Origin: Candidatus Omnitrophota bacterium
GTDB lineage: Bacteria; Omnitrophota; Gorgyraeia; Duberdicusellales; 4484-171
Assembly (NCBI GenBank): GCA_003154195.1
Contig: PMCS01000031.1
Coordinates: 18,054-82,053, forward strand
Length of the DNA: 64,000 nt
Direction: 5' to 3'
Part shown: in pieces, positions 1 to 64,000 of the stretch
How the letters are laid out: the number at the start of each line of letters is the position of its first letter
Numbering within the stretch: the stretch's first letter is position 1
Program-made: the position numbers and the translations under genes
Notes under the pieces: generated by a model
What the model saw: only the letters and a program-made list of their open reading frames with translations
Told to the model about the DNA's origin: nothing
Databases searched by the model: none

Positions 1-212
1 GTGTACGATTCCGTCTCCACCGAAGTATTCAAAAACGAAAGCGACGTACTAGAGCTCGAATCGTAATGCTGGCCGGAAATGCTGTCGGAATCCTGCTTTA
101 ATCTTCCCTGATAACCGCGCTTGACATAAACCTGCATTACCAGCAGCGCGCACATGATTATGGCCAAAAATATCGCGTATTCCAACATGCTCTGACTGCC
201 GCGCCATCTCAT
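1..212 (-). CDS. Flp-family pilin paralog, partial (runs off the window start)
   Basis: Manual minus-strand translation from ATG at 212: MRWRGSQSMLEYAIFLAIIMCALLVMQVYVKRGYQGRLKQDSD... with no stop before position 1. It has the same class-III signal/Flp N-terminus (SQSMLEY + hydrophobic helix) as the downstream paralogs. It is absent from the ORF track because it is truncated. Confidence 0.5.
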   Translation of the reverse strand, partial: MRWRGSQSMLEYAIFLAIIMCALLVMQVYVKRGYQGRLKQDSDSISGQHYDSSSSTSLSFLNTSVETESY

Positions 213-370
213 AGAACAACCGCCTTTTTGACAAAATTACCGATATTTTCTTTTAGATGATTATGAAAATTACCCGCCCTCTTTTACCGCCCCGGATCCT
301 TATACAATATTATACCTTTTTTTGGCGCATCGGCAATATCCCTGATCAACCTTTATACCCAAGGGCACCG

Positions 371-883
371 TTAATTAGTAAAAAAATTGTCGTCGGCGAC
401 TACCGTATTGTCTATGCTATCGCCGTGAGCCGTAATGTAGTTCGCGTCCACATCATGCAGGGACGTATAATTCATCTTATTCACCTCTGCCGAAGCGCTG
501 TCAGTCCGGGAACCGGAAGTTACGGTTTGGTTGCCGCCAGTACGCGTGGTTACAGAAAAAGCATTATGAGACATAGTATCTTGTGCGTCCACTGCTACTC
601 CTGCGGCGGAGACGCCGTCCGCGTCGCCACCTATTTTGGCTATTGGACTGTTAGCATTAACGCCGGTACTCTCCGTAATCCCCGATGCTTCCGACACCAC
701 ACGTTGCTTAGTCGTTGTTTCCGTCGCGGAAAATTGTTCGCCCATCCTGCCGGCCGAATCTTTTAACTGCCCCTGGAAACCTCTCTTGACAAATACCTGC
801 ATAACCAGAATTGCCGCTACTACCACAGCGATCAACAAGGCATATTCTAAAATCGATTGCGCTTTTCTTGATTTTACCAACAT
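371..883 (-). CDS. Flp/Fap-family type IVb pilin with extended Ser/Thr-rich C-terminal domain
   Basis: ORF 371..928, trimmed to the internal Met (MLVKSRKAQSILEYALLIAVVVAAIL...). It has the Flp motif (basic leader, Q-S/G, xLEY, hydrophobic helix). An RBS GGAGGTGA lies upstream. Confidence 0.7.
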   Translation of the reverse strand: MLVKSRKAQSILEYALLIAVVVAAILVMQVFVKRGFQGQLKDSAGRMGEQFSATETTTKQRVVSEASGITESTGVNANSPIAKIGGDADGVSAAGVAVDAQDTMSHNAFSVTTRTGGNQTVTSGSRTDSASAEVNKMNYTSLHDVDANYITAHGDSIDNTVVADDNFFTN

Positions 884-1015
884 CCTTCTCACCTCCCTCA
901 ATGAGGCTTCACCGAACGCAAGTCCCACAAGGGACGCCGCGTGAGGTGGTCGCCGAATTTCCCGCCTATGGCGTGATCCCGCTTCCTTAGATATAATTAT
1001 TCAAGGAAGGCGGGA

Positions 1016-1077
1016 GACCCCGACGAGTATCGCAAAAATATCGAAGAGATTTTTGCGATAGTTTACGAGTCGGGGTA
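1016..1077 (-). promoter_or_regulatory. Two-tier conserved hairpin/palindromic motif upstream of a long Flp pilin (copy a)
   Basis: gaCCCCGACgagtATCGCAAAAATatcgaagagATTTTTGCGATagtttacgaGTCGGGGtac; it has inner 11-bp and outer 7-bp inverted repeats. Confidence 0.6.
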
Positions 1078-1108
1078 CGTTTCTCAAACATATTTTCAAT
1101 TAACGACC

Positions 1109-1215
1109 GGCCAGGGCAACGGTGATGATACCCGTATGGGTTAAGGTTATGGCTTTAAAATATTTTTTAAGCCTTAGCCTTTACCCAAACCGGCTTCTTA
1201 ACCCTAGCCTTAACC
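1109..1215. repeat. Palindromic intergenic repeat family A (TTAGGG-like arms), copy 1
   Basis: Left arm GGCCAGGGCAACGGTGATGA..., right arm ...CCAAACCGGCTTCTTAACCCTAGCCTTAACC. The arms are imperfect reverse complements. Confidence 0.65.
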
Positions 1216-1235
1216 ATTTTCACAATACCTGTCTC

Positions 1236-1691
1236 TTATAATTTGTAATCACTCACACCCAGGCTATAATCCGAGCTGGCGTTAAAATCTTCCGCCTCGA
1301 CGTTGTCGGTCTTGGACATTGACTTCACGGTTTGATTGCCGCCGGCTCTTTTCGTTACCGAATACGAACTCTTGCTCGGGTCGCCGGTAATCGTTCCTGC
1401 ATCGGTCACTCTCACCGCAGAGTCGACAAAGTTAGAAAAATTACCGTCCGTCGCTGTTTCTTCCACGATCTGCTGAACATCACCCGGAGTCATGTTGCTC
1501 GTCTGTAAAGTTTTCGTTCCGGTCGCGGAAAATTGCTCGCCCATCCTGCCGGAAGCATCTTTCAACTGCCCCTGAAAACCTCTCTTGACAAATACCTGCA
1601 TAATCAGGATTGCCGCCACCACTACGGCGATCAATAAGGCATATTCTAAGATTGACTGCGCTTTTTTTGATCTTACCAACATCCCTCTCAC
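1236..1691 (-). CDS. Flp-family pilin paralog (long form)
   Basis: MRGMLVRSKKAQSILEYALLIAVVVAAILIMQVFVKRGFQGQLKD... The N-terminal ~50 aa are near-identical to the 371..883 and 1995..2477 paralogs and the C-terminus is variable. Confidence 0.75.
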   Translation of the reverse strand: MRGMLVRSKKAQSILEYALLIAVVVAAILIMQVFVKRGFQGQLKDASGRMGEQFSATGTKTLQTSNMTPGDVQQIVEETATDGNFSNFVDSAVRVTDAGTITGDPSKSSYSVTKRAGGNQTVKSMSKTDNVEAEDFNASSDYSLGVSDYKL

Positions 1692-1757
1692 CCCCTCAAT
1701 GAGGCTTCACCGAACGCAAGTCCCACAAGGGACGCCGCGTGAGGCGGTAGCCGAATT

Positions 1758-1820
1758 GACCCCGACGAGTATCGCAAAAATATCGAAGAGATTTTTGCGA
1801 TAGTTTACGAGTCGGGGTAC
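1758..1820 (-). promoter_or_regulatory. Same hairpin motif (copy b)
   Basis: Near-identical to copy a, located upstream of 1236..1691. Confidence 0.6.
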
Positions 1821-1850
1821 GTTTCTCAAACATATTTTCAATTAACGACC

Positions 1851-1970
1851 GGCCAGGGTAACGGTGATGAGGCCGGTATGAGCTATGGTCAAGGTCATGG
1901 CTTTAAAATATTTTTTAAGCCTTAGCCATCACCTTTACCCAAACTGGCTTCTTAGCCTTAGCCTTAACCC
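1851..1970. repeat. Repeat family A, copy 2
   Basis: Same architecture; it lies between two pilin genes. Confidence 0.65.
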
Positions 1971-1994
1971 AGTATTTACAATACCGCCAACTTA

Positions 1995-2477
1995 CTAATT
2001 CATGTCGAACCTGGAATCAGGGCTATCACCGCCATTAGTGGGTCCGGTAAAATTCATTTTAAAATTTTCCTCGCTGGCCGAATCCGTGGCAGATGACGTA
2101 TTTACGCTTTGTGTGCCGCTGTCCCTGGCGCTTGCGGAATAAGCCCCCTTTTCCAAAACTCCCTCTCCGCTCACATCCCCCATAAGCCTTGGCGTATCTA
2201 TAGCCATGTTGCCGCCCCCCGCACGATCGCTAAAATTGTAATCGGTTGCCGTTTCATCTGTAACATTTTGCCCGGTACTGTTGGTGTGCTGCTTACTCGT
2301 CGAACCGCTGACAGAGAATTGCTCGCCCATCCGGTCGGAAGAGTCTTTTAACTGCCCCTGAAAACCTCTTTTGACAAATACCTGCATGATCAGGATCGCC
2401 GCCACGACCACAGCGATCAATAAAGCATATTCTAAGATTGATTGCGCTTTTTTTGATCTTACCAACATCCCTCTCAC
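1995..2477 (-). CDS. Flp-family pilin paralog (long form)
   Basis: MRGMLVRSKKAQSILEYALLIAVVVAAILIMQVFVKRGFQGQLKD..., with a variable Ser/Thr/Asn-rich C-terminus. Confidence 0.75.
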   Translation of the reverse strand: MRGMLVRSKKAQSILEYALLIAVVVAAILIMQVFVKRGFQGQLKDSSDRMGEQFSVSGSTSKQHTNSTGQNVTDETATDYNFSDRAGGGNMAIDTPRLMGDVSGEGVLEKGAYSASARDSGTQSVNTSSATDSASEENFKMNFTGPTNGGDSPDSRFDMN

Positions 2478-2491
2478 CCCCTCTTAAGAAT

Positions 2492-2611
2492 GGTTAGGGT
2501 AATGGTGATGAGGCCCGTGTGGGTTATGGTTAAGGTAAGGGCTTTAAAGAAATATTTTAAGCCCTAACCATTACCTTTACCCAAACCGGCTTCCTGGCCC
2601 TAGCCTTAACC
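2492..2611. repeat. Repeat family A, copy 3
   Basis: GGTTAGGGTAATGGTGATGAGGCCCGTGTGGGTTATGGTTAAGGTAAGGGC...GCCCTAACCATTACC...CCCTAGCCTTAACCC. Confidence 0.65.
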
Positions 2612-2643
2612 CAGTATTTATATACTGGCCTTACCCGATGAAA

Positions 2644-3084
2644 TCATTGACTCAAATTGCCCACACTGCCTAAAGTCTCTACTTCCACCGATGACGTGAT
2701 TGACGTCTGGTTCTGGATCTTTTCTTCGCCGCCGCCGCGATGCATGACGCTGGTGGAATCACTGCCGGTGATCTGGGTGTTGCGGTATTGCTGGTTGTAG
2801 ATAGAGATGTTGCTCGCAGTATCCCTTAGTCGAGATACCCCCCCTGGGGCCAAAGCATCGATAGCGTCGCCGCTAAAGTCGCTGGAAAGCGCCGACGCAC
2901 CCGCGCCATCCTCTATTCTTGCACCCACCGCAGCATGACCAAGCAAATCCACTGTCTGGGCGCCTTTTTTGCGCATCCCGGCTTTCAGCGCCGCGCCTAA
3001 GACTCCCGTGACCACCGCGATGATCAAGCCTAACGTAATCGCGTATTCCGCTGTTGACTGCGCTTTTCTTAATCTTACAAGCAT
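2644..3084 (-). CDS. Flp-family pilin paralog (long form, conserved C-terminal block)
   Basis: Trimmed to MLVRLRKAQSTAEYAITLGLIIAVVTGVLGAALKAGMRKKGAQTV. The C-terminal ~55 aa (NISIYNQQYRNTQI...VGNL) are shared with the 3844 and 4546 paralogs. Confidence 0.75.
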   Translation of the reverse strand: MLVRLRKAQSTAEYAITLGLIIAVVTGVLGAALKAGMRKKGAQTVDLLGHAAVGARIEDGAGASALSSDFSGDAIDALAPGGVSRLRDTASNISIYNQQYRNTQITGSDSTSVMHRGGGEEKIQNQTSITSSVEVETLGSVGNLSQ

Positions 3085-3187
3085 TATTGTCACCCCCTCA
3101 ATGAACACATTATTTTTTCCCCGCCCCAAGGCGGGACTCCGCTTACACTTCGCAAGCTGAAAGCGCAGAAAAAATAATAGTGTGAAT

Positions 3188-3250
3188 TGATCCCGACGAG
3201 TATCGCAAAAATATCAAAGAGATTTTTGCGATAGTTTACGAGTCGGGATA
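3188..3250 (-). promoter_or_regulatory. Same hairpin motif (copy c)
   Basis: gatCCCGACgagtATCGCAAAAATatcaaagagATTTTTGCGAT...GTCGGGatac, located upstream of 2644..3084. Confidence 0.6.
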
Positions 3251-3310
3251 CATTCAATTACATTTTCAATGAACCGCCACCGACTGAAGTCGATGGTTTT
3301 GGCATAAAAC

Positions 3311-3505
3311 TTACATACCGAAAACCCCCGCGGTCGCGTTATTGGCAGTTTTATTCATCGCCCCGATTACTTTGCTGTAAGTAGAGTTAACCGCCGACTG
3401 GAAACCGCCGGTACGAAACAAAATTACCATGATTACCGCGATAATCGCCGCTAAAAACAAGGTATATTCCAAAACTCCCTGCGCTTTTCTAAACCTTTTC
3501 ATCAT
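3311..3505 (-). CDS. Flp-family pilin, short (64 aa) canonical form
   Basis: MMKRFRKAQGVLEYTLFLAAIIAVIMVILF... This is the classic Flp G-VLEY motif, with the short length typical of Flp. Confidence 0.75.
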   Translation of the reverse strand: MMKRFRKAQGVLEYTLFLAAIIAVIMVILFRTGGFQSAVNSTYSKVIGAMNKTANNATAGVFGM

Positions 3506-3527
3506 TCTCCCCCCCCTTCTTTAAAAT

Positions 3528-3642
3528 GGCCAGGCAACGGTAATGATGCCCGTATGGGCTATGGCTAAGGTCGTGACTGTGAATTCGTATCAACCCTGAC
3601 CATTGCCTTAACCCAAACCGGCTTCCTAGCCCTAACCTTAAC
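3528..3642. repeat. Repeat family A, copy 4
   Basis: Same arms; the central part differs. Confidence 0.6.
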
Positions 3643-3843
3643 CAATCATTATTAAGGTATATTTTCACTCAGCCCCCGCTCCAGGGTAACAACAAACATC
3701 TTATCTTCTGGTTGCTTAAAGTTACAAAAGAATTATGTTTTTATGAAGGTAACCTTAAGCAATTTTCCGTAACTTGGGTAATCTTAAGTAACTTTTACCT
3801 TAAATCCCTGCCGGCTTCTTAACGCCGCCCTTAGCCGATGAAA

Positions 3844-4248
3844 TCATTGAGTCAAGTTGCCCACACTGCCTAAAGTCTCTACTTCCACCGATGACGTGCT
3901 TGATGTCTGGTTCTGGATCTTTTCTTCGCCGCCGCCGCGATGCATGACGCTGGTGGAATCACTGGCGCTGATCTGGGTGTTACGGTACTGCTGGTTGTAG
4001 ATAGAGATGTTGCCGGCGGAGGAGCTTAAAACAACGCCTCCCGAGTCGCCTACCGAGCTTACCGCAATACCAGTACCATCTTCCTTCTCCACCCCGGAAC
4101 CCCCCAACAACTCCACTGTCTGGGCGCCTTTTTTGCGCATCCCGGCTTTCAGGGCCGCGCCTAAGACTCCCGTGACCACCGCGATGATCAAGCCTAAGGT
4201 AATCGCGTATTCCGCTGTTGACTGCGCTTTTCTTAACCTTACCAACAT
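3844..4248 (-). CDS. Flp-family pilin paralog (long form)
   Basis: Trimmed to MLVRLRKAQSTAEY.... The N- and C-terminal blocks are near-identical at nucleotide level to 2644..3084 and 4546..4959, with a divergent middle. Confidence 0.75.
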   Translation of the reverse strand: MLVRLRKAQSTAEYAITLGLIIAVVTGVLGAALKAGMRKKGAQTVELLGGSGVEKEDGTGIAVSSVGDSGGVVLSSSAGNISIYNQQYRNTQISASDSTSVMHRGGGEEKIQNQTSSTSSVEVETLGSVGNLTQ

Positions 4249-4320
4249 CCTTCTCACCCCCTCAATGAGACTTGGCCGAGCGCGCATGCTGCGCATGTGC
4301 AGCGAGGCCGTAGTCGAATT

Positions 4321-4383
4321 GACTCCGGCGAATGTCCTAAAAATATCGAAGAGATTTTCAGGACGGCTTATGAGCCGGAGTAC
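4321..4383 (-). promoter_or_regulatory. Same hairpin motif with compensatory substitutions (copy d)
   Basis: gaCTCCGGCgaatGTCCTAAAAATatcgaagagATTTTCAGGACggcttatgaGCCGGAGtac. Both stems are changed but base pairing is preserved. Confidence 0.6.
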
Positions 4384-4392
4384 ATTAAAAAT

Positions 4393-4540
4393 GGCCAGGG
4401 TAATGGTAATGAGGCCCGTATGGGTTATGGTTAAGGCTGTAAATTCGTATCAGCCCTGACCCTTGCCTTAGCCTAAACCGGCTTCTTAACCCTAACCTTA
4501 ACCTTTTTTCAATACGGGCTTCCTAGCCCTAACCTTAACC
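4393..4540. repeat. Repeat family A, copy 5 (with duplicated right arm)
   Basis: The right arm ...CCTAACCTTAACC occurs twice in tandem. Confidence 0.6.
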
Positions 4541-4545
4541 AATCA

Positions 4546-4959
4546 TCACTCGGTCAAGCAGCCCACACTGCCTAAAGTCTCTACTTCCACCGATGACGTG
4601 CTTGATGTCTGGTTCTGGATCTTTTCTTCGCCGCCGCCGCGATGCATGACGCTGGTGGAATCACTGCCGGTGATCTGGGTGTTACGGTACTGCTGGTTGT
4701 AGATAGAGATGTTGCCGCCGCCGGCTAAATGAATGCCGTTGGTGTTAGTGTCGAGGCCCTCAGCGAGCGCTCGATCGCCGCTATCATCGCCGGTAGCGGC
4801 ATCTTTAAGCAAATCCACTGTCTGGGCGCCTTTTTTGCGCATCCCGGCTTTCAGGGCCGCGCCTAAGACTCCCGTGACCACTGCGATGATCAAGCCTAAA
4901 GTGATCGCGTATTCCGCTGTTGACTGTGCTTTTCTTAACCTTACCAACATCCTTCTCAC
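4546..4959 (-). CDS. Flp-family pilin paralog (long form)
   Basis: MRRMLVRLRKAQSTAEYAITLGLIIAVVTGVLGAALKAGMRKKGAQTVDLL..., with a conserved C-terminal block. Confidence 0.75.
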   Translation of the reverse strand: MRRMLVRLRKAQSTAEYAITLGLIIAVVTGVLGAALKAGMRKKGAQTVDLLKDAATGDDSGDRALAEGLDTNTNGIHLAGGGNISIYNQQYRNTQITGSDSTSVMHRGGGEEKIQNQTSSTSSVEVETLGSVGCLTE

Positions 4960-5020
4960 CCCCTCAATGAGCGCATTATTTTTGAAGCGTTACTATGCTT
5001 CAAAAATAATAGCGCGAATT

Positions 5021-5083
5021 GACCCCGGCGAATGTTCAAAAATTATCGAAGAGAATTTTTGAACGGCTTATGAGCCGGGGTAC
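5021..5083 (-). promoter_or_regulatory. Same hairpin motif with compensatory substitutions (copy e)
   Basis: gaCCCCGGCgaatGTTCAAAAATtatcgaagagaATTTTTGAACggcttatgaGCCGGGGtac. Confidence 0.6.
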
Positions 5084-5113
5084 GTTTCTCAAACATATTC
5101 TCAACTAACGACC

Positions 5114-5322
5114 GGCCCGGGCAATGGTAATGCTCTCCTTCGCTCTTCGAGCTTCGGAGAAGTCTCGCCGAAACCTAGCCATCAAATATGGCTAGGTTTC
5201 GCCTATAAGGCGAACTTCAGCGAAGGCGGAATGCCGGTATGGGTTATGGTTAAGGCTGTAAATTCGTATCAGCCCTGACCCTCGCCTTAGCCTAAACCGG
5301 CTTCTTAACCCTAACCTTAACC
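5114..5322. repeat. Repeat family A, copy 6 with nested GC-rich insertion
   Basis: A inserted module ctccttcgctcttcgagcttcggagaagtctcgccgaa plus a perfect hairpin acctagccatcaaatatggctaggt sits inside the A element. Confidence 0.6.
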
Positions 5323-5363
5323 GAACATTATCCCAATGAACCCCCGTTCATCTGCTGCAAAAC

Positions 5364-5558
5364 TTATTGCGAGAAAACTTCCTTAGTCATCTTATCGGTA
5401 GTATTCCCCATCGCCCCTATTACCTTGCCGTAAGTGGCGTCAAGCGATGTCTGCAAGCCGCCCCTACGGAATAAAATAACCATGGTTACCGCGATAATCG
5501 CCGCTAAAAATAAGGTATATTCCAAAACTCCCTGCGCTTTTCTTAATCTTACCAGCAT
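5364..5558 (-). CDS. Flp-family pilin, short (64 aa)
   Basis: MLVRLRKAQGVLEYTLFLAAIIAVTMVILF..., a paralog of 3311..3505. Confidence 0.75.
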   Translation of the reverse strand: MLVRLRKAQGVLEYTLFLAAIIAVTMVILFRRGGLQTSLDATYGKVIGAMGNTTDKMTKEVFSQ

Positions 5559-5569
5559 CCTTCTCCCCT

Positions 5570-5719
5570 TTATTTCTTATACTCCAACTGCTCCTGGATC
5601 TGTTTTAACTTAGCATTCATCGACCGGGTGATGTATTTATGGGCTATCATCATTGCCGCCATAATCACCACAATCAACATCGCGTAATCCAGCATGCCTT
5701 GCGCTTTTGTTTTTTTCAT
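5570..5719 (-). CDS. Flp-like pilin, divergent short form
   Basis: ORF 5570..5803 trimmed to MKKTKAQGMLDYAMLIVVIMAAMMIAHKY.... Its start codon overlaps the stop of the upstream gene (ATGA). Confidence 0.55.
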   Translation of the reverse strand: MKKTKAQGMLDYAMLIVVIMAAMMIAHKYITRSMNAKLKQIQEQLEYKK

Positions 5720-5943
5720 AATTTTTTGTTCGGATCGGCGTTGTATTTGGGCACATCCATGGTATTGGTAATAAAATATTTTGACGTTCGGAAATGATTC
5801 CATAATTTTTGCTTGATTAAGTCGTTAAACTTACTGCCGGCGGCGACAAACATTATCACCATCAAAGCAGTGAGAATAATATATTCAAGCATGCTCTGGC
5901 TGCGCCGCAATACCGGTAATCCTGAATCAATTATTTTGGCCAT
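5716..5943 (-). CDS. Flp-like pilin, divergent form
   Basis: ORF 5716..6057 trimmed to MAKIIDSGLPVLRRSQSMLEYIILTALMVIMFVAAG.... It has the SQSMLEY motif and a hydrophobic helix. Confidence 0.5.
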   Translation of the reverse strand: MAKIIDSGLPVLRRSQSMLEYIILTALMVIMFVAAGSKFNDLIKQKLWNHFRTSKYFITNTMDVPKYNADPNKKL

Positions 5944-6310
5944 AGTCGCCGTAGTAAACCCCGTTAGAGGACTTTGTTCCTTCACCCCGATAGGAAATTC
6001 TTTTCTAACGAGGCAAGCGGCGCCGGCAAAAAAACAAAACTCTATACCTCCAGACATGGATATAGCTACCCCTTCTCTCCGCTTGCCGGAGCCTGCCCCT
6101 TAGCTGCCTCCCCTACCATCATAAATATACCACAATCACTACGTTGAATTCAAGCTAATAAATGCGAAATTGAAATGATTTTGAAACCGTTTCCAATAAT
6201 ACTATTTTAACCCGGAAAATACCTTCCGCCAGCATTTTATTTATACGCGTTTGCCTTGAGTTATGTTACAAACGCCGTGCTTACCCCCCAAAATACGGGC
6301 ATTTTTCCGG

Positions 6311-7753
6311 TTAAAGAAGAAAAATTCTCTTATTATCCAAATAAAATCCTTCTTTATTAAAAGCATCTTTGAGGGTGCGGGAAATATCTTTTACGATTAT
6401 CTTATAAAAGTTCTTGCCGACGGCCAGGTAACCGGCCGCGTCGGGCGACGATGCCGCCGTCGGTACCGGCGGCGCCGGCATTTTGCGGTTGAACGCGGCG
6501 GCTAAAATATTTTTAATCTCGATAAAATCCTCCGCTTTAGCGAGGGGAATTTTTTTCGCCGGCATTGGGTAATCGGCGATCCCGGGCGCCGGGCTGCCTT
6601 TAAAAAAATTTTCAAATATTTCCAGGTCATCCGGGAATTTTTTTTCCGGAAACGGCCAGAAATATAAATAGTTGCCCAGTAAAGGCAGAAAATCTTTCCG
6701 GTCCGTCATAAAACACCATACGGGAAGGGCCTTTTTCTTGCGAAAAACCGGAATATTATTGACGATAATACCCCGGCTGTCTTTATCCCGGGAGAACCTG
6801 GCTAAAGCGGAAGCGTAAAAAAAATCCTGCCCCGCCGGAGAAGGTATTTTTTTAATTCTTGTTTGCCGGCTTAAATAAGCGGCACCCTGGGATAAAAATC
6901 TGGGATGATAACCGACAAAAAAAGAAGTTTTGACGGGCGCGGGAAAAGATATTTTTTCCCACGCTTCGCCGGCAGGGCTGAGGAATTCTATTTCTTTTAC
7001 GCCCTTCGTCAAGCCGTTTAAAAAATCCAAAGCTAAGGGCGAAAGATAACCGAAACTTTTCGTATAATTTACCAGAACGGCCTTTGCCGAAAGCATCCGG
7101 GTGATGATTTCTTTCGCCCGCGTTAACGGTGCGCTAAAATTTCCCATCGGGCAATCGCCCCGCCAAAACGTCGTCATCGCGGCGTCGCAATAAGAAACCG
7201 CGCCGCCCTCAAAATAAAATTTTATCGTCCTTGTTTCTTTGCGGGTTTCTTTAAATCCCGCTAAATCTAATTGGAGGTTTGCCGCCGGCAGGGTTTTTAA
7301 AAATTCGTTTATTTTGCCCAGGGACAGATGGCCAAGCCCGGCTGCCCGTAAGAATCCCCGGGCCGCGATATTTTCTTTCAGGCCCAGAGCGGGAACCCGG
7401 AAAACCAGTAAACCGGTGATCTTGCGCAGGAGGTCTTCCTCGAACTGAGGGAAAAACGGCTTGAGGGAAGAAACTGCGTAATCAATAAGGCCGAACTTTG
7501 AATCGAAGCCGCGCAGGAGGAGGGGAAAACAATCATAGTTTTCCCCTTTTTTATAAAGGGTAATCGATTTTTTGCGCCCCTTCCTTTCTTTTACGCCGCG
7601 AGAAGAAAAAATATTCTGGATTGAACTTTTGGAGAGCTTGATCTTGTGTTTTTCGTCTAAAAACCGGGACAACGCCCTTACCCCCAGATAAGGGTTTTTC
7701 TTTCTTGCGCTGATGATTAAACTACGCACCCGCGGATTTATCTTGGCCCGCAC
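6311..7753 (-). CDS. Hypothetical 480-aa protein with N-terminal helix-turn-helix-like segment
   Basis: The N-terminus NPYLGVRALSRFLDEKHKIKLSKSSIQNIF looks HTH-like and the rest is unrecognised. It sits between the tad ATPase and the pilin array. Domain fold and function are not assignable from sequence alone. Confidence 0.3.
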   Translation of the reverse strand: MRAKINPRVRSLIISARKKNPYLGVRALSRFLDEKHKIKLSKSSIQNIFSSRGVKERKGRKKSITLYKKGENYDCFPLLLRGFDSKFGLIDYAVSSLKPFFPQFEEDLLRKITGLLVFRVPALGLKENIAARGFLRAAGLGHLSLGKINEFLKTLPAANLQLDLAGFKETRKETRTIKFYFEGGAVSYCDAAMTTFWRGDCPMGNFSAPLTRAKEIITRMLSAKAVLVNYTKSFGYLSPLALDFLNGLTKGVKEIEFLSPAGEAWEKISFPAPVKTSFFVGYHPRFLSQGAAYLSRQTRIKKIPSPAGQDFFYASALARFSRDKDSRGIIVNNIPVFRKKKALPVWCFMTDRKDFLPLLGNYLYFWPFPEKKFPDDLEIFENFFKGSPAPGIADYPMPAKKIPLAKAEDFIEIKNILAAAFNRKMPAPPVPTAASSPDAAGYLAVGKNFYKIIVKDISRTLKDAFNKEGFYLDNKRIFLL

Positions 7754-7808
7754 AGTTCCTCCCGCTTAACCCAAATAATCATTGTATTTATTGAATTTAT
7801 TCGTGTTA

Positions 7809-7869
7809 TTTGTGCAATTCGTTGTTAAAAATATTTTAACAACGCATATCGCAATTTACAGAAATTTTT
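7809..7869. promoter_or_regulatory. Motif family F (near-palindromic GTTGTTAAAA-N-TTTTAACAAC) upstream of 6311..7753
   Basis: atttGTGCAATTCGTTGTTAAAAATATTTTAACAACGCATATCGCAATTTACAgaaatttt. Confidence 0.45.
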
Positions 7870-7968
7870 ACACTATATTATACCAAAAACTTGCGCGAGT
7901 GGTTGAAATATTAACAGTGGTGTTTTCCGGGGATAGGGAGGCCTGATTTTTCCGGTCCGCCGGAAAAA

Positions 7969-10137
7969 TTAGACCTTGAAGATGTCTTCCGAAAGCAGGA
8001 TGCCCTGCATTTTCATGTCCGGGAAAAAGCTGGGGATATAACCGGTGGGCTTAAACTCGCCGATGATGCTGCCGTCTTTATCCACGCCGGATTGGACAAA
8101 AGAAAAAATGTCTTTTAAGCCGACGTGCATCTCGTCCACCATGCCGGTGATCTCGGTAATCGCCAAAACCCTTCTTGTGCCGTCGCTTAAGCGCGCCGTA
8201 TGGACGATAAGGTCGAGCGCCGAAGCAATCATCTCGCGGATGGCGCGGATCGGCAATTCCACGCCGCTCATTAAAATCATGGAGTCAAGCCTGATTAACA
8301 CGTCGTGGGTGGAGTTGGCGTGCAGCGTAGACATACTGCCGTCATGGCCGGTATTCATCGCCTGCAACATATCCAGCGCCTCGATGCTGCGGCATTCGCC
8401 GACGATAATCCGGTCGGGCCTCATACGCAGGGTATTGCGAAAAAGCTCCCTGATCGTAACGGCGCCTTTGCCCTCGATATTCGGCGGCTTGGATTCCAGG
8501 CGTATCCAATGATCCTGGTCGAGTTTCAATTCCGCCGAATCCTCGATCGTGATGATACGTTCGCGGTCGGGAATGAACAAAGAAAGAATATTAAGAAAAG
8601 TCGTTTTACCGCTTCCCGTTCCCCCGGAAACCATAATGTTTTTTCTCCCCACCACGCAGGCTTTTAAAAAATCGGCCATGCTGTTACTCAGCGACTTAAG
8701 GCCGACCAGTTCTTTGATGGAAAAACGTTCTTTGCGAAACTTTCGGATGGTAAGCGAAGGCCCGGTTAAAGCCAGAGGCGGGATAATCGCGTTAACGCGG
8801 GAACCGTCCGGCAAGCGCGCGTCCACATAAGGCGACGACTCGTCGATCCTCCTGCCTAACGGCGCCAGAATCCGCTCGATGACGATCTTTACCTGTTCGT
8901 CGGTGGTAAAATGCTTATCGGTAAGAGTAATTTTTCCGGCACGCTCGATATACACCTGGTCTTTATTATTGACCATGACTTCGGTAATGGTCGCGTCCCT
9001 CAATAAATCTTCCAGCGGCCCCAGGCCCAGAGCTTCGTCGATGATTTCTTTGATGATTTGTCTTCGCATTTCCAACGAGGCGGCGATGCCGTCGATTTCC
9101 CTGGTCAGAATATTGCTTAAAATTTTTTCCGCCTGTTCTTTCAGCTTATGCATTTGCTCCACGTCGGTAGTAAGCGTATCGAGCGGCAGCCGCTTGAGGT
9201 TCATTTCCTCGATCAGCTTAAGATGCGCCCGTTTTTTAAGTTTTATCACGTTATCGGTTTCTTTATCGATTTTAACCTTCTCATTCTTCTGCTCGGACAT
9301 GCCCAGATCAGTCCAGAAATCTACCTTGGGTTTTTGCGCCATCTCATCGCCCCTGACAACCATCTCGGCCAGGCTCTTTTGAAACACAAAAATATCTTCC
9401 CGGGTGGCTAAAAGAACAGCCAAGGCGTCGATTGCGGAAGTAATTTTGCTGTCGGGGGTATCGATGATAATAGGGATCCCCATATTCAAGGCGAGGCCGG
9501 CGGCTTTTCCGTCGGAAGGGACCTGGGAAATAATATCGATCGGCAAAAGCGCTTTTATTTCCGAAGAACTTACGCCGCCTTTACTCTCAAAACGGTTTAA
9601 AATACCTTTTACCATGGAAAGAGGAAAAGTCATTATTTCCAAAGCTTCGAGGGTTAATTCGGTCTGATACAGGGAAAGGACATCGGGGTTTATCACCAGC
9701 AAAATAAGGTTTGATTTATCAAAAATATTTACGGTAATATCGCTGATATTTTTTCCGCCGTCGATAATAATAAAATCGTATTCCAGGGCTTTAAAAAAAC
9801 CCAGGGCTTCGGCTACGTTGGCGGCGGTAAGCGAACCGGCCGAACGCAAGCTTAAAATCGACGGCAAAAAATCAAGAAAAGGATTTATCGCGATTAAAAA
9901 GTTTCCCTTTAACAGTTCCTTGTTGTCTTTAATCGCGCTCCAGTCATGGATTATATCTACCAGCGAAGCCTTGGGCTTAAGATTGCACATCTTGGACATA
10001 TCAAAAGGCGCGCCAAAATCCATCTCCAAAAGCAGGACTTTTTTATTTTTCCGGGAAAGGCTTATGGCCGTATTAAGCGCCAGCGTAGTTTTACCTACGC
10101 CGCCTTTTGTGCTGAAAAAAGTTATCGTCTTAGTCAT
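7969..10137 (-). CDS. Fused ParA/MinD-like (TadZ/CpaE-like) ATPase domain + CpaF/TadA secretion ATPase
   Basis: N-terminus MTKTITFFSTKGGVGKTTLALNTA has the deviant Walker A of ParA/MinD/CpaE. The C-terminal ~450 aa have the VirB11/CpaF signature (MVSGGTGSGKTTFLN, IEDSAELKL, ECRSIEALDMLQAMNTGHDGSMSTLHANS). Confidence 0.8.
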   Translation of the reverse strand: MTKTITFFSTKGGVGKTTLALNTAISLSRKNKKVLLLEMDFGAPFDMSKMCNLKPKASLVDIIHDWSAIKDNKELLKGNFLIAINPFLDFLPSILSLRSAGSLTAANVAEALGFFKALEYDFIIIDGGKNISDITVNIFDKSNLILLVINPDVLSLYQTELTLEALEIMTFPLSMVKGILNRFESKGGVSSSEIKALLPIDIISQVPSDGKAAGLALNMGIPIIIDTPDSKITSAIDALAVLLATREDIFVFQKSLAEMVVRGDEMAQKPKVDFWTDLGMSEQKNEKVKIDKETDNVIKLKKRAHLKLIEEMNLKRLPLDTLTTDVEQMHKLKEQAEKILSNILTREIDGIAASLEMRRQIIKEIIDEALGLGPLEDLLRDATITEVMVNNKDQVYIERAGKITLTDKHFTTDEQVKIVIERILAPLGRRIDESSPYVDARLPDGSRVNAIIPPLALTGPSLTIRKFRKERFSIKELVGLKSLSNSMADFLKACVVGRKNIMVSGGTGSGKTTFLNILSLFIPDRERIITIEDSAELKLDQDHWIRLESKPPNIEGKGAVTIRELFRNTLRMRPDRIIVGECRSIEALDMLQAMNTGHDGSMSTLHANSTHDVLIRLDSMILMSGVELPIRAIREMIASALDLIVHTARLSDGTRRVLAITEITGMVDEMHVGLKDIFSFVQSGVDKDGSIIGEFKPTGYIPSFFPDMKMQGILLSEDIFKV

Positions 10138-10227
10138 GGTGAATTTTTATGGAAGCTGCCGCCCCCTAAACCTTGGACAAATTATCTGGCAGGCAAAAAG
10201 GGGCGGGCGATACGAAAACCGGCTTTT

Positions 10228-11817
10228 TTATTTCCTTTCGCGGTAAACAATGGGAATATCGATTCTTAATTCTTTAAGTTCAACCTGCGCCGGGAAAGGA
10301 GGATAAACAAGCTTCTGCACCAGCCTGAGCGCGGCCTCGTCAAATACCTTATACCCCGATGTCTGCGCCACATAGGCGTCTTTTAATTGGCCGACATCGT
10401 CAAGGATGAGTTTGACCAAAACGTTTCCCTGCCAGCCGGTATTTACCAGTTCGAGGGGATAACTGATATTATCGGTAATCTTTTTTTGAATCGCTAAAGC
10501 GTAATCCTGAAGCTCAAAAGGAATGCTTCTCATTGTTTCCATAGCGTCGGACTCTTTCTCTTCTTTTTTAATTTCTTTAGCCGGGGCGGCTTGTTTTTCT
10601 CCGGCTTTTTCCATACCCGCCGAATAAACAATCCTGGGCGTTAGGGTGATATAGAACTCCGCGTCGTTGTTAAAGGGCATGCTTTTATGCCGGAAGAATG
10701 CGCCTAAAATAGGCGTATCCGACAGCCAGGGAAACTTGGCGATAGCTTCCTCTGTTTTCTTTCTGATTAAACCGCCGATGGCGATGGTTTCGCCGTCGGC
10801 CATATAAATTTGCGTGGAAACACTGCGGTTAAGCGTCGGGTAGGCCTTGGCCGTAGTCGAAGAGCCGCTGCTGATCGATTCCGCCGCCTCGAGGTCGGTA
10901 ACCGATATCTTCAACATCACGTTTATTTTGCCCTTTTTATCCACCACCGGGCTGATTGAAAGATTTATGCCGTAAGGTTTATATTCAACGGTCGTACCGG
11001 CGCCGCCGCCAATTGAAGTAATATTGGTATTAAAAATCGGTTTTTCTCCGCCTACCGTGATCTCCGCGGTTTTACCGCTTTGACAGGTCACCCGGGGCCG
11101 GGAAAGGATTCTCGCCTTACCTTCGGTTTCTAAAAGATCGAGCGAGTAACTAAAGCTGTCGCCGGAACGGCCATATTGTCCCAACTTATAAAATTCTGCG
11201 AAATGGCCCAGGGAATTCCTATCCGTGGGCAAAGTTTCACCGATACCGGTGTTGCTCGGGAAATTAAAACCGAGGCTGCGGGTAGCATCGTGGCTCAGCT
11301 CCAGCACTTCCACGGCGATCTCGATCAAAACATCTTCATCCGCCTCCACGATAAAATCCCCGATTTTAGCCTTATAAGCCGCTAAAATAGCCATTAATTT
11401 TTCTTTTTCCTGTTTCTTAAGTTCGCCGAAAAGAAAAACTTTATCCTCGCTGTCCATCGCCTTTACGGTAATCGCGTCCATGCCCAATTCCTTCAAAACT
11501 TTCTCGATTTTATTTTTAAGCGCGGTCATTTCTTCCGCGTAAACTTTTACGTCAAAATTATGTTCACCGAAAGCGTCCCACCATTGAAGCTTTGCCTCCC
11601 CCTTGGCTTTCGCGACCAGCACCAGTTCTTTCTCGCTGGCGGAAACTACGTCCAGGATTTCCGGTCTGCTTACCGAAATCCTTTGGGGATTGTTGACCGG
11701 TATCACCTGCGTATCGCCCACATAAAAAATAAGAGCGGAAAGATCGTAGCGATCTGCGGCAGGCAGCGATAAAGGCGACATCAAACAGGCAGTAAGAAAA
11801 ATAATTATCGTTTTCAT
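10228..11817 (-). CDS. Tad secretin (CpaC/RcpA-like) with C-terminal TonB_C-like domain
   Basis: Signal peptide, then the secretin core (GETIAIGGLIRKK...FPWLSDTPILGAFFRHKS...FYITLTPRIV). This is followed by ~110 aa matching the TonB C-terminal fold pattern (ISYPLELVNTGWQGNVLVKLILDDVGQL...SGYKVFDEAALRLVQKLVYPPFP). Confidence 0.75.
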   Translation of the reverse strand: MKTIIIFLTACLMSPLSLPAADRYDLSALIFYVGDTQVIPVNNPQRISVSRPEILDVVSASEKELVLVAKAKGEAKLQWWDAFGEHNFDVKVYAEEMTALKNKIEKVLKELGMDAITVKAMDSEDKVFLFGELKKQEKEKLMAILAAYKAKIGDFIVEADEDVLIEIAVEVLELSHDATRSLGFNFPSNTGIGETLPTDRNSLGHFAEFYKLGQYGRSGDSFSYSLDLLETEGKARILSRPRVTCQSGKTAEITVGGEKPIFNTNITSIGGGAGTTVEYKPYGINLSISPVVDKKGKINVMLKISVTDLEAAESISSGSSTTAKAYPTLNRSVSTQIYMADGETIAIGGLIRKKTEEAIAKFPWLSDTPILGAFFRHKSMPFNNDAEFYITLTPRIVYSAGMEKAGEKQAAPAKEIKKEEKESDAMETMRSIPFELQDYALAIQKKITDNISYPLELVNTGWQGNVLVKLILDDVGQLKDAYVAQTSGYKVFDEAALRLVQKLVYPPFPAQVELKELRIDIPIVYRERK

Positions 11818-12908
11818 CTTTTAATCGGCGTCCGGCTTGGCGCTTCTGCTACCGGCGGCAGCTTATCTTCAGGAGGCTGCGGCTGATCGGTAACATTCAT
11901 TGAATCGACGTGTGACCCTCTTTGAATTTGTATTTTCCGGGGTTCCTTTTTTTTCATCATGGGAGACACCAAGGATTGCTTTTTCCTGGTGTCTTTCGGT
12001 TCAAAAGGCATAATACTCTCCAAGTACTGCATCAGCGTATCCCAGTTAGCCGGCGGCATCGCTTGAACCTTGGCGTCGGTAGGCGAACGTAAGGCAATCT
12101 GGATTACGCCCTGGGTCATCACAAAAGCAAGAAGATTAGCCTCATTGGGCGCTAAAGCCAGAGTGACAAAAGACGGGGTACCTTGCGATGATTCCGAGGG
12201 GGATTTTTTTTGGACCTTGTTGACGAGTTCTCCGAAAACATTTTTCTTTTCTTTGGGTTTACCGAGATAATCGTCGCCTACCGCCAGGATTAAAACATTT
12301 TGAAACAAGGGAACGGTAAGGATGCGGCCATTCGGCTGCGGCGGCTGCTGCGGCGCTTGCTGTTTTGTGCCCTGCTTCTTTTCTTCATTCTTTTCTTCCT
12401 TCTCCTCCGGCGGCAAAGGAACCATCATCGTAGCAATGATATCGATATAATCTCCGGGTTTAACCATACCGGCTAGGCTCTGCATATTTTCCGCCTTAAT
12501 CGGCACCGCCCGCTTACCGGCAGGCGTGATCTTGGAAAGAGTAACTTCCATCGGCTCATCCGGCAGGATCGCCGGGCCGATTTTATTGGTAGTAATCGGC
12601 TCGTCTTTAGAAATATTCACCAAAGCGCGCTTCCCGGCAACCGCCTCAATGGCCAGAATCGCGTTGGGCGGAATAAATTGTTGGGGGAAAACACGCAGAT
12701 CCAGCGCGCGCGGAGAGATTTCGCCGCCCGAGGGGATTGCTTCTTTTGCTACGATGACCGGCACAAGCGTTTTATATTGTTCGGAAAAAGCCTGTTTCAA
12801 TTCAAGGGAAATTTTTTCCCGCTCCTTGCTCAAATAAGAATGGAGCAAGAAAACGGCAACGCCGCTTAATGCCAGGCCGATGACGATAAAGATAACTTTT
12901 CTCAGCAT
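11814..12908 (-). CDS. Flp pilus assembly protein CpaB/RcpC-like
   Basis: N-terminal TM anchor and a SAF-like domain. It has PGDYIDIIAT and TVPLFQNVLILAVGDD motifs typical of CpaB. It overlaps the secretin gene by 4 nt. Confidence 0.7.
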   Translation of the reverse strand: MLRKVIFIVIGLALSGVAVFLLHSYLSKEREKISLELKQAFSEQYKTLVPVIVAKEAIPSGGEISPRALDLRVFPQQFIPPNAILAIEAVAGKRALVNISKDEPITTNKIGPAILPDEPMEVTLSKITPAGKRAVPIKAENMQSLAGMVKPGDYIDIIATMMVPLPPEEKEEKNEEKKQGTKQQAPQQPPQPNGRILTVPLFQNVLILAVGDDYLGKPKEKKNVFGELVNKVQKKSPSESSQGTPSFVTLALAPNEANLLAFVMTQGVIQIALRSPTDAKVQAMPPANWDTLMQYLESIMPFEPKDTRKKQSLVSPMMKKKEPRKIQIQRGSHVDSMNVTDQPQPPEDKLPPVAEAPSRTPIKR

Positions 12909-13014
12909 AATAGTAGTTTACCCCCACCAGTCCCGCCGTTATTTGGCGGGACGGTGCGGGATTCCGCTCCGCACCGTATATCGGCTGAAGCCGCCGGCTT
13001 CAGCCGGCGGAGCT

Positions 13015-13956
13015 TCACTTTATTTCGCTCTCTTTTATTTCAACCTTGGCATTTTTCATAAGATTTTTTACCACCTCTTCCAGCCTCTTCTGCTGCTCCA
13101 TATAAACAAGGCCTTTTTTCAAATCATCCCAGATTTCGGAAAGAGATTTTTGCTTGCCGCCTTTTTTCGCTTCCAGCTTAAGGATATAATAGCCTTTCGG
13201 GCCCTTAAAATACTGGCTGGTCTGGCCGGGCTCAATAGCATCAGAAAAAGCGACCCGGTCAAACTCCTCGCTTTTCATATCGCCTCGCTTAATAAAGTCA
13301 AGGTCACCGCCTTTTGCCGCGGATTCCGATTTAGAAATACGCGTCGCCATACTCGCGAACTCTTCTTCTCCCAGCAAAAGCTTGGCCAGGGCGGCTTTCG
13401 CCTCCCCTTCGGTAGCCACCACGATTTCTCTGATCCGTCTTTCTTCCGGTTCTTTAAATTGATCTTTGTAGGTATTGTAATAATCCTCGATGGCGGAGTT
13501 GGAAACATTTACTTTATTCATCTCGTCTTTAACCAGCTGAAGCACAAGCAATTGCTGCTTGGTATCCTCCAGGCCCTTAAGCACATCGGAGCTTTTATCC
13601 AATCCTCTTTTTTCCGCCTCTTGATACAAAAGAACCCTCCGGGCTACCTCATTCTTCAAATAGGCTATTTTTTTCTCTTTGGTATCTATTTTTGATTCCG
13701 GCTTATCTTCGGGAACGAGGCCGTTATAACGATTGATCTCTTCGTCCAAACTTTCCTGCGTAACGGGATACCCGTCAACCGTAGCAATTACTGTGCCTTT
13801 TGCCGCCGGCACCGCCGCTTGAAGAGCCGAGGTTGATGCCGCCACCTGCTGAACCGGTTTAGGTTCTTCCTTTTTTTTGCCGAAATTGATTTTATCGCAT
13901 CCATAAAATTGGATTAAAAAAATACCCGCCGCCAAAAGCAAAATTTTATTTCTCAT
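13015..13956 (-). CDS. Parvulin-type peptidyl-prolyl isomerase (SurA/PrsA-like), secreted
   Basis: Signal peptide plus a PpiC domain pattern (RISKSESAAKGGDLDFIKRGDM...FDRVAFS...GQTSQYFKGPKGYYILKLEAKK). Confidence 0.6.
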   Translation of the reverse strand: MRNKILLLAAGIFLIQFYGCDKINFGKKKEEPKPVQQVAASTSALQAAVPAAKGTVIATVDGYPVTQESLDEEINRYNGLVPEDKPESKIDTKEKKIAYLKNEVARRVLLYQEAEKRGLDKSSDVLKGLEDTKQQLLVLQLVKDEMNKVNVSNSAIEDYYNTYKDQFKEPEERRIREIVVATEGEAKAALAKLLLGEEEFASMATRISKSESAAKGGDLDFIKRGDMKSEEFDRVAFSDAIEPGQTSQYFKGPKGYYILKLEAKKGGKQKSLSEIWDDLKKGLVYMEQQKRLEEVVKNLMKNAKVEIKESEIK

Positions 13957-14198
13957 GCATCCTCCTTAATATTAATATGTTTATTTGATTATTCGGCAAA
14001 CGTTTACCGAACGTTTACTATTTTAATTTTAAAGCAAATTGCCCAAAAGTCAATACCATTAACAAAAAATACCTGCCGGCTCGCCTTACTGCCCGTTCGC
14101 TCGCCTCTCGGCAAAGCCGGAGGAAGCCACGGTTCGCAGACAAATATTTGTTAAAATGCGTTTGGTAAAATGCGTTTTTTAGGGTAAAATATTTAAGT

Positions 14199-14813
14199 AT
14201 GGAAAAAATAACGCGAGTAGTCCTCGATACCAGCATTTTCGTGAGCCCCGAATCGCGCTATTGCTTTGGCGAAACTCCCTTCCTGGCTTTAAGCAATTTT
14301 CTTGATTTTTTGAAAGACAAAAAAAATGTCGCCTGCTTGATACCGCCTTCCGTCCATGAAGAATTAATGAAATTCATCGAAGAAAAAATACCGGTAGAAA
14401 AATCCATAAGGCTTGAGAAAAAACCGCCATCCTCTTACGAAACGCCCATCACGGCGCTTTTCCTCTATGAGTTCATCGAAGAAATGCGCAACCGCGTCAA
14501 TAAAGGTTTAAGGATTGCCGAAAAATATGCGCGGCGGGGACTGGCCGGAGGCAAAGAAGAAGAAATCGTAAAAGCCGTGCGCGAAGAATACCGCGTAGCC
14601 CTGCGGGAAGGTATTTTAGACAGCAAGGAAGATTTTGACTTGATTTTACTGGCCAAAGAATTGAACTGTTACCTGGCGACCAGTGATAACGGCCTGATCA
14701 AATGGGCGCATAAATTAGGCATCGCCTGCCTTTCGGCGCCGGAGTTGAAAGAACTGATCAGCCAGGCTGCGGGTATCAAATCACAAACCACGGACCAAAA
14801 ACCAGACGAATAA
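14199..14813 (+). CDS. PIN-domain protein
   Basis: VVLDTSIFVSPES at the N-terminus and LLAKELNCYLATSDNGLI at the C-terminus have the PIN acidic motif layout. It is the only convincing plus-strand gene in the window. Confidence 0.5.
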   Translation: MEKITRVVLDTSIFVSPESRYCFGETPFLALSNFLDFLKDKKNVACLIPPSVHEELMKFIEEKIPVEKSIRLEKKPPSSYETPITALFLYEFIEEMRNRVNKGLRIAEKYARRGLAGGKEEEIVKAVREEYRVALREGILDSKEDFDLILLAKELNCYLATSDNGLIKWAHKLGIACLSAPELKELISQAAGIKSQTTDQKPDE

Positions 14814-14843
14814 ATTCTCCTCGCGGCCGGCACGCCCAAAATT

Positions 14844-15257
14844 TTATTCTTTAATTTTCAGTATAATTTCAATATGGTCGGTATTAATAATGGTATTATG
14901 GACGGGGCAATTCTGGATAAACCTTAAAAAAACTTCGTTTTCCTCGCGGGAAAGCTTAGCGTCACAAAAAGTCTCTACCTTTATATTAACGAGCCGGGCC
15001 GGGCTGCTGGATGTAAATTCAGCTCCGGCTTTTATTTTAAGCTCTTTAAAATCTTTGGCGTGCGTCGTTAAATACCTTTTCGCGTAGACCCCGACGCAGG
15101 ACGCCAGCGAAGAAAGAAATAATTCCAAAGGGTCGGGGCCGGCGGGAACATAGTTTTCGCTTTTCTTGTCGGAATAAAAATTTACCCCGCTGGCTTGCGC
15201 CGCTATTGCGAATTTATCTTTTTCCCAAAAAGTAACCTCTACCGTCCGCGTTTCCAT
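14844..15257 (-). CDS. OsmC/Ohr-family peroxiredoxin-like protein
   Basis: PDPLELFLSSLASCVGVYAKRYL has the OsmC conserved Cys motif. Confidence 0.65.
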   Translation of the reverse strand: METRTVEVTFWEKDKFAIAAQASGVNFYSDKKSENYVPAGPDPLELFLSSLASCVGVYAKRYLTTHAKDFKELKIKAGAEFTSSSPARLVNIKVETFCDAKLSREENEVFLRFIQNCPVHNTIINTDHIEIILKIKE

Positions 15258-15327
15258 TTATTTCCTTTCACTTTAAAATGATAATTGATAAATGCTAAAT
15301 TTAAAATTATATCCCAATTCTTACTGA

Positions 15328-15478
15328 CACCCTAACCATTGCCTTAACCCAAACCGGCTTTCCGCCTTCGCCAAGGCTTCGGCAAGATTTCTCCGAAGCT
15401 CGAAGAGCGAAGGAGAACTTCGGCGAGACTTCTCCGAAGCTCGAAGAGCGAAGGAGAGCGTAACCCTGACCTTAACCC
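15328..15478. repeat. Repeat family A partial copy with the same inserted module duplicated
   Basis: accctaaccattgccttaacccaaaccggc..., then two tandem copies of cttctccgaagctcgaagagcgaaggaga, then ccctgaccttaaccc. Confidence 0.55.
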
Positions 15479-15501
15479 TGTAAAATACCGGCTTGATAGC
15501 C

Positions 15502-17181
15502 TTATTTTTTCTCTGCCCGCTCTATCTTCGCCCACGTATCTCTTAAAGTAACCGTGCGGTTAAACACGGGCTTACCCGGCAAAGAATCTTTAGGGTCGGC
15601 AAAAAAATAGCCCAGGCGTTCGAATTGAAACCGGCTGCCCGGCGCGGCGGTTTTAAGGCCCGGCTCCAAACACGCCTTTTCGATAACTTCCCGGGATTGA
15701 GGATTAAGATTAACTTTATAGTCGACACCTTCGGCCACATCATCGGGGTTGCGTATGTTAAACAGGTTATCATATAAGCGGACCGGTGCGTTAATCGCAT
15801 GCGCCGCCGAAACCCAGTGGATGGTCCCCTTGACTTTTCTTCTGTCGGGCGCGTCGCCGCCGCGGGTCGCCGGGTCATAGGTACAACGTACTTCCACGAT
15901 ATCGCCTTTTTCATTTTTTATAACCTCGCGGCAGGTAATAAAGTACGCATAACGCAGGCGGACTTCCTGCCCCGGAGCGAGCCGGAAAAATTTCGCCGGC
16001 GGGTGTTCGCGAAAATCATCCTGTTCGATATAGAGCATCCGGGAAAACGGCACCTTGCGGGTTCCCGCGGACGCGTCTTCCGGGTTGTTCACCGCGTCTA
16101 ATTCCTCAATCTGGTTTTCGGGATAATTGGTAATCAATATTTTCAACGGCTTCAATACAGCCATTGCCCGCGGCGCGGTTTTGTTTAATTCTTCACGCAG
16201 GGAATTTTCCAGCACCACCAAATCGATAATACTGTTGAATTTGGCGACGCCGATGGTTTCGCAAAAACCGCGGATCGCCGAAGCAGTGTACCCCCGGCGG
16301 CGCAATCCCGAAAGAGTAGGCATCCGGGGGTCATCCCAGCCGTCCACGTAACGGCCATTGACCAGCTCCAGTAATTTGCGCTTGCTTAATACCGTATGGC
16401 TTAAATTAAGCCGGGCGAATTCAATCTGCCGCGGATGATAGACGCCCAATTCCTGCAAAAACCAATCATAGAGCGGCCGGTGGTTTTCAAATTCCAGAGT
16501 GCAGATCGAATGGGTAATGCCTTCCAAGGAATCTTCAATGCCGTGCGCCCAGTCGTACATCGGATAGATACACCATTTATCGCCGGTGCGATGGTGCGTG
16601 GCGCGCAAAATCCGGTAAAGCACCGGGTCGCGCATGTTCAAATTCGGGTGATTCATATCTATTTTAGCCCGCAGGACCTTTGAACCGTCGGGGAATTCGC
16701 CGACGCGCATGCGCCGGAATAAATCAAGGTTTTCTTCAAGCGAACGACTGCGATAAGGGCTTTCTTTACCGGGTTGGGTCAACGTACCGCGATATTGACG
16801 GATTTGTTCCGAAGTCAAATCGCATACGTATGCCTTGCCTTTTTTAATCAGCTGTTCGGCGTACTCATACATCGGCGCGAAATAATCCGAAGCGTAAAAA
16901 AGCCTCTCCTGCCAATCGGCGCCCAGCCATCTTACGTCTTCGATGATCGAATCAACATATTCCTGCTCTTCTTTGCTGGGATTGGTATCGTCAAAACGCA
17001 GGTTGAACTTCCCCTGATAGTCGCGGGCAATGCCGTAATTGAGGCAGATCGATTTGGCGTGGCCGATATGCAGATAGCCGTTAGGCTCGGGCGGAAAACG
17101 CGTATGCACCCGTCCGGAAAACTTAGCCGTTTTCAGATCTTCCTCAACAATCTCGCGTACAAAATTAATGGGGACAGACAC
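15502..17181 (-). CDS. glnS: Glutaminyl-tRNA synthetase
   Basis: [24 protein letters not shown] (HIGH motif), VLSKRKL (KMSKS-like motif) and ~560 aa with a GlnRS-type anticodon-binding C-terminus. Confidence 0.85.
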
Positions 17182-17239
17182 CTTTTTTACCCTCCACCCG
17201 GCTTTTTTCGGTTAAAGGCAACGCCGAGTCGCTTCGCTA

Positions 17240-18553
17240 TTATCCAGACGTTTCAATGATGCCCGGCATCTTCCAGAGCATATACAGAGGTATATTTCTT
17301 ACTTCACCTCCGCCGGCGGCATTCATCGAAACCTTGACCGACACCCTGGGCGTATATTTTTTTCGATATTCCGTCAGACTTCTTGATTTATCATTTCGCC
17401 CGGATTTTACCTCAATGGGCACTATATCCATGCCGAATTGCGCCACAAAATCGACTTCTGCCGTATTACCCGATTTCCAATAATATGGCGCATCGCCCTG
17501 AAGATTCACTATCTCGCAAAGCGCGTAATTCTCCGTCAAAGCGCCCTTAAACTCTTTAAACATATCGGTTCTTGTAAGAAGGGCTTCCGGCGGCAATTTT
17601 GACATTTTACGAAGTAAACCAATGTCAACCATGTATAACTTAAAGTAATTTTGGTCGGCATAGGACGCAAGAGGCATAAACGGTTTCCCAATTTTTGAAA
17701 CCTTAAAGACCAGGCCCGCGCTTATAAGCCACTGTAATGCGTCTTCCAAATCTTTCGCGCGCAGCCCCGGCTTGACCTTGCTGAATATAAATTTACCGTG
17801 TTCCTTGGCGAGTTGCGCCGGGATAGAATTCCAGATAAGCGATAATCTTGGAAAATCCTTAGGCGGCGCGTGTTTCGCGAAATCAAGCTCATAGCTGTCG
17901 AGAATTTTTTGCTGTACGGATTCGACCGCTGATAAATCATTTGTTTCCAGCCATACGGCAACCGCTTCCGGCATACCGCCGGTGATATAATACCGGCGAA
18001 GATAATTTTCCAACTTTTCCGCGAATAATTCGGAAATCTTTTCTGCCGGCGCTAATTTTTGCAAATGCTCGCACAACATAGCTTCGCCATGGGCAAGCAA
18101 AAATTCATAATAACTCATCGGCCGTAAGGTCAAAAAATCAACCTTACCGACGGGAAAGGAGAGGGGTTTTGATAAAGCAATGCCGAGCAGGGACCCCGCG
18201 GAAACGATATGGTAGGAAGAAGCATTCTCATAAAAGTATTTAAGCGCAGTCAGTGCTTCATTACAAAACTGTATCTCATCAAAAATAATAAGCGTCTCAT
18301 CCGGCCTTATTGGTTTTTTATGCAATACCGAAAGCTCGGTTATGATTCTTTCCACGTCAAGATCAGCCTTGAACCGCTCGCATAAAGGCGCGTTCCCTTC
18401 AAAATTAAAATATGCAACATCGCGGTAGTACTTGGCGCCAAATTCTTTAAGCAAATAGGTCTTACCGCATTGGCGCACACCTTTAATAATAAGAGGCCGG
18501 CGATCTTTTTTGTTTTTCCATTTTATAAGCTCATTTAAGAGTAATCTCTGCAT
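17240..18553 (-). CDS. AAA+ ATPase with DUF4143-like C-terminal domain
   Basis: N-terminus RRPLIIKGVRQCGKTYLLKEFG (Walker A) and ~430 aa, the typical architecture of this widespread ATPase family. Confidence 0.7.
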   Translation of the reverse strand: MQRLLLNELIKWKNKKDRRPLIIKGVRQCGKTYLLKEFGAKYYRDVAYFNFEGNAPLCERFKADLDVERIITELSVLHKKPIRPDETLIIFDEIQFCNEALTALKYFYENASSYHIVSAGSLLGIALSKPLSFPVGKVDFLTLRPMSYYEFLLAHGEAMLCEHLQKLAPAEKISELFAEKLENYLRRYYITGGMPEAVAVWLETNDLSAVESVQQKILDSYELDFAKHAPPKDFPRLSLIWNSIPAQLAKEHGKFIFSKVKPGLRAKDLEDALQWLISAGLVFKVSKIGKPFMPLASYADQNYFKLYMVDIGLLRKMSKLPPEALLTRTDMFKEFKGALTENYALCEIVNLQGDAPYYWKSGNTAEVDFVAQFGMDIVPIEVKSGRNDKSRSLTEYRKKYTPRVSVKVSMNAAGGGEVRNIPLYMLWKMPGIIETSG

Positions 18554-19102
18554 TTTAGCTTATCTTTTGCATTTTATATACCACTTTTGTTGTTATATTT
18601 GCATTTATTATATTTATGATACATAATTTATCCCGATATGTCAACGATTAATTTAGAATGAGGAGAGGGGATAGGGACGGCTTTTCTTTACTAAGTCAAA
18701 AAATGGCGATCCGGATGGAATTTGCTTATTAAGCAAAGTGGTCTTTACCGGTCTGACACGCTCCCGCAACACCGCTACGCAAGGAAAATGCCGCAACAAA
18801 TAGCGAATCGCCTCAGAACAGGTTCTTTTTATATCATGCATATTTAAAGTCTAACTTTGAAATTGCATGGTATCAACTTTTATTTCTATACCGCACCGCT
18901 CAGAAAAAAATATCCCGGCGATAGTTGCCGCGTTGAGTTATATGATGAGGTAAACCCCGTTAGATCCCGTTAGAAAATTATTTTCTAACGGGGTAAATCA
19001 GGCATGACAATGCGCGCTTGCCGAGGCATAAAAATATTTTACAATCTGAAGGCAAAACCGTCAACAAAAAAAGGTGTCCCCTTTATCTCTTTTACTTTTA
19101 AT

Positions 19103-21841
19103 TTATTGTTCCTGCCAGGTGGGAACGGAACTAGTGGTAAGGTTGAAATAGGAACCGCCGCGGTCAATACTGGTAGAGTTATCATCAAGATAAACGTAGC
19201 CGCTCATTTTGATGTTGTTGCCTAAAATCGCTACGCCGGTCTGGCTGCTGCCGCTGGGCGGGCAATCATTGTCAGTAGCGCAAAGGCTGTTAAAGGTAAC
19301 ATTGCCGGCTTGGGTATAAAGCAAGCCGGCCAGGGTTCTACGCCGGGCAGTTAAAAAAGGCGTGGTGTCGTTGGCCGGAGCGGTAGAGTAGATACTGCCA
19401 AACTGGCTGGCTAAAAGAGCTCGGGCGCTGCTACCAGTATCGGCACGTAATTCTATACGGTTATCGCCGACCAGGCCGATATCGCGCTCAGTGGCAAAAC
19501 TTTTTGTTTTTAAGGAGACGGTGCCGCCGGAAGAATCAAATACCAGCCCTGCCGCCACATACCAGTTCTCGGCATTGTTGGAACCGCCGGAAACGTAATG
19601 AGCAAGCTGGACTTCGTCGGTATCCAACCAGTCCACGCTGCGGTCGAGAATTGCGGCATATTTGTTATCCGGATTCAAAGTCTGTCCTAACATGCGCTCG
19701 TAAAAAACAATATCGTTATAATCCAGTTGTCCGGAGGAGATACTGGAGATCACCGCCCATTCACCGTTGCTCCAATTACCGTTAAGCGAATAATTCTTCA
19801 GCGCTTCGCCATCCATCGCCGTGGGACTTCTAAAAAAATTGCTGTCCGCGGTCATGCTGATCGGACCGCTGGTAGCTAAGTTAAGCTGGAACATCACATC
19901 CGGCTCGGATGGCGGCTGCCACGCCCCTCCGCTTACGCGATAGGTGTGCGAACCATATTTATATCCGGCGGCGGCTAAATTATAATACTTGTTGGTAGCC
20001 TGGGGAACGGCATCCCAGACCAGCCAGTATTTTGTATCATAATTTAAAACAACGCTGGAGTTGAAATTAGCGCTGACGGACGTAGCAGCATTGGGTGACT
20101 TATACTGTGCCGTGCCTAAAATTGTGCCGGAAGGGCCGCTGTAATAATTAGTTTTCGTATGTAAAGCATCGCTTTGCAGCCATACTCCGCTGACGCTAGA
20201 AACAGGAAGATGACTCGGGTTTACGCTGACATGCGTCACATCCGTTGATGTCCGCAATTCATCCGACCACGAACTACCCCCGCTGGAATAGTTAATGCGT
20301 ACCGGGGTATTTGCCCCGGGCAACCCGGTCGGTAAAGTCAGGATACCGGTAGACGCGACAAACGAACCACCGTCTCTTTGAATAGTTACCGTAATCCAAT
20401 CATTAGTGGGGTTGTTGGTGTCCAAACGGTGATATGTGGTTATGCCGGTAACAGTAGTAGACGGCCACCATGGCCGGATCATAAACGCCTCGGCACAATC
20501 GTATTCGTTGTTAGCAATATCGCCCAAAGGCATAGGAAGAGAACGGTTATAAATACGGCTCTGGTTAGCGCCGGCCTGCACGGTAGTGCCCTGGCGGATC
20601 TCAAAAAGCAATTCGGGTTCATCTTGCCGGTCATTAGTATCCCAAGCCTGACTCGGCGGCCGGAATAACAGGCTTTGCGGGCCGTTATAATAACCGGCGC
20701 GGACAGTGTAGCGGGTTTCCGGCTGCTCGGTAGCCGTATCATTCAACACTAACCAGTAAGTCGCGCCTTTGTTAAGGGTTACGCTGGAAGTTAAATTAAC
20801 CGTGTTCCAGCTGGAAGGCGCCGGCGTATAGGTCTTAGTCGCCGAAGCCGATACCGGCGCGTTAGGTGTATTACTGCCGGCGTTATTATTATAAATACTT
20901 AAGGTAACATTGCCCTGGGGAATGAAATAGTTCGGGCCGTGCATGACCCTGACATTATCAACAACGTAAGTGCCACTGCCGGCGACGTTAAACGACTGGC
21001 CAAGATCGTTATTGACCAACCACATATTGCCCAGGTTAAAGGTGGCAAAACATACCCGCAAGTTACGGTCCATTGCCTGCGCTTTCTGGAGGACAGTCGG
21101 ATGCGGCGCGCCGGGATCAGGCCAATAACAAGAATCACTAGCATTGTTACATAGCCAGTCTAAATTTATCGCGGGGTAATTGGGATTGCCGGTGCGCGTA
21201 GGCGCGGGACTGAAAGAACTGCCGCAAGGCGGCAGAGGATTGGTATCATTACGATAATCAACGCCGGCTTCGTTACGTAACACGTCGCCGTCGCGCTCAA
21301 AACCGTAAGTACCGTTAGAGGTAATATTGCCTACGGAAATATTGCCGTCAAAGCGTGAATTATACATCCCTCCGGGGGTGTTTACTCCCGACCAATCAAA
21401 ATCTTTATAAGCATAGAGCAAGGAATTCAAGACAAAAGTTGAATTGCTGCTGCCCACAGTTTGTTGGATTTTGCGTTGGCCAAGACAATTGGCACCGCCG
21501 CACGCGCTCTGCGACGGCACGTAACCGGTAGAAACAATCGTAGACCCGCTGCAAATAACGTTATATTCTCCGGCGGGGAAAGTATGGTTAACCGTCAAAC
21601 TGCCGCCGCCGGCGCAGGTAGCGTTCTTTTGCGCCCAGCGGGCACCGGCTTCGGCTACGTAGAGTGCCTTTTCCGAATCGGACATGCGGGAACCCATCTC
21701 TAAATTCGTGGAAACGAGGCCGGCCAGTGTCCAGGCTAATACGCCCAGCACCAGCATAATCATTATCACAATAATCAGGCTGATCCCCGGCCTTTTAAAA
21801 ATAATCTGTGAATTTTTTTTAGCTGTGGCTTTGTTTTTCAT
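19103..21841 (-). CDS. Large (912 aa) PilX-N-like minor pilin / pilus-associated adhesin
   Basis: Its N-terminus KRPGISLIIVIMIMLVLGVLAWTLAGLV resembles the PilX N-terminal domain. The long Ser/Thr/Asn/Gly-rich extracellular region is predicted beta-rich. It is the first gene of the minor-pilin operon. Confidence 0.55.
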   Translation of the reverse strand: MKNKATAKKNSQIIFKRPGISLIIVIMIMLVLGVLAWTLAGLVSTNLEMGSRMSDSEKALYVAEAGARWAQKNATCAGGGSLTVNHTFPAGEYNVICSGSTIVSTGYVPSQSACGGANCLGQRKIQQTVGSSNSTFVLNSLLYAYKDFDWSGVNTPGGMYNSRFDGNISVGNITSNGTYGFERDGDVLRNEAGVDYRNDTNPLPPCGSSFSPAPTRTGNPNYPAINLDWLCNNASDSCYWPDPGAPHPTVLQKAQAMDRNLRVCFATFNLGNMWLVNNDLGQSFNVAGSGTYVVDNVRVMHGPNYFIPQGNVTLSIYNNNAGSNTPNAPVSASATKTYTPAPSSWNTVNLTSSVTLNKGATYWLVLNDTATEQPETRYTVRAGYYNGPQSLLFRPPSQAWDTNDRQDEPELLFEIRQGTTVQAGANQSRIYNRSLPMPLGDIANNEYDCAEAFMIRPWWPSTTVTGITTYHRLDTNNPTNDWITVTIQRDGGSFVASTGILTLPTGLPGANTPVRINYSSGGSSWSDELRTSTDVTHVSVNPSHLPVSSVSGVWLQSDALHTKTNYYSGPSGTILGTAQYKSPNAATSVSANFNSSVVLNYDTKYWLVWDAVPQATNKYYNLAAAGYKYGSHTYRVSGGAWQPPSEPDVMFQLNLATSGPISMTADSNFFRSPTAMDGEALKNYSLNGNWSNGEWAVISSISSGQLDYNDIVFYERMLGQTLNPDNKYAAILDRSVDWLDTDEVQLAHYVSGGSNNAENWYVAAGLVFDSSGGTVSLKTKSFATERDIGLVGDNRIELRADTGSSARALLASQFGSIYSTAPANDTTPFLTARRRTLAGLLYTQAGNVTFNSLCATDNDCPPSGSSQTGVAILGNNIKMSGYVYLDDNSTSIDRGGSYFNLTTSSVPTWQEQ

Positions 21842-21858
21842 AAGGAATTTTTTTATTT

Positions 21859-22422
21859 TCAGCTTCTCGGAGTAACCAGATAATTGACGCTGAACGTTTC
21901 TTTGGTAACCGGATTGCCGACTGTAACATTCATACCGATCATAGAAATATTGCTGATATTACCCGCAATACCAGCGGTAATATCATAACCGGTATTATTA
22001 TAATACCGGAAAGAAAAATTAGCCAGTTCCGCGAGAAGAATATTTGACGACTCAAATGTTCCGTCGCTGGCGCTGTCGATTTCATAATAAAGGCGCTTAT
22101 TGGCCGGAATAGACAGGCCATCGTAGCGATACCTATTGGTAGCGCTTCCCACAGTATACGCAATCATGGTAGCGTTTGTGGTACTCTGGATTGCCGACGC
22201 CGACAAAGAAATACCGCGCAGATCGCGCGCCATCCGCAGCACTGCCATACGGGCGTCATTGACGATGTCGCTTCTAAAAGTAGTAAAATTCCACACGTCC
22301 ATCGCCTGTTTTATAAAAGAGCCGAGCCCCACGCATAAGACTCCCACAATCACAATTACCGTCACCAGTTCGATTAAAGTAACGGATTTTTTAGAATATT
22401 TGAGAAATGTTAAAATTTTCAT
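21859..22422 (-). CDS. Type IV minor pilin (PilW-like), prepilin N-terminus
   Basis: KKSVTLIELVTVIVIVGVLCVGL is a prepilin-type N-terminal helix with Glu at +5. Confidence 0.65.
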   Translation of the reverse strand: MKILTFLKYSKKSVTLIELVTVIVIVGVLCVGLGSFIKQAMDVWNFTTFRSDIVNDARMAVLRMARDLRGISLSASAIQSTTNATMIAYTVGSATNRYRYDGLSIPANKRLYYEIDSASDGTFESSNILLAELANFSFRYYNNTGYDITAGIAGNISNISMIGMNVTVGNPVTKETFSVNYLVTPRS

Positions 22423-22433
22423 TGAAGTATAGT

Positions 22434-22901
22434 TTAAAATATCGTAAACAACACCGCCTTACTGCCGGATTTAGATACCGTGACATTTACCATTTTGTAA
22501 AGATCGGCGGCATTATCAGTAGTATTCCATTGGTTCACGGAAACATTGCAATAACGCACAACCACGCTCTTGGTAAAACCATCGCTGGCGTTGGCCGTTT
22601 TCTGGCGATACTCAGTTACATTAGTAGTCACGTTGCTGTAGTTGTCCCATCCGGGCAAAAACTGGGAAAACCGTGAATAATTACTTATGTTAGAATACCC
22701 CTGGGTGATTACGCTTTCCATCACTTGTTCGGCGGAAAAAGCCGCGCTTACTTCATTTTCGCTGAATCTCACCCGGCGCGTGGTTTCGCTTAAAAAACTC
22801 ATCAGGGTGGAAACGGCTATCCCCATCACGATGATTATCGCAACGAGTTCCATCAGGGTAACGGACTTGTGCAAAGATTTTAGAAATTTTAGTTTTTTCA
22901 T
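22434..22901 (-). CDS. Type IV minor pilin (PilV-like)
   Basis: ORF 22434..22985 trimmed to MKKLKFLKSLHKSVTLMELVAIIIVMGIAV.... It has the prepilin N-terminal helix. Confidence 0.6.
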   Translation of the reverse strand: MKKLKFLKSLHKSVTLMELVAIIIVMGIAVSTLMSFLSETTRRVRFSENEVSAAFSAEQVMESVITQGYSNISNYSRFSQFLPGWDNYSNVTTNVTEYRQKTANASDGFTKSVVVRYCNVSVNQWNTTDNAADLYKMVNVTVSKSGSKAVLFTIF

Positions 22902-23095
22902 TGACCACGCATATTTTGTTATACTGTAGGGGCCGACCCCTGTGCTCGCCTTGCCGAGCCATCGACTTCGCCGATATGCGAGCAAGGCGAGGCAGGTCGG
23001 CCCGCTATAATTTATTTATTAGCAATCAGCAAACATCCTTTCTCGCCTTGAATTTAACATATTTCCCAAAGATAAAAAAAAGTAATTATCTATCT

Positions 23096-23140
23096 GCGAT
23101 CATCAGCTTCTTCTCATCGGTGATCATCTGCATTTTACCG
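23096..23140. repeat. Short repeat family D (TCTTCTCATC-GTGATCATCTG)
   Basis: gatcatcagcttcttctcatcggtgatcatctg; second copy at 52240-52290. Confidence 0.4.
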
Positions 23141-23659
23141 CGCGGTGATCCTGGCCGTCTGGGGGGTTACGCTTATGGTTATATCGTCAAAATCGTGATA
23201 CCGTAAGACAACATTCCCCGTTACAGTAATATTATTGCCGTTAGCGTCTTCCGGTATCCCCTGCCAGTCAAATCGTAAACTTGGGGTGCCGCCGAAACTA
23301 ACATTCGCTAAGATATCGATACCGGCATATTGCGCATCGGTGCGATAATCCGTAACCATCGAACTATGGGTAAAAGGGTCACGCAAAGACGTACTGTTAG
23401 CCGTATATATAACACTATAGCTGTCGGAGGCGGGAGTAAACGCAACGGTTATGTTGACATGCTTGGAGATGGCTATATTCTGGGCGTATCGGATATCGGA
23501 AACTAATTTTTTCGCCGCGGCGTGAAATTTTATATTATAAAAAACTTCCACGCGCGGGATAGCCACTACCGCTAAGATTCCAATGATCACCATTACCATT
23601 ACCAATTCGACCAGAGAAAGGGCGAGTTTTTTTGAGCGAATGGCATGGGAGTTAATCAT
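23135..23659 (-). CDS. FimT/GspH-like minor pilin
   Basis: KKLALSLVELVMVMVIIGILAVVAIP followed by KKLVSDIRYAQNIAISKHVNITVAF (GspH/FimT motif). The 3' end of the ORF overlaps intergenic repeat D, so the true stop may be earlier. Confidence 0.65.
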   Translation of the reverse strand: MINSHAIRSKKLALSLVELVMVMVIIGILAVVAIPRVEVFYNIKFHAAAKKLVSDIRYAQNIAISKHVNITVAFTPASDSYSVIYTANSTSLRDPFTHSSMVTDYRTDAQYAGIDILANVSFGGTPSLRFDWQGIPEDANGNNITVTGNVVLRYHDFDDITISVTPQTARITAR

Positions 23660-23728
23660 CTTTGTGGGGTAGTTTACACTGCAAAATAAAAACGTAAATT
23701 TAATTATTTTTTGCCGCGCAAAAAATAA

Positions 23729-25669
23729 TTACCGGGGATAACCGTTGTCGGAAGACAGCCTCCCGATACGCTCGATCGCCCTCTCGATGAGGTCTCTTAA
23801 CCGCCGCGCTTCTGCGTCCTTACCTTCCGCGTCGGCTCTGATTTTTTTCTTTTCTTCATCAACCACGGGCGCGCTTTTTTGCGCCAGCTCATCGCGTAAT
23901 TGATAAAGCAGCACGTTTTTCTCTTCCAGTTCTTTAGTCAACGAATCAAACTTTTCTTTATAAGCGTCGACGGCGGAAGATGATTTACCTTTCGCGCCGG
24001 ATTTCGCCCGCTCTCTTAATTGCGTTTCCCGCTCCAGAGACGCGGCAAGTTTACCTTCAAGTTCTTTAATCCTGTTTTCCCAATCCGCCGCTTCACTGCC
24101 CCCCTTACCGGGCCCGGCGCTTTCACTCTTTTTGCGGCGAAGTTTATCGATGTCTTCTTTCAACTGCGCTTCCCGGTCCAGAGACACCGCGAGCTTGCGT
24201 TCGGCCTCCCGCAAGTCGCCTTCCTTTTCTTTAAGCTGGGTTTTCAGGCGCGATAAATCCTGCCCATCTCCGGAACCTTCACCCTTCTTTTTCTTGAGCC
24301 GGTCGATTTCATCTTTTAAAGCTGCCTCTTTATCTTTTTGCGCGTTAAGCCGGCGCTGGGTTTCCGCGTGAGCGTCTTCCTTTTCCTGGAGCTGTTCTTT
24401 GAGGCGCGCGATTTCCTGGGCGGCCCGGGAATCGTTGCTCTTCTTTTTATCAATTTTCTCCGCTTCATCTTTCAGCGCGAGCTCTCTCTCTTTAACTTCG
24501 TTAAGCCGGCGCTGGGTTTCCGCGTGAGCGTCTTCCTTTTCCTGGAGCTGTTCTTTGAGGCGCGCGATTTCTTCGGCGGCGGCTTTTCCTTTAGCCAGGT
24601 CTGCTTCGCCGGCTTTATTTTCTTTTGATTTACCCACCTCATCTTTTAGCCGCGCTTCCCGGTCCAGGGACGCTGCGAGTTTATCTTCGTTATCCTTAAG
24701 GGAGCTTTCTTTTTCTTCCAGCCGGGCTTTCAGGCGCGATAATTCTTCGGCTCCTTCGGAACCGGCGCTGGCTTTTTCGCTAAGCTTATTCATCTCTTCT
24801 TTAAGCTGCGCCTGATCATCAACTGCCTCAGCAAGCTTGCGTTTCGTCTCCTTAAGCTCGTTTTCTTTTTCTTCCAGCCGAGATTGCATCCCGGAAATTT
24901 CTTCGGATTTTGCCTCCAGCTCTTGAGTCAATTGTCTTAATTTCTTATCATTGACGACATTGGCTTTAAGGGCTTTTATTTCTTTCTGGCAGGAAGCAAG
25001 ACTGTCGTTAAGCTCCTGGACTTTTTCTTTATCCTCCCGGCTCGTCCCGGCCTGCTTCTTCAGGCTTTTCAAGTCGTCCTGAAGGCGCATCTGGCTGTCG
25101 AGAGATTTGGACAATTGCTCTTGAACGTCGGCCAATTCCGTTTCTTTTTCTTTTAATCTCTCCGCTAAGGCTTTCTCCTTTTCCCGGGATGACGGTTCGC
25201 CTCCGGAAGGCTGCTTTTGTAAATCCTGCGACAATTTCGCCTCCAGCAGCTGACGGTTCTGTTCCTTAATTGTATTAAGGCGGGATTTCAATTCTTTAAT
25301 TTCGCTGTTTTTGTCTTCCAGCTGTTCGTTTAATTCATTGAGCCTTTTTTCAGAAACAGGCTTACCGGTTTTGCCCGCGGGGTATTTTCGCTCCTCTCCT
25401 TCTTTTCTGGCCGCTTCCCAGCGTTTTTTTAAACGCTCGATTTCCCGGTCTTTCCCTTCCAGGGCGGCGGAGATATCCGCTTTTTCCTGCTGTAATTGGA
25501 CAAATTCTTTACGCAGCCGGTCGATTTTGGTATTTTCTTTGTTAATCGAACTCTCTAAAGATTTTATCTTCGACATGAGCTCTTCTTCAATATTGTAGGC
25601 GAAAGACGGCAGGGCAAACAGAAGCAGGCATACAAAAACGGCGCATAGTATTTTACCTATTTTACTCAT
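23729..25669 (-). CDS. Membrane-anchored long coiled-coil protein (646 aa) with internal repeats
   Basis: N-terminal signal/anchor, then E/K/L/R-rich heptad-like sequence. A 52-aa unit (AAQEIARLKEQLQEKEDAHAETQRRLN...) is duplicated. The nucleotide direct repeat is ~156 nt (about 24340 and 24497). Confidence 0.5.
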   Translation of the reverse strand: MSKIGKILCAVFVCLLLFALPSFAYNIEEELMSKIKSLESSINKENTKIDRLRKEFVQLQQEKADISAALEGKDREIERLKKRWEAARKEGEERKYPAGKTGKPVSEKRLNELNEQLEDKNSEIKELKSRLNTIKEQNRQLLEAKLSQDLQKQPSGGEPSSREKEKALAERLKEKETELADVQEQLSKSLDSQMRLQDDLKSLKKQAGTSREDKEKVQELNDSLASCQKEIKALKANVVNDKKLRQLTQELEAKSEEISGMQSRLEEKENELKETKRKLAEAVDDQAQLKEEMNKLSEKASAGSEGAEELSRLKARLEEKESSLKDNEDKLAASLDREARLKDEVGKSKENKAGEADLAKGKAAAEEIARLKEQLQEKEDAHAETQRRLNEVKERELALKDEAEKIDKKKSNDSRAAQEIARLKEQLQEKEDAHAETQRRLNAQKDKEAALKDEIDRLKKKKGEGSGDGQDLSRLKTQLKEKEGDLREAERKLAVSLDREAQLKEDIDKLRRKKSESAGPGKGGSEAADWENRIKELEGKLAASLERETQLRERAKSGAKGKSSSAVDAYKEKFDSLTKELEEKNVLLYQLRDELAQKSAPVVDEEKKKIRADAEGKDAEARRLRDLIERAIERIGRLSSDNGYPR

Positions 25670-25742
25670 CTTAAGTGATTATACCTACAAGGGTATGATT
25701 TGTCAATCCTGAATGAAATTCCCCCATTGCCCCGGACTGTCT

Positions 25743-26210
25743 TCAGCGATTTTCCGGCGCCAACGGCGCCAGGTTGACAATTTTTTTGACTTCCATTTTT
25801 ATTAAGTACTGCGGCAGGGGAAAATTTGCTTCGGGGTGCGCATAAGATTTTATTTCATCTTTTATATGCTTGATCGATCTTTTGGAAATTCGCCGGATTA
25901 CCCTTTCTTCCCATTTTCGCATTATCGCGCTTTCGATTGCTTCTTTTTCCACAATAACCGCTTTCCCTTTAAGCGCGTAACCGATGAAAAAATGTTCGTC
26001 AACCGCCGTAAGCGTAATAACCGGATTATTTTTTAAGTTTTTGAGGGTCTGGGCCTTATAAAGATCAAGGAGCAAAACAATCCCCCTCTTTTCCACCCCC
26101 ACAATGCCTTTCGCCGAACAATGGATACCCCCGTCCTTGTCCAAAGTAGAGACAATGACAAAACCCTGTTTTTCTAAAAAATGAATTATATTGTCGTCCA
26201 ATTCTTTCAT
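25743..26210 (-). CDS. Putative FMN-binding split-barrel (PNPOx-like) protein
   Basis: Size and pattern are reminiscent of the pyridoxamine-phosphate-oxidase-like family. The assignment is weak. Confidence 0.3.
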   Translation of the reverse strand: MKELDDNIIHFLEKQGFVIVSTLDKDGGIHCSAKGIVGVEKRGIVLLLDLYKAQTLKNLKNNPVITLTAVDEHFFIGYALKGKAVIVEKEAIESAIMRKWEERVIRRISKRSIKHIKDEIKSYAHPEANFPLPQYLIKMEVKKIVNLAPLAPENR

Positions 26211-26308
26211 AAGGGAAAGTTCGAAAACCGTAGGTTTTCATTTATCTAATCCGGCGGAACCGGAACCCTAATTTATCTCTCGCTGGTTTCGGTTCTGCCG
26301 GATTAGGA

Positions 26309-26548
26309 TCAATGCGAGCACGAGGAACACGAACCGCCGGAGCAAGAACCGCACCGGCCGGCGGAAGAACTTCCGCCGGAGCTTGCGTTGGCCGACGCCC
26401 CGCCGGAAATCTGAAACGGCGCGAACCCCTTTTCCGCGTCAAAGCTGCGGCAATCGGGGCATTGGATCGGCGTTTTTTCCTGGGTCATACCGACCAGGAT
26501 ATCGAATTTCTTCGAACACTTCCTGCAAGTATAGGTATAGATAGGCAT
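26309..26548 (-). CDS. FmdB-family zinc-ribbon protein
   Basis: MPIYTYTCRKCSKKFD...CPDCRS followed by a Gly/Ser/Cys-rich tail, the classic FmdB pattern. Confidence 0.7.
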   Translation of the reverse strand: MPIYTYTCRKCSKKFDILVGMTQEKTPIQCPDCRSFDAEKGFAPFQISGGASANASSGGSSSAGRCGSCSGGSCSSCSH

Positions 26549-26567
26549 AATGACCTTTCTTCAGTCT

Positions 26568-26729
26568 TCACTCGATGGCCTCGAACTGGCTCTTGTCTAC
26601 TCCGCAAACCGGGCACGTCCAGCTGTCGGGAATATTTTCAAAAGCTGTCCCGGGATTGATCCCCGAATCGGGGTCCCCCAACTGAGGATTGTAAATATAG
26701 GCGCAAACCGTACATTTGTATTTTTTCAT
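26568..26729 (-). CDS. Rubredoxin (54 aa)
   Basis: Manual translation: [53 protein letters not shown]. It has the CxxC...CPxCG spacing and aromatic residues of rubredoxin. It is below the ORF-track size cutoff. Confidence 0.85.
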
Positions 26730-27032
26730 ACCATCACCAAAAGCAATAAGCGAAACGGATCAATCCGCTTCGCTTATTGCTTTTTAATATTCTTAATAAT
26801 GATATCAAGCTTGGCTAAAACAAGCACGGAAACAAACAAAAACCAGATAAAACTGATTACATTAATAAGGATTATCGCCGCTACCCAATTACCTTCCATA
26901 ATTTACCTCCTTTAATGAGCAGATGATTTATGAAATTTTACCAAATTTCATAAATCATAGGCCTTGATATCTAAAATGTCAAGGCCGCCTGCGAATTAAA
27001 CCCCGCCCTTTTGGCTAATCGGTGAAGCCTCA

Positions 27033-28574
27033 TTAAAACTTCACCTTCATCTCTACCGATAGCTTATCCTCAAGGGGGATCCCTACCGATTCGTTGAAAT
27101 AACGCTCCCCCCGCAGGCGTAAATTATTAAAAATCGACACTTCCCCGCCAATCGCCTGTTTTAGCGATGCGCCCCAAACCGGCGAAGAGGTAATCTTATA
27201 TGTGCCATACAATAAATTACCTATATTTTTTCCTAAAACCAGGGAAGGAAATTCTAAATTCCCCCGGTTAGACACATTGGGCTCAAAAAGCAATTCGTCG
27301 ATGCCGATAAATTTCGCCAGTTCCCCGCCGGCCTTGCCAAGAAAGATATTCCCCAGTAATGACCCGGCGATATCCGCGTCTTTAGAAAGCTCGCTTTTTT
27401 CATCAAGGCTTAAATCGTCTATTCTTTTGCCAAAAAGTAATAAAGCTTTTATTTCGCTTTCCGATAAATAAGGCACAGACGAAAGCTCCACCTTGCGACT
27501 GCTCACGCTGCCGATAATCTTAACATTTATATTATACCTTCCAACTTTTACCATGCCAGAAATATTTAGCAAAGGGTCATTAATGTTTTTTTCATCGAAA
27601 ACAATCCTTGATTCGTTCAGGCTGAACCGCCTGTCCCGATAAAGATAGTTGCCGCTTTTTATATCAAGGGCGCCGGTCAAATATGTTTTACGGCGACGTT
27701 CTTTTTTTAACCTTAAATCAGCGGCAAGCAATACGTCGGCATCCTTGTTGATTAACCTTACTTTTTTTGCTTTAATCGCCATGTTCACCGTCAAATTGCC
27801 GGCGCGGCTTAATCCCGAACCAATCACCGGCAAGCCCTGGAAAAAATCACAGGCAAACTCGCCATCATTGATCATAAGAGAACCGGTAAAAAAATCAGTA
27901 TCGCCCCGGTTGCGTAAGTTAAAAAGAAAATCTAAATCGGCCCGCGCCGAATCTTTATAAAACATTTTTACGTTACTTGATTCGAACTGCACGTTGAATG
28001 ATTTAAGCTTAAGCTCATCCAGGATAACATAACCTTTAAGTGTGCCCACCCCGGCCAGGGAAAAATATTTCTGGCCGGTAAGATTATTCCGGTCCGGCGA
28101 AAATCCGGGAAAGCCTCCCCATTGTTTCAACAACTGCTCGATGATGTTTAAGTTTAAAATTTTTTCATCGAGGTGAAAAATTATCAACCGGTCTTGTTGG
28201 AAAAATTTTATCGGCAGCCGTAACTTGCCGTAGATTATTTCCAACCCTTTTATTTCCCATTGGGGGCGGCGGGTTATTATATCCAACAAATTGTAGCGAA
28301 GCTTTATCAAATCAAGCCTTAATTGCAGCCCTTCCGGGAAGCCTTTTACATTCTCGATTCTTACATTCTCGAACTTAACCGACCAGAGAACGCTGCCCCG
28401 GATTTCTTCAAACGTTAATTTTGCGTTATATTTTGAAGCAAAATAACGTTGCAGCTTCGCGCTGATAAGCGGATATAAAAGCTTCTCCTTAATCGTGTCA
28501 TAAGCCTGTATACCCATCGCTAACAATACAACTATGGCAAAAAATATTTTTATCGTTTTTCCTGACTTATTCAT
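27033..28574 (-). CDS. AsmA/TamB-like envelope protein (513 aa)
   Basis: N-terminal anchor and a long beta-rich body. The family assignment is tentative. Confidence 0.35.
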   Translation of the reverse strand: MNKSGKTIKIFFAIVVLLAMGIQAYDTIKEKLLYPLISAKLQRYFASKYNAKLTFEEIRGSVLWSVKFENVRIENVKGFPEGLQLRLDLIKLRYNLLDIITRRPQWEIKGLEIIYGKLRLPIKFFQQDRLIIFHLDEKILNLNIIEQLLKQWGGFPGFSPDRNNLTGQKYFSLAGVGTLKGYVILDELKLKSFNVQFESSNVKMFYKDSARADLDFLFNLRNRGDTDFFTGSLMINDGEFACDFFQGLPVIGSGLSRAGNLTVNMAIKAKKVRLINKDADVLLAADLRLKKERRRKTYLTGALDIKSGNYLYRDRRFSLNESRIVFDEKNINDPLLNISGMVKVGRYNINVKIIGSVSSRKVELSSVPYLSESEIKALLLFGKRIDDLSLDEKSELSKDADIAGSLLGNIFLGKAGGELAKFIGIDELLFEPNVSNRGNLEFPSLVLGKNIGNLLYGTYKITSSPVWGASLKQAIGGEVSIFNNLRLRGERYFNESVGIPLEDKLSVEMKVKF

Positions 28575-29230
28575 CGTGGATTAAATAGCCTCTGGAACTT
28601 TCTTATTTCGCCGGCTGCGTCACGGCTGCCCACTACCGCCGATATCGCGCATAAACTGTCAGCTCCGGCGGCAATAACTTCACGGGCATTATCCCGATTG
28701 ATGCCGCCGACAGCAACGATAGGAATCGCAACGATATTTTTTATTTTCCGGATAAGTCCTGCCCCGCAAGGCGTTCCGGCATCTTTCTTCGTACCGGTAG
28801 AAAATATCGGAGAAACTCCCAGGTAATCCGCGCCGATTTTTTGGGCTGATCTTGCCTCTTCGATACTATGCACGGTCAACCCGATGATTTTATCCTTGCC
28901 CAGGATTCTTCTTGCCTCTCGATAAAACAAATCATCCCGGCCCAAATGAACGCCGTCGGCGCCCACTGCCAAAGCGATATCCACCCGGTCATTTACCAAG
29001 AACAACGCTTTCCGGCAAAGCTTATGCAAGGCACGCGCTTCTTCATATAACTGTTTAGTCGTGCCGGATTTATTACGGTATTGGACAACCGAAACGCCGG
29101 CACCAAGCGCGCTTTTTACATCGCTGATATTGCCGCGGCGGCTTAAGCCGGAATCGGTTATAAAATAATACCCTTTAACCGCAAAAATGCGCTTCGCGTA
29201 TTTTTTCGTTCGCAAGACTAAATTGGTCAT
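28571..29230 (-). CDS. thiE: Thiamine-phosphate synthase
   Basis: YFITDSG..., VQYRNKS..., GADGVHLG and a C-terminal GGI...AGADS, which are ThiE motifs. It overlaps the upstream gene by 4 nt. Confidence 0.85.
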   Translation of the reverse strand: MTNLVLRTKKYAKRIFAVKGYYFITDSGLSRRGNISDVKSALGAGVSVVQYRNKSGTTKQLYEEARALHKLCRKALFLVNDRVDIALAVGADGVHLGRDDLFYREARRILGKDKIIGLTVHSIEEARSAQKIGADYLGVSPIFSTGTKKDAGTPCGAGLIRKIKNIVAIPIVAVGGINRDNAREVIAAGADSLCAISAVVGSRDAAGEIRKFQRLFNPR

Positions 29231-29421
29231 AAAATTTTTTCGTTTTCCTTACGAGCTTTGCGGGATAATTCGACTATTCCCTCCGGGGATAGTTCAACTA
29301 CATCCCGCCGAATACGGCGGGATAAGTTTCACTACCGCCTCACCCTTCACCCTTCGGGCTTGTAATAAAACTAAGTCTTGCCGTACCCGGCAAGCCAAGT
29401 TTTATTATCGGTGAAGCCTCA

Positions 29422-30219
29422 TTAATTATTTTCAATCGTCACTTTCTGCATCTTTACAATCGTCTTTTCGTCCAGAGAAAAAGCATAATCGAAGAGCTTT
29501 TCCTTAAATGTCCCGGGGCCGGATGAATTCTTTTCGGCTAACTGCGCGGCGATCTCATAACAACACAACCCGTTGGCCGCGGCCTGCGCCCAATCGGCAT
29601 TGACCGCGGCAAACGTCCCGATAACGGAAGCGGCCATACATCCCGTGCCGACAACGTGCGCCATCAAAGAGCAACCGTTATTTACCAGATAAGTACTTCC
29701 CTGGCCGCTGGCGATATCGTTTTTTCCGGTGACCACTACTACACAATCCCTTTCTTTAGACAACCTCGCGGCAATCTTTATCAAATCGCATCCGACTTCT
29801 CCGGCGTCAACGCCTTTAGTGCGCACCGCCTCGCCGGCGATCCGGGCGACTTCCGTGGCATTGCCTTTAATAATATCTATCCTGGCGCTGCTGAAAAGCT
29901 CTAAACATTTATCGTCCCGGAATTCTGTCGCGCCGGTGCCGCAGACATCAAGAACAACCGGAATATTTTTGATGTTAGCGGCGCGGGCCGCGATTTTCAT
30001 CGCTTCGATAAAATCAGAAGTCAGAGTACCGATATTGAGCACTAACGCCGAAGCTAAACCAGCCATATCCGCGGCTTCTTCCGGGGCGTGCGCCATTACC
30101 GGAGAAGCGCCAAAAACCTTAACAATGTTGGCGCAATCGTAAATCGTCACCCAATTGGTCAGATGATGGATTAACGGTTTTTCTTCCCGCACTTTTTTAA
30201 GATTTTCGTAAATGGTCAT
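29422..30219 (-). CDS. thiM: Hydroxyethylthiazole kinase
   Basis: PLIHHLTNWVTIYDCANIVKVFGASPVMAH and GTGC near the C-terminus. It sits next to thiE. Confidence 0.85.
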   Translation of the reverse strand: MTIYENLKKVREEKPLIHHLTNWVTIYDCANIVKVFGASPVMAHAPEEAADMAGLASALVLNIGTLTSDFIEAMKIAARAANIKNIPVVLDVCGTGATEFRDDKCLELFSSARIDIIKGNATEVARIAGEAVRTKGVDAGEVGCDLIKIAARLSKERDCVVVVTGKNDIASGQGSTYLVNNGCSLMAHVVGTGCMAASVIGTFAAVNADWAQAAANGLCCYEIAAQLAEKNSSGPGTFKEKLFDYAFSLDEKTIVKMQKVTIENN

Positions 30220-30239
30220 AAATTCTCCCTTATAGAACC

Positions 30240-30425
30240 AAAAGATTTACCACAAAGACACTAAAATTATAAATACCAACTGTATTTTAAATCACTCATT
30301 GGCCATTTGGCATTTTAAATTTTTAAAAAATGATAAATGTAAAATGCTCAATGGTAATTTTAAAATACACTTACTGGTCTTTCTTTGTGCCCTTTATGCC
30401 TTGGTGGTAAGTTTTTAGGTTTTTA
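30240..30425. mobile_element. MITE-like element family B (TIR TTACCACCAAGACAC)
   Basis: Left TTACCACAAAGACAC, right GCCTTGGTGGTAAGTTTTTAGG; an AT-rich ~150-bp interior; non-coding. Confidence 0.55.
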
Positions 30426-30433
30426 TTTATAAT

Positions 30434-32245
30434 TTAGAAATTATAGGCAACGCTTAATTTATACCACCTTCCCGCGGCGTCGATATCCTGGATTTCCTGA
30501 TATTTTTTATTAAAAATATTCGTCCCTTCTATCGCCAAAGTAAACTGTTTCATCTCCCGCGTCAGTTTTAAATCAAAAGTTTCGTAACTACTCCGTCCGG
30601 CGGGCTTGGAAAAATTACTTATAAAATTTAAATTGAACAATTTTAAATCAAAATCCAGCGCGCCGACAAACTTATGGCGTAAATAATCAAAAACATACTT
30701 AGAAAAGTTATACGGACTTTCTTTGCTTAAATCCTGATAAGTATAACCGAAAGATATTTTATTTAAAATTTTACCAATTGCGGCGTCAATGCTCACGTCA
30801 AAACCGCTAACCGAAACATCCCCCACATTGGCCGCCTGCCAGACTGCGGTGAGGGAATCTTTTCCCCAATCGACCGTATTAAATTGTTTACGTAAAAAAG
30901 TATCGGCGGAAATATTGGCGTTCTTAGTGAAAGCGTAAGCAAAACCCCATTGAAAATTATTAGACTTTTGAATCTTCAAATCATCCCTTCCCCGGTTGGA
31001 TGGATCGCTGTAGTAGAGTTCAGTGAAGGAAGGCGGACGCCAAATTCGGTCAAAATTAAACGCGAGTTTTAGATTTTGCGCCGCGTCATAATTTAAAGCG
31101 AAATGGCCGTTTTCCAAAAAATGCCTTTTTTGAAAATAATCCAGGCCGCCGAAAACGCTCAAGCCAATTTGTCCGAACTTTTTATCGCGTAAGCCGAATT
31201 GCCCGCCGTACTTTTCCCGGCTGTGTTTTTTCAGGTTAGTGCTGTTAATCCGTTCCTGCTCGATAGCGGAACCGGCGAATAAACCATTCTCCGACTTAAG
31301 CTCGAGGTTATCGCCATAAACATAAGTCGTATGGTAATTAGTGGGGGAGAAAGGATCATGACGGTCTAAAATAAATTTGTCCTTGTGGTGGCGCAAATAC
31401 AAATTATTATTTATTTCAAAATCATTGAATTTTTTTAACCCCCGGAGCAGGAAAAACTTTTGCCGGGTATGTTCTTCCTCCTGGCGGTAACGGGAAAGCG
31501 ACGAATAAAAACTGTCCGCGCCGAAATCGCGCACACTGGAACCGAACAAAAATTCAACCTCTTTATCGTTATCGCTGCCGCGCCAAAAATCATGGCAGGA
31601 AAAATTATAGGTCTCGAAATCAGTATCCGGCCTTGCCCCGCTCGATATTTTATGCTCAATCGATAACCGGTTTTTAATATTTTTAAAGACGAAATTAGTG
31701 GAAAACAGCTTTTCCCACAGCGCGTGCTCACCAAAACCTACTTTTAAAAGCGAACCACGGTCTCGCGGCGCCTTAGGAATAAAATTTATACTCTGGGAAT
31801 TTTTAAAGATCTGCGCCCGGTCGATATCGGCTTCGGTAAAAGGGATCTCTAAACTGAAATGGCCGGTTTGCGGGTCGTTGATCTTAACTCCGGCTAATTG
31901 GACATCGGCGTCTTCGAAGGTTGCCCCGCGCAACGACACATCCTGCTGAATCCCGAAACCGGAGCGCCGGCGCAATTCCACGCCCGAAGAATACCCGATG
32001 GTTTCCTCAATCGAACCGTAAGGTTTATCCTGCGACGATATATTTTCTTTCGCGTCAACGAGGCGGCCGGAATATTCTTTTTCGATTGTAATCGGCTCAA
32101 GGTCGACGCTTTTGGCGAGAGCCCTGAACGGTAGAAGCAATATCGCCGCTAAAAACGAAATCGCCGGAATCAGCGAAAAAATCCGGTAAATATTTTTTTT
32201 AATAGTTAACATCGTAAAAACAAAATTCTCGTCCACAGATTTCAC
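30434..32245 (-). CDS. TonB-dependent outer-membrane receptor-like protein
   Basis: Signal peptide, a plug-like motif (DVSLRGATFEDADVQLAGVKINDP) and a C-terminal ...KLSVAYNF (terminal aromatic). It is upstream of thiM/thiE, so it may import thiamine or a precursor (inference). Confidence 0.6.
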   Translation of the reverse strand: MKSVDENFVFTMLTIKKNIYRIFSLIPAISFLAAILLLPFRALAKSVDLEPITIEKEYSGRLVDAKENISSQDKPYGSIEETIGYSSGVELRRRSGFGIQQDVSLRGATFEDADVQLAGVKINDPQTGHFSLEIPFTEADIDRAQIFKNSQSINFIPKAPRDRGSLLKVGFGEHALWEKLFSTNFVFKNIKNRLSIEHKISSGARPDTDFETYNFSCHDFWRGSDNDKEVEFLFGSSVRDFGADSFYSSLSRYRQEEEHTRQKFFLLRGLKKFNDFEINNNLYLRHHKDKFILDRHDPFSPTNYHTTYVYGDNLELKSENGLFAGSAIEQERINSTNLKKHSREKYGGQFGLRDKKFGQIGLSVFGGLDYFQKRHFLENGHFALNYDAAQNLKLAFNFDRIWRPPSFTELYYSDPSNRGRDDLKIQKSNNFQWGFAYAFTKNANISADTFLRKQFNTVDWGKDSLTAVWQAANVGDVSVSGFDVSIDAAIGKILNKISFGYTYQDLSKESPYNFSKYVFDYLRHKFVGALDFDLKLFNLNFISNFSKPAGRSSYETFDLKLTREMKQFTLAIEGTNIFNKKYQEIQDIDAAGRWYKLSVAYNF

Positions 32246-32335
32246 AGATTTTCACAGAAAAATATTTAATACCAAACCTTTTATTTGTTTCATCCTTTAA
32301 TCCTTTGTAATCTGAGCAATCTGCGGACAATATTC
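32231..32335. promoter_or_regulatory. Motif family C: triple direct CACAGAT repeat plus inverted partner, upstream of TonB-dependent receptor gene
   Basis: GTCCACAGATTTCACAGATTTTCACAGAAA ... AATCTGAGCAATCTGCGGACAATATTC. Confidence 0.45.
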
Positions 32336-32391
32336 TTTTCTTTTGTGTTTTTTTGTTTATCCTTTTTGATTTACTACAATTTATTTTTTTA

Positions 32392-33432
32392 TTATACCAT
32401 TAATTCTCTAACTATTTTATCATCTAATCTTTTTACCGACATGACTGATTCCCGGCCTTTTTCCTTAATGATCACCTCTACGCTATCGTCATCGCTGTCG
32501 GTATAACGCGCGACGATTTGCGCCGCCTTTATTTTTTCGTCTTCGGTATAATTACCGATGCCGACGGCCGACGGCCCGGGTAAACCTTTCGGCTCAAAAT
32601 AAACCCCGTTAGAGGTAGAAAACACTTGCGTTTCCGTCTTATCTCTAACGGGGTAAATATCCGCTTCCGCCGCGAATTTTTTTATTTTCTCATTTCCCTC
32701 TTCGTTTTTACCGACCACCAGCTTAAAAGAAGGCGATAAACGGAAATATCTTCCTGACCGGGCCAGCTTAATGTTAAAAAGGTTAAGATCGCCGTGCTTT
32801 AACAAATCGTCGATGCGGGTGCAGAACGATTCATTGGTCAATAAACACCCGCCGCCGGGCCAGGAATAATCGGTTATGCCTAAACGCTGCGCCAATTCCA
32901 TCTGCGGCTTCCGGCCTCTCCCGCTGAAACCATATAGTTTATCCCGCTCAATCCATTTCTTTTCTTCCGGAATAGTAAGCCGCAACAATTTTGCCGAAAG
33001 CGGACGCAAGAGATACCCCTTCAGGCCGCTTTCTTTTTCAATCAAATTCAACGTATCTTTATGTTGAGATTTAGGCCGCTGACCGGCCACTTCGCCGGTC
33101 GCCACAAACGAAGCACCGGCTTCTTCCATAAATTCTCCGGCTTTGCGCAGCATCAAAATCTTACAATCGATACAGGGATTGAAATTTTTACCGTAGCCAA
33201 ACCGGGGGTGCTCGACAATCTTTAGAAACTCTTCGGATATATCGCGCAGGGTAATCGGCGCGCCAAGCGTTTGGGAATGTTTATCCCGCCAAGGGGTGAT
33301 CTCCGATACTTCGCCGCATTGCAAAAACGGCATCAGGAAATGTACCGGTATCGCCTCGATACCCTGGGCCTGAATGACTTTTACCGCCAAGGTACTGTCT
33401 AATCCTCCGGAAAACAGAACGATTGCCTTCAT
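32392..33432 (-). CDS. PP-loop ATP pyrophosphatase superfamily protein (putative tRNA thiolation/sulfur transfer)
   Basis: MKAIVLFSGGLDSTLAV has the SGGxDS PP-loop, plus a CIDCK Cys motif. The subfamily is not resolvable from sequence alone. Confidence 0.5.
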   Translation of the reverse strand: MKAIVLFSGGLDSTLAVKVIQAQGIEAIPVHFLMPFLQCGEVSEITPWRDKHSQTLGAPITLRDISEEFLKIVEHPRFGYGKNFNPCIDCKILMLRKAGEFMEEAGASFVATGEVAGQRPKSQHKDTLNLIEKESGLKGYLLRPLSAKLLRLTIPEEKKWIERDKLYGFSGRGRKPQMELAQRLGITDYSWPGGGCLLTNESFCTRIDDLLKHGDLNLFNIKLARSGRYFRLSPSFKLVVGKNEEGNEKIKKFAAEADIYPVRDKTETQVFSTSNGVYFEPKGLPGPSAVGIGNYTEDEKIKAAQIVARYTDSDDDSVEVIIKEKGRESVMSVKRLDDKIVRELMV

Positions 33433-33606
33433 GGATTTTTATCAGGTTGAAGCTTCACCGGCTCGCACCGTTGGAATATTACTGTTCACTTTGTCGAAGC
33501 GAAAATCTCGCCGAAGCAAAAAATGTTTTCCGCTCTGCACCCCACGCTCACAGATGGGGATTTCCCCGCTTTGCCGATGCTTCAGCGAGGCGAGCGCGAA
33601 GGCGGA
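33433..33606. repeat. Structured intergenic element family H (5' of PP-loop ATPase gene)
   Basis: Its ends ggttgaagcttcaccggctcgcaccgttggaat ... gcgaaggcggattaaaaaaac are shared with 38088-38319. Confidence 0.35.
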
Positions 33607-34308
33607 TTAAAAAAACATGTTGCTCTTGAAAGGAGTTATTTTTTTACCGCGGCGGCACAAGGAAAAAATTAGCAGAAATAAGACAACAACCAGCGATAAT
33701 TTCAGTGGTTCTTCTAAAATTTCTCGATAACCGGAGGTTTTTACTTCCTGAAATATCTTTATCCCCATTGCTATAGCCGCTACCGCGATTAAGGAAGGTA
33801 ATTCTTTTTTGAGCCAAAAAAATTTTATCTGCGCCGGGTTAAAAATTACCGGTAAGTTATAAAGGCGGGGAAAATACTTCGGCGTTGCCCGGCAATAATC
33901 CCGGTAATCTCCGCCGAACATCTCCGATAATACCACCTCTTCCTTCCTGGTTTGCGGGATATAAATCATCAAATAAACGACGGAAAAAAGAAGCAGTACC
34001 CATAACCGGAAAATAAGCAGGATAATTCCCGCGCCGATGAGAAAGGTCCCGAAATACATCGGGTTTCTGATTACCGCGTAAGGGCCGTCTTTTACCAGGG
34101 CGTTACCGTTAGAAGAATGTTCTTCTTTATACCCCCGCGCGGCGATGCGGAATAAAAACCCGGACAGAATAAGCAGGACCGCGAAAGCGTCGAGTAACTC
34201 GAAAATTAGCCCGGGTTTCCGGGAAGGAAATAAAAATTTGGACAAAAGGATAGCTGCGGCCACGCCGACAAACATCAGTACCCCTTGAATCCGTATGCGT
34301 TTTTTCAT
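33607..34308 (-). CDS. Isoprenylcysteine carboxyl methyltransferase-family membrane protein
   Basis: Polytopic membrane protein with the YAVIRNPMYFGTFLIGAG motif of ICMT/PEMT-like methyltransferases. Confidence 0.5.
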   Translation of the reverse strand: MKKRIRIQGVLMFVGVAAAILLSKFLFPSRKPGLIFELLDAFAVLLILSGFLFRIAARGYKEEHSSNGNALVKDGPYAVIRNPMYFGTFLIGAGIILLIFRLWVLLLFSVVYLMIYIPQTRKEEVVLSEMFGGDYRDYCRATPKYFPRLYNLPVIFNPAQIKFFWLKKELPSLIAVAAIAMGIKIFQEVKTSGYREILEEPLKLSLVVVLFLLIFSLCRRGKKITPFKSNMFF

Positions 34309-34457
34309 AATCGATAATTTATTTTATCCTGTAGGGGCGAGGCATGCCTCGCCCTCTAACTTATGCTGGTTACGACATTTATCTTTTATTTTAGAGGGCC
34401 GGACATGCCCGGCACCTACAAGGTTATAGAAATTATTATTCCATATATGGATAAATA

Positions 34458-35066
34458 TTATTTCCTATCGCCGAAGTGCCTACCTATATACACATCCATC
34501 AGCCGGAGCGTCTCTTCCTTGCACTGCCCGCAAACCGTGCCGATTTTGGTTTTTTCCTGCAGGCTTAGATAAGAGCGCGCGCCTTCCAGCACCGCCTCTT
34601 CGATTTCATGGTCAGTAACGTTCATGCACTGGCAAACGATGCGCGCTTCTTCTTTGGTAATCTTATCTTCCATCCCGTTTTTGCGGTAATAATCGTTGAT
34701 TGCGGCGCGCAAGGCTTTATCGCCCAGAACCGAGCAATGAATCTTATGCTCCGGCAAACCGCCTAATTCCTTAGCCACGTCTTTAGGCGTCAGATGATAA
34801 GCCTGCTCGATCGACATCCCCTTGACCATCTCCGACATCACCGATGTGCTGGCAATCGCCGAAGCGCAGCCATAAGTCTTCCATTTACAATCGGTAAGGA
34901 TTTGCTTTTCTTTATCTACCTTGATTACCACCATCATCTGGTCCCCGCACTTGATATTGCCCACAATCCCCTTGCCGTCGGCGGGATAACTTTTTTCATC
35001 GGTCAGCACATTGCGCGGGTTCATAAAATGGTCTTTTACTTTGTCGGTATATAACCAATCGCTCAT
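34458..35066 (-). CDS. nifU: NifU-like Fe-S cluster scaffold (IscU-type N-domain + BFD-like 2Fe-2S domain)
   Basis: YTDKVKDHFMNPRNV...GNIKCGDQM...CKWKTYGCASAIASTS...HCSVLGDKAL, then CQCMNVTDHEIE...GTVCGQCK. Confidence 0.8.
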   Translation of the reverse strand: MSDWLYTDKVKDHFMNPRNVLTDEKSYPADGKGIVGNIKCGDQMMVVIKVDKEKQILTDCKWKTYGCASAIASTSVMSEMVKGMSIEQAYHLTPKDVAKELGGLPEHKIHCSVLGDKALRAAINDYYRKNGMEDKITKEEARIVCQCMNVTDHEIEEAVLEGARSYLSLQEKTKIGTVCGQCKEETLRLMDVYIGRHFGDRK

Positions 35067-35124
35067 AGTATCTCCAAGAAAAAGTAGAGAGTAGAGAGGG
35101 CAGAGTAGAGAGATACTTTAAAAT

Positions 35125-35241
35125 GGTTAGGGTAAGGGTAAGGATGCCAGTATAGGTTAGGGTTAAGGTACGGGCTAAAAATTGGTTTGAACCCTAACCA
35201 TTACCATAACCCAAACCGGCTTCCTAACCCTAGCCTTAGCC
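35125..35241. repeat. Repeat family A, copy 8
   Basis: GGTTAGGGTAAGGGTAAGG...GGTTAGGGTTAAGG...CCCTAACCATTACCATAACCCAAACCGGCTTCCTAACCCTAGCCTTAGCC. Confidence 0.65.
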
Positions 35242-35272
35242 GATTAAAACATTTATCTCTACTTTCTACTCG

Positions 35273-36457
35273 CTACTTCTTACTATACGCCGTCGAAATA
35301 CTCCTCACTCTTTTCACCACCTGCGCCATCTTGGCTACCGTATAATCGACATCCTTTTCAGTATTATCCCGGCCCAAGCTCATCCGTATCGAGCTATGGG
35401 CGAATTCCGCGGCTAAACCGATCGCCAGAAGCACATGCGAAGGGTCAAGCGAGCCCGACGCGCAGGCCGAGCCGGTGGAAACAGCAATCCCTTCCATATC
35501 AAGATATAGAAGAATCGCCTCGCCTTCCGTACCCTCAAATGAAACATTCAAAGTTCCGGGCAAACAATCGGTGGGATGGCCGTTGAACTTAATATCGGGG
35601 ATATTTTTTTCGATGCCGGCTTTAAGCCGCGCTTTTAATTGTAAAAGTTTCTTTGTCTCGGTAAGCATTTCGGACTTGCGCATTTCCACCGCTTTGGCGA
35701 AGCCGATGATACCCAGCGTGTTTTCCGTGCCGGCGCGCCGGCCCCTTTCCTGATGGCCGCCGTGGATATAAGGACAGAAGGGAACGCCTTTTTTAACATA
35801 GATCGCGCCGACACCTTTGGGCCCATAAATCTTATGGCCGGAAAAGGTCAAAAAATCAACATCTAATTCACGCACATCAATAGGGATTTTCCCTACCGCC
35901 TGCACCGCATCGGTATGAAACAAAGCATCCTTAGCATGAACCATTTTCGCGATAGTTTTAATGTCCTGAATCGTGCCGATCTCGTTATTGGCGGTCATCA
36001 CCGAAACCAGGCCGGTTTTATCGCTAATGACATGCCCTAAATTATCCAAGTCAAGTTTACCGTCTTTATCCACTCTTAAAGTGGAAACACAAGTTCCCTT
36101 ATCCCGCAAACACTTCGATGATTCTAAAACGCAAGGGTGCTCGATAGTCGTCGTCATCACATCTTTACGGCTGAAACAGGAACATTCGTGGCTTTTTGAA
36201 CTGCAGGAAAAAATCGAAAGGACAGTGTTGTTGGCTTCCGAGCCGGAACCGGTAAAAATAATCTCTTCCGGCTTAGCGTTGATGAACGCGGCAATATCCT
36301 GGCGCGCCACTTCGATTTTGGCGCGCGCTTCCCGGCCCAGCCGGTGCAAACTCGAAGGGTTGCCGTACATCTCAAAAGCCTCGCTAAGCGCTTTTTTAAC
36401 TTCGGGATGAAGCGGCGTCGTGGCGTTATGGTCTAAGTAAACTGTTCTATCGGACAT
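35273..36457 (-). CDS. nifS: Cysteine desulfurase NifS/IscS family
   Basis: VYLDHNATTP, SGGSEANN-like (TGSGSEANN) and the SGHK PLP-lysine motif, with Cys in the C-terminal loop (SACASGS). It contains a short Cys/Ser-rich insertion (SIFSCSSKSHECSCFS). Confidence 0.85.
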   Translation of the reverse strand: MSDRTVYLDHNATTPLHPEVKKALSEAFEMYGNPSSLHRLGREARAKIEVARQDIAAFINAKPEEIIFTGSGSEANNTVLSIFSCSSKSHECSCFSRKDVMTTTIEHPCVLESSKCLRDKGTCVSTLRVDKDGKLDLDNLGHVISDKTGLVSVMTANNEIGTIQDIKTIAKMVHAKDALFHTDAVQAVGKIPIDVRELDVDFLTFSGHKIYGPKGVGAIYVKKGVPFCPYIHGGHQERGRRAGTENTLGIIGFAKAVEMRKSEMLTETKKLLQLKARLKAGIEKNIPDIKFNGHPTDCLPGTLNVSFEGTEGEAILLYLDMEGIAVSTGSACASGSLDPSHVLLAIGLAAEFAHSSIRMSLGRDNTEKDVDYTVAKMAQVVKRVRSISTAYSKK

Positions 36458-36473
36458 ATTTCCTCCATCAATA

Positions 36474-36600
36474 CAGTGCCTCTTGATAAGTGCCTAAAGT
36501 TAAAAACAAAAAAATAATTATTAGTATTTAACTTCAGGCACTTCGCACTTTAGCGCAATTTAGGCACTACCTTTATCAACTTTAGGGCACTTTAGGCACT
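36474..36600. promoter_or_regulatory. Cluster of TTTAGGCACT-type direct repeats upstream of nifS
   Basis: agtgcctaaag, ...aggcacttcgcactttagcgcaatttaggcactacc...tttagggcactttaggcact: at least 5 copies of GTGCC(T)/AGGCAC-TTTA units in 125 nt. Confidence 0.4.
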
Positions 36601-37651
36601 ATTTTATCGCCTCTCTTATCACTCCCCCGCCTAACACGATATCGCCGTCATATAAAACCACGGATTGTCCCGGCGTTACCGCTTCCTGATAATGCGGGAA
36701 ATTGATTTTTATTATACCATTTTCTCCAAAAACATCACACATTGTTTCTTTAAATGAGTAGCGGATTTTCGCAGCGGCCGCAGTCGGTAACCTATCCACG
36801 AGGAGATTGACGTTATCGGCGATAAGGCCACTCGATAATAAATCTTGCTTGCCGCCGACGACAACACGGTTATTTTTGACGTCGATACCAATAACATAAA
36901 GCGGGGTTTTATGGGAAATACCCAATCCCTGGCGCTGGCCGATCGTGTAAGCGACAACCCCTTTATGTTTACCCATTACCTTGCCGTTTAGGTTTACGAT
37001 ATCCCCGGGAACAAGTTTTATTTTATCGCGCAGGTATGCGGCATAATCTCCCTCGGGGATGAAACAAATATCCTGGCTCTCTTTTTTTTCGGCAACGGAG
37101 AGTTTAGCCTTTTTGGCGATAGCCCTGACTTCTTCTTTGGTGTAATCGGCCAGGGGAAAAATTATCTTTCCCAAATCTTCTTTTTTTATACAATACAAAA
37201 AGTATGTCTGGTCCTTTTTCCTGTCTTTGGGTTTCTTCAAAACAAAATCATTTCCGCCGGATGCGGAAATGATTTTGGCGTAGTGGCCGGTAGCCAAATA
37301 GTCAAAGCCCAGGCTTTTAGCGTAAGCTAAAAGCTGGCCGAACTTTAAATACTTATTACAATTCACGCAAGGGTTAGGCGTGCGGCCCTTGGCGTATTCA
37401 TCAATAAAATACCCCACCACATCTTTATCAAATTCCTTAGAAAAATCAAGGACATAGTGGCCAATGCCAATCACATCGCATACCCGGCGCGCGTCGTTGA
37501 TCGCCTCGGCGCCGCAACAAGCCGCGGCATCCTCGCGCTTGACCCCCAGGCACATCGTCACGCCCGCAATTTCGTAACCCTGTTCCTTTAATAAATACGC
37601 CGCGACGGAGGAATCAACCCCTCCGCTCATCGCGACTAATACTTTTTTCAT
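36599..37651 (-). CDS. mnmA: tRNA-specific 2-thiouridylase
   Basis: MKKVLVAMSGGVDSSVAA PP-loop, MnmA catalytic Cys context and ~350 aa. It is adjacent to nifS/nifU. Confidence 0.85.
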   Translation of the reverse strand: MKKVLVAMSGGVDSSVAAYLLKEQGYEIAGVTMCLGVKREDAAACCGAEAINDARRVCDVIGIGHYVLDFSKEFDKDVVGYFIDEYAKGRTPNPCVNCNKYLKFGQLLAYAKSLGFDYLATGHYAKIISASGGNDFVLKKPKDRKKDQTYFLYCIKKEDLGKIIFPLADYTKEEVRAIAKKAKLSVAEKKESQDICFIPEGDYAAYLRDKIKLVPGDIVNLNGKVMGKHKGVVAYTIGQRQGLGISHKTPLYVIGIDVKNNRVVVGGKQDLLSSGLIADNVNLLVDRLPTAAAAKIRYSFKETMCDVFGENGIIKINFPHYQEAVTPGQSVVLYDGDIVLGGGVIREAIK

Positions 37652-37652
37652 A

Positions 37653-38087
37653 CTACAAATCCGTTTCGCTGATCCAGGCGCCGTGCAAATTACAATGCTC
37701 GATGACCGCGAGTTTTCCGCTTTCCGCTTTAAGATGCAAAGCCGCGGCGGGATTAAGCCTCAGGGGAGTTAAATGTACCCTGGCTAAAAAAGATTGGTCT
37801 AAATAAAAATCGATTATTGTAATATAGTGCTCCGCCAGCATCGGGTGCGTAACCGCCCCCACCTTGGCATGAACATCTAGACAGCCGTCAGGGATAAGGC
37901 CGCATTTCCTTACGACGGTTATGACCGGCGTATGTTTTTCGCTTAAAGAAACTTCGTCCTTAGCCGTCTTAAAAGCGTCTTGTTTTTCCTGAAACGCCGT
38001 TTTCGGCGCGCCGCAAACCGGGCACTTATCCGGCGCGCTGCCGCTGATTTCGATATAACCGCACACTTTGCAAACTATGCCTTTCAT
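37653..38087 (-). CDS. Superoxide reductase-like protein with N-terminal Cys4 rubredoxin/zinc-ribbon-like domain
   Basis: N-terminus CKVCGY...CPVCG, then EKHTPVITV, HPMLAEHYITIID and C-terminal CNLHGAW. These match the SOR (neelaredoxin/desulfoferrodoxin) iron-site motifs. Confidence 0.6.
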   Translation of the reverse strand: MKGIVCKVCGYIEISGSAPDKCPVCGAPKTAFQEKQDAFKTAKDEVSLSEKHTPVITVVRKCGLIPDGCLDVHAKVGAVTHPMLAEHYITIIDFYLDQSFLARVHLTPLRLNPAAALHLKAESGKLAVIEHCNLHGAWISETDL

Positions 38088-38319
38088 AAAAATACCTCCT
38101 TTTCAAATTGTTTCGCAATTCTTGCGAAACAATTTGTTAGCGAAAAATAACTGAACCATAAGAATATGTCCATGTTGAAGCTCCACCAGCTTACGCTGGT
38201 GGAATCTTTTTCTTCGCTTCGGCGAAGCAGAATTCCCGCTATCCATCCCCACCCTTCCGGGTGGGGAATTCCGCGAAGGCGGGTTAAAAATGCTTTTAAA
38301 TAATTATAAAATTAGCAAG
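38088..38319. repeat. Structured intergenic element family H (5' of SOR gene)
   Basis: tgttgaagctccaccagcttacgctggtggaat ... cgcgaaggcgggttaaaaatgc. Confidence 0.35.
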
Positions 38320-38802
38320 TTACCCTGCTTTTACCGGCTTCACGTAAATACTTCCCTCTCGTTCCTCCAGCTCGATCGCCGGCAGCTTTGACCCCTTAGG
38401 CGCCGGTCCCTTTAAAGCCTCGCCGGTCAGCGGTTCAAATATCGCGCCATGCCACTGGCATACTAACTTATCTTGTTTCAATTTAGACGGGCCGCCCTTA
38501 TGGGTGCAGATATTTTCAAAAGCTTTTATCTCACCGTCATTGTAAAGCAAAATAGACTTTTTACCTTTGTAGACAAAATTCAAAGCTTTTTGTTTTTCCA
38601 GCTCGGCCCGGCTGGTGATAAAATTATCTTCCCCAACAGTCATTTCGTTGATTTTATTTTTTGTATCCGCCCCCAGCGCGATTAAATCGCCGCAAGCGGT
38701 GACTGCTGCCACGGCCAATACGGTCTTCGCCCCCATTGCCAAAAATTCTTTCCGACTCATCTTTTTGTCCATATCATCCCTCCTTATATAATAACAAACC
38801 AT
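38320..38802 (-). CDS. Rieske [2Fe-2S] domain protein, Tat-like signal
   Basis: CTHKGG...CQWHG is the Rieske CxH...CxxH motif. The N-terminus SRKEFLAMGAKTVLAVAAVTA resembles a Tat signal. Confidence 0.65.
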   Translation of the reverse strand: MVCYYIRRDDMDKKMSRKEFLAMGAKTVLAVAAVTACGDLIALGADTKNKINEMTVGEDNFITSRAELEKQKALNFVYKGKKSILLYNDGEIKAFENICTHKGGPSKLKQDKLVCQWHGAIFEPLTGEALKGPAPKGSKLPAIELEEREGSIYVKPVKAG

Positions 38803-39015
38803 AAAAATTTACCACCAAGACACTAAAAAAACATAGAGGAAGTAAAAAGCTTAAAACCTAAACCTTACCAGTGCTCAGCCTTCCCGAAGGGAACAAAGAC
38901 ACCAAGGCACTAAGAAAAGATCAATCATCCTTTGGTAACTTTGTGCCTCAACGATGAGAATTGCTTTATTTTTTCTTTGTACACCTTGTGTCTTGGTGGT
39001 AAGTTTTAGGTCTTT
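38800..39015. mobile_element. MITE-like element family B, copy 2 (with nested partial copy)
   Basis: TTACCACCAAGACAC ... GTGTCTTGGTGGTAAGTTTTAGG; it has an internal AAGACACCAAGGCACTAAGAAAAG. Confidence 0.55.
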
Positions 39016-39054
39016 ACTCAGATTTTGCAGTATGGCTCGCCTTCACATTTTTCA

Positions 39055-39804
39055 TTATTTAGTAAGAGTTTTTCGCGGGCGGCCGTTCCATAATGCGAAC
39101 GCAAGATTTCCCGCCAGCAATGCCGGTAAATCCGCGTCGTAAGGGAAACCGGCCGCGTAAAGAATAAAAGAAACCATGCTGACAACGATACCAAAAGCCG
39201 CCCCCTCTTTGAAATCAAACGGCGAAGTCTTCGGTTCGATCAGCATGATAAAGATAAAAAAATAATTGGCATAAACTATTTGGTCTAAAAACGGCGTTTT
39301 CAGCCAATACGCCCTGACCCCATACATTATAACATAGGCTAAAAAATACGCTCCCACGATAGGAAGTTTTCTTATCCGCCAGGTAAAATAAAAACCGGCG
39401 GGGATAATAATGTACCAACTGTAAGCGCCATGCCATTGGGTAGCCTGTTTGAACAGGACTATGGCTAAAAAAATGCCGGCGGCGGCGGGATTAAAAATGT
39501 GCTTGCCCTTAAAACGAACTAGGAATTTGGAAAGAATCGCCAGGCCGGCGACGGCGGCGAAAAACCCCGTTCCCGCGTCGGAAGACAAAACAAACCCCAC
39601 AATCAACCCGGTGATCAGCGAACTTTCGGTCAGTTTGAATTTTCTGGTTTTAAAAAATAAACAAAGCGAATCGATAAACGCGGCGGCGATAACCGCAATG
39701 ATGCTTTTTACCGGGAAAAAAAAAGCGTGATCCGGCCAGGCCAAAAATAGCGAAAAAACAAAAAGAAACAAACACAGTTGAAGCTTAAGTGAAATTTTCT
39801 TCAT
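39055..39804 (-). CDS. Polytopic membrane protein of unknown function
   Basis: At least 7 hydrophobic helices and an HIFNPAAAG motif. No confident family assignment. Confidence 0.3.
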   Translation of the reverse strand: MKKISLKLQLCLFLFVFSLFLAWPDHAFFFPVKSIIAVIAAAFIDSLCLFFKTRKFKLTESSLITGLIVGFVLSSDAGTGFFAAVAGLAILSKFLVRFKGKHIFNPAAAGIFLAIVLFKQATQWHGAYSWYIIIPAGFYFTWRIRKLPIVGAYFLAYVIMYGVRAYWLKTPFLDQIVYANYFFIFIMLIEPKTSPFDFKEGAAFGIVVSMVSFILYAAGFPYDADLPALLAGNLAFALWNGRPRKTLTK

Positions 39805-40995
39805 CTATTTTCCTTCAAACAGCTTTCTATACTCCCCATACCCCTCTTTCTCCAAATCTTCCTTCGGTATAAAACGCAGGGCCGCGGAGTTTATACAGTA
39901 TCGTTTGCCGGTCGGCCGGGGGCCGTCATCGAAGATATGGCCCAAATGAGACTCGCCACGTTTCGAGCGCGCCTCTACCCGTTCCATACCGAGGCCGATA
40001 TCTTTTTTCTCTACAATATTCCCCGGTTCCAAAGGTTTGGTGAAACTGGGCCAGCCGGTGCCGGAATCGAATTTATCCCGCGAACTGAACAATACCTCTC
40101 CGGAAACTACATCCACATAAACCCCTTCGTGTTTGTTGTTCCAGTAAGCGTTGGCAAAAGGAATTTCCGTACCGTTTTCCTGGGTAACCTTGTATTGCTC
40201 GCCGGTAATAATTTTTTTAAGTTGTTCCGGCGACGGCTTGCTGAAGGGCAGAGGGCACATCGGCGCGTTTTCTTTCTTTTTCATTTCCTTACCCCAGGTT
40301 TTTTCTAAAAACTGCTTGCGGCCGGAATTAGCCGCGTAGAATTGATAACGTCCGGCGCTTTTTTTATAATAATCCTGGTGGTACTCTTCCGCCGGATAAA
40401 ATTCCAACGCCGGCAATATCAGGGTAACGACTGGTTTTTTAAACCGGTCGGATTTTCCCAACTCGTCGCTGGAGCTTTCGGCAATTTGTTTCTGCTGCTC
40501 ATCCCGGTAAAAAATTGCCGAGCGGTACTGGCTCCCCCGGTCGGCAAATTGCCCGGCGCTGTCGACAGGGTCGATCTGGCGCCAGAAAACATCTAATAAT
40601 TGGCGGTAAGTGACCTGCCCCGGGTCAAAAGTAACCTCGATTGCCTCGAAATAGCCGGTCCTACCGGTAGAGACCTGTTCGTAGGTAGGATTTTTTATCC
40701 GGCCACCGGTATAACCGACGATGACTTTTGCCACGCCTCTTACCTTTTCAAACGGTTCCTGTAAACACCAGAAACAACCTCCGGCGAATATTGCTTTTCC
40801 CGTCTTAACTTCCTGCCCGTATCCCGCTGCCATAACCCACCCCATAATTAAGATTGCCGTTACCCAAAAAAATGCGCCTGAGCCATTTTTCTTACGCAAC
40901 CGACTGGTTTTGCGTATATTACAAAATTTATCTTTAAACCAAATGGTACTTCGCATTTTTTTGGTTAAAAAGGGAAAAATTCCGCTAGGAATCAA
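39805..40995 (-). CDS. msrAB: Bifunctional peptide methionine sulfoxide reductase MsrA-MsrB, secreted/anchored
   Basis: [11 protein letters not shown] (MsrA active site), then GTGWPSF ... [10 protein letters not shown] ... [11 protein letters not shown] (MsrB). Confidence 0.85.
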
Positions 40996-41049
40996 ATTAT
41001 TTAAAATACGGGAAGCAGAATTTTTCCCAGAGCCGGAAAAATTAGTTTA

Positions 41050-41655
41050 TTAATTTTTCCGGCTACGCGAAATCACAAAAACCGCGTTGAAAGCAAACAG
41101 GTTGGGAAAAAATAAAATCGCCATTCTTTTACCCAGGTAATAGCTCGAATCAATATGTATACCTTCCTCTTTACAAAAATCTTTAAAATCATTGATGCTT
41201 AAGAAATGCAGGTTCGGCGTGTTGTACCAGCGGTAAGGCAGAGACGGCGTAATCGGCGTACGGCCTTTTAGGGCCATTTGAATCCGGGCAGTAAGATGAA
41301 CGAAATTAGGAAAGCCAACGATGACTTTTTTACCGACACGCAGCGCCTCGCTAATAATAAAAGAAGCTTTCCTGGCCTGCTGCATGCTCTGGTTTAAAAT
41401 CACGTAATCGAAACATTTATCGGGATATTCCGACAACCCCGAATCGATATCGCCGTGGAATACGCTTAAACCTTTCTCCACACATTGGTAAATCTGCTCC
41501 TCATCGATCTCGATACCCTGGGCTTTAGCGTGCTTGCCTTCCACCAATAACTGCATCAGCGCGCCGCTGCCGCAGCCTAAATCGAGCACGCGCGACTCCG
41601 GTTCGACGATGTCGTAAATAATCTTATAATCTAACGGCGCTGACTTGTAGTTCAT
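41050..41655 (-). CDS. metW: Methionine biosynthesis protein MetW
   Basis: ORF 41050..41733 trimmed to MNYKSAPLDYKIIYDIVEPESRVLDLGCGSGAL.... The ORF's N-terminal extension runs through a 9-nt tandem repeat, so the start at 41655 is more plausible. Confidence 0.75.
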   Translation of the reverse strand: MNYKSAPLDYKIIYDIVEPESRVLDLGCGSGALMQLLVEGKHAKAQGIEIDEEQIYQCVEKGLSVFHGDIDSGLSEYPDKCFDYVILNQSMQQARKASFIISEALRVGKKVIVGFPNFVHLTARIQMALKGRTPITPSLPYRWYNTPNLHFLSINDFKDFCKEEGIHIDSSYYLGKRMAILFFPNLFAFNAVFVISRSRKN

Positions 41656-41746
41656 AATTTTAATAGTTGAGTCAGTTGAGCCGGTTGAGTCAGTTGTAGG
41701 GTTAAAATCTTCTAACGGCACTAACGGGCTCAACAGGCTAAACCGG

Positions 41747-42862
<1,116 letters not shown>

Positions 42863-42864
42863 TC

Positions 42865-43233
42865 TTATTCGGACTTTTCTGTTGTCTTATTCGCTAATTC
42901 TTCCTCAACTTTTTTAATATATTTTTCCGGTTCTTTTTTAAAATCTTCAATGCAAGACGTGCAACAAAAATTATAAATTTTTCCTTCATACTCATAGGTT
43001 GCCGGCGCCATGCCTGAACCGTCGGCATCAGATATTTTCTCTCCGGAAACCGGGCAGAACTGGTTGCCGGCGTTAACCGCTTTATCCGAAACCGTTTGCC
43101 CGCCGGCTTCGGTCGCGTTATTTTTGCTCCCGCTGGGAACCTGCGCGAAAGACAAAACCGCTGTCCCCAAAACAAACACTGCCGCACTGGAAATTAAGAA
43201 TATTTTCCTATGCATTTTCCCCTCCTTAACCAA
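42865..43233 (-). CDS. Secreted YHS/TRASH-like metal-binding domain protein
   Basis: Signal peptide; CPVSGEKI...YEGKIYNFCCTSCIEDFKKEPEKY matches the YHS (copper/metal-binding) domain pattern. Confidence 0.5.
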   Translation of the reverse strand: MVKEGKMHRKIFLISSAAVFVLGTAVLSFAQVPSGSKNNATEAGGQTVSDKAVNAGNQFCPVSGEKISDADGSGMAPATYEYEGKIYNFCCTSCIEDFKKEPEKYIKKVEEELANKTTEKSE

Positions 43234-43247
43234 ACCGAAAATAATTA

Positions 43248-43278
43248 AAAATCTGTGTAATCTGTGGACAATATTTTT
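43248..43278. promoter_or_regulatory. Motif family C half-site upstream of YHS-domain gene
   Basis: AAAATCTGTGTAATCTGTGGACAATATTTTT. Confidence 0.4.
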
Positions 43279-43288
43279 ATCTATTGCT

Positions 43289-43960
43289 TTACGCCGCCAA
43301 GCGGCCGTCTTTAAGTTTTATTACACGCCCGGCCTGGTTGCCCAATTCAGGATTATGGGTAACCACCACTACCGCCAAACCTTCCTTCTCGTTCAACTGC
43401 TTAAACAAATCAAACACCTCTTGTGAAGCGCGCGAATCAAGATTGCCGGTAGGCTCATCCGCCAGCAACAATTTCGGATTAGTGATAATCGCTCGGGCGA
43501 TCGCCACTCTCTGCTTTTCGCCGCCGGAAAGCTGCGCCGGTAAATGATTAAGACGCTGTCCTAAGCCGACCAGATTCAAAACGTTAATCGCTCTTTTCTT
43601 ATCTTGATGCTGCCGGGAAAAATAAAGCGACAGAAGAACATTTTCCACAACCGTCAGGCTGGGAATCAGTAAAAAATCCTGGAAGACAAAACCTAAAAAT
43701 TGGCGCCGCACTTTTACCAGGCAGCTTTCTCCCGCGCCGGACACATCCCTGCCCATTACCGTCAACCGGCCGCCGGTGGCTGAGGTAAGGCAACCGATTA
43801 AATCAAGCAACGTAGTTTTCCCGGAACCGGAAGGCCCCATAATCGAAATAAAATCTCCGGCGTAAATATCCAAATCGATATCCTTGACTGCCGCGATCTG
43901 CTCACCCGGTAATTTATATATTTTACTTATTTTTTCCGCCCGGACAATCACATCTTTCAT
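43289..43960 (-). CDS. ABC transporter ATP-binding protein (LolD/MacB/FtsE type)
   Basis: GPSGSGKTTLL, LSGGEKQRVAIARAI and LLLADEPTGNLD. Confidence 0.85.
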   Translation of the reverse strand: MKDVIVRAEKISKIYKLPGEQIAAVKDIDLDIYAGDFISIMGPSGSGKTTLLDLIGCLTSATGGRLTVMGRDVSGAGESCLVKVRRQFLGFVFQDFLLIPSLTVVENVLLSLYFSRQHQDKKRAINVLNLVGLGQRLNHLPAQLSGGEKQRVAIARAIITNPKLLLADEPTGNLDSRASQEVFDLFKQLNEKEGLAVVVVTHNPELGNQAGRVIKLKDGRLAA

Positions 43961-44019
43961 ATTTATATCCTTTATGTTTAAAATAAATTTCTCAAACTAA
44001 ATGCAACGACAAAACCATA

Positions 44020-44108
44020 GATACTTAACCACCAAGGCACTAAGAAAATTAAAAAATTATATTTTTTCTTCGTATACTTCGTGTCTGGTGGTAAATTTTA
44101 GGTTTTTC
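44020..44108. mobile_element. MITE-like element family B, short copy
   Basis: TTAACCACCAAGGCACTAAGAAAATT...CGTGTCTGGTGGTAAATTTTAGG. Confidence 0.5.
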
Positions 44109-44128
44109 TATTTGACACTACCGCGCGT

Positions 44129-45313
44129 TTACTCGCCGGCTCTAATCGCTTCTACCGGCTTCATCCTGCTCGCGCGCCAGGCCGGATACGTACCGGCAAT
44201 CAAACCCACAACGATTGCCGCCAGTAACGCCATCCAGACAAATTCTCCTTTGATCAACACCAATTCTCCCTGCGGCGCGTACGGCAGCATCCCGCGGATA
44301 ACCTTCGCCGTTAATCCGCTGCCGGAAATCGCGAGGATTACTCCGGCCAACCCACCCAGAGCACAAACGATTACCGTCTCGCTCCAGACTATTTTAAACA
44401 CATCGAAACTCGACGCGCCCAAAGCTTTCATCACGCCGATCTCGCGGGTCCGCTCGAACACCGAGACTAAAATTGTATTGGTAACGCCGATCAACGCGAC
44501 AAAAATCGCAATTAACGCCACCGAACCGGCCATTGCCCGCGCCGACGCCACAAGATTAAGAATCGTCCCGCGCACCTCGGCTAGGCTTACCACCTGGATT
44601 CCCGGTTCATTATAAAGGCTTTCTTCAAAATCGGCGATCTGGCCGATATCTTTTAATTTTACCCCCACCCCGGTAAGTTTTCCCGGAAGTTCAAAGATAT
44701 TCTGCGCGGTCGCTAAGGGCAAAAATATTACCCCGTCGTCCTGGGTGCCGCTGCGTTTTAAAACTCCCTTAACCGTGAGGACTTTGCTTACCCCCGGCAC
44801 AAAAACTTTATCGCCCGGTTTGCGCTGTTCTACTTCCGCGGCTTCATAGCCCATAATCACTTCATCGGCGGCCGAGCCGGAAAACCACCCGCCCCATCTA
44901 AATTTAAGCCAGGGCTTAAGTTCCAGGTAAGAATGTTCGATGCCCACGTACATCGCGAATGCCCCCTTACCGCCGGCACCTTCCTGGTTATAAACGCTGT
45001 TCATCAACTGGGGCGTGATTTTATCTACCCGCGGGTCGGAGGCAATACGCTTAAAAATATTCTCTTCCATATAACGCAGGCCGCCGCCGCCTTTGAGGAT
45101 CAGCGTCGCCGCTTCGTAAGGGCAGCCCTTGGCTGTGACCAGCAGGTGATACCCTAATTTATCGATATCGCCGGACAACGACTTCTGGTAACCGGCATCA
45201 AACCCCAGCAAACTTACCAAAACCGCGACCGCCAAAGCAATCCCGGCAACCGTCAGCGTAGTCCGTATTTTTTTACGGGTTAAGTTTTTAAAACCAATCG
45301 TTATCGCGTTCAT
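44129..45313 (-). CDS. ABC transporter permease, FtsX/MacB-LolC family
   Basis: N-terminal TM, a large periplasmic loop and a C-terminal FtsX-type 3-TM bundle. It is operonic with the ATPase. Confidence 0.75.
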   Translation of the reverse strand: MNAITIGFKNLTRKKIRTTLTVAGIALAVAVLVSLLGFDAGYQKSLSGDIDKLGYHLLVTAKGCPYEAATLILKGGGGLRYMEENIFKRIASDPRVDKITPQLMNSVYNQEGAGGKGAFAMYVGIEHSYLELKPWLKFRWGGWFSGSAADEVIMGYEAAEVEQRKPGDKVFVPGVSKVLTVKGVLKRSGTQDDGVIFLPLATAQNIFELPGKLTGVGVKLKDIGQIADFEESLYNEPGIQVVSLAEVRGTILNLVASARAMAGSVALIAIFVALIGVTNTILVSVFERTREIGVMKALGASSFDVFKIVWSETVIVCALGGLAGVILAISGSGLTAKVIRGMLPYAPQGELVLIKGEFVWMALLAAIVVGLIAGTYPAWRASRMKPVEAIRAGE

Positions 45314-45690
45314 TTTATTTCTACCCCCTTGCCGATTATTTCCGCTTTAGGGCCATTTTTTTTGACTACGCCCTGCGCGGCCACTGTCGCGCCTACCGCC
45401 TGCGGAATAGCAAGCTCTGAAGGATGCAAATTCACAAAAATAACCGCCGGGCCGTCTTTGAGCATAAACCAACCGCCGGCCGGGCACTCCTGAATAATTT
45501 TACCCTGCACCAGAACATCTTTACCGACAAATTTATTCAGTGACTTTAAAATATCGGCAATCGGCGTAGCCTCTTTGATCGTCAGCGACGCGCCGTAGGC
45601 CTTGCTCTTTTTCGCGTAAACCTGCCCGGCAAACACCCCGGCCGACAACAATACTACGAGTACAAAAATATTTATTTTTCTCATAATCAT
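45310..45690 (-). CDS. Small secreted protein of unknown function
   Basis: Signal peptide, ~100-aa mature domain, CPAGGWF motif. It is co-operonic with the ABC/FtsX pair. Confidence 0.3.
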   Translation of the reverse strand: MIMRKINIFVLVVLLSAGVFAGQVYAKKSKAYGASLTIKEATPIADILKSLNKFVGKDVLVQGKIIQECPAGGWFMLKDGPAVIFVNLHPSELAIPQAVGATVAAQGVVKKNGPKAEIIGKGVEIK

Positions 45691-45774
45691 TCCCTCCCTA
45701 TTATAAATATAGTAATGCCGCGTTCATACCATTGCGCAAGAATTACGCAATAGTTTAAATCCAGCATTTGTGTC

Positions 45775-45836
45775 ATTCGTGCAATTTATTGTTAAAATTT
45801 TTTAAACAACGAATATCACAAATTACACAAATTTTC
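45775..45836. promoter_or_regulatory. Motif family F second copy upstream of 45310..45690 operon
   Basis: cattcGTGCAATTTATTGTTAAAATTTTTTAAACAACGAATATCACAAATTACAcaaatttt. Confidence 0.45.
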
Positions 45837-45845
45837 GGTTGTTCA

Positions 45846-46466
45846 CTATTTTTTGACACTACCCAAAACATTATCTTTTAATTCTAACTCGTGGAGCAAT
45901 ATCAAATTTTTCTTAACCCCTCTCAGCGTATATCTAAAATCTTCCCCGCTTTCTTTGCTGGGGTCGGAAATACCGATATTACCCTTCAAAAAATCAGTTA
46001 GAGCCAACCCGTTAAACTTACCGGTAAAATCCTTATCCATAAACTTTGCCGCTTCCGGCGAAGACATCTTCTGGTAATAAAAATTGATGATTTTCCCCGC
46101 GAGGTCCGTCGAAATAATCAACTGCATCCCGCCAAAAACGCCTTTCTGGTTGACGCCGTGGACATAACCGATGGTTTCCCGGCCTTTTAAAACTTTATAA
46201 AACGAATACGGCACGTCCATCGCTTCATACACCGGGTCAAACTTATCGCCTAAAGCCGCTTCGATCTTCTGATAAAGCCCACCGCCGCCGATTTCTTTTA
46301 TCGAAACAAAATCGCTTTTATACCCCGTCGATTCGGGGAATATTTTTTTCACGTCGCGGTCCGGGTCGTTAAGCTGGCAGCCCACCGCGGCATAAACCGC
46401 CGCGGCGCAAAAAAATAAGCTAACGACCGAAAAAATAAAACTGAAAGATAACCGTATTGTCTTCAT
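45846..46466 (-). CDS. Secreted FMN-binding-domain-like protein
   Basis: Signal peptide; GYVHGVNQKGVFGGMQLIISTDLAGKIINFYY...FTGKF resembles the FMN_bind (NqrC/RnfG-like) domain. Confidence 0.4.
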   Translation of the reverse strand: MKTIRLSFSFIFSVVSLFFCAAAVYAAVGCQLNDPDRDVKKIFPESTGYKSDFVSIKEIGGGGLYQKIEAALGDKFDPVYEAMDVPYSFYKVLKGRETIGYVHGVNQKGVFGGMQLIISTDLAGKIINFYYQKMSSPEAAKFMDKDFTGKFNGLALTDFLKGNIGISDPSKESGEDFRYTLRGVKKNLILLHELELKDNVLGSVKK

Positions 46467-47421
46467 TTCCTTCCCTCATGTTAAGTTCGCGTTGATAAGC
46501 CAGTCGCAGGGTAATGTCTTGATTAAGTTTATAAGAACTGCCCAGCGTTAACGCCGTATCGTCGCTCCCCCTTCTGGCAGTATCATGAAACCACGACTGG
46601 AGTTGAAATTCTAATTCAACATTCTGGTTGCGCGGCAGGGTGTAATCGGCTTCGACCATATACCCGGCTACTGCGGCATGATTATCGCTGCCGTAAGCCG
46701 CCTCTCCCTTGAACAGGAGCGGCCCGTATAAATATTGGCCGTCCAAGCCGATTCTTTTTTTCAAAACCGCGCCGGCGCTTATCATGTCGTTACGCGGAAT
46801 CGTATTCTCTCCCATCGTCTCTAAACAACGGCCATACATCCCCGATAAACCAAACTGTTGGTTACTGCCGGCCGGTTTAGAAACGCGCGCGGTAAAAAGA
46901 AAATTATTATCCCGGCGATAAATGCTCATCCCCGAACCGAGTTGCAGCCCGGCTTCATAATCAAAGAGATGATTAAATCCCTTAAACCCCACGCCCCAGT
47001 CTTTGTTAAAACCGATATCGCGCTCAATCAATGTGCGTAGAATCGTAGCGTGGGTATCTAAAACCGGCTCCAGGCCGAAAACCGGGTCAAAGTGCCCCAG
47101 GGTCAATTTTTTTCCGCCGCCTAAATTAAACTGCAGCCAGGCGTTATGGACTTGCATCCCCCAGGCGTTGCGCGAGTTTTCTAAGCTATCGTAGGCCGCG
47201 CGCACCTGTAAATCGGTAGTTAAAAAATCGCCGTAATCGCCGGAAAATTTACGATAATCCTCAAAGCCCAGTGAATTAGCCAGCATCCCGCTTTTGCCTA
47301 CCCACTTGTCTTGCCGGGAATAGCCGCCGATTAGATTAACTTCCCGGTAAAACAAGTTATCCCCGGCAAAAACCGGCATGACAATAAGAAACGACAACAC
47401 CACCAAAGCTTTTTTTAACAT
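46420..47421 (-). CDS. Putative outer-membrane beta-barrel/porin-like protein
   Basis: Signal peptide MLKKALVVLSFLIVMPVFAG, alternating amphipathic pattern with aromatic girdle residues and a C-terminal ...FQFYFFGR. Confidence 0.4.
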   Translation of the reverse strand: MLKKALVVLSFLIVMPVFAGDNLFYREVNLIGGYSRQDKWVGKSGMLANSLGFEDYRKFSGDYGDFLTTDLQVRAAYDSLENSRNAWGMQVHNAWLQFNLGGGKKLTLGHFDPVFGLEPVLDTHATILRTLIERDIGFNKDWGVGFKGFNHLFDYEAGLQLGSGMSIYRRDNNFLFTARVSKPAGSNQQFGLSGMYGRCLETMGENTIPRNDMISAGAVLKKRIGLDGQYLYGPLLFKGEAAYGSDNHAAVAGYMVEADYTLPRNQNVELEFQLQSWFHDTARRGSDDTALTLGSSYKLNQDITLRLAYQRELNMREGNEDNTVIFQFYFFGR

Positions 47422-47500
47422 GTTTCCTTATATCCTACATCGATCCACCGATAGGTCAACTATCCGGTTCCTCTTTTCCCTGACTTTTTTCCACCCCGGT

Positions 47501-47526
47501 GAAAATCTGAGCAATCTGTGGACACC
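47501..47526. promoter_or_regulatory. Motif family C half-site upstream of porin-like gene
   Basis: GAAAATCTGAGCAATCTGTGGACACC. Confidence 0.4.
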
Positions 47527-47557
47527 ATTTTTGCCTATTGTCTTTATTTACTAATTT

Positions 47558-47854
47558 TCAATCTAGCTTATGGAGCATCTTGATGACGCTGATTATTTCA
47601 TTCAGCTTCTTCTGCTTTTCGGCTTCGCCTCCCTGCTCGAATGCCGCCCGCACGCATCCTTCAATGTGTTTAGCGAAAATCTTTTCCGAAACGCGGTAAA
47701 GGCCGTTGACAATGGCGTGCAGTTGGATAACGATATCGACGCAGTACTTCCCCTCCTCGACCATCTTCTGCACGCCCTTGACCTGGCCCTCGATGCGCCG
47801 CAATGCCGTCAACTGTTCCTCGTGTGTCGTCTTCTTCATCACGTTCTTAGCCAT
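47558..47854 (-). CDS. CsoR/RcnR/FrmR-family metal-sensing transcriptional repressor
   Basis: 98 aa; RIEGQVKGVQKMVEEGKYCVDIVIQLHAIVNGL has the DUF156 signature with the Cys-His metal site. Confidence 0.8.
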   Translation of the reverse strand: MAKNVMKKTTHEEQLTALRRIEGQVKGVQKMVEEGKYCVDIVIQLHAIVNGLYRVSEKIFAKHIEGCVRAAFEQGGEAEKQKKLNEIISVIKMLHKLD

Positions 47855-47974
47855 ATTTTTTCTCTGCCTTCTCTTTTCTTTATACTTTTAGTATACTATA
47901 CCCCCCTGGGGTATGTCAAGGGTTTTTTATTTAAGGAAAAAATTGGGAATAGTAAAACGTGGGATGGGGCGGCA

Positions 47975-48075
47975 AGAAAACCAAAAGCTTACCACCAAGA
48001 CACCAAGCCACGAAGAAAAAAAACTAAAAAACGCGTACTTTTTGAGGCGTGTTCCCAAAAAAAACAGCCTTTTTT
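47975..48075. mobile_element. Family B partial copy (left TIR only)
   Basis: GCTTACCACCAAGACACCAAGCCACGAAGAAAA. Confidence 0.35.
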
Positions 48076-48180
48076 GATATTCAAGTGGAGCAAATTTTTT
48101 CCAAAAAACGCAAAACTTTAATTGCGGCACAGTCTGAGAGCCCACAGAGAAGAGTTAGGAGATGGAAAATACAAAAACTT

Positions 48181-48215
48181 TTTGTCCACAGATTTCTCAG
48201 ATTGTCACAGATAAA
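48181..48215. promoter_or_regulatory. Motif family C half-site upstream region of csoR-like gene
   Basis: TTTGTCCACAGATTTCTCAGATTGTCACAGAT. Confidence 0.4.
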
Positions 48216-48249
48216 TTCACTGACCCTGCTATCCTGCTCTTATTGCTAA

Positions 48250-49338
48250 TCACAAAATCCCTTCAAACGGATACTTTTGGACATCAAGATTGGTAAAACC
48301 TAAACCATTAGCGTATCGGACTACTTCGTCATATTCTTTGACCGTAATCCCGCGGGAAATTTCTGGGTATTGAGTTGCTTTATATACCGGCTGGTATTGG
48401 GACATAATATTAAGGTAGGTATCTTTAGGCAGGTTGTCGGCAATCCAGGAAATGACTTCTTTTGACCCGGCGACGCCGTTAGGCATGACTAAATGACGGA
48501 TCATCAAGCCGCGGCGAATAATATCGTCCGCTGCGGGCTTAGCTGTACCGACCTGGCGATACATCTCCAACAAAGCTTGCTGGGTAAATTGCGGATAAGT
48601 TGCCGCGCCGGAGGAATATTTTGCCGCCATATCAGCAGATGCGTATTTAAAATCAGGCAAGTAAATATCAACGATGCCGTCTAATTTTTTTAAAATCTCC
48701 GGCTGTTCCCAACCGCAACTATTATACACTAAAGGTAATTTTAAGCCTTTGCCTGCGGCCAAATCTAAAGCCAAAATAATATGGGACAGGTAATGTGTGG
48801 GTGCCACGAGATTGATGTTATGACAACCCATATTCTGCAGTTCCAACATCATTTTGGCTAAATTCTCAATCTTAACAGCCTGACCATCGGCTTCCCGTCT
48901 CGCCGATGGCTCGCCGAGGCGGACGCCGAGAGGCGAGCGAGATGGGCCGGGAGGCGAGCCCTGGCCTCCCTGGCTAATTTCCCCATTGAGGCAAAACACG
49001 CAGCGTAAATTGCAATGGGTAAAAAATATCGTTCCTGAACCGCCTTTGCCGGTTAAAGGCTTTTCCTCGCCGAAATGGGGATGATAACTGCTCACTTCCA
49101 AATCGCTGTTGGCTTCGCAAAACCCGCGTTGGCCGGCAGTCCTATCAACCTTGCATTCGCGCGGACAAAGCCGGCAGGCCTTCATCATTTCCCAAAGCTC
49201 CCGGCCGGTTTGCGCTAAGACACCTTTTTGGTAAAGTTTAAGATAGGCGGGTTCGAAATTCAGGCTTGATTTTAGTTGCGCGGTATTGTTTTCTTTTTCC
49301 ATGGCATCAACTCGCCGGAAAAGCCTGGAGCCGCGCAA
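48250..49338 (-). CDS. Radical SAM protein, PflX-like activating-enzyme family
   Basis: CRLCPRECKVDRTAGQRGFCE followed by FFTHCNLRCVFCLNGEIS (CxxxCxxC). It contains an unusual Pro/Gly/Arg-rich ~40-aa insertion (QGGQGSPPGPSRSPLGVRLGEPSARREADGQ). Confidence 0.65.
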   Translation of the reverse strand: MRGSRLFRRVDAMEKENNTAQLKSSLNFEPAYLKLYQKGVLAQTGRELWEMMKACRLCPRECKVDRTAGQRGFCEANSDLEVSSYHPHFGEEKPLTGKGGSGTIFFTHCNLRCVFCLNGEISQGGQGSPPGPSRSPLGVRLGEPSARREADGQAVKIENLAKMMLELQNMGCHNINLVAPTHYLSHIILALDLAAGKGLKLPLVYNSCGWEQPEILKKLDGIVDIYLPDFKYASADMAAKYSSGAATYPQFTQQALLEMYRQVGTAKPAADDIIRRGLMIRHLVMPNGVAGSKEVISWIADNLPKDTYLNIMSQYQPVYKATQYPEISRGITVKEYDEVVRYANGLGFTNLDVQKYPFEGIL

Positions 49339-49669
49339 GCATAGCCATCCAGACTTCTACCCCGGGCCTCCCTGGGGGCATAGCATATACCCTGGTATAC
49401 TTTCCTATACCACAAAAAAATACATCCAGCAATCACCGCGCATAATAGAGCATGGTGGCGCCGGCCAGAAAATAAAACACGCCAAAAGCAATCCGGTGTT
49501 TTTCTACTATCTCCACAAAACTAACCATGGTCTTCTTGCCTAAATCATCCAGTGGCCTGAGTGTTTTAGGAAAGAAAAAATGTATAATCGCCATGAATAG
49601 AGCAACTACGCCAAGGATACGCCCCATAATCAACATATCTACCTCCTTTTTCAAGCTTCATAGATAAAG

Positions 49670-50632
49670 TTAATTCCCTTGTCCGAATATTTTTTTAGCT
49701 CCGGCCATGGCGTCGTTTTTAAAAATAACACCCTCTCTTTTGGCCATGGCGATATTGATAAAATAGTCGATTTTTTCCGGGTAGACATCAGGTATTGCCG
49801 CCGGGTCGGCGCCGTCAAGAAGTTTGGCGATTGTCTCGGACAACTTCCGCGAATAATCGTCGAGATCAGGGGAAATCGCCATCACTGCCCCGGCCTGAGC
49901 GAAATACTCCGATATACCCATCATCGGTATCATTTCTTTTAAGCACAGCGTCATAATATATCTTGAAGAAAGAGTACCGCATACAAATGAATCCGGGATC
50001 ACTAAAAGCACGTCGATTTTCAAGGAACTAAGGGTTACCATATCTTTTTCCGAAGTGACTGGAAATTTTTTTAACGTCAGGCCGCGGTCCTGACAGTATT
50101 TTTCTCCTTCTTCCACCACCGCGGTATTTTTTTTAGGGTTAAAAATTATACCGATTGTTTTCGGGCCAGGCAGTATTTTTTCGATATATTCGATGCGCCG
50201 GCTGATGGGGATGTCGAGGGTATGGATAATTACCCGTTCATCGGTGAACAGTTTCATGTAGGACGGGGTAAAAAGGTCAGATATTACGATAGGTACCTTT
50301 TCGGTCAACTCGACCAGCTTTTGGCCGATATCTACCGCGACCAGCAGGACTACCGCAGGTTTCTGAGAACGCACAAGGCTTGCGGCGTTGTCGACGCCGC
50401 TTACTACCGCTTCTTTTATTTTTACGCCGGGATGAGCCTTCGCCAGGCAAGACCGTACGTTTTTGATAATGGTGGGTATCGGTTCATTATCCGTCGGTTT
50501 CAAAATTAAAATTCCCCCGGAATCATCGGAAGACAGAGATTGAGGAAACGCGGGGGCGGTAAAAACAAAAAATAATAAGAAAATTAATCTTGTGCCGACC
50601 TGAAAAATACTGCTTATCTGCCGTTTATGCAT
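49670..50632 (-). CDS. ABC-transporter substrate-binding-like periplasmic protein
   Basis: Signal peptide plus a periplasmic-binding-protein fold pattern. Tentative. Confidence 0.4.
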   Translation of the reverse strand: MHKRQISSIFQVGTRLIFLLFFVFTAPAFPQSLSSDDSGGILILKPTDNEPIPTIIKNVRSCLAKAHPGVKIKEAVVSGVDNAASLVRSQKPAVVLLVAVDIGQKLVELTEKVPIVISDLFTPSYMKLFTDERVIIHTLDIPISRRIEYIEKILPGPKTIGIIFNPKKNTAVVEEGEKYCQDRGLTLKKFPVTSEKDMVTLSSLKIDVLLVIPDSFVCGTLSSRYIMTLCLKEMIPMMGISEYFAQAGAVMAISPDLDDYSRKLSETIAKLLDGADPAAIPDVYPEKIDYFINIAMAKREGVIFKNDAMAGAKKIFGQGN

Positions 50633-50928
50633 AATTTATCGTTTTTGGGAAATTTCCCGGTAACCCACCATACAAGCTATACATGTATTTTTTGCCGAGT
50701 TAACTCGAAAAACATTATAGCATAATCCGTTGCGTGAAAAAGTATTTTTCATTCGAAATAAATAACGCGGCACAGAAAATAGTCCGAGATATCCAGTCAT
50801 ACGAGATAGTGGATTGCCGCCGACTTCGTCGTCGGATTCTGAATAATCCGCCACAAAGCGTCGGCGGATTATTTAAACCGCATTCATCCGCGGGCTAAAG
50901 CCGGCGGTTTTCTGCGGTTCAAATAAAA

Positions 50929-52131
50929 CTATTTATTACGGATTTCTTGTATTTTTTTCGTCAGAAGAGGGATGATTTTAAAAACATCGCCGACTAAACC
51001 GTAATCGGCGACTTTAAAAATCGGGGCGTCGGGGTCTTTATTGATAGCAATAATTGTCTTCGATGATTGCATCCCGACCAGATGCTGGATCTGGCCGGAG
51101 ATACCGCAGGCGATATAAATCTTCGGGCATACCGTGCGGCCGGTCTGTCCCACCTGATGGGAATAAGGCATCCAGCCGCTATCCACCGCGGCGCGGGAAG
51201 CGCCCACCGCCGCGCCTAAACTGGCGGCCAGTTCTTCAATGATTTTAAAATTTTCCGGCGCCTGTAATCCCCTGCCGCCGGAAACGATAATATCCGCATC
51301 AGAAAGATTGACCGTAGAAACCGCTTCGGCAATAAAATCCAGAAACTTAATGCGGTGGTCCTGCCACTCGGGATTGAAATCATTAACGATAACCTCACCC
51401 TCCCGGCCGGGATTGACCACGGCCTCAGGCATAACCTTATGCCGTACCGTAGCCATTTGCGGACGGTAATCAGGGCTGATGATCTGCGCCATAATATTAC
51501 CGCCGAAGGCCGGCCGAGTCTGGATCAATATTTTCTTTTCTTTATCGATATCGAGGCCGGTGCAATCGGCAGTCAGCCCGGCGTATAAATCCACGGCAAT
51601 CCGGGAAACCAGGCTGCGGCCGGTAGTCGTGGCGCCGGCAAGGATGATTTCCGGCTTATACTTGTTGACCAACTCGATAATCGCCTCTTTATAATTTTCC
51701 GTGATAAAATTTTGCAGGACCGGCGAATCAATGACAAATACCTTGTCCGCGCCGCGGCTGATTAATTCCTGCGCTTTATCTTTTATCCCCGAGCCTAACA
51801 GCACCGCGCCGACATAAGTATTGAGGTCTTTGGCTAAAACTTGCGCTTTGTTAAGGAGCTCGAAAGCAACGGTGGAAAAAACGCCGTTACGCTGCTCGGC
51901 AAATACCCAGACGCCTTTATAATGGCTTAAATCTTTATCTTTCGCCGCTTGCTGGCGTAAAATGCTGATTGCGCCGAATTTGCAAGTGGACACGCAGACG
52001 CCGCAAAGCGTGCATCGGTCAAGGTCGATAACCGCTTTCTTATCAACCATCTTGATCGCCTGCGCGGGACAAACCTTAACGCACAGGGTACAGCCGACGC
52101 ATTTTTCGTTATTAACTTTGATACTGCTCAT
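50929..52131 (-). CDS. etfA: Electron transfer flavoprotein alpha subunit with N-terminal 2x[4Fe-4S] ferredoxin domain
   Basis: N-terminus CVGCTLCVKVCP ... CTLCGVCVSTC (two CxxCxxCxxxCP motifs), then the EtfA/FixB FAD-binding domain (…SGGRGL…). Confidence 0.85.
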   Translation of the reverse strand: MSSIKVNNEKCVGCTLCVKVCPAQAIKMVDKKAVIDLDRCTLCGVCVSTCKFGAISILRQQAAKDKDLSHYKGVWVFAEQRNGVFSTVAFELLNKAQVLAKDLNTYVGAVLLGSGIKDKAQELISRGADKVFVIDSPVLQNFITENYKEAIIELVNKYKPEIILAGATTTGRSLVSRIAVDLYAGLTADCTGLDIDKEKKILIQTRPAFGGNIMAQIISPDYRPQMATVRHKVMPEAVVNPGREGEVIVNDFNPEWQDHRIKFLDFIAEAVSTVNLSDADIIVSGGRGLQAPENFKIIEELAASLGAAVGASRAAVDSGWMPYSHQVGQTGRTVCPKIYIACGISGQIQHLVGMQSSKTIIAINKDPDAPIFKVADYGLVGDVFKIIPLLTKKIQEIRNK

Positions 52132-52139
52132 ATACCTCG

Positions 52140-52290
52140 CTCCGCTCGATGCGCTGATGATCGCTGATTAGAAGAAACGGATGATCGCTGATAAATACAA
52201 AAAAATATTTTCTAATCCCTCGACATTAATAATCATATAATTGCCTTTAATCATCTGCATCTTCTCATCAGTGATCATCTGTGCTCACAA
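52140..52290. repeat. Short repeat family D, copy between etfB and etfA
   Basis: cgctgatgatcgctgat...gatgatcgctgat...catctgcatcttctcatcagtgatcatctg. Confidence 0.4.
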
Positions 52291-53082
52291 TATGTCTTTT
52301 ATCTCGGCAACCAAGGCATCAACCACTTCGCCCGGCTCGCCGGTAAACACTTTCCCCCCTTCCTTATGCGGCGGGGTAAAAATCTTTACTACCTGAGTGG
52401 GTGAACCCTTAAGTCCTATCTTATTTTCTTCAATGCCTAAATCTTTATTGCCCCAAACGGTGATTGCCGCTTTTTGGGCGCGCATCTTTCCCTTAAGCGA
52501 AGGCATGCGCGGGGTATTGATCTCTTTGACTACCGTAATCAATGCCGGCAGATGGATTTCGATCAATTCATAGCCTTCTTCCAAAAGCCTTTCCACAATC
52601 ATCACTTTAGGATTAGTATCGAGATGGACCGAATCGATGCGGCGCACATAAGTCGCCTGGGCTAAATCCAGGTGCGCGGCAATACCGGGGCCGACTTGCG
52701 CGGTATCGCCGTCGGAAGCCTGTTTGCCGCAAATAATCAAATCGAAATCGCCGATCTTCTTTATCGCAGCGGATAAAATCAAGCTTGTCGCCCATGTGTC
52801 CGAACCGGCAAACGCCCGGTCGCTTAAGTGTATCGCTTCGTCGATACCCAGAGAAATCGCTTCTTTTAACGCGTCCTGCGCCTGGGGCGGCCCCATGGTA
52901 ATAACGGTAGCCTTGCCGCCAAAACGCTCCTTAAGGCGCACCGCCTCCTCAATCGCGTAAGCGTCAAAAGGGTTAATAATCGATTGCACCCCTTCGCGGA
53001 TAAGCGTATTGGTCTTGGGGTCGATTTTTACATCAGTAGTGTCGGGAACTTGTTTGATGCAGACTAAAATATTCATCGCCAT
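52285..53082 (-). CDS. etfB: Electron transfer flavoprotein beta subunit
   Basis: MNILVCIKQVPDT... is a typical EtfB/FixA N-terminus. It is adjacent to etfA. Confidence 0.85.
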   Translation of the reverse strand: MAMNILVCIKQVPDTTDVKIDPKTNTLIREGVQSIINPFDAYAIEEAVRLKERFGGKATVITMGPPQAQDALKEAISLGIDEAIHLSDRAFAGSDTWATSLILSAAIKKIGDFDLIICGKQASDGDTAQVGPGIAAHLDLAQATYVRRIDSVHLDTNPKVMIVERLLEEGYELIEIHLPALITVVKEINTPRMPSLKGKMRAQKAAITVWGNKDLGIEENKIGLKGSPTQVVKIFTPPHKEGGKVFTGEPGEVVDALVAEIKDIL

Positions 53083-53134
53083 AAGTGTTGTGTATTATAT
53101 ACGAAAATATAAAGCGCACAAGAAAAAATTTAAA

Positions 53135-53890
53135 TTATTCAAGAAATACCAGCCCCACCATCATGGCAATACCGCCGAGGATACAGATAAACTGCCATAT
53201 GGCGGCGGATACTTTCACGTCGCAGCCGGAGTGTATTTCGGGGATCAAATCCGAGCCGGCGACATAGATAAATCCCCCGGCGGTTATCGGCAGCAGGATA
53301 TAAGAATAATTCTGGATGCGCGAACCGGCAAGCAGGGAAATAATCGTCCCTAAAATAGCGGTCAGCGCCGACAAAAAATTAAAAATCAAAGCCTTTCGTA
53401 TGGAAAAACCGCTGTGAAGAAAAATACCGAAATTGCCTATCTCATGGGGAATCTCATGCATAATCACGGCAAGTGTAGTGGCCATTCCGATAGGAATGCC
53501 GACAGTATAAGTCGCCCCGATAAGCATACCGTCGATAAGATTATGCGCGGCGTCTCCCACTAAATTCATCATCGCGACGGGATGAGTGTGGCCGCTTTCG
53601 CCGGGCTGGGCATGGCAATGACGCCAGCGCAGGAATTTTTCCAGGATAAAAAAAATAAAAATTCCGGCGATGATCAAAAGCGACGTCGATAATTTTGTGC
53701 CTAATTTTTCGAATGATGCCGGCAATAAATGGATAAAGGCGTCGCCGAACAATCCGCCGACAGCAAAACATACGAGAAATAAGGTTATCTTGTGCAGAGT
53801 GTCGCGGCGTAACACGAGGGTAAAAATACCGATTAACGAGAGCAGGCTTACGATGGTAACACTAACGAGGGCATAAAGCCAAATTCGCAT
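53135..53890 (-). CDS. ZIP-family divalent metal (zinc) transporter
   Basis: HEIPHEIGNFGIFLHSGFS is the ZIP signature, with 8 TM helices. Confidence 0.8.
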   Translation of the reverse strand: MRIWLYALVSVTIVSLLSLIGIFTLVLRRDTLHKITLFLVCFAVGGLFGDAFIHLLPASFEKLGTKLSTSLLIIAGIFIFFILEKFLRWRHCHAQPGESGHTHPVAMMNLVGDAAHNLIDGMLIGATYTVGIPIGMATTLAVIMHEIPHEIGNFGIFLHSGFSIRKALIFNFLSALTAILGTIISLLAGSRIQNYSYILLPITAGGFIYVAGSDLIPEIHSGCDVKVSAAIWQFICILGGIAMMVGLVFLE

Positions 53891-54018
53891 AATTTATATT
53901 TTGGAGAAAACAGATTTCATTTTAAATTGTTCATTTTTCATTTACCATTTTAAATTTTTACAAAATGGCAAATGTCCAATGCAAAATGATAATTTTAAAA
54001 TTAATTTATATTAGGCCT

Positions 54019-54906
54019 TTAAAGAATAATCCCCGTCAACTCCCTCAACGCGTCTTTATATTTGTTTTCGGTTTTCCTGACGACATCTTCGGGCAATTCC
54101 GGCGCCGGCGGCTGCTTATTCCATCTTATACTTTCCAGGTAATCGCGCACAAATTGCTTATCGTAGCTGGCGGGAGAACCGCCCGGCTCGTAGGTAGCCT
54201 GGGGCCAAAAACGGGAAGAATCAGGGGTAAGCGCTTCATCAATAAGGATAACCTTATCGTGATAAATACCGAATTCGAATTTTGTATCGGCGATAATAAT
54301 CCCTTTAGTCAAAGCGTAGGCGGCGGCCTTATTATAAATCTCCAGGCTTAACTTTTTAGTCAAAGCCATAAGTTCCTTGCCGATTTTCTTGGCCATAAAA
54401 TTTTCATCAACGTTGATATCGTGGCCATGCTCTTCTTTGGTAGAAGGCGTGAATAAACTCTGCGGCAGCTTAGCGCTTTCCAGCATCCCTCTGGGTAAAG
54501 TTACACCACAGGCCGTGCCTTTTTCCTTATATTCTTTATAGGCCGAGCCGGACAAATACCCCCTTACCACACACTCGAAAGGAATGACTTCGGTTTTCTT
54601 TACTAACATAGAACGTTTGTCTAAAATATCGGCGTATTTGCGTAAACTCGCCGGATAATCCTTTATCTCCGCCGCCACGATATGATTAGGCGCGATATCT
54701 TTTAAAAAATTAAACCAGAAAAGAGATATTTGATTTAAGACCTTGCCTTTGTCGGGGATACCATTGGGGAAAACAACATCGAAGGCAGAAATCCTGTCGG
54801 TAGCGACGATTAAAAGGTTATCGCCCACTTCATAGACATCGCGCACTTTCCCCCGTTTGAACAATTTCAGGTCTTTTAAATCGGTGGATAGGATTGGCTT
54901 GCTCAT
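54019..54906 (-). CDS. purC: Phosphoribosylaminoimidazole-succinocarboxamide (SAICAR) synthase
   Basis: LFKRGKVRDVYEVGDNLLIVATDRISAFD... has PurC family motifs. Confidence 0.9.
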   Translation of the reverse strand: MSKPILSTDLKDLKLFKRGKVRDVYEVGDNLLIVATDRISAFDVVFPNGIPDKGKVLNQISLFWFNFLKDIAPNHIVAAEIKDYPASLRKYADILDKRSMLVKKTEVIPFECVVRGYLSGSAYKEYKEKGTACGVTLPRGMLESAKLPQSLFTPSTKEEHGHDINVDENFMAKKIGKELMALTKKLSLEIYNKAAAYALTKGIIIADTKFEFGIYHDKVILIDEALTPDSSRFWPQATYEPGGSPASYDKQFVRDYLESIRWNKQPPAPELPEDVVRKTENKYKDALRELTGIIL

Positions 54907-55030
54907 ATTTGAATAACCAAAAAAACGTAAAAACTAAAATATATTTTTCCGTTTTTCGTTTCTTTAGTTTTCCTGTTCCTTGGTTTTCCAGTCCTCCGGT
55001 TTTTTGGTTTTTTAGTTTTTAGGTTACTTT
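54907..55030. repeat. Intergenic repeat family E (AACGTAAAAAC / GGTTATTCAAAT end), copy 1
   Basis: Lies between purC and pckG; it is an inverted copy of the element at 59718-59815. Confidence 0.45.
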
Positions 55031-56794
55031 CAGCCTCTTCTCTAATGTTACCAATTCATTGCGCAGCTCCTGCGGCACATGGCTGCCGAATTTCTCAAAG
55101 AATATTTTCGCGTCTTTTAGCTCCGCATCCCACCCCTTATGGTCAACGGCAAAGAGTTTATCTAAATTTTCCAGAGATAAATCCATGCCGGAAGTATCAA
55201 AACTTTTTGCGTCGGGAACAAAACCGATGGGAGTTTCGACGGCTCCGGCTTTTCCCTGGGCGCGTTCAATCACCCATTTAAGCACTCTTATGTTTTCGCC
55301 GAAACCCGGCCATAAGAATTTACCATTTTCACCCCTGCGGAACCAGTTGATGAAAAAAATCCTGGGCGGATTTACCATTTTTTTCCCGAAATCCAGCCAG
55401 TGGCTGAAATAATCACCCATGTTATAACCGCAAAAGGGAAGCATCGCCATCGGGTCGCGCCGCAATAACCCCACGGCCCCGGCCTGGGCGGCGGTAGTTT
55501 CTGAACCTATCATCGAACCGCAAAAAACGCCGTGCGCGAAATTAAAACTCTCATACACCAGGGGGACGAGCGTCGTCCTTCTCCCCCCTAAGATAATCGC
55601 GGAAATCGGAACACCTTGAGGGCTGTCATATTCCTTAGCTAAAGTAGGGCATTGTTTTATCGAAACCGTAAAACGCGAATTAGCGTGTGCCGCTTTTTTA
55701 TCGGGGGAAGGCGTAAATTTATTCCCCTGCCAATCGATTAAATGAGCGGGATAATCTTTGGTCAAATCTTCCCACCATGGTTCGTTATTATCGAGATTGA
55801 TGGCGGTATTAGTAAATAACGTAGGAAAAAAACTCCCTGCTTTCAAGGTATCAAGCATCGAAGGATTAGTTTTAGGGGATGTGCCCGGCGCGACGCCGAA
55901 GAATCCCGTTTCCGGGTTGATCGCCCTGAGCTGGCCGGCCTTATCCACCCAAAGCCAGGCGATATCGTCGCCCAGGGTCCAAACCTTGTATCCAGGCAGG
56001 GCGGAACGCAGCATCGCCAGATTAGTCTTGCCGCAAGCGCTGGGCAATGCCGCGGTAACGTAGGAAACTTTTCCTCCAGGGTCTTCGATGCCGATAATAA
56101 TCATATGCTCGGCAAGCCAACCTTCGTTACGGCCAATCCAGGAAGCCAGGCGCAACGAAATACACTTCTTGCCCAAAAGAGCGTTGCCGCCATAGCCTGA
56201 GCCAATACTCCAGATAAGGTTTTCTTCGGGAAAATGCATGATAAAACGCTTGTTGGGGTCAAGCTCGCCGATAGAATGGATGCCTTTGATGAAATCAGCA
56301 CGGCTGCCGATACGTTCCGCCGCGACTTTACCCATACGCGTCATAATCCGCATGCTTACGGCGACATAAGCGCTGTCGGTGACTTGTACGCAAAATTTAG
56401 CGAACGGCGAATCGGGGTGCCCCATGACAAAAGGCATAACGTACATGGTACGCCCCCTCATGACCCCCCGGGATAAAATAGTCATTTTCATCTTTGCTTC
56501 AGCGGGATCCATCCAGTTATTGTTAGGGCCGGCAGTATCTTTGTGGGAATGGCAAACGAAAGTCAGGTTTTCCGTGCGCGCGACGTCGTTAGGATGACTC
56601 TGATGATAATAGCTATTCGGCCAAAGAGTCTGGTTCAACCGGCTGAATACGGGCTTACCGTTGATTTTTTCTTCGCTGATACCTTTTTCGATTAAAACTC
56701 TCGCCTCGGCATCGGAACCGTCGCAGAAATATATTTTTTTCGGCCCGGTAAGTTCGGCTGTTTCCTCAACCCATTTTTCCAGCGGCGTAGGCAT
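55019..56794 (-). CDS. pckG: Phosphoenolpyruvate carboxykinase (GTP)
   Basis: 591 aa, FPSACGKTNLAML (kinase-1a P-loop of GTP-PEPCK) and WMDPAEAK. Confidence 0.9.
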   Translation of the reverse strand: MPTPLEKWVEETAELTGPKKIYFCDGSDAEARVLIEKGISEEKINGKPVFSRLNQTLWPNSYYHQSHPNDVARTENLTFVCHSHKDTAGPNNNWMDPAEAKMKMTILSRGVMRGRTMYVMPFVMGHPDSPFAKFCVQVTDSAYVAVSMRIMTRMGKVAAERIGSRADFIKGIHSIGELDPNKRFIMHFPEENLIWSIGSGYGGNALLGKKCISLRLASWIGRNEGWLAEHMIIIGIEDPGGKVSYVTAALPSACGKTNLAMLRSALPGYKVWTLGDDIAWLWVDKAGQLRAINPETGFFGVAPGTSPKTNPSMLDTLKAGSFFPTLFTNTAINLDNNEPWWEDLTKDYPAHLIDWQGNKFTPSPDKKAAHANSRFTVSIKQCPTLAKEYDSPQGVPISAIILGGRRTTLVPLVYESFNFAHGVFCGSMIGSETTAAQAGAVGLLRRDPMAMLPFCGYNMGDYFSHWLDFGKKMVNPPRIFFINWFRRGENGKFLWPGFGENIRVLKWVIERAQGKAGAVETPIGFVPDAKSFDTSGMDLSLENLDKLFAVDHKGWDAELKDAKIFFEKFGSHVPQELRNELVTLEKRLKVT

Positions 56795-57099
56795 TTATTT
56801 CTCCCTTTTTATTTTCTTAATCAAAAATATGCCGGACATATTTTTTGGTTAGCCGAAAATATTCCTTTCGACAGACAGGCGGAATTTTCCCCGCTATTAT
56901 AAAATAACCTGTATTTTAAAAAAATCAAGTATTTATTCCGGCGAAAAAGTAAAAATCCCGGCGGTAAGCAATCTGCGGAGTATTCGGCGAAACTTCAAAC
57001 CCAGCACTAATTTTGTCTTAGCAAAATTAGTGCTGGGTAATTCGACTGCCGCCTCTCGCTAAGCCCTTCGGGCTTGCGTTCGGCGAAGTCTCATTAATA

Positions 57100-57140
57100 A
57101 AAAAGGCCGAAAAGCAAATCGCTTTCCGGCCTTTTTATAA
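57100..57140 (-). terminator. Bidirectional Rho-independent terminator downstream of the pilin gene
   Basis: GC-rich stem AAGGCCGAAAAGC...GCTTTCCGGCCTT flanked by an A-run and a T-run. Confidence 0.6.
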
Positions 57141-57223
57141 CTTAGTTTTCTTTTACCCATCCCTTCGTTTTCTATCCGCGCCAGCGGACAACATTTATTT
57201 TTTGCGAACAAAAAATAAATGGC

Positions 57224-57748
57224 TTAATCGTAAGAAACAGCCATTAGCAACGTTGTATTGGCCGCGGGATACGTATACCGTATGGTTCCCGTACCATTGC
57301 CGAGGACTCCATCAAGCTGGAGGTCAACCCTCCCCGCCGCGCTGGTGTTTGTTGTCGCGGGAATGTTGGTTGCGGTGATATAGCGAGCCTGTTCGGGAGT
57401 ACCGTCTCCGCTCCAATCATAAATCGAACTGGAGTTAAAACTATAGTTGCCACTCCAAGGGTTTCTCATCGGCCATTTTTCTAAGTAGGGCCCATCCCAG
57501 GAAAGGTTGGAAACCGATCCGGTAGAATTGTTAATAAAACCTGAACCGTTGCTAGTATTATCCGGCCAGTAACCGATATCGGAATAAAACGCCATCGCCG
57601 AGGTTTTCATGGCCTTATAATCGCCGATAAAAGCGCTTACCTTGCCTTTTTCGATTGCCTTAAAAGCGTTGGGCGCGACAACTGCCGCGAGTACCGCGAT
57701 GATAGCAATGACGACAATTAATTCGACTAAAGTAAATGCTTTACGCAT
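57224..57748 (-). CDS. Type IV pilin (PilA-like), prepilin N-terminus
   Basis: ORF trimmed to MRKAFTLVELIVVIAIIAVLAAVVAP, the canonical type IV prepilin leader plus hydrophobic helix. The C-terminus is Asn/Ser/Thr-rich. Confidence 0.8.
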   Translation of the reverse strand: MRKAFTLVELIVVIAIIAVLAAVVAPNAFKAIEKGKVSAFIGDYKAMKTSAMAFYSDIGYWPDNTSNGSGFINNSTGSVSNLSWDGPYLEKWPMRNPWSGNYSFNSSSIYDWSGDGTPEQARYITATNIPATTNTSAAGRVDLQLDGVLGNGTGTIRYTYPAANTTLLMAVSYD

Positions 57749-58028
57749 AACCCACCTCCTTTTATTTTTTGTTTTGCCAGAAATCATTTTCTTTCCCTCC
57801 TTCTAACTACAGTTTACACTATTATCATTAAAACACCATTAAATGAAGATTAAAACTTTTTAATGCCTCTGCGGCCGGCCAACGGCAAAATATTTCTTTC
57901 ACCGAATCCGCCCTCGCGCGAACAACCAAAGCGCCGCACGCAGCCTCCGGTTGATTATTCCAATTCTATCACAATACTTTCCCTTTGCAAGTTTTTTTGC
58001 GGCAACAATCACGCGCTTGCAGCCGAAT

Positions 58029-59717
58029 TTATTCTACGCCGATTGACTGGGTAACGCGCATTACTTCCTCAGGGGTCGTGATGCCTTCCCGCAATTTATC
58101 CATGGCCGCGTCTCGTAAAGTCCTCATCCCTTGTTTTTTAGCCAAATCGCGTATTTCATCGGCGGAAACCTTTTTTAAGACTAATTCCTGGATTTCCGGC
58201 GTTGCCCGCAATAACTCATAGATACCGGTCCTGCCTTTATAGCCGGAGTTGCCGCATAGCTTACAGCCCTTCCCCTTTACGAATTTAATACCCGTATCTG
58301 CCTTTCCTTCCATACCCAGGGTCGCCAGAAGAGCCGCGGAAGGAACGTACTCTTCTTTGCATCGGGCGCAAACCCTTCTTACCAGCCTCTGGGCAAGAAC
58401 CCCCAATAAAGAGCTGGATACTAAGAATGGTTCCACGCCCATATCCACAAGGCGCGTAAATGACGTAGGAGAATCATTGGTGTGCAAAGTAGAAAAAACC
58501 AAATGCCCGGTCAACGCCGCCTGCACGGCAATCTCCGCAGTCTCTAAATCGCGTATTTCGCCGACCATCACCACATCCGGGTCCTGGCGTAAGAAAGAAC
58601 GCAGCGCCGCGGCAAAGGTAAGGCCGGCCTTGGGATTAACCTGGACCTGGCGCATCCGGGGAAATTGATATTCCACCGGATCCTCGACGGTCATGATATT
58701 GATATCTTCTTTGTTGATTTTTTTTAAAGCGGAATAGAGAGTGGTAGTCTTACCGCTGCCGGTAGGGCCGGTAACTAAAAAAATACCGTAAGGCTGGCTG
58801 ATTAAAAATTCCAAGAGTTCCAGTTCTTTCTTAGGAAAACCCAGGCTCTCCAGCCCCACCATGGTGGTGCTCTTATCCAGAATCCTTAAAACCACGTTTT
58901 CCCCATGTACCGTAGGGCAAGTGGAAGTACGAAAATCTATATCCTTGGTGCCGACTTTCATCAAAATCCTTCCATCCTGAGGGAGGCGCTTTTCGGCAAT
59001 ATCCAGGCTGGCCATGATTTTAAAACGGGAGATAACCGCCGGCTGCAAATCTTTCGGCAAAAAAGTATGGCGCTGCATTATACCGTCAACGCGGTAGCGC
59101 ACGCCCACAAACTTTTCTTCCGGTTCAATATGGATATCGCTGGCGTTAGCCTGCACCGCTTCCATAATGATCAGATTTACTATTTTTACGATGGGCGCTT
59201 CTTCGCCGAGTTTCTCCGCTTCTTTTAATTTATCTTTGTCGATGGTCGCAACGATCTCCTGGATACTCGCCGCGCCGCCGAAATACTGGTCTTGGGATTT
59301 TTTAATCGCCATCTCATCCGCTAAAACCGGCTCAATGGTACAGCCGGTGATACGGCTAAGCTCATCGATAATGAATACATTGGTGGGATCGGCCATCGCC
59401 ACGGTTACCGTGTAACCCATTTTAAAAACCGGGATAACTTTATATTTTAGCGCGATATCTTCGGGAATAAGCTTGATTACGAGGGGATCGATAATATAGA
59501 CGGATAAATCAAAACTGCTGACGCCGGATTGGATTGCCAGGGCTCGGGCCAGATCTTTCTGGGAAATCCAGCCCTTTTTTACGATAATTTCGCCGATTTT
59601 TTCCCCGGTTACCTTCTGCTCATCAAGAACTTCTGCCAACTGGCTCTCCGTGATAAACCCCTGCTCGACAAGAAGCTCACCTAATTTTCTTCTATCTCTT
59701 TCAGGCATATCGCGCAC
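58029..59717 (-). CDS. pilB: Type IV pilus assembly ATPase PilB/GspE family
   Basis: Two N-terminal GspE_N-like domains, GPTGSGKTTTLYSAL, the Asp/His boxes and a C-terminal tetracysteine (CARCK...CKLCGNSGY). Confidence 0.9.
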   Translation of the reverse strand: MRDMPERDRRKLGELLVEQGFITESQLAEVLDEQKVTGEKIGEIIVKKGWISQKDLARALAIQSGVSSFDLSVYIIDPLVIKLIPEDIALKYKVIPVFKMGYTVTVAMADPTNVFIIDELSRITGCTIEPVLADEMAIKKSQDQYFGGAASIQEIVATIDKDKLKEAEKLGEEAPIVKIVNLIIMEAVQANASDIHIEPEEKFVGVRYRVDGIMQRHTFLPKDLQPAVISRFKIMASLDIAEKRLPQDGRILMKVGTKDIDFRTSTCPTVHGENVVLRILDKSTTMVGLESLGFPKKELELLEFLISQPYGIFLVTGPTGSGKTTTLYSALKKINKEDINIMTVEDPVEYQFPRMRQVQVNPKAGLTFAAALRSFLRQDPDVVMVGEIRDLETAEIAVQAALTGHLVFSTLHTNDSPTSFTRLVDMGVEPFLVSSSLLGVLAQRLVRRVCARCKEEYVPSAALLATLGMEGKADTGIKFVKGKGCKLCGNSGYKGRTGIYELLRATPEIQELVLKKVSADEIRDLAKKQGMRTLRDAAMDKLREGITTPEEVMRVTQSIGVE

Positions 59718-59815
59718 CTAAAACCCTGGAAACCGAAAAACGGAAAAACGTAAAAACCGAAAAACAACGGTTAGTTTTTAAGTTTTTCGTTTTCAGGTTT
59801 TTTGGTTATTCAAAT
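59718..59815. repeat. Intergenic repeat family E, copy 2
   Basis: ggaaaaacgtaaaaaccgaaaaac...gtttttcgttttcaggttttttggttattcaaat. Confidence 0.45.
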
Positions 59816-61069
59816 TTAGTTGTTTATCCTGATCTGTCTCTCCAGATTTTCCCTGTTCGCCGTTAGATCTTCCACTTTCGACTCGAGAGAATTAACCGAG
59901 GATAATACTTTTTTCCATCTATCTTTATCGATTTTTAACACTTCAAGGTCCCTGGGGGGTTTACTTTTCACCGCTCTTTCTTTTTCATCCCCGGCAGCCG
60001 GAACATTTTTGGCGGGAGAATAAACCTCCGACCGGTCGGCCATTCGCTGCATCACCGAAGGGGTGATGATCGTCGGCGAAACAAAAATGAGAAGTTCCGT
60101 TTTTTCTTTTGTTTTTTTATTGTTCTTAAACATCCAGCCTAACCCGGGGATATCGCCTAAAACCGGGACTTTAGTCGACCCGTCGGTAGTGGTTTCTTTC
60201 ATCAGGCCGCCGATAATAAAAGTCTGGCCGTTGCCGACAATAACTTTCGTATTTGCCGTCCGGCTGTCAATTATAGGGACAGTATAAGGAATCGCTTTTC
60301 CATTCGGATCGGTAACCGTAAGAGTAAAATCAGCGGTCTTTTCGCTCACATCCGGTTTAATATCCATAGCAATCCGGCCGTCGTCGGTGATGGTCGGCGT
60401 GACATTAAGCACGATGCCGACTTGCTCAAAATGAATGGTCCATGTCACCGTAACTGCCCCATATTCGGAAACCGCTACGCTGGGTTCGGCCCAGGGAAGT
60501 TTTTGTATAACTTTGATTTCCGCCACGCGGTTGTTCACCGTGCTGATGCTGGGCGCGGAAAGAATGTTGGTTTTAAAATTAGTGGCCAAAGCTTTAAGCA
60601 CCACATTTATATTTTCATCGAATATATTTATCGTAAATGGTTCTTGCGCCAATGATCCTCCCGGAGGATAACTTACCGCCTGGAAGGGGATATCCTGGCT
60701 TAACCCCTGGTTTAACGCCGAACCGACGTTAAACTGGCCAATGCGCCAGCCGTTATGGTCGGCAAATGCCGACCAGTTGATACCTAAAGAATTCTCTTCC
60801 GTAAGCTTGACCTCTACGACCCTGGCTTCGATAAGAACCTGCCGGGGCATCGTATCAACCATGGCTAAGTAATTCTCGACCTTTTTAAGATTATCGGCGT
60901 GGTCCATCACCATAACCGAGTTGGGCTCGACGCCGAACAGGATCTTGCCGTCGCTGGAAAGAAGAGACCTTATATCCGAAACCGACTGGGCAAAAATTAA
61001 AGAAACGCCGCCGATGATGATGTAAAAAGATAAGATAAATCTCGTTAACAGGGGAAATAGTTTTTTCAT
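59816..61069 (-). CDS. Minimal secretin (PilQ/GspD family): one N-domain + secretin core
   Basis: Own signal peptide, one secretin_N-like domain (ILFGVEPNSVMVMDHADNLKKVENYL) and the secretin core (IIGGLMKE...VPVLGDIPGLGWMFKN...LLIFVSPTII). Confidence 0.8.
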   Translation of the reverse strand: MKKLFPLLTRFILSFYIIIGGVSLIFAQSVSDIRSLLSSDGKILFGVEPNSVMVMDHADNLKKVENYLAMVDTMPRQVLIEARVVEVKLTEENSLGINWSAFADHNGWRIGQFNVGSALNQGLSQDIPFQAVSYPPGGSLAQEPFTINIFDENINVVLKALATNFKTNILSAPSISTVNNRVAEIKVIQKLPWAEPSVAVSEYGAVTVTWTIHFEQVGIVLNVTPTITDDGRIAMDIKPDVSEKTADFTLTVTDPNGKAIPYTVPIIDSRTANTKVIVGNGQTFIIGGLMKETTTDGSTKVPVLGDIPGLGWMFKNNKKTKEKTELLIFVSPTIITPSVMQRMADRSEVYSPAKNVPAAGDEKERAVKSKPPRDLEVLKIDKDRWKKVLSSVNSLESKVEDLTANRENLERQIRINN

Positions 61070-61124
61070 ATTTTGCTCCTTATTTTTTTACTGCGTAAAA
61101 AAATAATATCATCCGCTGCGTCCC

Positions 61125-61185
61125 GATGCGCCTAAATATCGCGAAAATCTCTTTCAGACATTTTCGCGAAGCTTTCGGGACTCCG
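61125..61185 (-). promoter_or_regulatory. Related hairpin motif between the two secretin ORFs (copy f)
   Basis: GTCCCGAtgcgcctaaatATCGCGAAAATctctttcagacATTTTCGCGAAgctTTCGGGAC. It has the same inner-stem consensus and an outer 7-bp stem, and is followed by gggactccgcttacgctccgc, which is also present near copy c. Confidence 0.5.
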
Positions 61186-61314
61186 CTTACGCTCCGCGGA
61201 TGGAAAAATTACAGAATAAAAACAAAATGCAAACGTACTATCTTTTTCGTCCCGTGCCCTTCGGTTCTTCTCTAAAATACTCTGATGCTTTGGCACTCTG
61301 ACACTTTACTATAC

Positions 61315-62202
61315 TTATTTAGCCACGCCCACAACATCTTTAGCGTTTAAAAATTTCAATTTAAAAACTTTGGCGTCGATGCTTTTATCGGCCATCGTTA
61401 AATAACTTTCTATTTTTTCTAAATTAACCGGATAATCAATAATCATAATCGAATTAGGCTGGTCGCCCAAAAAAGACTTGCCTTCTTTAGATAAAAGGCC
61501 GGCCAAGGCTGTTGCCTGGGGCGTGCCGCCGGTTACAAACGTCTTCGCCTCGACATACTGCAAAGGGAATACCTTGGTCACCAAGTTCGGTTTTACCAGC
61601 AACACGCTTCCTTTTTTTTCGATAATCAGGCCCTGCATATCCGCGATACGTTCTAAAGCTTCCTCCAGGGAAATATTGGTAAAACTGGCGCTTAATTTAC
61701 CGGAAACATTCTTATCCACTAATATATTAAAATCATAATCGTGAGCCAGCACCCGAAAAAGATCATTTAAATCTACCCCGCGTAATTCAATAGAATAAAG
61801 GGGCTGAGCCGACTCCAATCTTTTAATCTCTAAAAGCGGCAAGCTCTCCATGATCTCCTTCTTGGCTGCCTGAAGCTCGCTTACTTCCTTAGGCCCCTTC
61901 TTAACGTTCTCTTCTCCCGTGGTTGCTTCCGCCGCGGCGCCGGCAGGAGCCTCGGCTTTATTTTCATTCGCCTTTTCTTTATCCGCGGGAACGGAATCCT
62001 TTTGCGCCGCATTGTCGGCAGGGGGTGGCGTTGGCGGCGCCTGCTTTGCTTCTTTTGCCGGTTCGCTGGACGCCGGCGCGGCAGGCGCCGCGTCTTTTTT
62101 GTCCTTCCAATCCCCCCACGGTTTAAACTCTTGCTCGCATAACCCTGTTACGGCGAAACCGAACAGGAACCCCGCGGTTAATAATAAATTTATTGGTTTC
62201 AT
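61315..62202 (-). CDS. Secreted N0/N1 secretin-N-domain protein (separate ORF upstream of the secretin)
   Basis: Signal peptide, an Ala/Pro/Lys-rich linker, an N0-like domain and an N1 domain (SFLGDQPNSIMIIDYPVNLEKIESYL). The N1 domain is homologous to the N-domain of the downstream secretin. Confidence 0.6.
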   Translation of the reverse strand: MKPINLLLTAGFLFGFAVTGLCEQEFKPWGDWKDKKDAAPAAPASSEPAKEAKQAPPTPPPADNAAQKDSVPADKEKANENKAEAPAGAAAEATTGEENVKKGPKEVSELQAAKKEIMESLPLLEIKRLESAQPLYSIELRGVDLNDLFRVLAHDYDFNILVDKNVSGKLSASFTNISLEEALERIADMQGLIIEKKGSVLLVKPNLVTKVFPLQYVEAKTFVTGGTPQATALAGLLSKEGKSFLGDQPNSIMIIDYPVNLEKIESYLTMADKSIDAKVFKLKFLNAKDVVGVAK

Positions 62203-63974
62203 AATTTCCTATTCTTTTCTATTTCCGAAAATAATTCTTTATTTACGGAATTAAATTCATCCGCCCCTAATCCATCGGAACCAATAATCATGATATAATC
62301 ATCGGATAATTTAAAATTGGTCATTTTTTTATCTTTTAAATACGCCCACCCTCCCGCCTCGAATTTAAATCCCTTTTTTTCCAACCACTGGACATAAAAT
62401 CGGGAAAACTCCAGAACATCCTGGGGGCTATCCCATTGCGCCAAAAAAATAAATATTTCTTCTCCTCTCTCATTGGTATAGATTTTTAACTTATCGCTGT
62501 GCCATCCCCGCATTGCATTCCCACAAGATTCTTTGTCGAGAGCAGCCCCTAAAAAACTTGAAATAAAGTACTCCCCCAAGGTAGTCGAATAAAGCTCTTG
62601 CCAACCGCTGAGAACGGGTATTTCCCGCACGTTTTTTTTCTTATTACCTTTTTCGACGGCCTTAGTGGCAATATCCCGGCGCACTAGATACTCATTGGGA
62701 TGTAAAATCTCTCTGGTTGAATTGGGCATATTTTCATAGAGCCGGTCGATATCTTTCCAGGAATTTTTATCCAAATAGGCCTGGATAAATCTAGCTCCCA
62801 CGCCGTACAGGTTATAAAAAATCTTATCCCGCAAATAAGAATTATTAATCTTTGCCTCCATTAGAGAAACCATGTTTTTCCCATCTTTAATACTTTCATT
62901 ATCTTTATTCAACAGATATTCCAAACTTACGGCAAAAGCTTCGCCTTCCAATAAAGCCTGCAGCGTGAAATTATAATCAAAGCCTTTGGCCTCATCCGAC
63001 AGCTTCGCCAACCCCAGTATTTTATCCTGGAAGGCATGAGTGATCTCATGAACACATACGATTTCGGCCAAAGAAGGCTGCAGCCAATCTCCGATAAAGA
63101 TGGTTTTGTTTTTAGAATCATACATCCCGGCCATGGAAGAAATTTCGGAATTAACAATAAGCTCTTTATAATCCAGCTCCGGGGGGATTAAATCAAACCA
63201 TTTTAAAATTTTCTCTTCATTTTTAAGCCGGGCTTCGTTGGTTAATTCCGACCGCAATACCTCTTTAAGCTTTTTTCTTTTAACAAAATCTATTTTTACA
63301 TCGCTTAAGTCATAACCGGTCCAGCCCCTGATCCTTGATGTTTCTTCAATCAACTCTTTTATTTTACCGCGCAACTCTTCTCTCTCGTCTTTAGCCTCCT
63401 GGGCGATAAAATCCGGCTCATTAAATTCTAAAAAGGCATTATAATCTTTATAATTAATAACCTCTAAAAAATCCATATTCCCCAGTTTTCCTTCCACGCG
63501 CGCCGCCTCCGGCAAAAAACTCCGGCTATCCACCCATACCTTATCCGTTAAATCGCCGGCCATGCCCCAACGCTTCAAACTTTCGGGGTTGATTTTGAAT
63601 TTAATGACAAAACAATCCTTGCCGGATTTTTTTTGTACCCCTAAAAGTTCCAAAGTGGAGATATCAGCGGTCTGATCATTTAGAGAAAATAAACTCTGGA
63701 TCATTGAATACTGCAAAACCTTCCGCGCTCTCTTTTCCTCAATTTTTAATGCCTCATTTTTCCATTCGCGCTCGCTCGACGACCAGCTAAAAGGAACGCC
63801 GCCGATTTGATAGGACTGGAGCCAGGAAGACGAAGAAAAATTAGTATTGGGCACCAGGGAAGAAAAGCTCATCCTGCCTTCTACTTTGTAATCGTCTACG
63901 TCTTTTATAAAGTTAGTAAGTTTTAATTTCATATGCCAAAGCGGCTCCTGTATCCAATGCTCCACGGTTACCAC
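62199..63974 (-). CDS. Hypothetical 591-aa protein with HExxH motif (possible zinc metallopeptidase-like)
   Basis: VCVHEITHAFQD motif, no recognisable signal peptide, and a 4-nt overlap with the downstream N0/N1 gene. Function unknown. Confidence 0.3.
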   Translation of the reverse strand: MVTVEHWIQEPLWHMKLKLTNFIKDVDDYKVEGRMSFSSLVPNTNFSSSSWLQSYQIGGVPFSWSSSEREWKNEALKIEEKRARKVLQYSMIQSLFSLNDQTADISTLELLGVQKKSGKDCFVIKFKINPESLKRWGMAGDLTDKVWVDSRSFLPEAARVEGKLGNMDFLEVINYKDYNAFLEFNEPDFIAQEAKDEREELRGKIKELIEETSRIRGWTGYDLSDVKIDFVKRKKLKEVLRSELTNEARLKNEEKILKWFDLIPPELDYKELIVNSEISSMAGMYDSKNKTIFIGDWLQPSLAEIVCVHEITHAFQDKILGLAKLSDEAKGFDYNFTLQALLEGEAFAVSLEYLLNKDNESIKDGKNMVSLMEAKINNSYLRDKIFYNLYGVGARFIQAYLDKNSWKDIDRLYENMPNSTREILHPNEYLVRRDIATKAVEKGNKKKNVREIPVLSGWQELYSTTLGEYFISSFLGAALDKESCGNAMRGWHSDKLKIYTNERGEEIFIFLAQWDSPQDVLEFSRFYVQWLEKKGFKFEAGGWAYLKDKKMTNFKLSDDYIMIIGSDGLGADEFNSVNKELFSEIEKNRKL

Positions 63975-64000
63975 AACGGAATCCGCGTCAAAAAATGCCA

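Follow-up and report, generated by a model that had tools for sequence, protein, structure and literature searches.

The window analyzed here, a stretch of 64,000 nucleotides of contig PMCS01000031.1 from a Candidatus Omnitrophota bacterium, contains a gene cluster on the minus strand that starts with a SurA-like PPIase (13015..13956) carrying Rotamase domains, whose position is conserved and syntenic across Omnitrophota. It is followed by a CpaB/RcpC alignment protein (11814..12908) with RcpC and SAF domains, which scored 130.9 bits with TIGR03177 (cut-off 71), and by an RcpA/CpaC-type secretin with a C-terminal TonB_C domain (10228..11817; Secretin 126.7, TonB_C 50 and T2SS-T3SS_pil_N 33.9 bits). 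Both the architecture and the position of this secretin are repeated in other Omnitrophota. Directly downstream of the secretin gene, in the same operon and after a gap of 90 nt, lies the gene on which we focused, encoding a TadZA-type ATPase (7969..10137); its location on the minus strand had been left unsaid in the sequence-only reading of this DNA. The next gene encodes a 480-aa protein (6311..7753) with no Pfam match above cut-off, and weak homologs of it were found downstream of the fusion in five other loci. Finally, an array of Flp-like pilin genes, at least 10 in number (371..6057), was recognized from translations and sub-threshold Flp_Fap matches, with such genes also called in a related locus. 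The pilins come in short (49-64 aa) and long (134-185 aa) forms, and share a KAQ[GS]xxEY motif followed by a hydrophobic helix. No TadB, TadC, TadV or prepilin peptidase was found in the window, which ends approximately 8 kb downstream of the fusion; in two related loci, TadB and TadC sit approximately 8-10 kb downstream of it. Of the window ORFs that were scanned, none resembled RomR or encoded a receiver domain. Judged from the predicted proteins, the locus is a Tad system with the order PPIase, CpaB, secretin, fusion and Flp-like pilins.

The ORF at 7969..10137 is unbroken, with an ATG start, 722 codons and a stop codon. Its product consists of a ParA/MinD-fold ATPase (residues 1-250), a disordered linker (residues 251-294) and a CpaF/TadA part (residues 295-722). 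The sequence-only reading had proposed that two such ATPases were joined in a single polypeptide, and had named domain annotation as a check: both domain sets, CbiA/ParA and T2SSE, were indeed detected by Pfam above cut-off. It had also raised the concern that a sequencing or assembly error could mask a stop codon. Because tadZ and tadA are normally adjacent, and are separate neighbors in Bacillota, Actinomycetes and Chloroflexi, a missed stop codon or a frameshift could in principle merge them, but we consider that there is virtually no chance of this here. The exact 722-aa protein is present on 12 independent contigs from different assemblies and samples (e.g., ENA ERZ28653468, ENA ERZ28653714 and NCBI GCA_003154645.1), approximately 115 homologs of 714-733 aa cover 99-100% of it in one frame (55-65% identity), and a single open frame spans both Walker A motifs in approximately 60 GTDB species representatives. 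Moreover, merging a canonical tadZ would have brought in a receiver domain, which the fusion does not have. Since the identical protein occurs on 12 contigs and more than 100 full-length homologs share its architecture, there is no hidden stop codon, an assembly error was rejected, and the gene is a genuine fusion of a TadZ/CpaE ParA-like ATPase domain to a CpaF/TadA motor.

The C-terminal part is a complete CpaF, as had been claimed. T2SSE was matched at residues 370-648 with 213.3 bits (cut-off 24.9), and the closest structures are those solved for Caulobacter CpaF (8rkd, 8rjf, 9e24), with 385 bits, a Foldseek E-value of 5e-35 and 42-44% identity. The N-terminal three-helix domain NTD1 (residues 295-370; 9028..9255) was assigned from modeled helices at residues 292-312, 326-347 and 355-370 and from the alignment to Caulobacter CpaF, which begins at CpaF residue 97. 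NTD2 and the catalytic C-terminal domain (residues 371-722; 7969..9027) were assigned from the T2SSE and CpaF matches and from the positions of the motifs. All four catalytic boxes are intact, namely Walker A (GGTGSGKTT, residues 505-513), the Asp box (RIITIEDSAEL, 527-537), Walker B (RPDRIIVGE, 573-581) and the His box (TGHDGSMSTLHA, 596-607), and their residues are invariant in 115 sequences. The best NCBIfam match, TIGR03819 (TadA-family conjugal-transfer-associated ATPase), scored 324.2 bits, below its cut-off of 373.15, so the protein is not a member of that family.

The two ATPases are connected by a flexible linker (residues 251-294; 9256..9387), delimited by pLDDT and alignment column counts. 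AlphaFold2 gave residues 261-294 a pLDDT below 50 and predicted a short helix at residues 274-277. The monomer model (pTM 0.47) is uninformative on contacts between the two domains. Within the clade, the linker contains a conserved patch, [DE]FWxxxG[LM]xE, at residues 273-282 (F in 97, W in 101 and G in 111 of 121 sequences), and the FW...G motif, with its short predicted helix, sits approximately 30 residues past the ATPase domain. The linker takes the place of the NTD0 of free CpaF, which is disordered and dispensable and precedes NTD1 (CpaF residues 80-149), and provides a tether of approximately 35-45 residues. In-frame Met codons at residues 266 and 280 raise the question of whether an internal start near the linker yields a free CpaF besides or instead of the fusion. 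This is very improbable, as neither Met is conserved (Leu occupies residue 280 in 85 of 121 sequences, and Leu, Val, Phe or Ile predominate at residue 266) and a tagged full-length TadZA was detected and functional in Bdellovibrio (bioRxiv 10.64898/2026.07.08.737194). The internal start codon was rejected on the lack of conservation of these codons.

For the N-terminal domain (residues 1-250; 9388..10137), the expectation that it would score as ParA/MinD was borne out by AAA_31, CbiA and ParA matches at residues 2-210, all above the gathering cut-offs. It was modeled with a pLDDT of approximately 82-98 per 10-residue block, and its best structural match by Foldseek was 3ea0, which we take to be the Chlorobium TadZ ATPase domain (TM 0.90-0.92, vs. 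approximately 0.78-0.86 for MinD). Sequence scores ranked them in the same order, with 63.7 bits for 3ea0 and 44.9 bits for MinD. The K/RGGxGxS/T-type Walker A of TadZ/CpaE is present as the deviant motif KGGVGKT at residues 11-17 (10087..10107), with the signature Lys11 and the P-loop Lys16, and KGGVGK[TS] was found in 108 of 121 fusions. G12, G13, G15 and D126 do not vary across 115 sequences of the Omnitrophota clade, and K11, K16, D38 and D40 are kept in at least 90% of them.

The ParA/MinD fold alone would also suit an independently recruited MinD, FlhG or generic ParA module. Such an origin would fit with the canonical deviant Walker A with both lysines, with the lack of a receiver-like domain and with the name "septum site-determining protein MinD" given to homologs by some sources. 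MinD models also rank first among NCBIfam matches, and the actinobacterial CpaE-like model of the same collection scored only 26 bits. However, the MinD scores are far below their cut-offs (68 bits vs. 201.75 for TIGR01969, minD_arch; 59.6 vs. 212.9 for TIGR01968, minD_bact), and the domain is encoded within a tad operon, at the usual place of tadZ. In an exhaustive phmmer search, the nearest unfused relatives (370-430 aa, approximately 90-110 bits) were nearly all receiver+ParA proteins (Response_reg+ParA) matched at their own residues ~140-385 and named "pilus assembly protein CpaE" in IMG. A word-indexed profile search with the N-domains of distant fusions, which recovered zero fusions and is usable for ranking CpaE against MinD but not for taxonomy, placed CpaE proteins mostly at 110-200 bits and MinD-named proteins at approximately 100 bits or less. 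Nor is the Walker A peculiar to MinD, as KGGxGK[ST] occurs in 68 of 97 close CpaE relatives (representatives of 340-460 aa, a set that includes some fusion fragments). The exhaustive search of representatives and the profile search led us to reject the MinD origin, and we regard any such independent recruitment as improbable. As its closest unfused relatives are built like CpaE/TadZ (receiver+ParA) rather than like MinD, the N-domain is TadZ-derived.

The description of the N-domain as TadZ/CpaE-like therefore stands as far as its nearest relatives are concerned, but it applies to the ATPase half only. With a Walker A that begins at residue 11, a reading frame that cannot be lengthened upstream and a gap of only 90 nt to the secretin gene, the protein has no receiver-like domain before its ParA domain. 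The receiver-like domain is also absent from all the other fusions examined. On the basis of these comparisons between protein sequences, the N-domain is a TadZ derivative that has lost the receiver-like domain of TadZ.

The fusion is not peculiar to this window. Its phylogenetic distribution, a check proposed with the original claim, shows it to be widespread in several lineages: a genome scan detected fusions encoded by one ORF all through Omnitrophota and Bdellovibrionota, as well as in contigs labeled Acidobacteria/Terriglobia or Deltaproteobacteria and in unclassified MAGs. Candidate fusions from Bacillota, Actinomycetes and Chloroflexi, which the scan reported as matching residues 4-390, were rejected when an ORF check revealed adjacent separate genes. 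Six fusions from Bdellovibrionota MAGs aligned end to end with the Omnitrophota protein, as single HSPs of approximately 700-730 aa with 40-41% identity, and B. bacteriovorus by name was not among the best 120 Bdellovibrionota matches. CpaB lies approximately 2 kb upstream of the fusion in the Bdellovibrionota loci too, but a secretin was found by tblastn in only some of them. In a quick neighbor-joining tree of CpaF domains, without support values and with most unfused sequences dropped by a motif filter, Omnitrophota and Bdellovibrionota fusions fell into separate clades with unfused CpaFs between them, a pattern compatible with a single origin or with several. In several other lineages, the motifs of the fused N-domain are degenerate. 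For example, P0149 and P0158 have KGGVGQT, and their Walker B Asp is replaced by Asn, and SGKGACGKT or GASGAAGAT occurs as Walker A in Acidobacteria. Fusions with a degenerate Walker A, Walker B or both were also observed in "Deltaproteobacteria".

The assumption that every characterized system keeps TadZ and TadA apart has been overtaken by a July 2026 preprint on B. bacteriovorus TadZA, an experimentally studied hybrid of a receiver-less TadZ, a linker and TadA (bioRxiv 10.64898/2026.07.08.737194). In Bdellovibrio the linker is flexible, and the region comprising TadZ and the linker binds RomR (bioRxiv 10.64898/2026.07.08.737194). The Omnitrophota fusion resembles this protein in being one polypeptide with a receiver-less TadZ, a flexible linker and TadA. 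It differs in its phylum and in the conserved FW...G motif of its linker, and the N-domains of the Omnitrophota and Bdellovibrionota fusions share only 23-28% identity. Compared with the canonical TadZ/CpaE and TadA/CpaF of Aggregatibacter and Caulobacter, the fusion involves the same two ATPase families in the same gene neighborhood, but in one polypeptide instead of two proteins and without the receiver-like domain, which the literature ties to localization and ring contacts. Stand-alone CpaE relatives end in basic, aromatic-rich tails, and the free C-terminal amphipathic tail of CpaE, a membrane-targeting helix, contrasts with the internal linker of the Omnitrophota fusion. The stoichiometry also differs, as TadZ:TadA is fixed at 1:1 in the fusion, whereas the Caulobacter in situ model has six free CpaE dimers fitted around a single CpaF hexamer. 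An outer cytoplasmic ring of CpaE has been proposed for Caulobacter, although proof was not reached. With MinD, FlhG and FleN, the N-domain shares the fold, the deviant Walker A with the signature lysine, the switch Asp and the Walker B Asp, but it has no minC/minE context, scores far below the MinD cut-offs and has CpaE proteins as its nearest relatives. A further parallel is the archaeal FlaI-FlaH pair, where a CpaF-like hexameric motor is ringed by a second ATP-binding protein. This is an analogy of machine and not of family. The C-terminal part of the fusion has FlaI among its matches, and profile comparison has connected TadZ with components of archaeal type IV pili. Unlike the fused N-domain, FlaH stands alone as a protein; Denise et al. 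call it only a secondary ATPase.

Taken together, the gene product is likely to be a TadZA-type fusion ATPase that serves the machine of a Tad pilus (Flp, type IVc). Its C-terminal part would form a hexamer that drives pilin insertion and extraction via TadB/TadC. The N-domain, which retains Lys11, Lys16, the switch Asp40 and the Walker B Asp126, would probably form ATP-dependent sandwich dimers, like ParA/MinD and TadZ. The tether would set one TadZ domain per motor subunit, and with this fixed ratio the motor would carry its own assembly and positioning module. Such a module could couple the motor to the membrane/secretin complex or to a partner protein, as RomR in Bdellovibrio, and it might serve polar placement, recruitment or gating of motor activity. 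The sequence-only reading had suggested that the fusion hard-wires a polar-localization module to the motor. This may be so, but the receiver-like domain that has been tied to localization is missing here; positioning or recruitment of the Tad machine by TadZ has been demonstrated only in Aggregatibacter, Caulobacter and Bdellovibrio.

The N-domain might instead be a catalytically irrelevant scaffold or docking module, with the fusion merely raising the local concentration and exerting no nucleotide-dependent regulation. TadZ is reported to bind ATP with low ATPase activity, and the degenerate Walker A and/or B motifs of the Acidobacteria, "Deltaproteobacteria" and P0149/P0158 fusions suggest that ATP turnover by the N-domain may be dispensable for the role of the fusion. 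For the Omnitrophota clade, however, we find a pure scaffold unlikely, as the nucleotide-binding residues described above are kept even though the N-domain is only approximately 40% identical between members, compared with 57-65% for the CpaF part.

Omnitrophota are ultra-small bacteria, and many of them are suspected predators or parasites. We offer, as a doubtful and frankly speculative proposal, a broader reading of the TadZA fusion. TadZA might be an old, receiver-less subclass of Tad that is standard in Omnitrophota and Bdellovibrionota and also present in Acidobacteriota and others. Its tethered ParA domain, present once per motor subunit, might work in cis as a clutch or recruitment switch that is gated by nucleotide and controls a bidirectional motor, rather than as a free polar landmark, and the subclass might be linked to the way in which predatory and epibiotic bacteria attach to their prey or hosts.

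In the Bdellovibrio preprint, the fusion was regarded as a peculiarity of a single predator (bioRxiv 10.64898/2026.07.08.737194). As the TadZA architecture itself was already known from that organism, what is new here is the comparative breadth and a natural 1:1 TadZ:TadA complex for study. A covalent TadZ-TadA protein would be a handy object for cryo-EM and for the biochemistry of the interaction between TadZ and the motor. The fusion also provides a simple marker for sorting Tad systems, whose annotation is now inconsistent, with such proteins called "TadA", "CpaF" or "MinD". It is the conserved form across the candidate phylum Omnitrophota and across Bdellovibrionota and is present in several other lineages, and this broad distribution suggests an adaptive design rather than an accident.

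On the minus strand, positions 7969..10137 hold a single unbroken ORF of 722 aa that starts with ATG. The sequence-only reading, which gave these positions with no strand, had proposed that this gene joins a ParA-type ATPase with an N-terminal deviant Walker A to a complete CpaF in one polypeptide, and the domain searches bore this out. According to Pfam, residues 2-210 match AAA_31 (57.8 bits), CbiA (51 bits) and ParA (37.9 bits), all above cut-off, and residues 370-648 match T2SSE (213 bits). The deviant Walker A KGGVGKT occupies residues 11-17, while the motor part carries GGTGSGKTT at residues 505-513, and none of its Asp box, Walker B and His box is disrupted. The solved Caulobacter CpaF aligned with the C-terminal part from CpaF residue 97 onward (385 bits), and Foldseek returned 42-44% identity to the solved Caulobacter CpaF structures. 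An assembly artefact, such as a missed stop between the domains, was rejected: independent assemblies (ENA ERZ28653468, ENA ERZ28653714, NCBI GCA_003154645.1) contain the exact protein, on 12 contigs in all and always with the same gene neighbors, and approximately 115 homologues of 714-733 aa aligned over 99-100% of their length, with 55-65% identity and the same Pfam architecture. The named sources among these homologues are Candidatus Omnitrophota, and one homologue lies on the 1.82-Mb contig CP070807.1. Of note, a 212-aa T2SSE fragment (12236..12871 of locus L001) follows the fusion gene in this complete genome.

The best NCBIfam matches of the N-terminal domain were MinD models (68 and 59.6 bits), which scored far below their cut-offs, and the TadZ assignment was therefore tested by other routes. 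When residues 1-300 were searched exhaustively with phmmer against 1.84 billion representatives, the top matches were fusions and fusion fragments; below approximately 110 bits, nearly all were proteins of 370-430 aa matched at residues ~140-385. All three sampled members of this latter group contained Response_reg followed by a ParA-type domain, and two further clusters were named "pilus assembly protein CpaE" by IMG. With a profile of distant fusion N-terminal domains, CpaE proteins mostly scored 110-200 bits versus approximately 100 bits or less for MinD-named proteins. The top solved match by both sequence and fold was 3ea0, a Chlorobium tepidum ParA-family ATPase (63.7 bits, TM 0.90-0.92), reportedly a TadZ ATPase domain, as compared with 44.9 bits and a TM of about 0.78-0.86 for MinD structures. 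Judging from these sequence and fold comparisons, the N-terminal domain is the ATPase half of TadZ/CpaE, lacking the receiver-like half. No receiver-like domain precedes it in the fusion, and the ORF is not extendable upstream, where the secretin gene is 90 nt away.

With 115 sequences as input, AlphaFold2 predicted a ParA-fold domain (residues 1-250, pLDDT about 82-98 per 10-residue block), a disordered stretch (residues 261-294, pLDDT below 50), three long helices (residues 292-370, moderate confidence), and the CpaF NTD2 and catalytic domain (residues 371-722, moderate to high confidence). In free Caulobacter CpaF, NTD0 (residues 1-79) is disordered and dispensable, and NTD1 (residues 80-149) is a three-helix motif. 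Since the linker takes the place of NTD0 and all structured parts of CpaF are kept, the modeled protein looks like an end-to-end join of a TadZ-type domain and CpaF. The linker is variable apart from a clade-specific [DE]FWxxxG[LM]xE patch (residues 273-282), approximately 30 residues past the ATPase domain, and no conserved internal Met was found in the fusions. At roughly the equivalent position, CpaE relatives that stand alone terminate in tails that are basic and rich in aromatic residues, and Caulobacter CpaE has a predicted C-terminal membrane-binding amphipathic helix. One could speculate that the patch is a relic of this helix. Among the 115 Omnitrophota sequences, G12, G13, G15 and D126 are invariant, and K11, K16, D38 and D40 are kept in at least 90%, with E38 replacing D38 in the window's own fusion. 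Overall, KGGVGK[TS] was present in 108 of 121 fusions. Identity among Omnitrophota members is ~40% for the N-terminal domain versus 57-65% for the CpaF part, hence nucleotide-site residues have been retained despite rapid divergence.

The fusion gene sits within a Tad locus. Upstream and in the same orientation are genes for a SurA-like PPIase, CpaB/RcpC (TIGR03177, 130.9 bits for a cut-off of 71) and an RcpA/CpaC-type secretin (10228..11817, minus strand) with pilus N-terminal, Secretin and TonB_C domains; this order of genes, with the fusion coming last, is kept across Omnitrophota. Through its C-terminal TonB_C domain (residues 450-526, 50 bits), the secretin may be attached to peptidoglycan or to the inner membrane. 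Pfam also placed a secretin with TonB_C directly upstream of the fusion in the Omnitrophota loci L001-L003, and at many such loci the tblastn secretin match extends to query residue 526. Downstream is a tandem array (371..6057, minus strand) of 10 or more paralogous Flp-like pilins, in short (49-64 aa) and long (134-185 aa) forms, which share a KAQ[GS]xxEY motif followed by a hydrophobic helix, with Flp_Fap matches below the Pfam threshold. Among the long pilins, two groups of three have N-termini that are nearly identical and Ser/Thr/Gly-rich C-terminal parts that diverge. Between the fusion and this array, the gene at 6311..7753 (minus strand) encodes a protein of 480 aa outside any Pfam family; its sole hits, to an HTH and an IS481-like model, are weak and confined to the N-terminal part. 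Several other Omnitrophota loci (L012, L016, L027, L034, and L038) carry weak homologues downstream of the fusion. TadB and TadC were not found in the window, which stops approximately 8 kb beyond the fusion; in L002 and L003 their genes are 8-10 kb downstream. Upstream of the operon, the opposite strand carries a PIN_5 ribonuclease gene (14199..14813, plus), with an OsmC-like gene (14844..15257, minus) close by; PIN_5 keeps this position in several other Omnitrophota (L001, L002, L084).

The window also contains a second, T4aP/T2SS-like gene set on the minus strand (57224..62202 and 19103..23659). It encodes a PilB-type ATPase with an MshEN domain (58029..59717), a secretin with 26% identity to the Tad secretin (59816..61069), an STN/Secretin_N protein (61315..62202), N-methyl pseudopilins (57224..57787, 21859..22422, 23135..23659) and a 912-aa protein with a PilX_N start (19103..21841). 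The 646-aa product of 23729..25669 (minus strand) is hydrophobic at its N-terminus, and its sequence, rich in Glu and Lys, resembles a coiled coil and has internal repeats, e.g., IARLKEQLQEKEDAHAETQRRLN present twice; its gene accounts for the strong AT-skew dip (-0.37) at 24001-26000.

To determine the distribution of fusions, we searched the species representatives of GTDB using an alignment that extends from the ParA domain up to and including the CpaF NTD, and tested every locus for a single open frame holding both ATPase sites. Approximately 60 of 80 loci were true fusions, some with a degenerate Walker A. Going by submitters' record titles rather than curated taxonomy, these included all Omnitrophota-labeled contigs, several "uncultured Planctomycetales" contigs that group with Omnitrophota, approximately 22 Bdellovibrionota contigs (Bacteriovoracaceae, Bdellovibrionales, Pseudobdellovibrionaceae), three Acidobacteria/Terriglobia, two "Deltaproteobacteria" and several unclassified MAGs, while tadZ and tadA were adjacent, separate genes in Bacillota, Actinomycetes, and Chloroflexi. 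The cultured Clostridia strain Proteiniclasticum sediminis BAD-10 has two unfused tadZ-tadA pairs ~8 kb apart on the same scaffold (L051 and L056) and could serve as an unfused comparator. In a dedicated search, the best 120 clusters were all of the Bdellovibrionota family, and the window fusion aligned with Bdellovibrionota fusions in single HSPs (40-41% identity). In a quick NJ tree, the fusions of Omnitrophota and those of Bdellovibrionota formed two distinct clades separated by unfused CpaFs, so fusion may have arisen once or several times. With the fusion queries, two other database proteins of 1156-1158 aa (P0002, P0003) reached about 1200-1430 bits, more than a single T2SSE copy could give, and may hold tandem CpaF modules.

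The premise that such a fusion is unique is outdated, given this count and the TadZA hybrid already described in Bdellovibrio bacteriovorus, in which a ParA/MinD-like TadZ region, likewise without a receiver domain, is connected by a flexible linker to TadA at the C-terminus (bioRxiv 10.64898/2026.07.08.737194). In that preprint, tadZA could not be deleted, co-depletion of TadZA and TadB impaired predation, and TadZA moved back and forth between poles; its TadZ and linker bind the polarity hub RomR, proposed to supply the missing receiver function (bioRxiv 10.64898/2026.07.08.737194). Among the window ORFs scanned, no RomR-like or receiver-domain gene was found. In the literature searched, only this preprint uses "TadZA" as a name for a fusion, and the breadth of its distribution was outside the preprint's scope. 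Tad complexes of Omnitrophota, with TadB and TadC related to those of Bdellovibrionales, were discussed with no mention of a fusion (Seymour et al., 2023). What is new here is the phylogenetic breadth of the fusion and its strict conservation in Omnitrophota.

Sequence and model show that one chain holds the complete motor together with a TadZ-type ATPase domain whose nucleotide-site residues are conserved, with a predicted disordered tether between the two. The motor part would hexamerize and drive pilin traffic via TadB/TadC, and the N-terminal domains, by analogy with ParA-family proteins and TadZ, would dimerize with ATP. That a polar-localization module would thereby be hard-wired to the motor is a plausible hypothesis. 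For Caulobacter, the fitted arrangement was six CpaE dimers surrounding a single CpaF hexamer, with contacts through the receiver domains. The fusion fixes the ratio at 1:1 and lacks the receiver contacts, so its cytoplasmic assembly should differ from that of Caulobacter.

What the first reader, a model, noticed from the sequence alone, without database searches (positions are those of the whole stretch)
10228..11817. Tad secretin fused to a C-terminal TonB_C-like domain
The CpaC/RcpA-type secretin core ends at ...FYITLTPRIV. It is followed by a low-complexity linker and ~100 aa matching the TonB C-terminal domain pattern (YP...G.V.V.F.I...G.V.D..V..SSG...LD.AAL.AV....PP; here ISYPLELVNTGWQGNVLVKLILDDVGQLKDAYVAQTSGYKVFDEAALRLVQKLVYPPFP). 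TonB_C-like modules mediate periplasmic protein or peptidoglycan contacts. A secretin carrying one at its C-terminus, which would face the periplasm or outer-membrane rim, is an unusual architecture. It might substitute for a pilotin or peptidoglycan anchor.
Basis: partly seen in the sequence, partly recalled or inferred. Interest (0 to 1): 0.6.

Follow-up and report, generated by a model that had tools for sequence, protein, structure and literature searches.

The report
Pilus secretin carrying a TonB-type domain
The outer-membrane pore of a Tad adhesion-pilus machine in an uncultured Omnitrophota bacterium ends in a flexibly tethered TonB C-terminal domain; the fusion is real, conserved across the phylum and not described in the papers I could search, and it most likely docks or anchors the pore in the cell envelope.

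Summary
A 529-aa ORF on the minus strand (10228-11817) has a signal peptide, a CpaC/RcpA-type N-domain, a secretin core (Pfam 9e-37), a 34-aa K/E/P/A-rich disordered linker and a TonB_C domain (Pfam 4e-13). The modelled domain overlays solved TonB C-terminal domains at 1.5-2.8 Å.

The fusion is neither an artefact nor a rarity. All 120 listed homologues have the same architecture, and every one that carries a taxon-specific name is from Omnitrophota. At least 159 GTDB species genomes encode it. Secretin and TonB_C share one reading frame in 84/84 loci, within a fixed operon: lipoprotein PPIase, CpaB/RcpC, secretin-TonB_C, TadZ-CpaF fusion ATPase, pilins.

It is not a TonB, because it has no membrane anchor and no ExbBD context. 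The domain sits where canonical RcpA has its TadD-pilotin-binding tail. Some relatives carry two tandem TonB_C domains or linkers up to about 175 aa. TolC-like outer-membrane proteins, several of them labelled Omnitrophota, carry 2-6 TonB_C domains.

My best reading is a tethered periplasmic docking or anchoring module that is generic to outer-membrane channels. Its partner could be peptidoglycan or a β-strand motif and remains unknown. This is a new variant of a known kind, of moderate interest.

The parts
10228..11817 (-). Whole gene: Tad-type secretin fused to a TonB_C domain (529 aa plus stop codon)
   Evidence: ORF list. Pfam PF13629 + PF00263 + PF03544. A 100%-identical protein, P0001, exists in JGI/ENA metagenomes.
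11755..11817 (-). Signal peptide, about residues 1-21 (MKTIIIFLTACLMSPLSLPAA|D). The cleavage site is judged by eye. The start codon overlaps the cpaB stop codon (ATGA).
   Evidence: Sequence read directly. Homologues all begin with a similar hydrophobic segment, and the Cys is not conserved, so there is no lipobox. No signal-peptide predictor was available.
11539..11733 (-). N-terminal β-domain of CpaC/RcpA type (residues 29-93)
   Evidence: Pfam T2SS-T3SS_pil_N, residues 32-92, E 2.6e-8. AF2 all-β model with pLDDT 93-96.
11344..11529 (-). Second periplasmic α/β domain (residues 97-158), resembling a secretin N-ring domain
   Evidence: AF2 secondary structure H97-111, E117-133, H135-151, E152-158 with pLDDT 86-93. 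There is only a faint Pfam hit, Yop-YscD_ppl_2nd, E 0.056.
10621..11331 (-). Secretin core (residues 163-399), ending ...FYITLTPRIV
   Evidence: Pfam Secretin, residues 228-397, E 9e-37. PDB sequence hits 8jvb (1.7e-31) and RcpA 8odn (7.5e-25). Foldseek matches to secretins.
10519..10620 (-). Disordered tether (residues 400-433), rich in K/E/P/A
   Evidence: pLDDT below 50 for residues 404-424. Across 45 homologues the linker is 20-77 aa, unconserved in sequence, and made of K 15.5%, E 13%, P 11.6% and A 10%. It reaches about 175 aa in P0139.
10231..10518 (-). TonB-type C-terminal domain (residues 434-529; α-β-β-α-β)
   Evidence: Pfam TonB_C 4.1e-13. TIGR01352 43 bits. AF2 pLDDT 91.8. Foldseek matches TonB C-terminal domains at rmsd 1.5-2.8 Å and TolA domain III worse, at 4-5.8 Å. 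Conserved motifs are Y453-P454, S487-G-Y489, D493, Y505-P-P-F-P509, P522 and Y525.
11814..12908 (-). CpaB/RcpC alignment-complex protein (364 aa), translationally coupled to the secretin
   Evidence: Pfam RcpC 2.9e-18 and SAF. It lies immediately upstream of the secretin in all 77 loci that extend that far. The conserved C-terminal 'VEIYRG' motif probably corresponds to the RcpC β-hairpin that binds the RcpA N-domain (PMC12307814).
13015..13956 (-). Lipoprotein PpiC-type peptidyl-prolyl isomerase with a SurA-N-like region (313 aa), the first gene of the conserved block
   Evidence: Pfam Rotamase_2 6.2e-16. Invariant G-C-D lipobox. The order PPIase > cpaB > secretin holds in all 74 loci that extend far enough upstream, and a lipobox is present in at least 70/74.
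7969..10137 (-). Fused TadZ/CpaE-like ParA/MinD domain plus CpaF/TadA secretion ATPase (722 aa)
   Evidence: Pfam AAA_31/CbiA/ParA at residues 2-210 and T2SSE at residues 370-648, E 5e-63. The same fusion follows the secretin in L001-L004 and L087.
6311..7753 (-). Conserved protein of unknown function (480 aa) that follows the ATPase
   Evidence: No significant Pfam hit. A protein of 478-659 aa with no significant Pfam hit (one carries a weak HTH_Tnp_Tc3_2 hit) occupies the same position in L001-L004 and L087.
1995..6057 (-). Cluster of pilin-like genes (7 copies of the N-terminal segment detected; 'RKAQ(S/G)xxEY' followed by a hydrophobic helix)
   Evidence: ORF translations. A repeat family of the N-terminal segment has 7 copies. 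Equivalent small genes in L002 and L087 carry weak Class_IIIsignal hits.

Best explanation
This gene encodes the outer-membrane secretin of an Omnitrophota Tad (type IVc) pilus machine.

Shown:
- The architecture is signal peptide, CpaC/RcpA N-domain, secretin core, then a flexible K/E/P-rich tether and a genuine TonB-fold C-terminal domain.
- The tether and domain start immediately after the secretin core, the position where canonical RcpA carries its short TadD-pilotin-binding tail.
- The fusion is conserved across the phylum.

Inferred:
- The secretin assembles as a ring of roughly 13-14 subunits, so it presents a crown of 13-14 tethered TonB_C modules just under the outer membrane.
- Each module acts as a passive docking hook, not an energy transducer.
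- A module either captures an exposed β-strand ('TonB-box-like') of an envelope partner by β-strand addition, as TonB and TolA C-terminal domains do, or binds peptidoglycan.
- Either way it positions, anchors or helps assemble the channel in place of the TadD/S-domain system.
- The copy number varies (1-2 on secretins, 2-6 on TolC-like outer-membrane factors) and the tether length varies (20 to about 175 aa). I therefore favour a generic, avidity-type envelope anchor used by outer-membrane channels in this phylum over a fixed-geometry contact with one Tad component.
For: Domain identity.

Tad context: CpaB/RcpC, a TadZ-CpaF ATPase and pilins in the window; TadB/TadC (T2SSF x2) in the syntenic loci L002 and L004.

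A real, selected fusion:
- All 120 listed homologues at 36-48% identity have PF13629 + PF00263 + PF03544.
- 159 GTDB species genomes are confirmed.
- The two parts share one ORF in 84/84 loci.
- The C-terminal domain is always about 96 aa and is as conserved as the core.

The TonB-box-binding elements are retained: the YP motif, the SSGY...D..A helix and the final β-strand (I/V)P(I/V)xY.

Position equals the S-domain/TadD-binding tail of RcpA (PMC10499894). No TPR gene is called between the PPIase gene and the downstream end of the five operons inspected.

Not energy transduction: the N-terminus is a signal peptide, not a TonB membrane anchor, and the window holds no second TonB_C and no ExbB/ExbD.

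Generic module:
- Secretins with two tandem TonB_C domains.
- TolC-like OEP proteins with 2-6 N-terminal TonB_C domains; the named ones are Omnitrophota, and one sits in an RND efflux operon.
- Tether length of 20 to about 175 aa.
Against: - No partner was identified and no binding was tested.
- The monomer AlphaFold runs gave no information on docking.
- Peptidoglycan binding by TonB C-terminal domains rests on one older report that I recall from memory (Kaserer et al. 2008, J Bacteriol). I did not retrieve it.
- The C-terminal domain is not notably basic (median pI 6.5).
- A 756-aa TPR protein lies two genes upstream of the PPIase in L001 and L004, so a TPR pilotin encoded nearby or elsewhere is not excluded.
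- The conserved lipoprotein PPIase might make the pilotin question moot.
- Whole genomes could not be scanned for TadD, Pal, OmpA, Lpp or canonical TonB-ExbBD.
Confidence: 0.5

Rival explanations
1. Secretin-specific pilotin replacement or pilotin recruitment. The TonB_C domain is the functional successor of the S-domain. It binds a dedicated assembly factor and so secures outer-membrane targeting and multimerisation of the secretin. The most obvious candidate is the lipoprotein PPIase encoded two genes upstream; binding to neighbouring subunits is an alternative.
For: - The domain starts right after the secretin core, where RcpA carries its TadD-binding tail.
- No TadD-like TPR gene is called within the operon.
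- A lipoprotein PPIase is always the first gene of the block: 74/74 loci that extend far enough, with a lipobox in at least 70.
- Pilotins are lipoproteins (PMC10499894).
Against: - TonB_C modules also occur in 2-6 copies on TolC-like proteins, which have no pilotins.
- Variable copy number and tether length fit a 1:1 chaperone contact poorly.
- No TonB-box-like motif was recognised in the PPIase.
- The secretin has no lipobox of its own, so it is not a liposecretin.
Confidence: 0.2
2. Coupling device. The secretin-borne TonB_C binds the TonB box of TonB-dependent-transporter-like outer-membrane proteins, or a β-strand of an inner-membrane or motor-linked Tad component. This either clusters transporters around the pilus machine or links the secretin to an energised partner, in reverse topology to TonB/TolA.
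For: - The TonB-box-binding strand and the YP motif are conserved.
- The window encodes a 603-aa Plug-domain protein with a TonB-box-like N-terminus, 'LEPITIE'.
- Some relatives have tethers of about 175 E/K-rich residues, long enough to cross the periplasm.
- There is a precedent for an unexplained TonB-pilus link: PocAB-TonB3 is required for type IVa pili in P. aeruginosa, and a TonB3-PilQ contact has been speculated (PMC5285504).
Against: - The Plug hit is weak (23.4 bits against a cut-off of 23.9), and the gene lies 19 kb away among thiamine genes.
- No exbB/exbD is near any locus inspected.
- The window's own tether is only 34 aa.
- A domain fixed to an outer-membrane protein cannot by itself transmit inner-membrane energy.
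Confidence: 0.12
3. Artefact or chance: a mis-assembled or frameshifted junction of two genes, or a spurious low-complexity match to the TonB_C profile.
For: None beyond the a priori possibility. One gene caller chose a later start (P0001 is 517 aa), which shows that the annotation is not uniform.
Against: - The TonB_C score is twice the Pfam cut-off.
- The fold is confident and matches solved TonB domains.
- The same single ORF occurs in 84/84 independent loci from many assemblies.
- All 120 listed protein clusters have the same architecture.
Confidence: 0.01

Closest known systems
RcpA/CpaC Tad secretins (P. aeruginosa RcpA-TadD, PDB 8ODN; Acidithiobacillus caldus secretin 8JVB/9WFD)
   Same: They share the N-terminal T2SS-T3SS_pil_N β-domain and the secretin core. 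They share the operon partners CpaB/RcpC, a TadZ- and CpaF-type ATPase, TadB/C and Flp-like pilins.
   Different: Canonical RcpA ends in a short tail whose last 4-5 residues bind the TPR lipoprotein pilotin TadD. Here that tail is replaced by a 20 to about 175-aa tether plus one or two 96-aa TonB_C domains. No TadD-like gene is called within the operon. TadZ and CpaF are fused, and a lipoprotein PPIase heads the operon.
TonB (energy transducer) C-terminal domain, e.g. H. pylori 6SLY, E. coli 2GSK/2GRX complexes
   Same: The fold is the same (rmsd 1.5-2.8 Å). So are the YP motif, the SSG...D..A helix and the C-terminal β-strand that pairs with TonB boxes. The K/E/P-rich spacer preceding the domain recalls TonB domain II.
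   Different: There is no N-terminal membrane anchor or ExbB/ExbD-binding segment and no exbBD neighbourhood. The domain hangs from an outer-membrane protein, so the topology is reversed and it cannot transduce inner-membrane energy on its own. NCBI's name 'TonB family protein' for these proteins is therefore misleading.
Peptidoglycan-linked secretin accessories: PilQ AMIN domains, TsaP (LysM) ring around PilQ (PDB 6VE2), ExeA/ExeB for ExeD
   Same: Each is a peripheral module that ties a secretin to the cell wall or envelope and helps its placement or assembly (6ve2 listed; PMC4098917 abstract; PMC5285504). This is an analogy in role only.
   Different: The folds are unrelated. Those modules are N-terminal or are separate proteins. 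Peptidoglycan binding by this TonB_C is not demonstrated.
PocAB-TonB3 of P. aeruginosa (TonB paralogue needed for type IVa pilus assembly and localisation)
   Same: It is a TonB-type C-terminal domain functionally linked to a type IV-filament secretin machine by an unknown mechanism (PMC5285504).
   Different: TonB3 is a separate, inner-membrane-anchored, motor-associated protein. Here the domain is covalently part of the secretin. The fusion could serve as 'Rosetta-stone' support for a direct contact between a TonB domain and a secretin complex, but that remains an inference.
Other multi-TonB_C proteins (BlaR1-type Peptidase_M56 + TonB_C repeats; TolC-like OEP + TonB_C repeats found here)
   Same: They contain TonB_C domains used as repeated, tethered periplasmic modules outside the TonB system.
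   Different: The M56 proteins are inner-membrane sensors. The OEP fusions carry the modules at the N-terminus of a different outer-membrane channel.

Membership tests
Secretin superfamily, Tad (RcpA/CpaC) type | Secretin core domain (PF00263) | tested here: met
   E 9e-37, 126.7 bits, covering the full profile length 1-168/169. PDB sequence and fold matches to secretins.
Secretin superfamily, Tad (RcpA/CpaC) type | CpaC/RcpA-type N-terminal domain (PF13629) instead of N0/AMIN domains | tested here: met
   PF13629, E 2.6e-8, 33.9 bits against a cut-off of 23. No Secretin_N, STN or AMIN hits.
Secretin superfamily, Tad (RcpA/CpaC) type | Encoded with Tad genes (RcpC/CpaB, TadZ, TadA/CpaF, TadB, TadC, Flp-type pilins) | tested here: met
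   CpaB, the TadZ-CpaF fusion and pilins are in the window. TadB/TadC are not in the window but are present in the syntenic loci L002 and L004.
Secretin superfamily, Tad (RcpA/CpaC) type | C-terminal tail that binds the TPR pilotin TadD | tested here: not met
   The C-terminus is a TonB_C domain. No TPR gene is called between the PPIase gene and the downstream end of the five operons inspected. Whole genomes were not scanned.
Secretin superfamily, Tad (RcpA/CpaC) type | Forms a 13-14-mer gated outer-membrane channel | not testable with these tools
   Only monomer prediction was available.
TonB family (energy transducer TonB) | TonB_C fold and sequence motifs | tested here: met
   PF03544 at 50 bits and TIGR01352 at 43 bits. 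Foldseek matches TonB C-terminal domains at rmsd 1.5-2.8 Å.
TonB family (energy transducer TonB) | N-terminal transmembrane anchor that engages ExbB/ExbD | tested here: not met
   The N-terminus is a cleavable signal peptide followed by secretin domains.
TonB family (energy transducer TonB) | Genomic or functional association with exbB/exbD | tested here: not met
   No ExbB/ExbD/MotA-type hits among the 61 window ORFs scanned or in the called genes of L001-L004 and L087. The rest of the genome was not seen.
TonB family (energy transducer TonB) | Binds TonB boxes of TonB-dependent transporters | not testable with these tools
   The binding strand and the YP motif are conserved, but no complex prediction or assay was possible.
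TolA (domain III) | TolA-type C-terminal domain | tested here: not met
   TolA_full reaches only 19.3 bits against a cut-off of 59.45. TolA III structures match worse (rmsd 4-5.8 Å) than TonB C-terminal domains.
Self-piloting liposecretins (e.g. HxcQ type) | N-terminal lipobox with a conserved Cys | tested here: not met
   The 'LTAC' in the window protein is not conserved in 44 homologues.

The most novel reading that the evidence does not exclude
In Omnitrophota, TonB_C domains have been turned around. Instead of reaching outward from an inner-membrane motor, they hang on flexible tethers from outer-membrane channels: the Tad secretin with 1-2 copies and TolC-like efflux ducts with 2-6 copies. 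They would form a previously unrecognised outer-membrane-to-wall or outer-membrane-to-inner-membrane tethering and docking system. This system would replace pilotins and perhaps classical tethers in these ultra-small, probably host-dependent bacteria. As a Rosetta-stone fusion, it would also indicate that TonB-type domains contact secretin machines directly in other bacteria, for example TonB3 with PilQ.
Probability: 0.25. Interest if true: 0.75.

Novelty: new variant of a known kind. Interest (0 to 1): 0.55.

Why it matters
- **Assembly without a known pilotin.** Tad pili are thought to mediate attachment to hosts or prey in Omnitrophota (PMC10066038). How their secretin is assembled and held in the envelope without a TadD-type pilotin is unknown. 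This fusion names a concrete, testable module for that job.
- **A new use of the TonB fold.** The TonB C-terminal fold, normally the tip of an inner-membrane energy transducer, can be redeployed as a passive appendage of outer-membrane channels. That bears on the evolution of TonB/TolA-type domains and of outer-membrane tethering.
- **Annotation errors.** These secretins and the related TolC-like proteins are auto-named 'TonB family protein'. This can mislead genome surveys that count TonB systems. For example, the 'TonB-domain' genes reported next to giant ORFs in 10.64898/2026.06.07.730766 may be of this kind; I did not verify that.

Tried and rejected
- **Chance match or assembly artefact.** Rejected.
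- **Liposecretin or self-piloting via a lipobox.** Rejected. The Cys is not conserved.
- **True TonB or TolA.** Rejected. There is no anchor and the TolA match is poor.
- **A second TonB_C or ExbBD in the window.** None found.
- **The CpaB C-terminal 'VEIYRG' motif as the TonB_C ligand.** Considered. It is more simply explained as the canonical RcpC β-hairpin that binds the secretin N-domain.
- **A basic charge on the C-terminal domain as a hint of peptidoglycan binding.** No signal; median pI is 6.5.
- **Distribution outside Omnitrophota.** Not resolved. All named hits are Omnitrophota, generic 'bacterium', or 'uncultured Planctomycetia/Planctomycetales' MAG labels, which I take to be placeholder taxonomy without having verified it. 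The listings are capped at the best 80-150, so more distant fusions would not show.
- **Literature.** Nine searches found no description of a secretin-TonB_C fusion. The searchable library is incomplete.
- **Short hits.** The shorter (about 200-320 aa) top hits of the C-terminal-domain search looked like candidate stand-alone TonBs. The six I inspected are fragments of the same secretin fusion.
Full report
**1. The observation**

The interval 10228-11817 is one ORF of 529 codons plus a stop, on the minus strand. The plus strand is closed in that frame. Pfam gives three domains above their curated cut-offs:
- T2SS-T3SS_pil_N, residues 32-92, E 2.6e-8.
- Secretin, residues 228-397, E 9e-37.
- TonB_C, residues 450-526, E 4.1e-13, 50 bits against a cut-off of 24.6. 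TonB_2 lies on the same stretch.

NCBIfam's tonB_Cterm model scores 43 bits against a cut-off of 27.1. The GspD, PilQ and other secretin equivalogs match only over the core and far below their own cut-offs.

AlphaFold with a 45-sequence alignment gave these confidences:
- N-domain: pLDDT 93-96.
- β-barrel core: moderate confidence.
- Residues 404-424: pLDDT below 50.
- C-terminal α-β-β-α-β domain: high confidence.

Modelled alone, the C-terminal domain has pLDDT 91.8 and pTM 0.80. Foldseek against the PDB places the whole model with secretins, namely A. caldus 9wfd/8jvb and P. aeruginosa RcpA 8odn.

The C-terminal domain falls with TonB C-terminal domains:
- H. pylori 6sly, TM 0.77.
- N. meningitidis 9dc4_T, rmsd 1.5 Å.
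- FusB 7zc8.
- TonB bound to FoxA, BtuB and FhuA, rmsd 2.0-2.5 Å.

TolA domain III fits clearly worse (rmsd 4-5.8 Å). The only correction is the strand.

**2. What surrounds it**

The gene sits in a Tad-type operon on the minus strand. In order of transcription:
- A PpiC-type peptidyl-prolyl isomerase, 13015-13956.
- CpaB/RcpC, 11814-12908. Its stop overlaps the secretin start as ATGA.
- The secretin.
- A single 722-aa protein, 7969-10137, that joins a ParA/MinD (TadZ/CpaE-like) domain to a CpaF/TadA ATPase.
- A 480-aa protein without family assignment.
- A run of small pilin-like genes with the N-terminal pattern RKAQ(S/G)xxEY followed by a hydrophobic helix.

The rest of the window is housekeeping: GlnS, thiamine, Fe-S, ETF and purine genes. 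It also holds a second, type IVa/T2SS-like minor-pilin cluster, TamB, and a weak Plug-domain protein. A profile built from the C-terminal-domain family finds no second TonB_C anywhere in the six-frame translation of the window. No ExbB/ExbD was seen.

**3. Relatives**

A search of 5.8 billion proteins gave 427 hits. All 120 listed (36-48% identical over 93-100% of the length) carry the same three Pfam domains. Every taxon-specific name is Candidatus Omnitrophica/Omnitrophota (one hit is named only 'bacterium'), labelled either 'pilus assembly protein CpaC' or 'TonB family protein'.

A scan of one genome per GTDB species used two secretin-core peptide patterns and confirmed with the C-terminal domain alone. 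It found 159 genomes. The best 80 are Omnitrophota MAGs/SAGs, or MAGs labelled 'uncultured Planctomycetia/Planctomycetales', 'bacterium' or 'uncultured bacterium', which I take to be placeholder taxonomy.

In all 84 loci fetched, the secretin core and the TonB_C domain lie in one uninterrupted reading frame. In all 74 loci that extend far enough upstream, the order PPIase, cpaB, secretin is kept. The PPIase has a lipobox (consensus ...GC[D/E]K) in at least 70 of them.

Loci with gene calls show more:
- The TadZ-CpaF fusion, the unknown protein of 478-659 aa and the pilins follow the secretin.
- L002 and L004 have two T2SSF genes (TadB/TadC).
- No TPR (TadD-like) gene lies between the PPIase gene and the downstream end of the operon.
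- A 756-aa TPR protein lies two genes upstream of the PPIase in L001 and L004.

Across 45 homologues the C-terminal domain is almost always 96 residues long. Its conserved motifs are Y439, I447, Y453-P454, G464, G476, S487-G-Y489, D493, A496, Y505-P-P-F-P509, P522 and Y525. The linker varies from 20 to 77 residues, is unconserved, and is rich in K, E, P and A. Identity to homologues is as high in the C-terminal domain as in the whole protein, so the domain is under constraint.

**4. Wider pattern**

An exhaustive phmmer search of the C-terminal domain against 1.84 billion cluster representatives gave 3526 hits at E<=1e-3 and 192 at E<=1e-10.
- The single-domain top hits are these secretins. 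The six shorter ones I inspected are fragments of them.
- Some secretins carry two tandem TonB_C domains: P0125, P0127, P0132, P0139, P0268 and the SAG locus L076. P0139 has the same synteny and a tether of about 175 E/K-rich residues.
- TolC-like OEP proteins carry two to six TonB_C domains at their N-terminus: P0158, P0199, P0218 and P0265.
- One of these, P0199, heads an RND efflux operon next to a giant ORF.
- The 11 clusters of that family all have the fusion, and the members with names are from Omnitrophota.
- Named secretin fusions among the more divergent hits are again Omnitrophota, including 'Ca. Zapsychrus exili'.

**5. How it most likely works**

Shown:
- It is a Tad-type secretin.
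- Its C-terminus is a bona fide TonB-fold domain on a disordered tether.
- The fusion is old and maintained.

From established knowledge:
- The C-terminus of RcpA lies on the periplasmic side of the barrel, and its last residues bind the lipoprotein pilotin TadD, which is needed for assembly and localisation. RcpA forms 13-14-mers (PMC10499894).
- TonB and TolA C-terminal domains bind their targets by β-strand addition (PMC12204202).

Inferred:
- The ring presents about 13-14 tethered hooks under the outer membrane. These capture either a β-strand motif of an envelope partner or peptidoglycan, and so position, anchor or help assemble the channel.
- It cannot be an energy transducer by itself. 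It lacks the TonB membrane anchor and any ExbBD context, so it fails the membership test for TonB despite its database name.
- I favour a generic, avidity-type anchor (confidence about 0.5 for the docking/anchoring model as a whole) for three reasons. The same module occurs on two unrelated outer-membrane channel families, its copy number varies, and its tether length varies.

The main rival is a secretin-specific pilotin replacement, possibly through the conserved lipoprotein PPIase (about 0.2). A coupling role toward TonB-box proteins or inner-membrane components is less likely (about 0.12). It is kept alive by the conserved binding strand, by the very long tethers in some relatives, and by the unexplained requirement of PocAB-TonB3 for type IVa pili in P. 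aeruginosa (PMC5285504).

The conserved C-terminal 'VEIYRG' motif of CpaB is best read as the RcpC β-hairpin that docks on the secretin N-domain (PMC12307814). I do not read it as the TonB_C ligand.

**6. Known or new**

The Omnitrophota paper that analysed Tad genes, including RcpA phylogeny, mentions neither 'secretin' nor TonB (PMC10066038). A 2025 survey of TonB/TolA evolution mentions neither secretins nor Omnitrophota. Nine full-text searches found no description of the fusion.

The proteins are in public databases with automatic names. I therefore rate this a new variant of a known kind: a Tad secretin with a reversed-topology TonB_C appendage, plus the sister observation on TolC-like proteins. 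It is not a new kind of system.

Limits:
- No partner was identified.
- Whole genomes could not be scanned.
- The distribution outside Omnitrophota is unresolved.
- Two structure libraries were unavailable.

Noticed in passing
window 13015-13956 (-); L001-L084: A lipoprotein PpiC/SurA-like peptidyl-prolyl isomerase (invariant G-C-D/E-K lipobox) is the first gene of the block in all 74 loci that extend far enough upstream. It is a candidate dedicated chaperone or pilotin-like factor for this Tad system.
   Followed up: partly
L076 1577-3517; P0125, P0127, P0132, P0139, P0268; L087 9001-11394: Some Omnitrophota Tad secretins carry two tandem TonB_C domains. P0139 has a tether of about 175 E/K-rich residues between the core and the first domain. 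Synteny is the same as in the window.
   Followed up: partly
P0158, P0199 (L085 8001-10076), P0218, P0265 (L086 3320-6871), P0274-P0283: TolC-like outer-membrane efflux proteins (PF02321) carry 2-6 N-terminal TonB_C domains, and the named ones are from Omnitrophota. P0199 heads an RND pump operon beside a giant ORF of more than 4373 aa. I did not find this architecture described.
   Followed up: partly
window 7969-10137 (-): TadZ/CpaE-like ParA/MinD domain and CpaF/TadA ATPase are fused into one 722-aa protein. The same fusion (711-720 aa) follows the secretin in L001-L004 and L087.
   Followed up: partly
window 1900-6100 (-): The pilin cluster has seven copies of the N-terminal pilin segment. 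Three larger paralogues (2644-3129, 3844-4296, 4546-4959) have near-identical ends and variable middles. There are also conserved intergenic repeats: 77-90 nt in 5 copies at 1902, 2544, 3576, 4436 and 5255, and 85 nt with an inverted repeat in 3 copies at 3170, 4302 and 5002. The pilin N-termini resemble archaeal class III signal peptides (weak PF04021 hits in L002 and L087).
   Followed up: no
window 30434-32245 (-): A 603-aa protein has a borderline Plug-domain hit (23.4 bits against a cut-off of 23.9) and a TonB-box-like 'LEPITIE' after its signal peptide. It lies next to the thiE/thiM thiamine genes and may be a small TonB-dependent transporter.
   Followed up: partly
window 19103-25669 (-): This is a second filament-gene cluster. 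It holds a 912-aa protein with a weak PilX_N hit, a GspH-like pseudopilin (23135-23659) and several unassigned ORFs, which suggests type IVa/T2SS-like minor pilins.
   Followed up: no
window 6311-7753 (-); L001 14370-15950, L002 15040-16482, L003 13765-15201, L004 9967-11946, L087 14399-16126: A conserved protein of 478-659 aa with no significant family assignment always follows the ATPase, sometimes after a DUF192 gene. The only hits are weak ones to HTH-type domains. Its function is unknown.
   Followed up: no
window 11814-12908 (-): The window's CpaB has a low-complexity E/K/Q/P insertion of about 35 aa and a long P-rich C-terminal tail that are absent from four orthologues. The conserved '(V/I)x(I/V)xRG' motif sits before the tail.
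   Followed up: partly
window 11782-11817 (-): There is a start-site discrepancy. The database copy P0001 (100% identical) is called 12 residues shorter (517 aa), which would remove the signal peptide. The ATG at 11817 overlaps the cpaB stop codon and restores a normal signal peptide.
   Followed up: yes
literature: 10.64898/2026.06.07.730766 and PMC10066038: A 2026 preprint reports 'TonB-domain' genes flanking giant ORFs beside pilus cassettes in Omnitrophota. These may be mis-named secretin or OEP fusions. Seymour et al. state that Tad complexes are absent from family 4484-171, yet P0007 and L015 from 'Omnitrophica bacterium 4484_171' encode this secretin.
   Followed up: no
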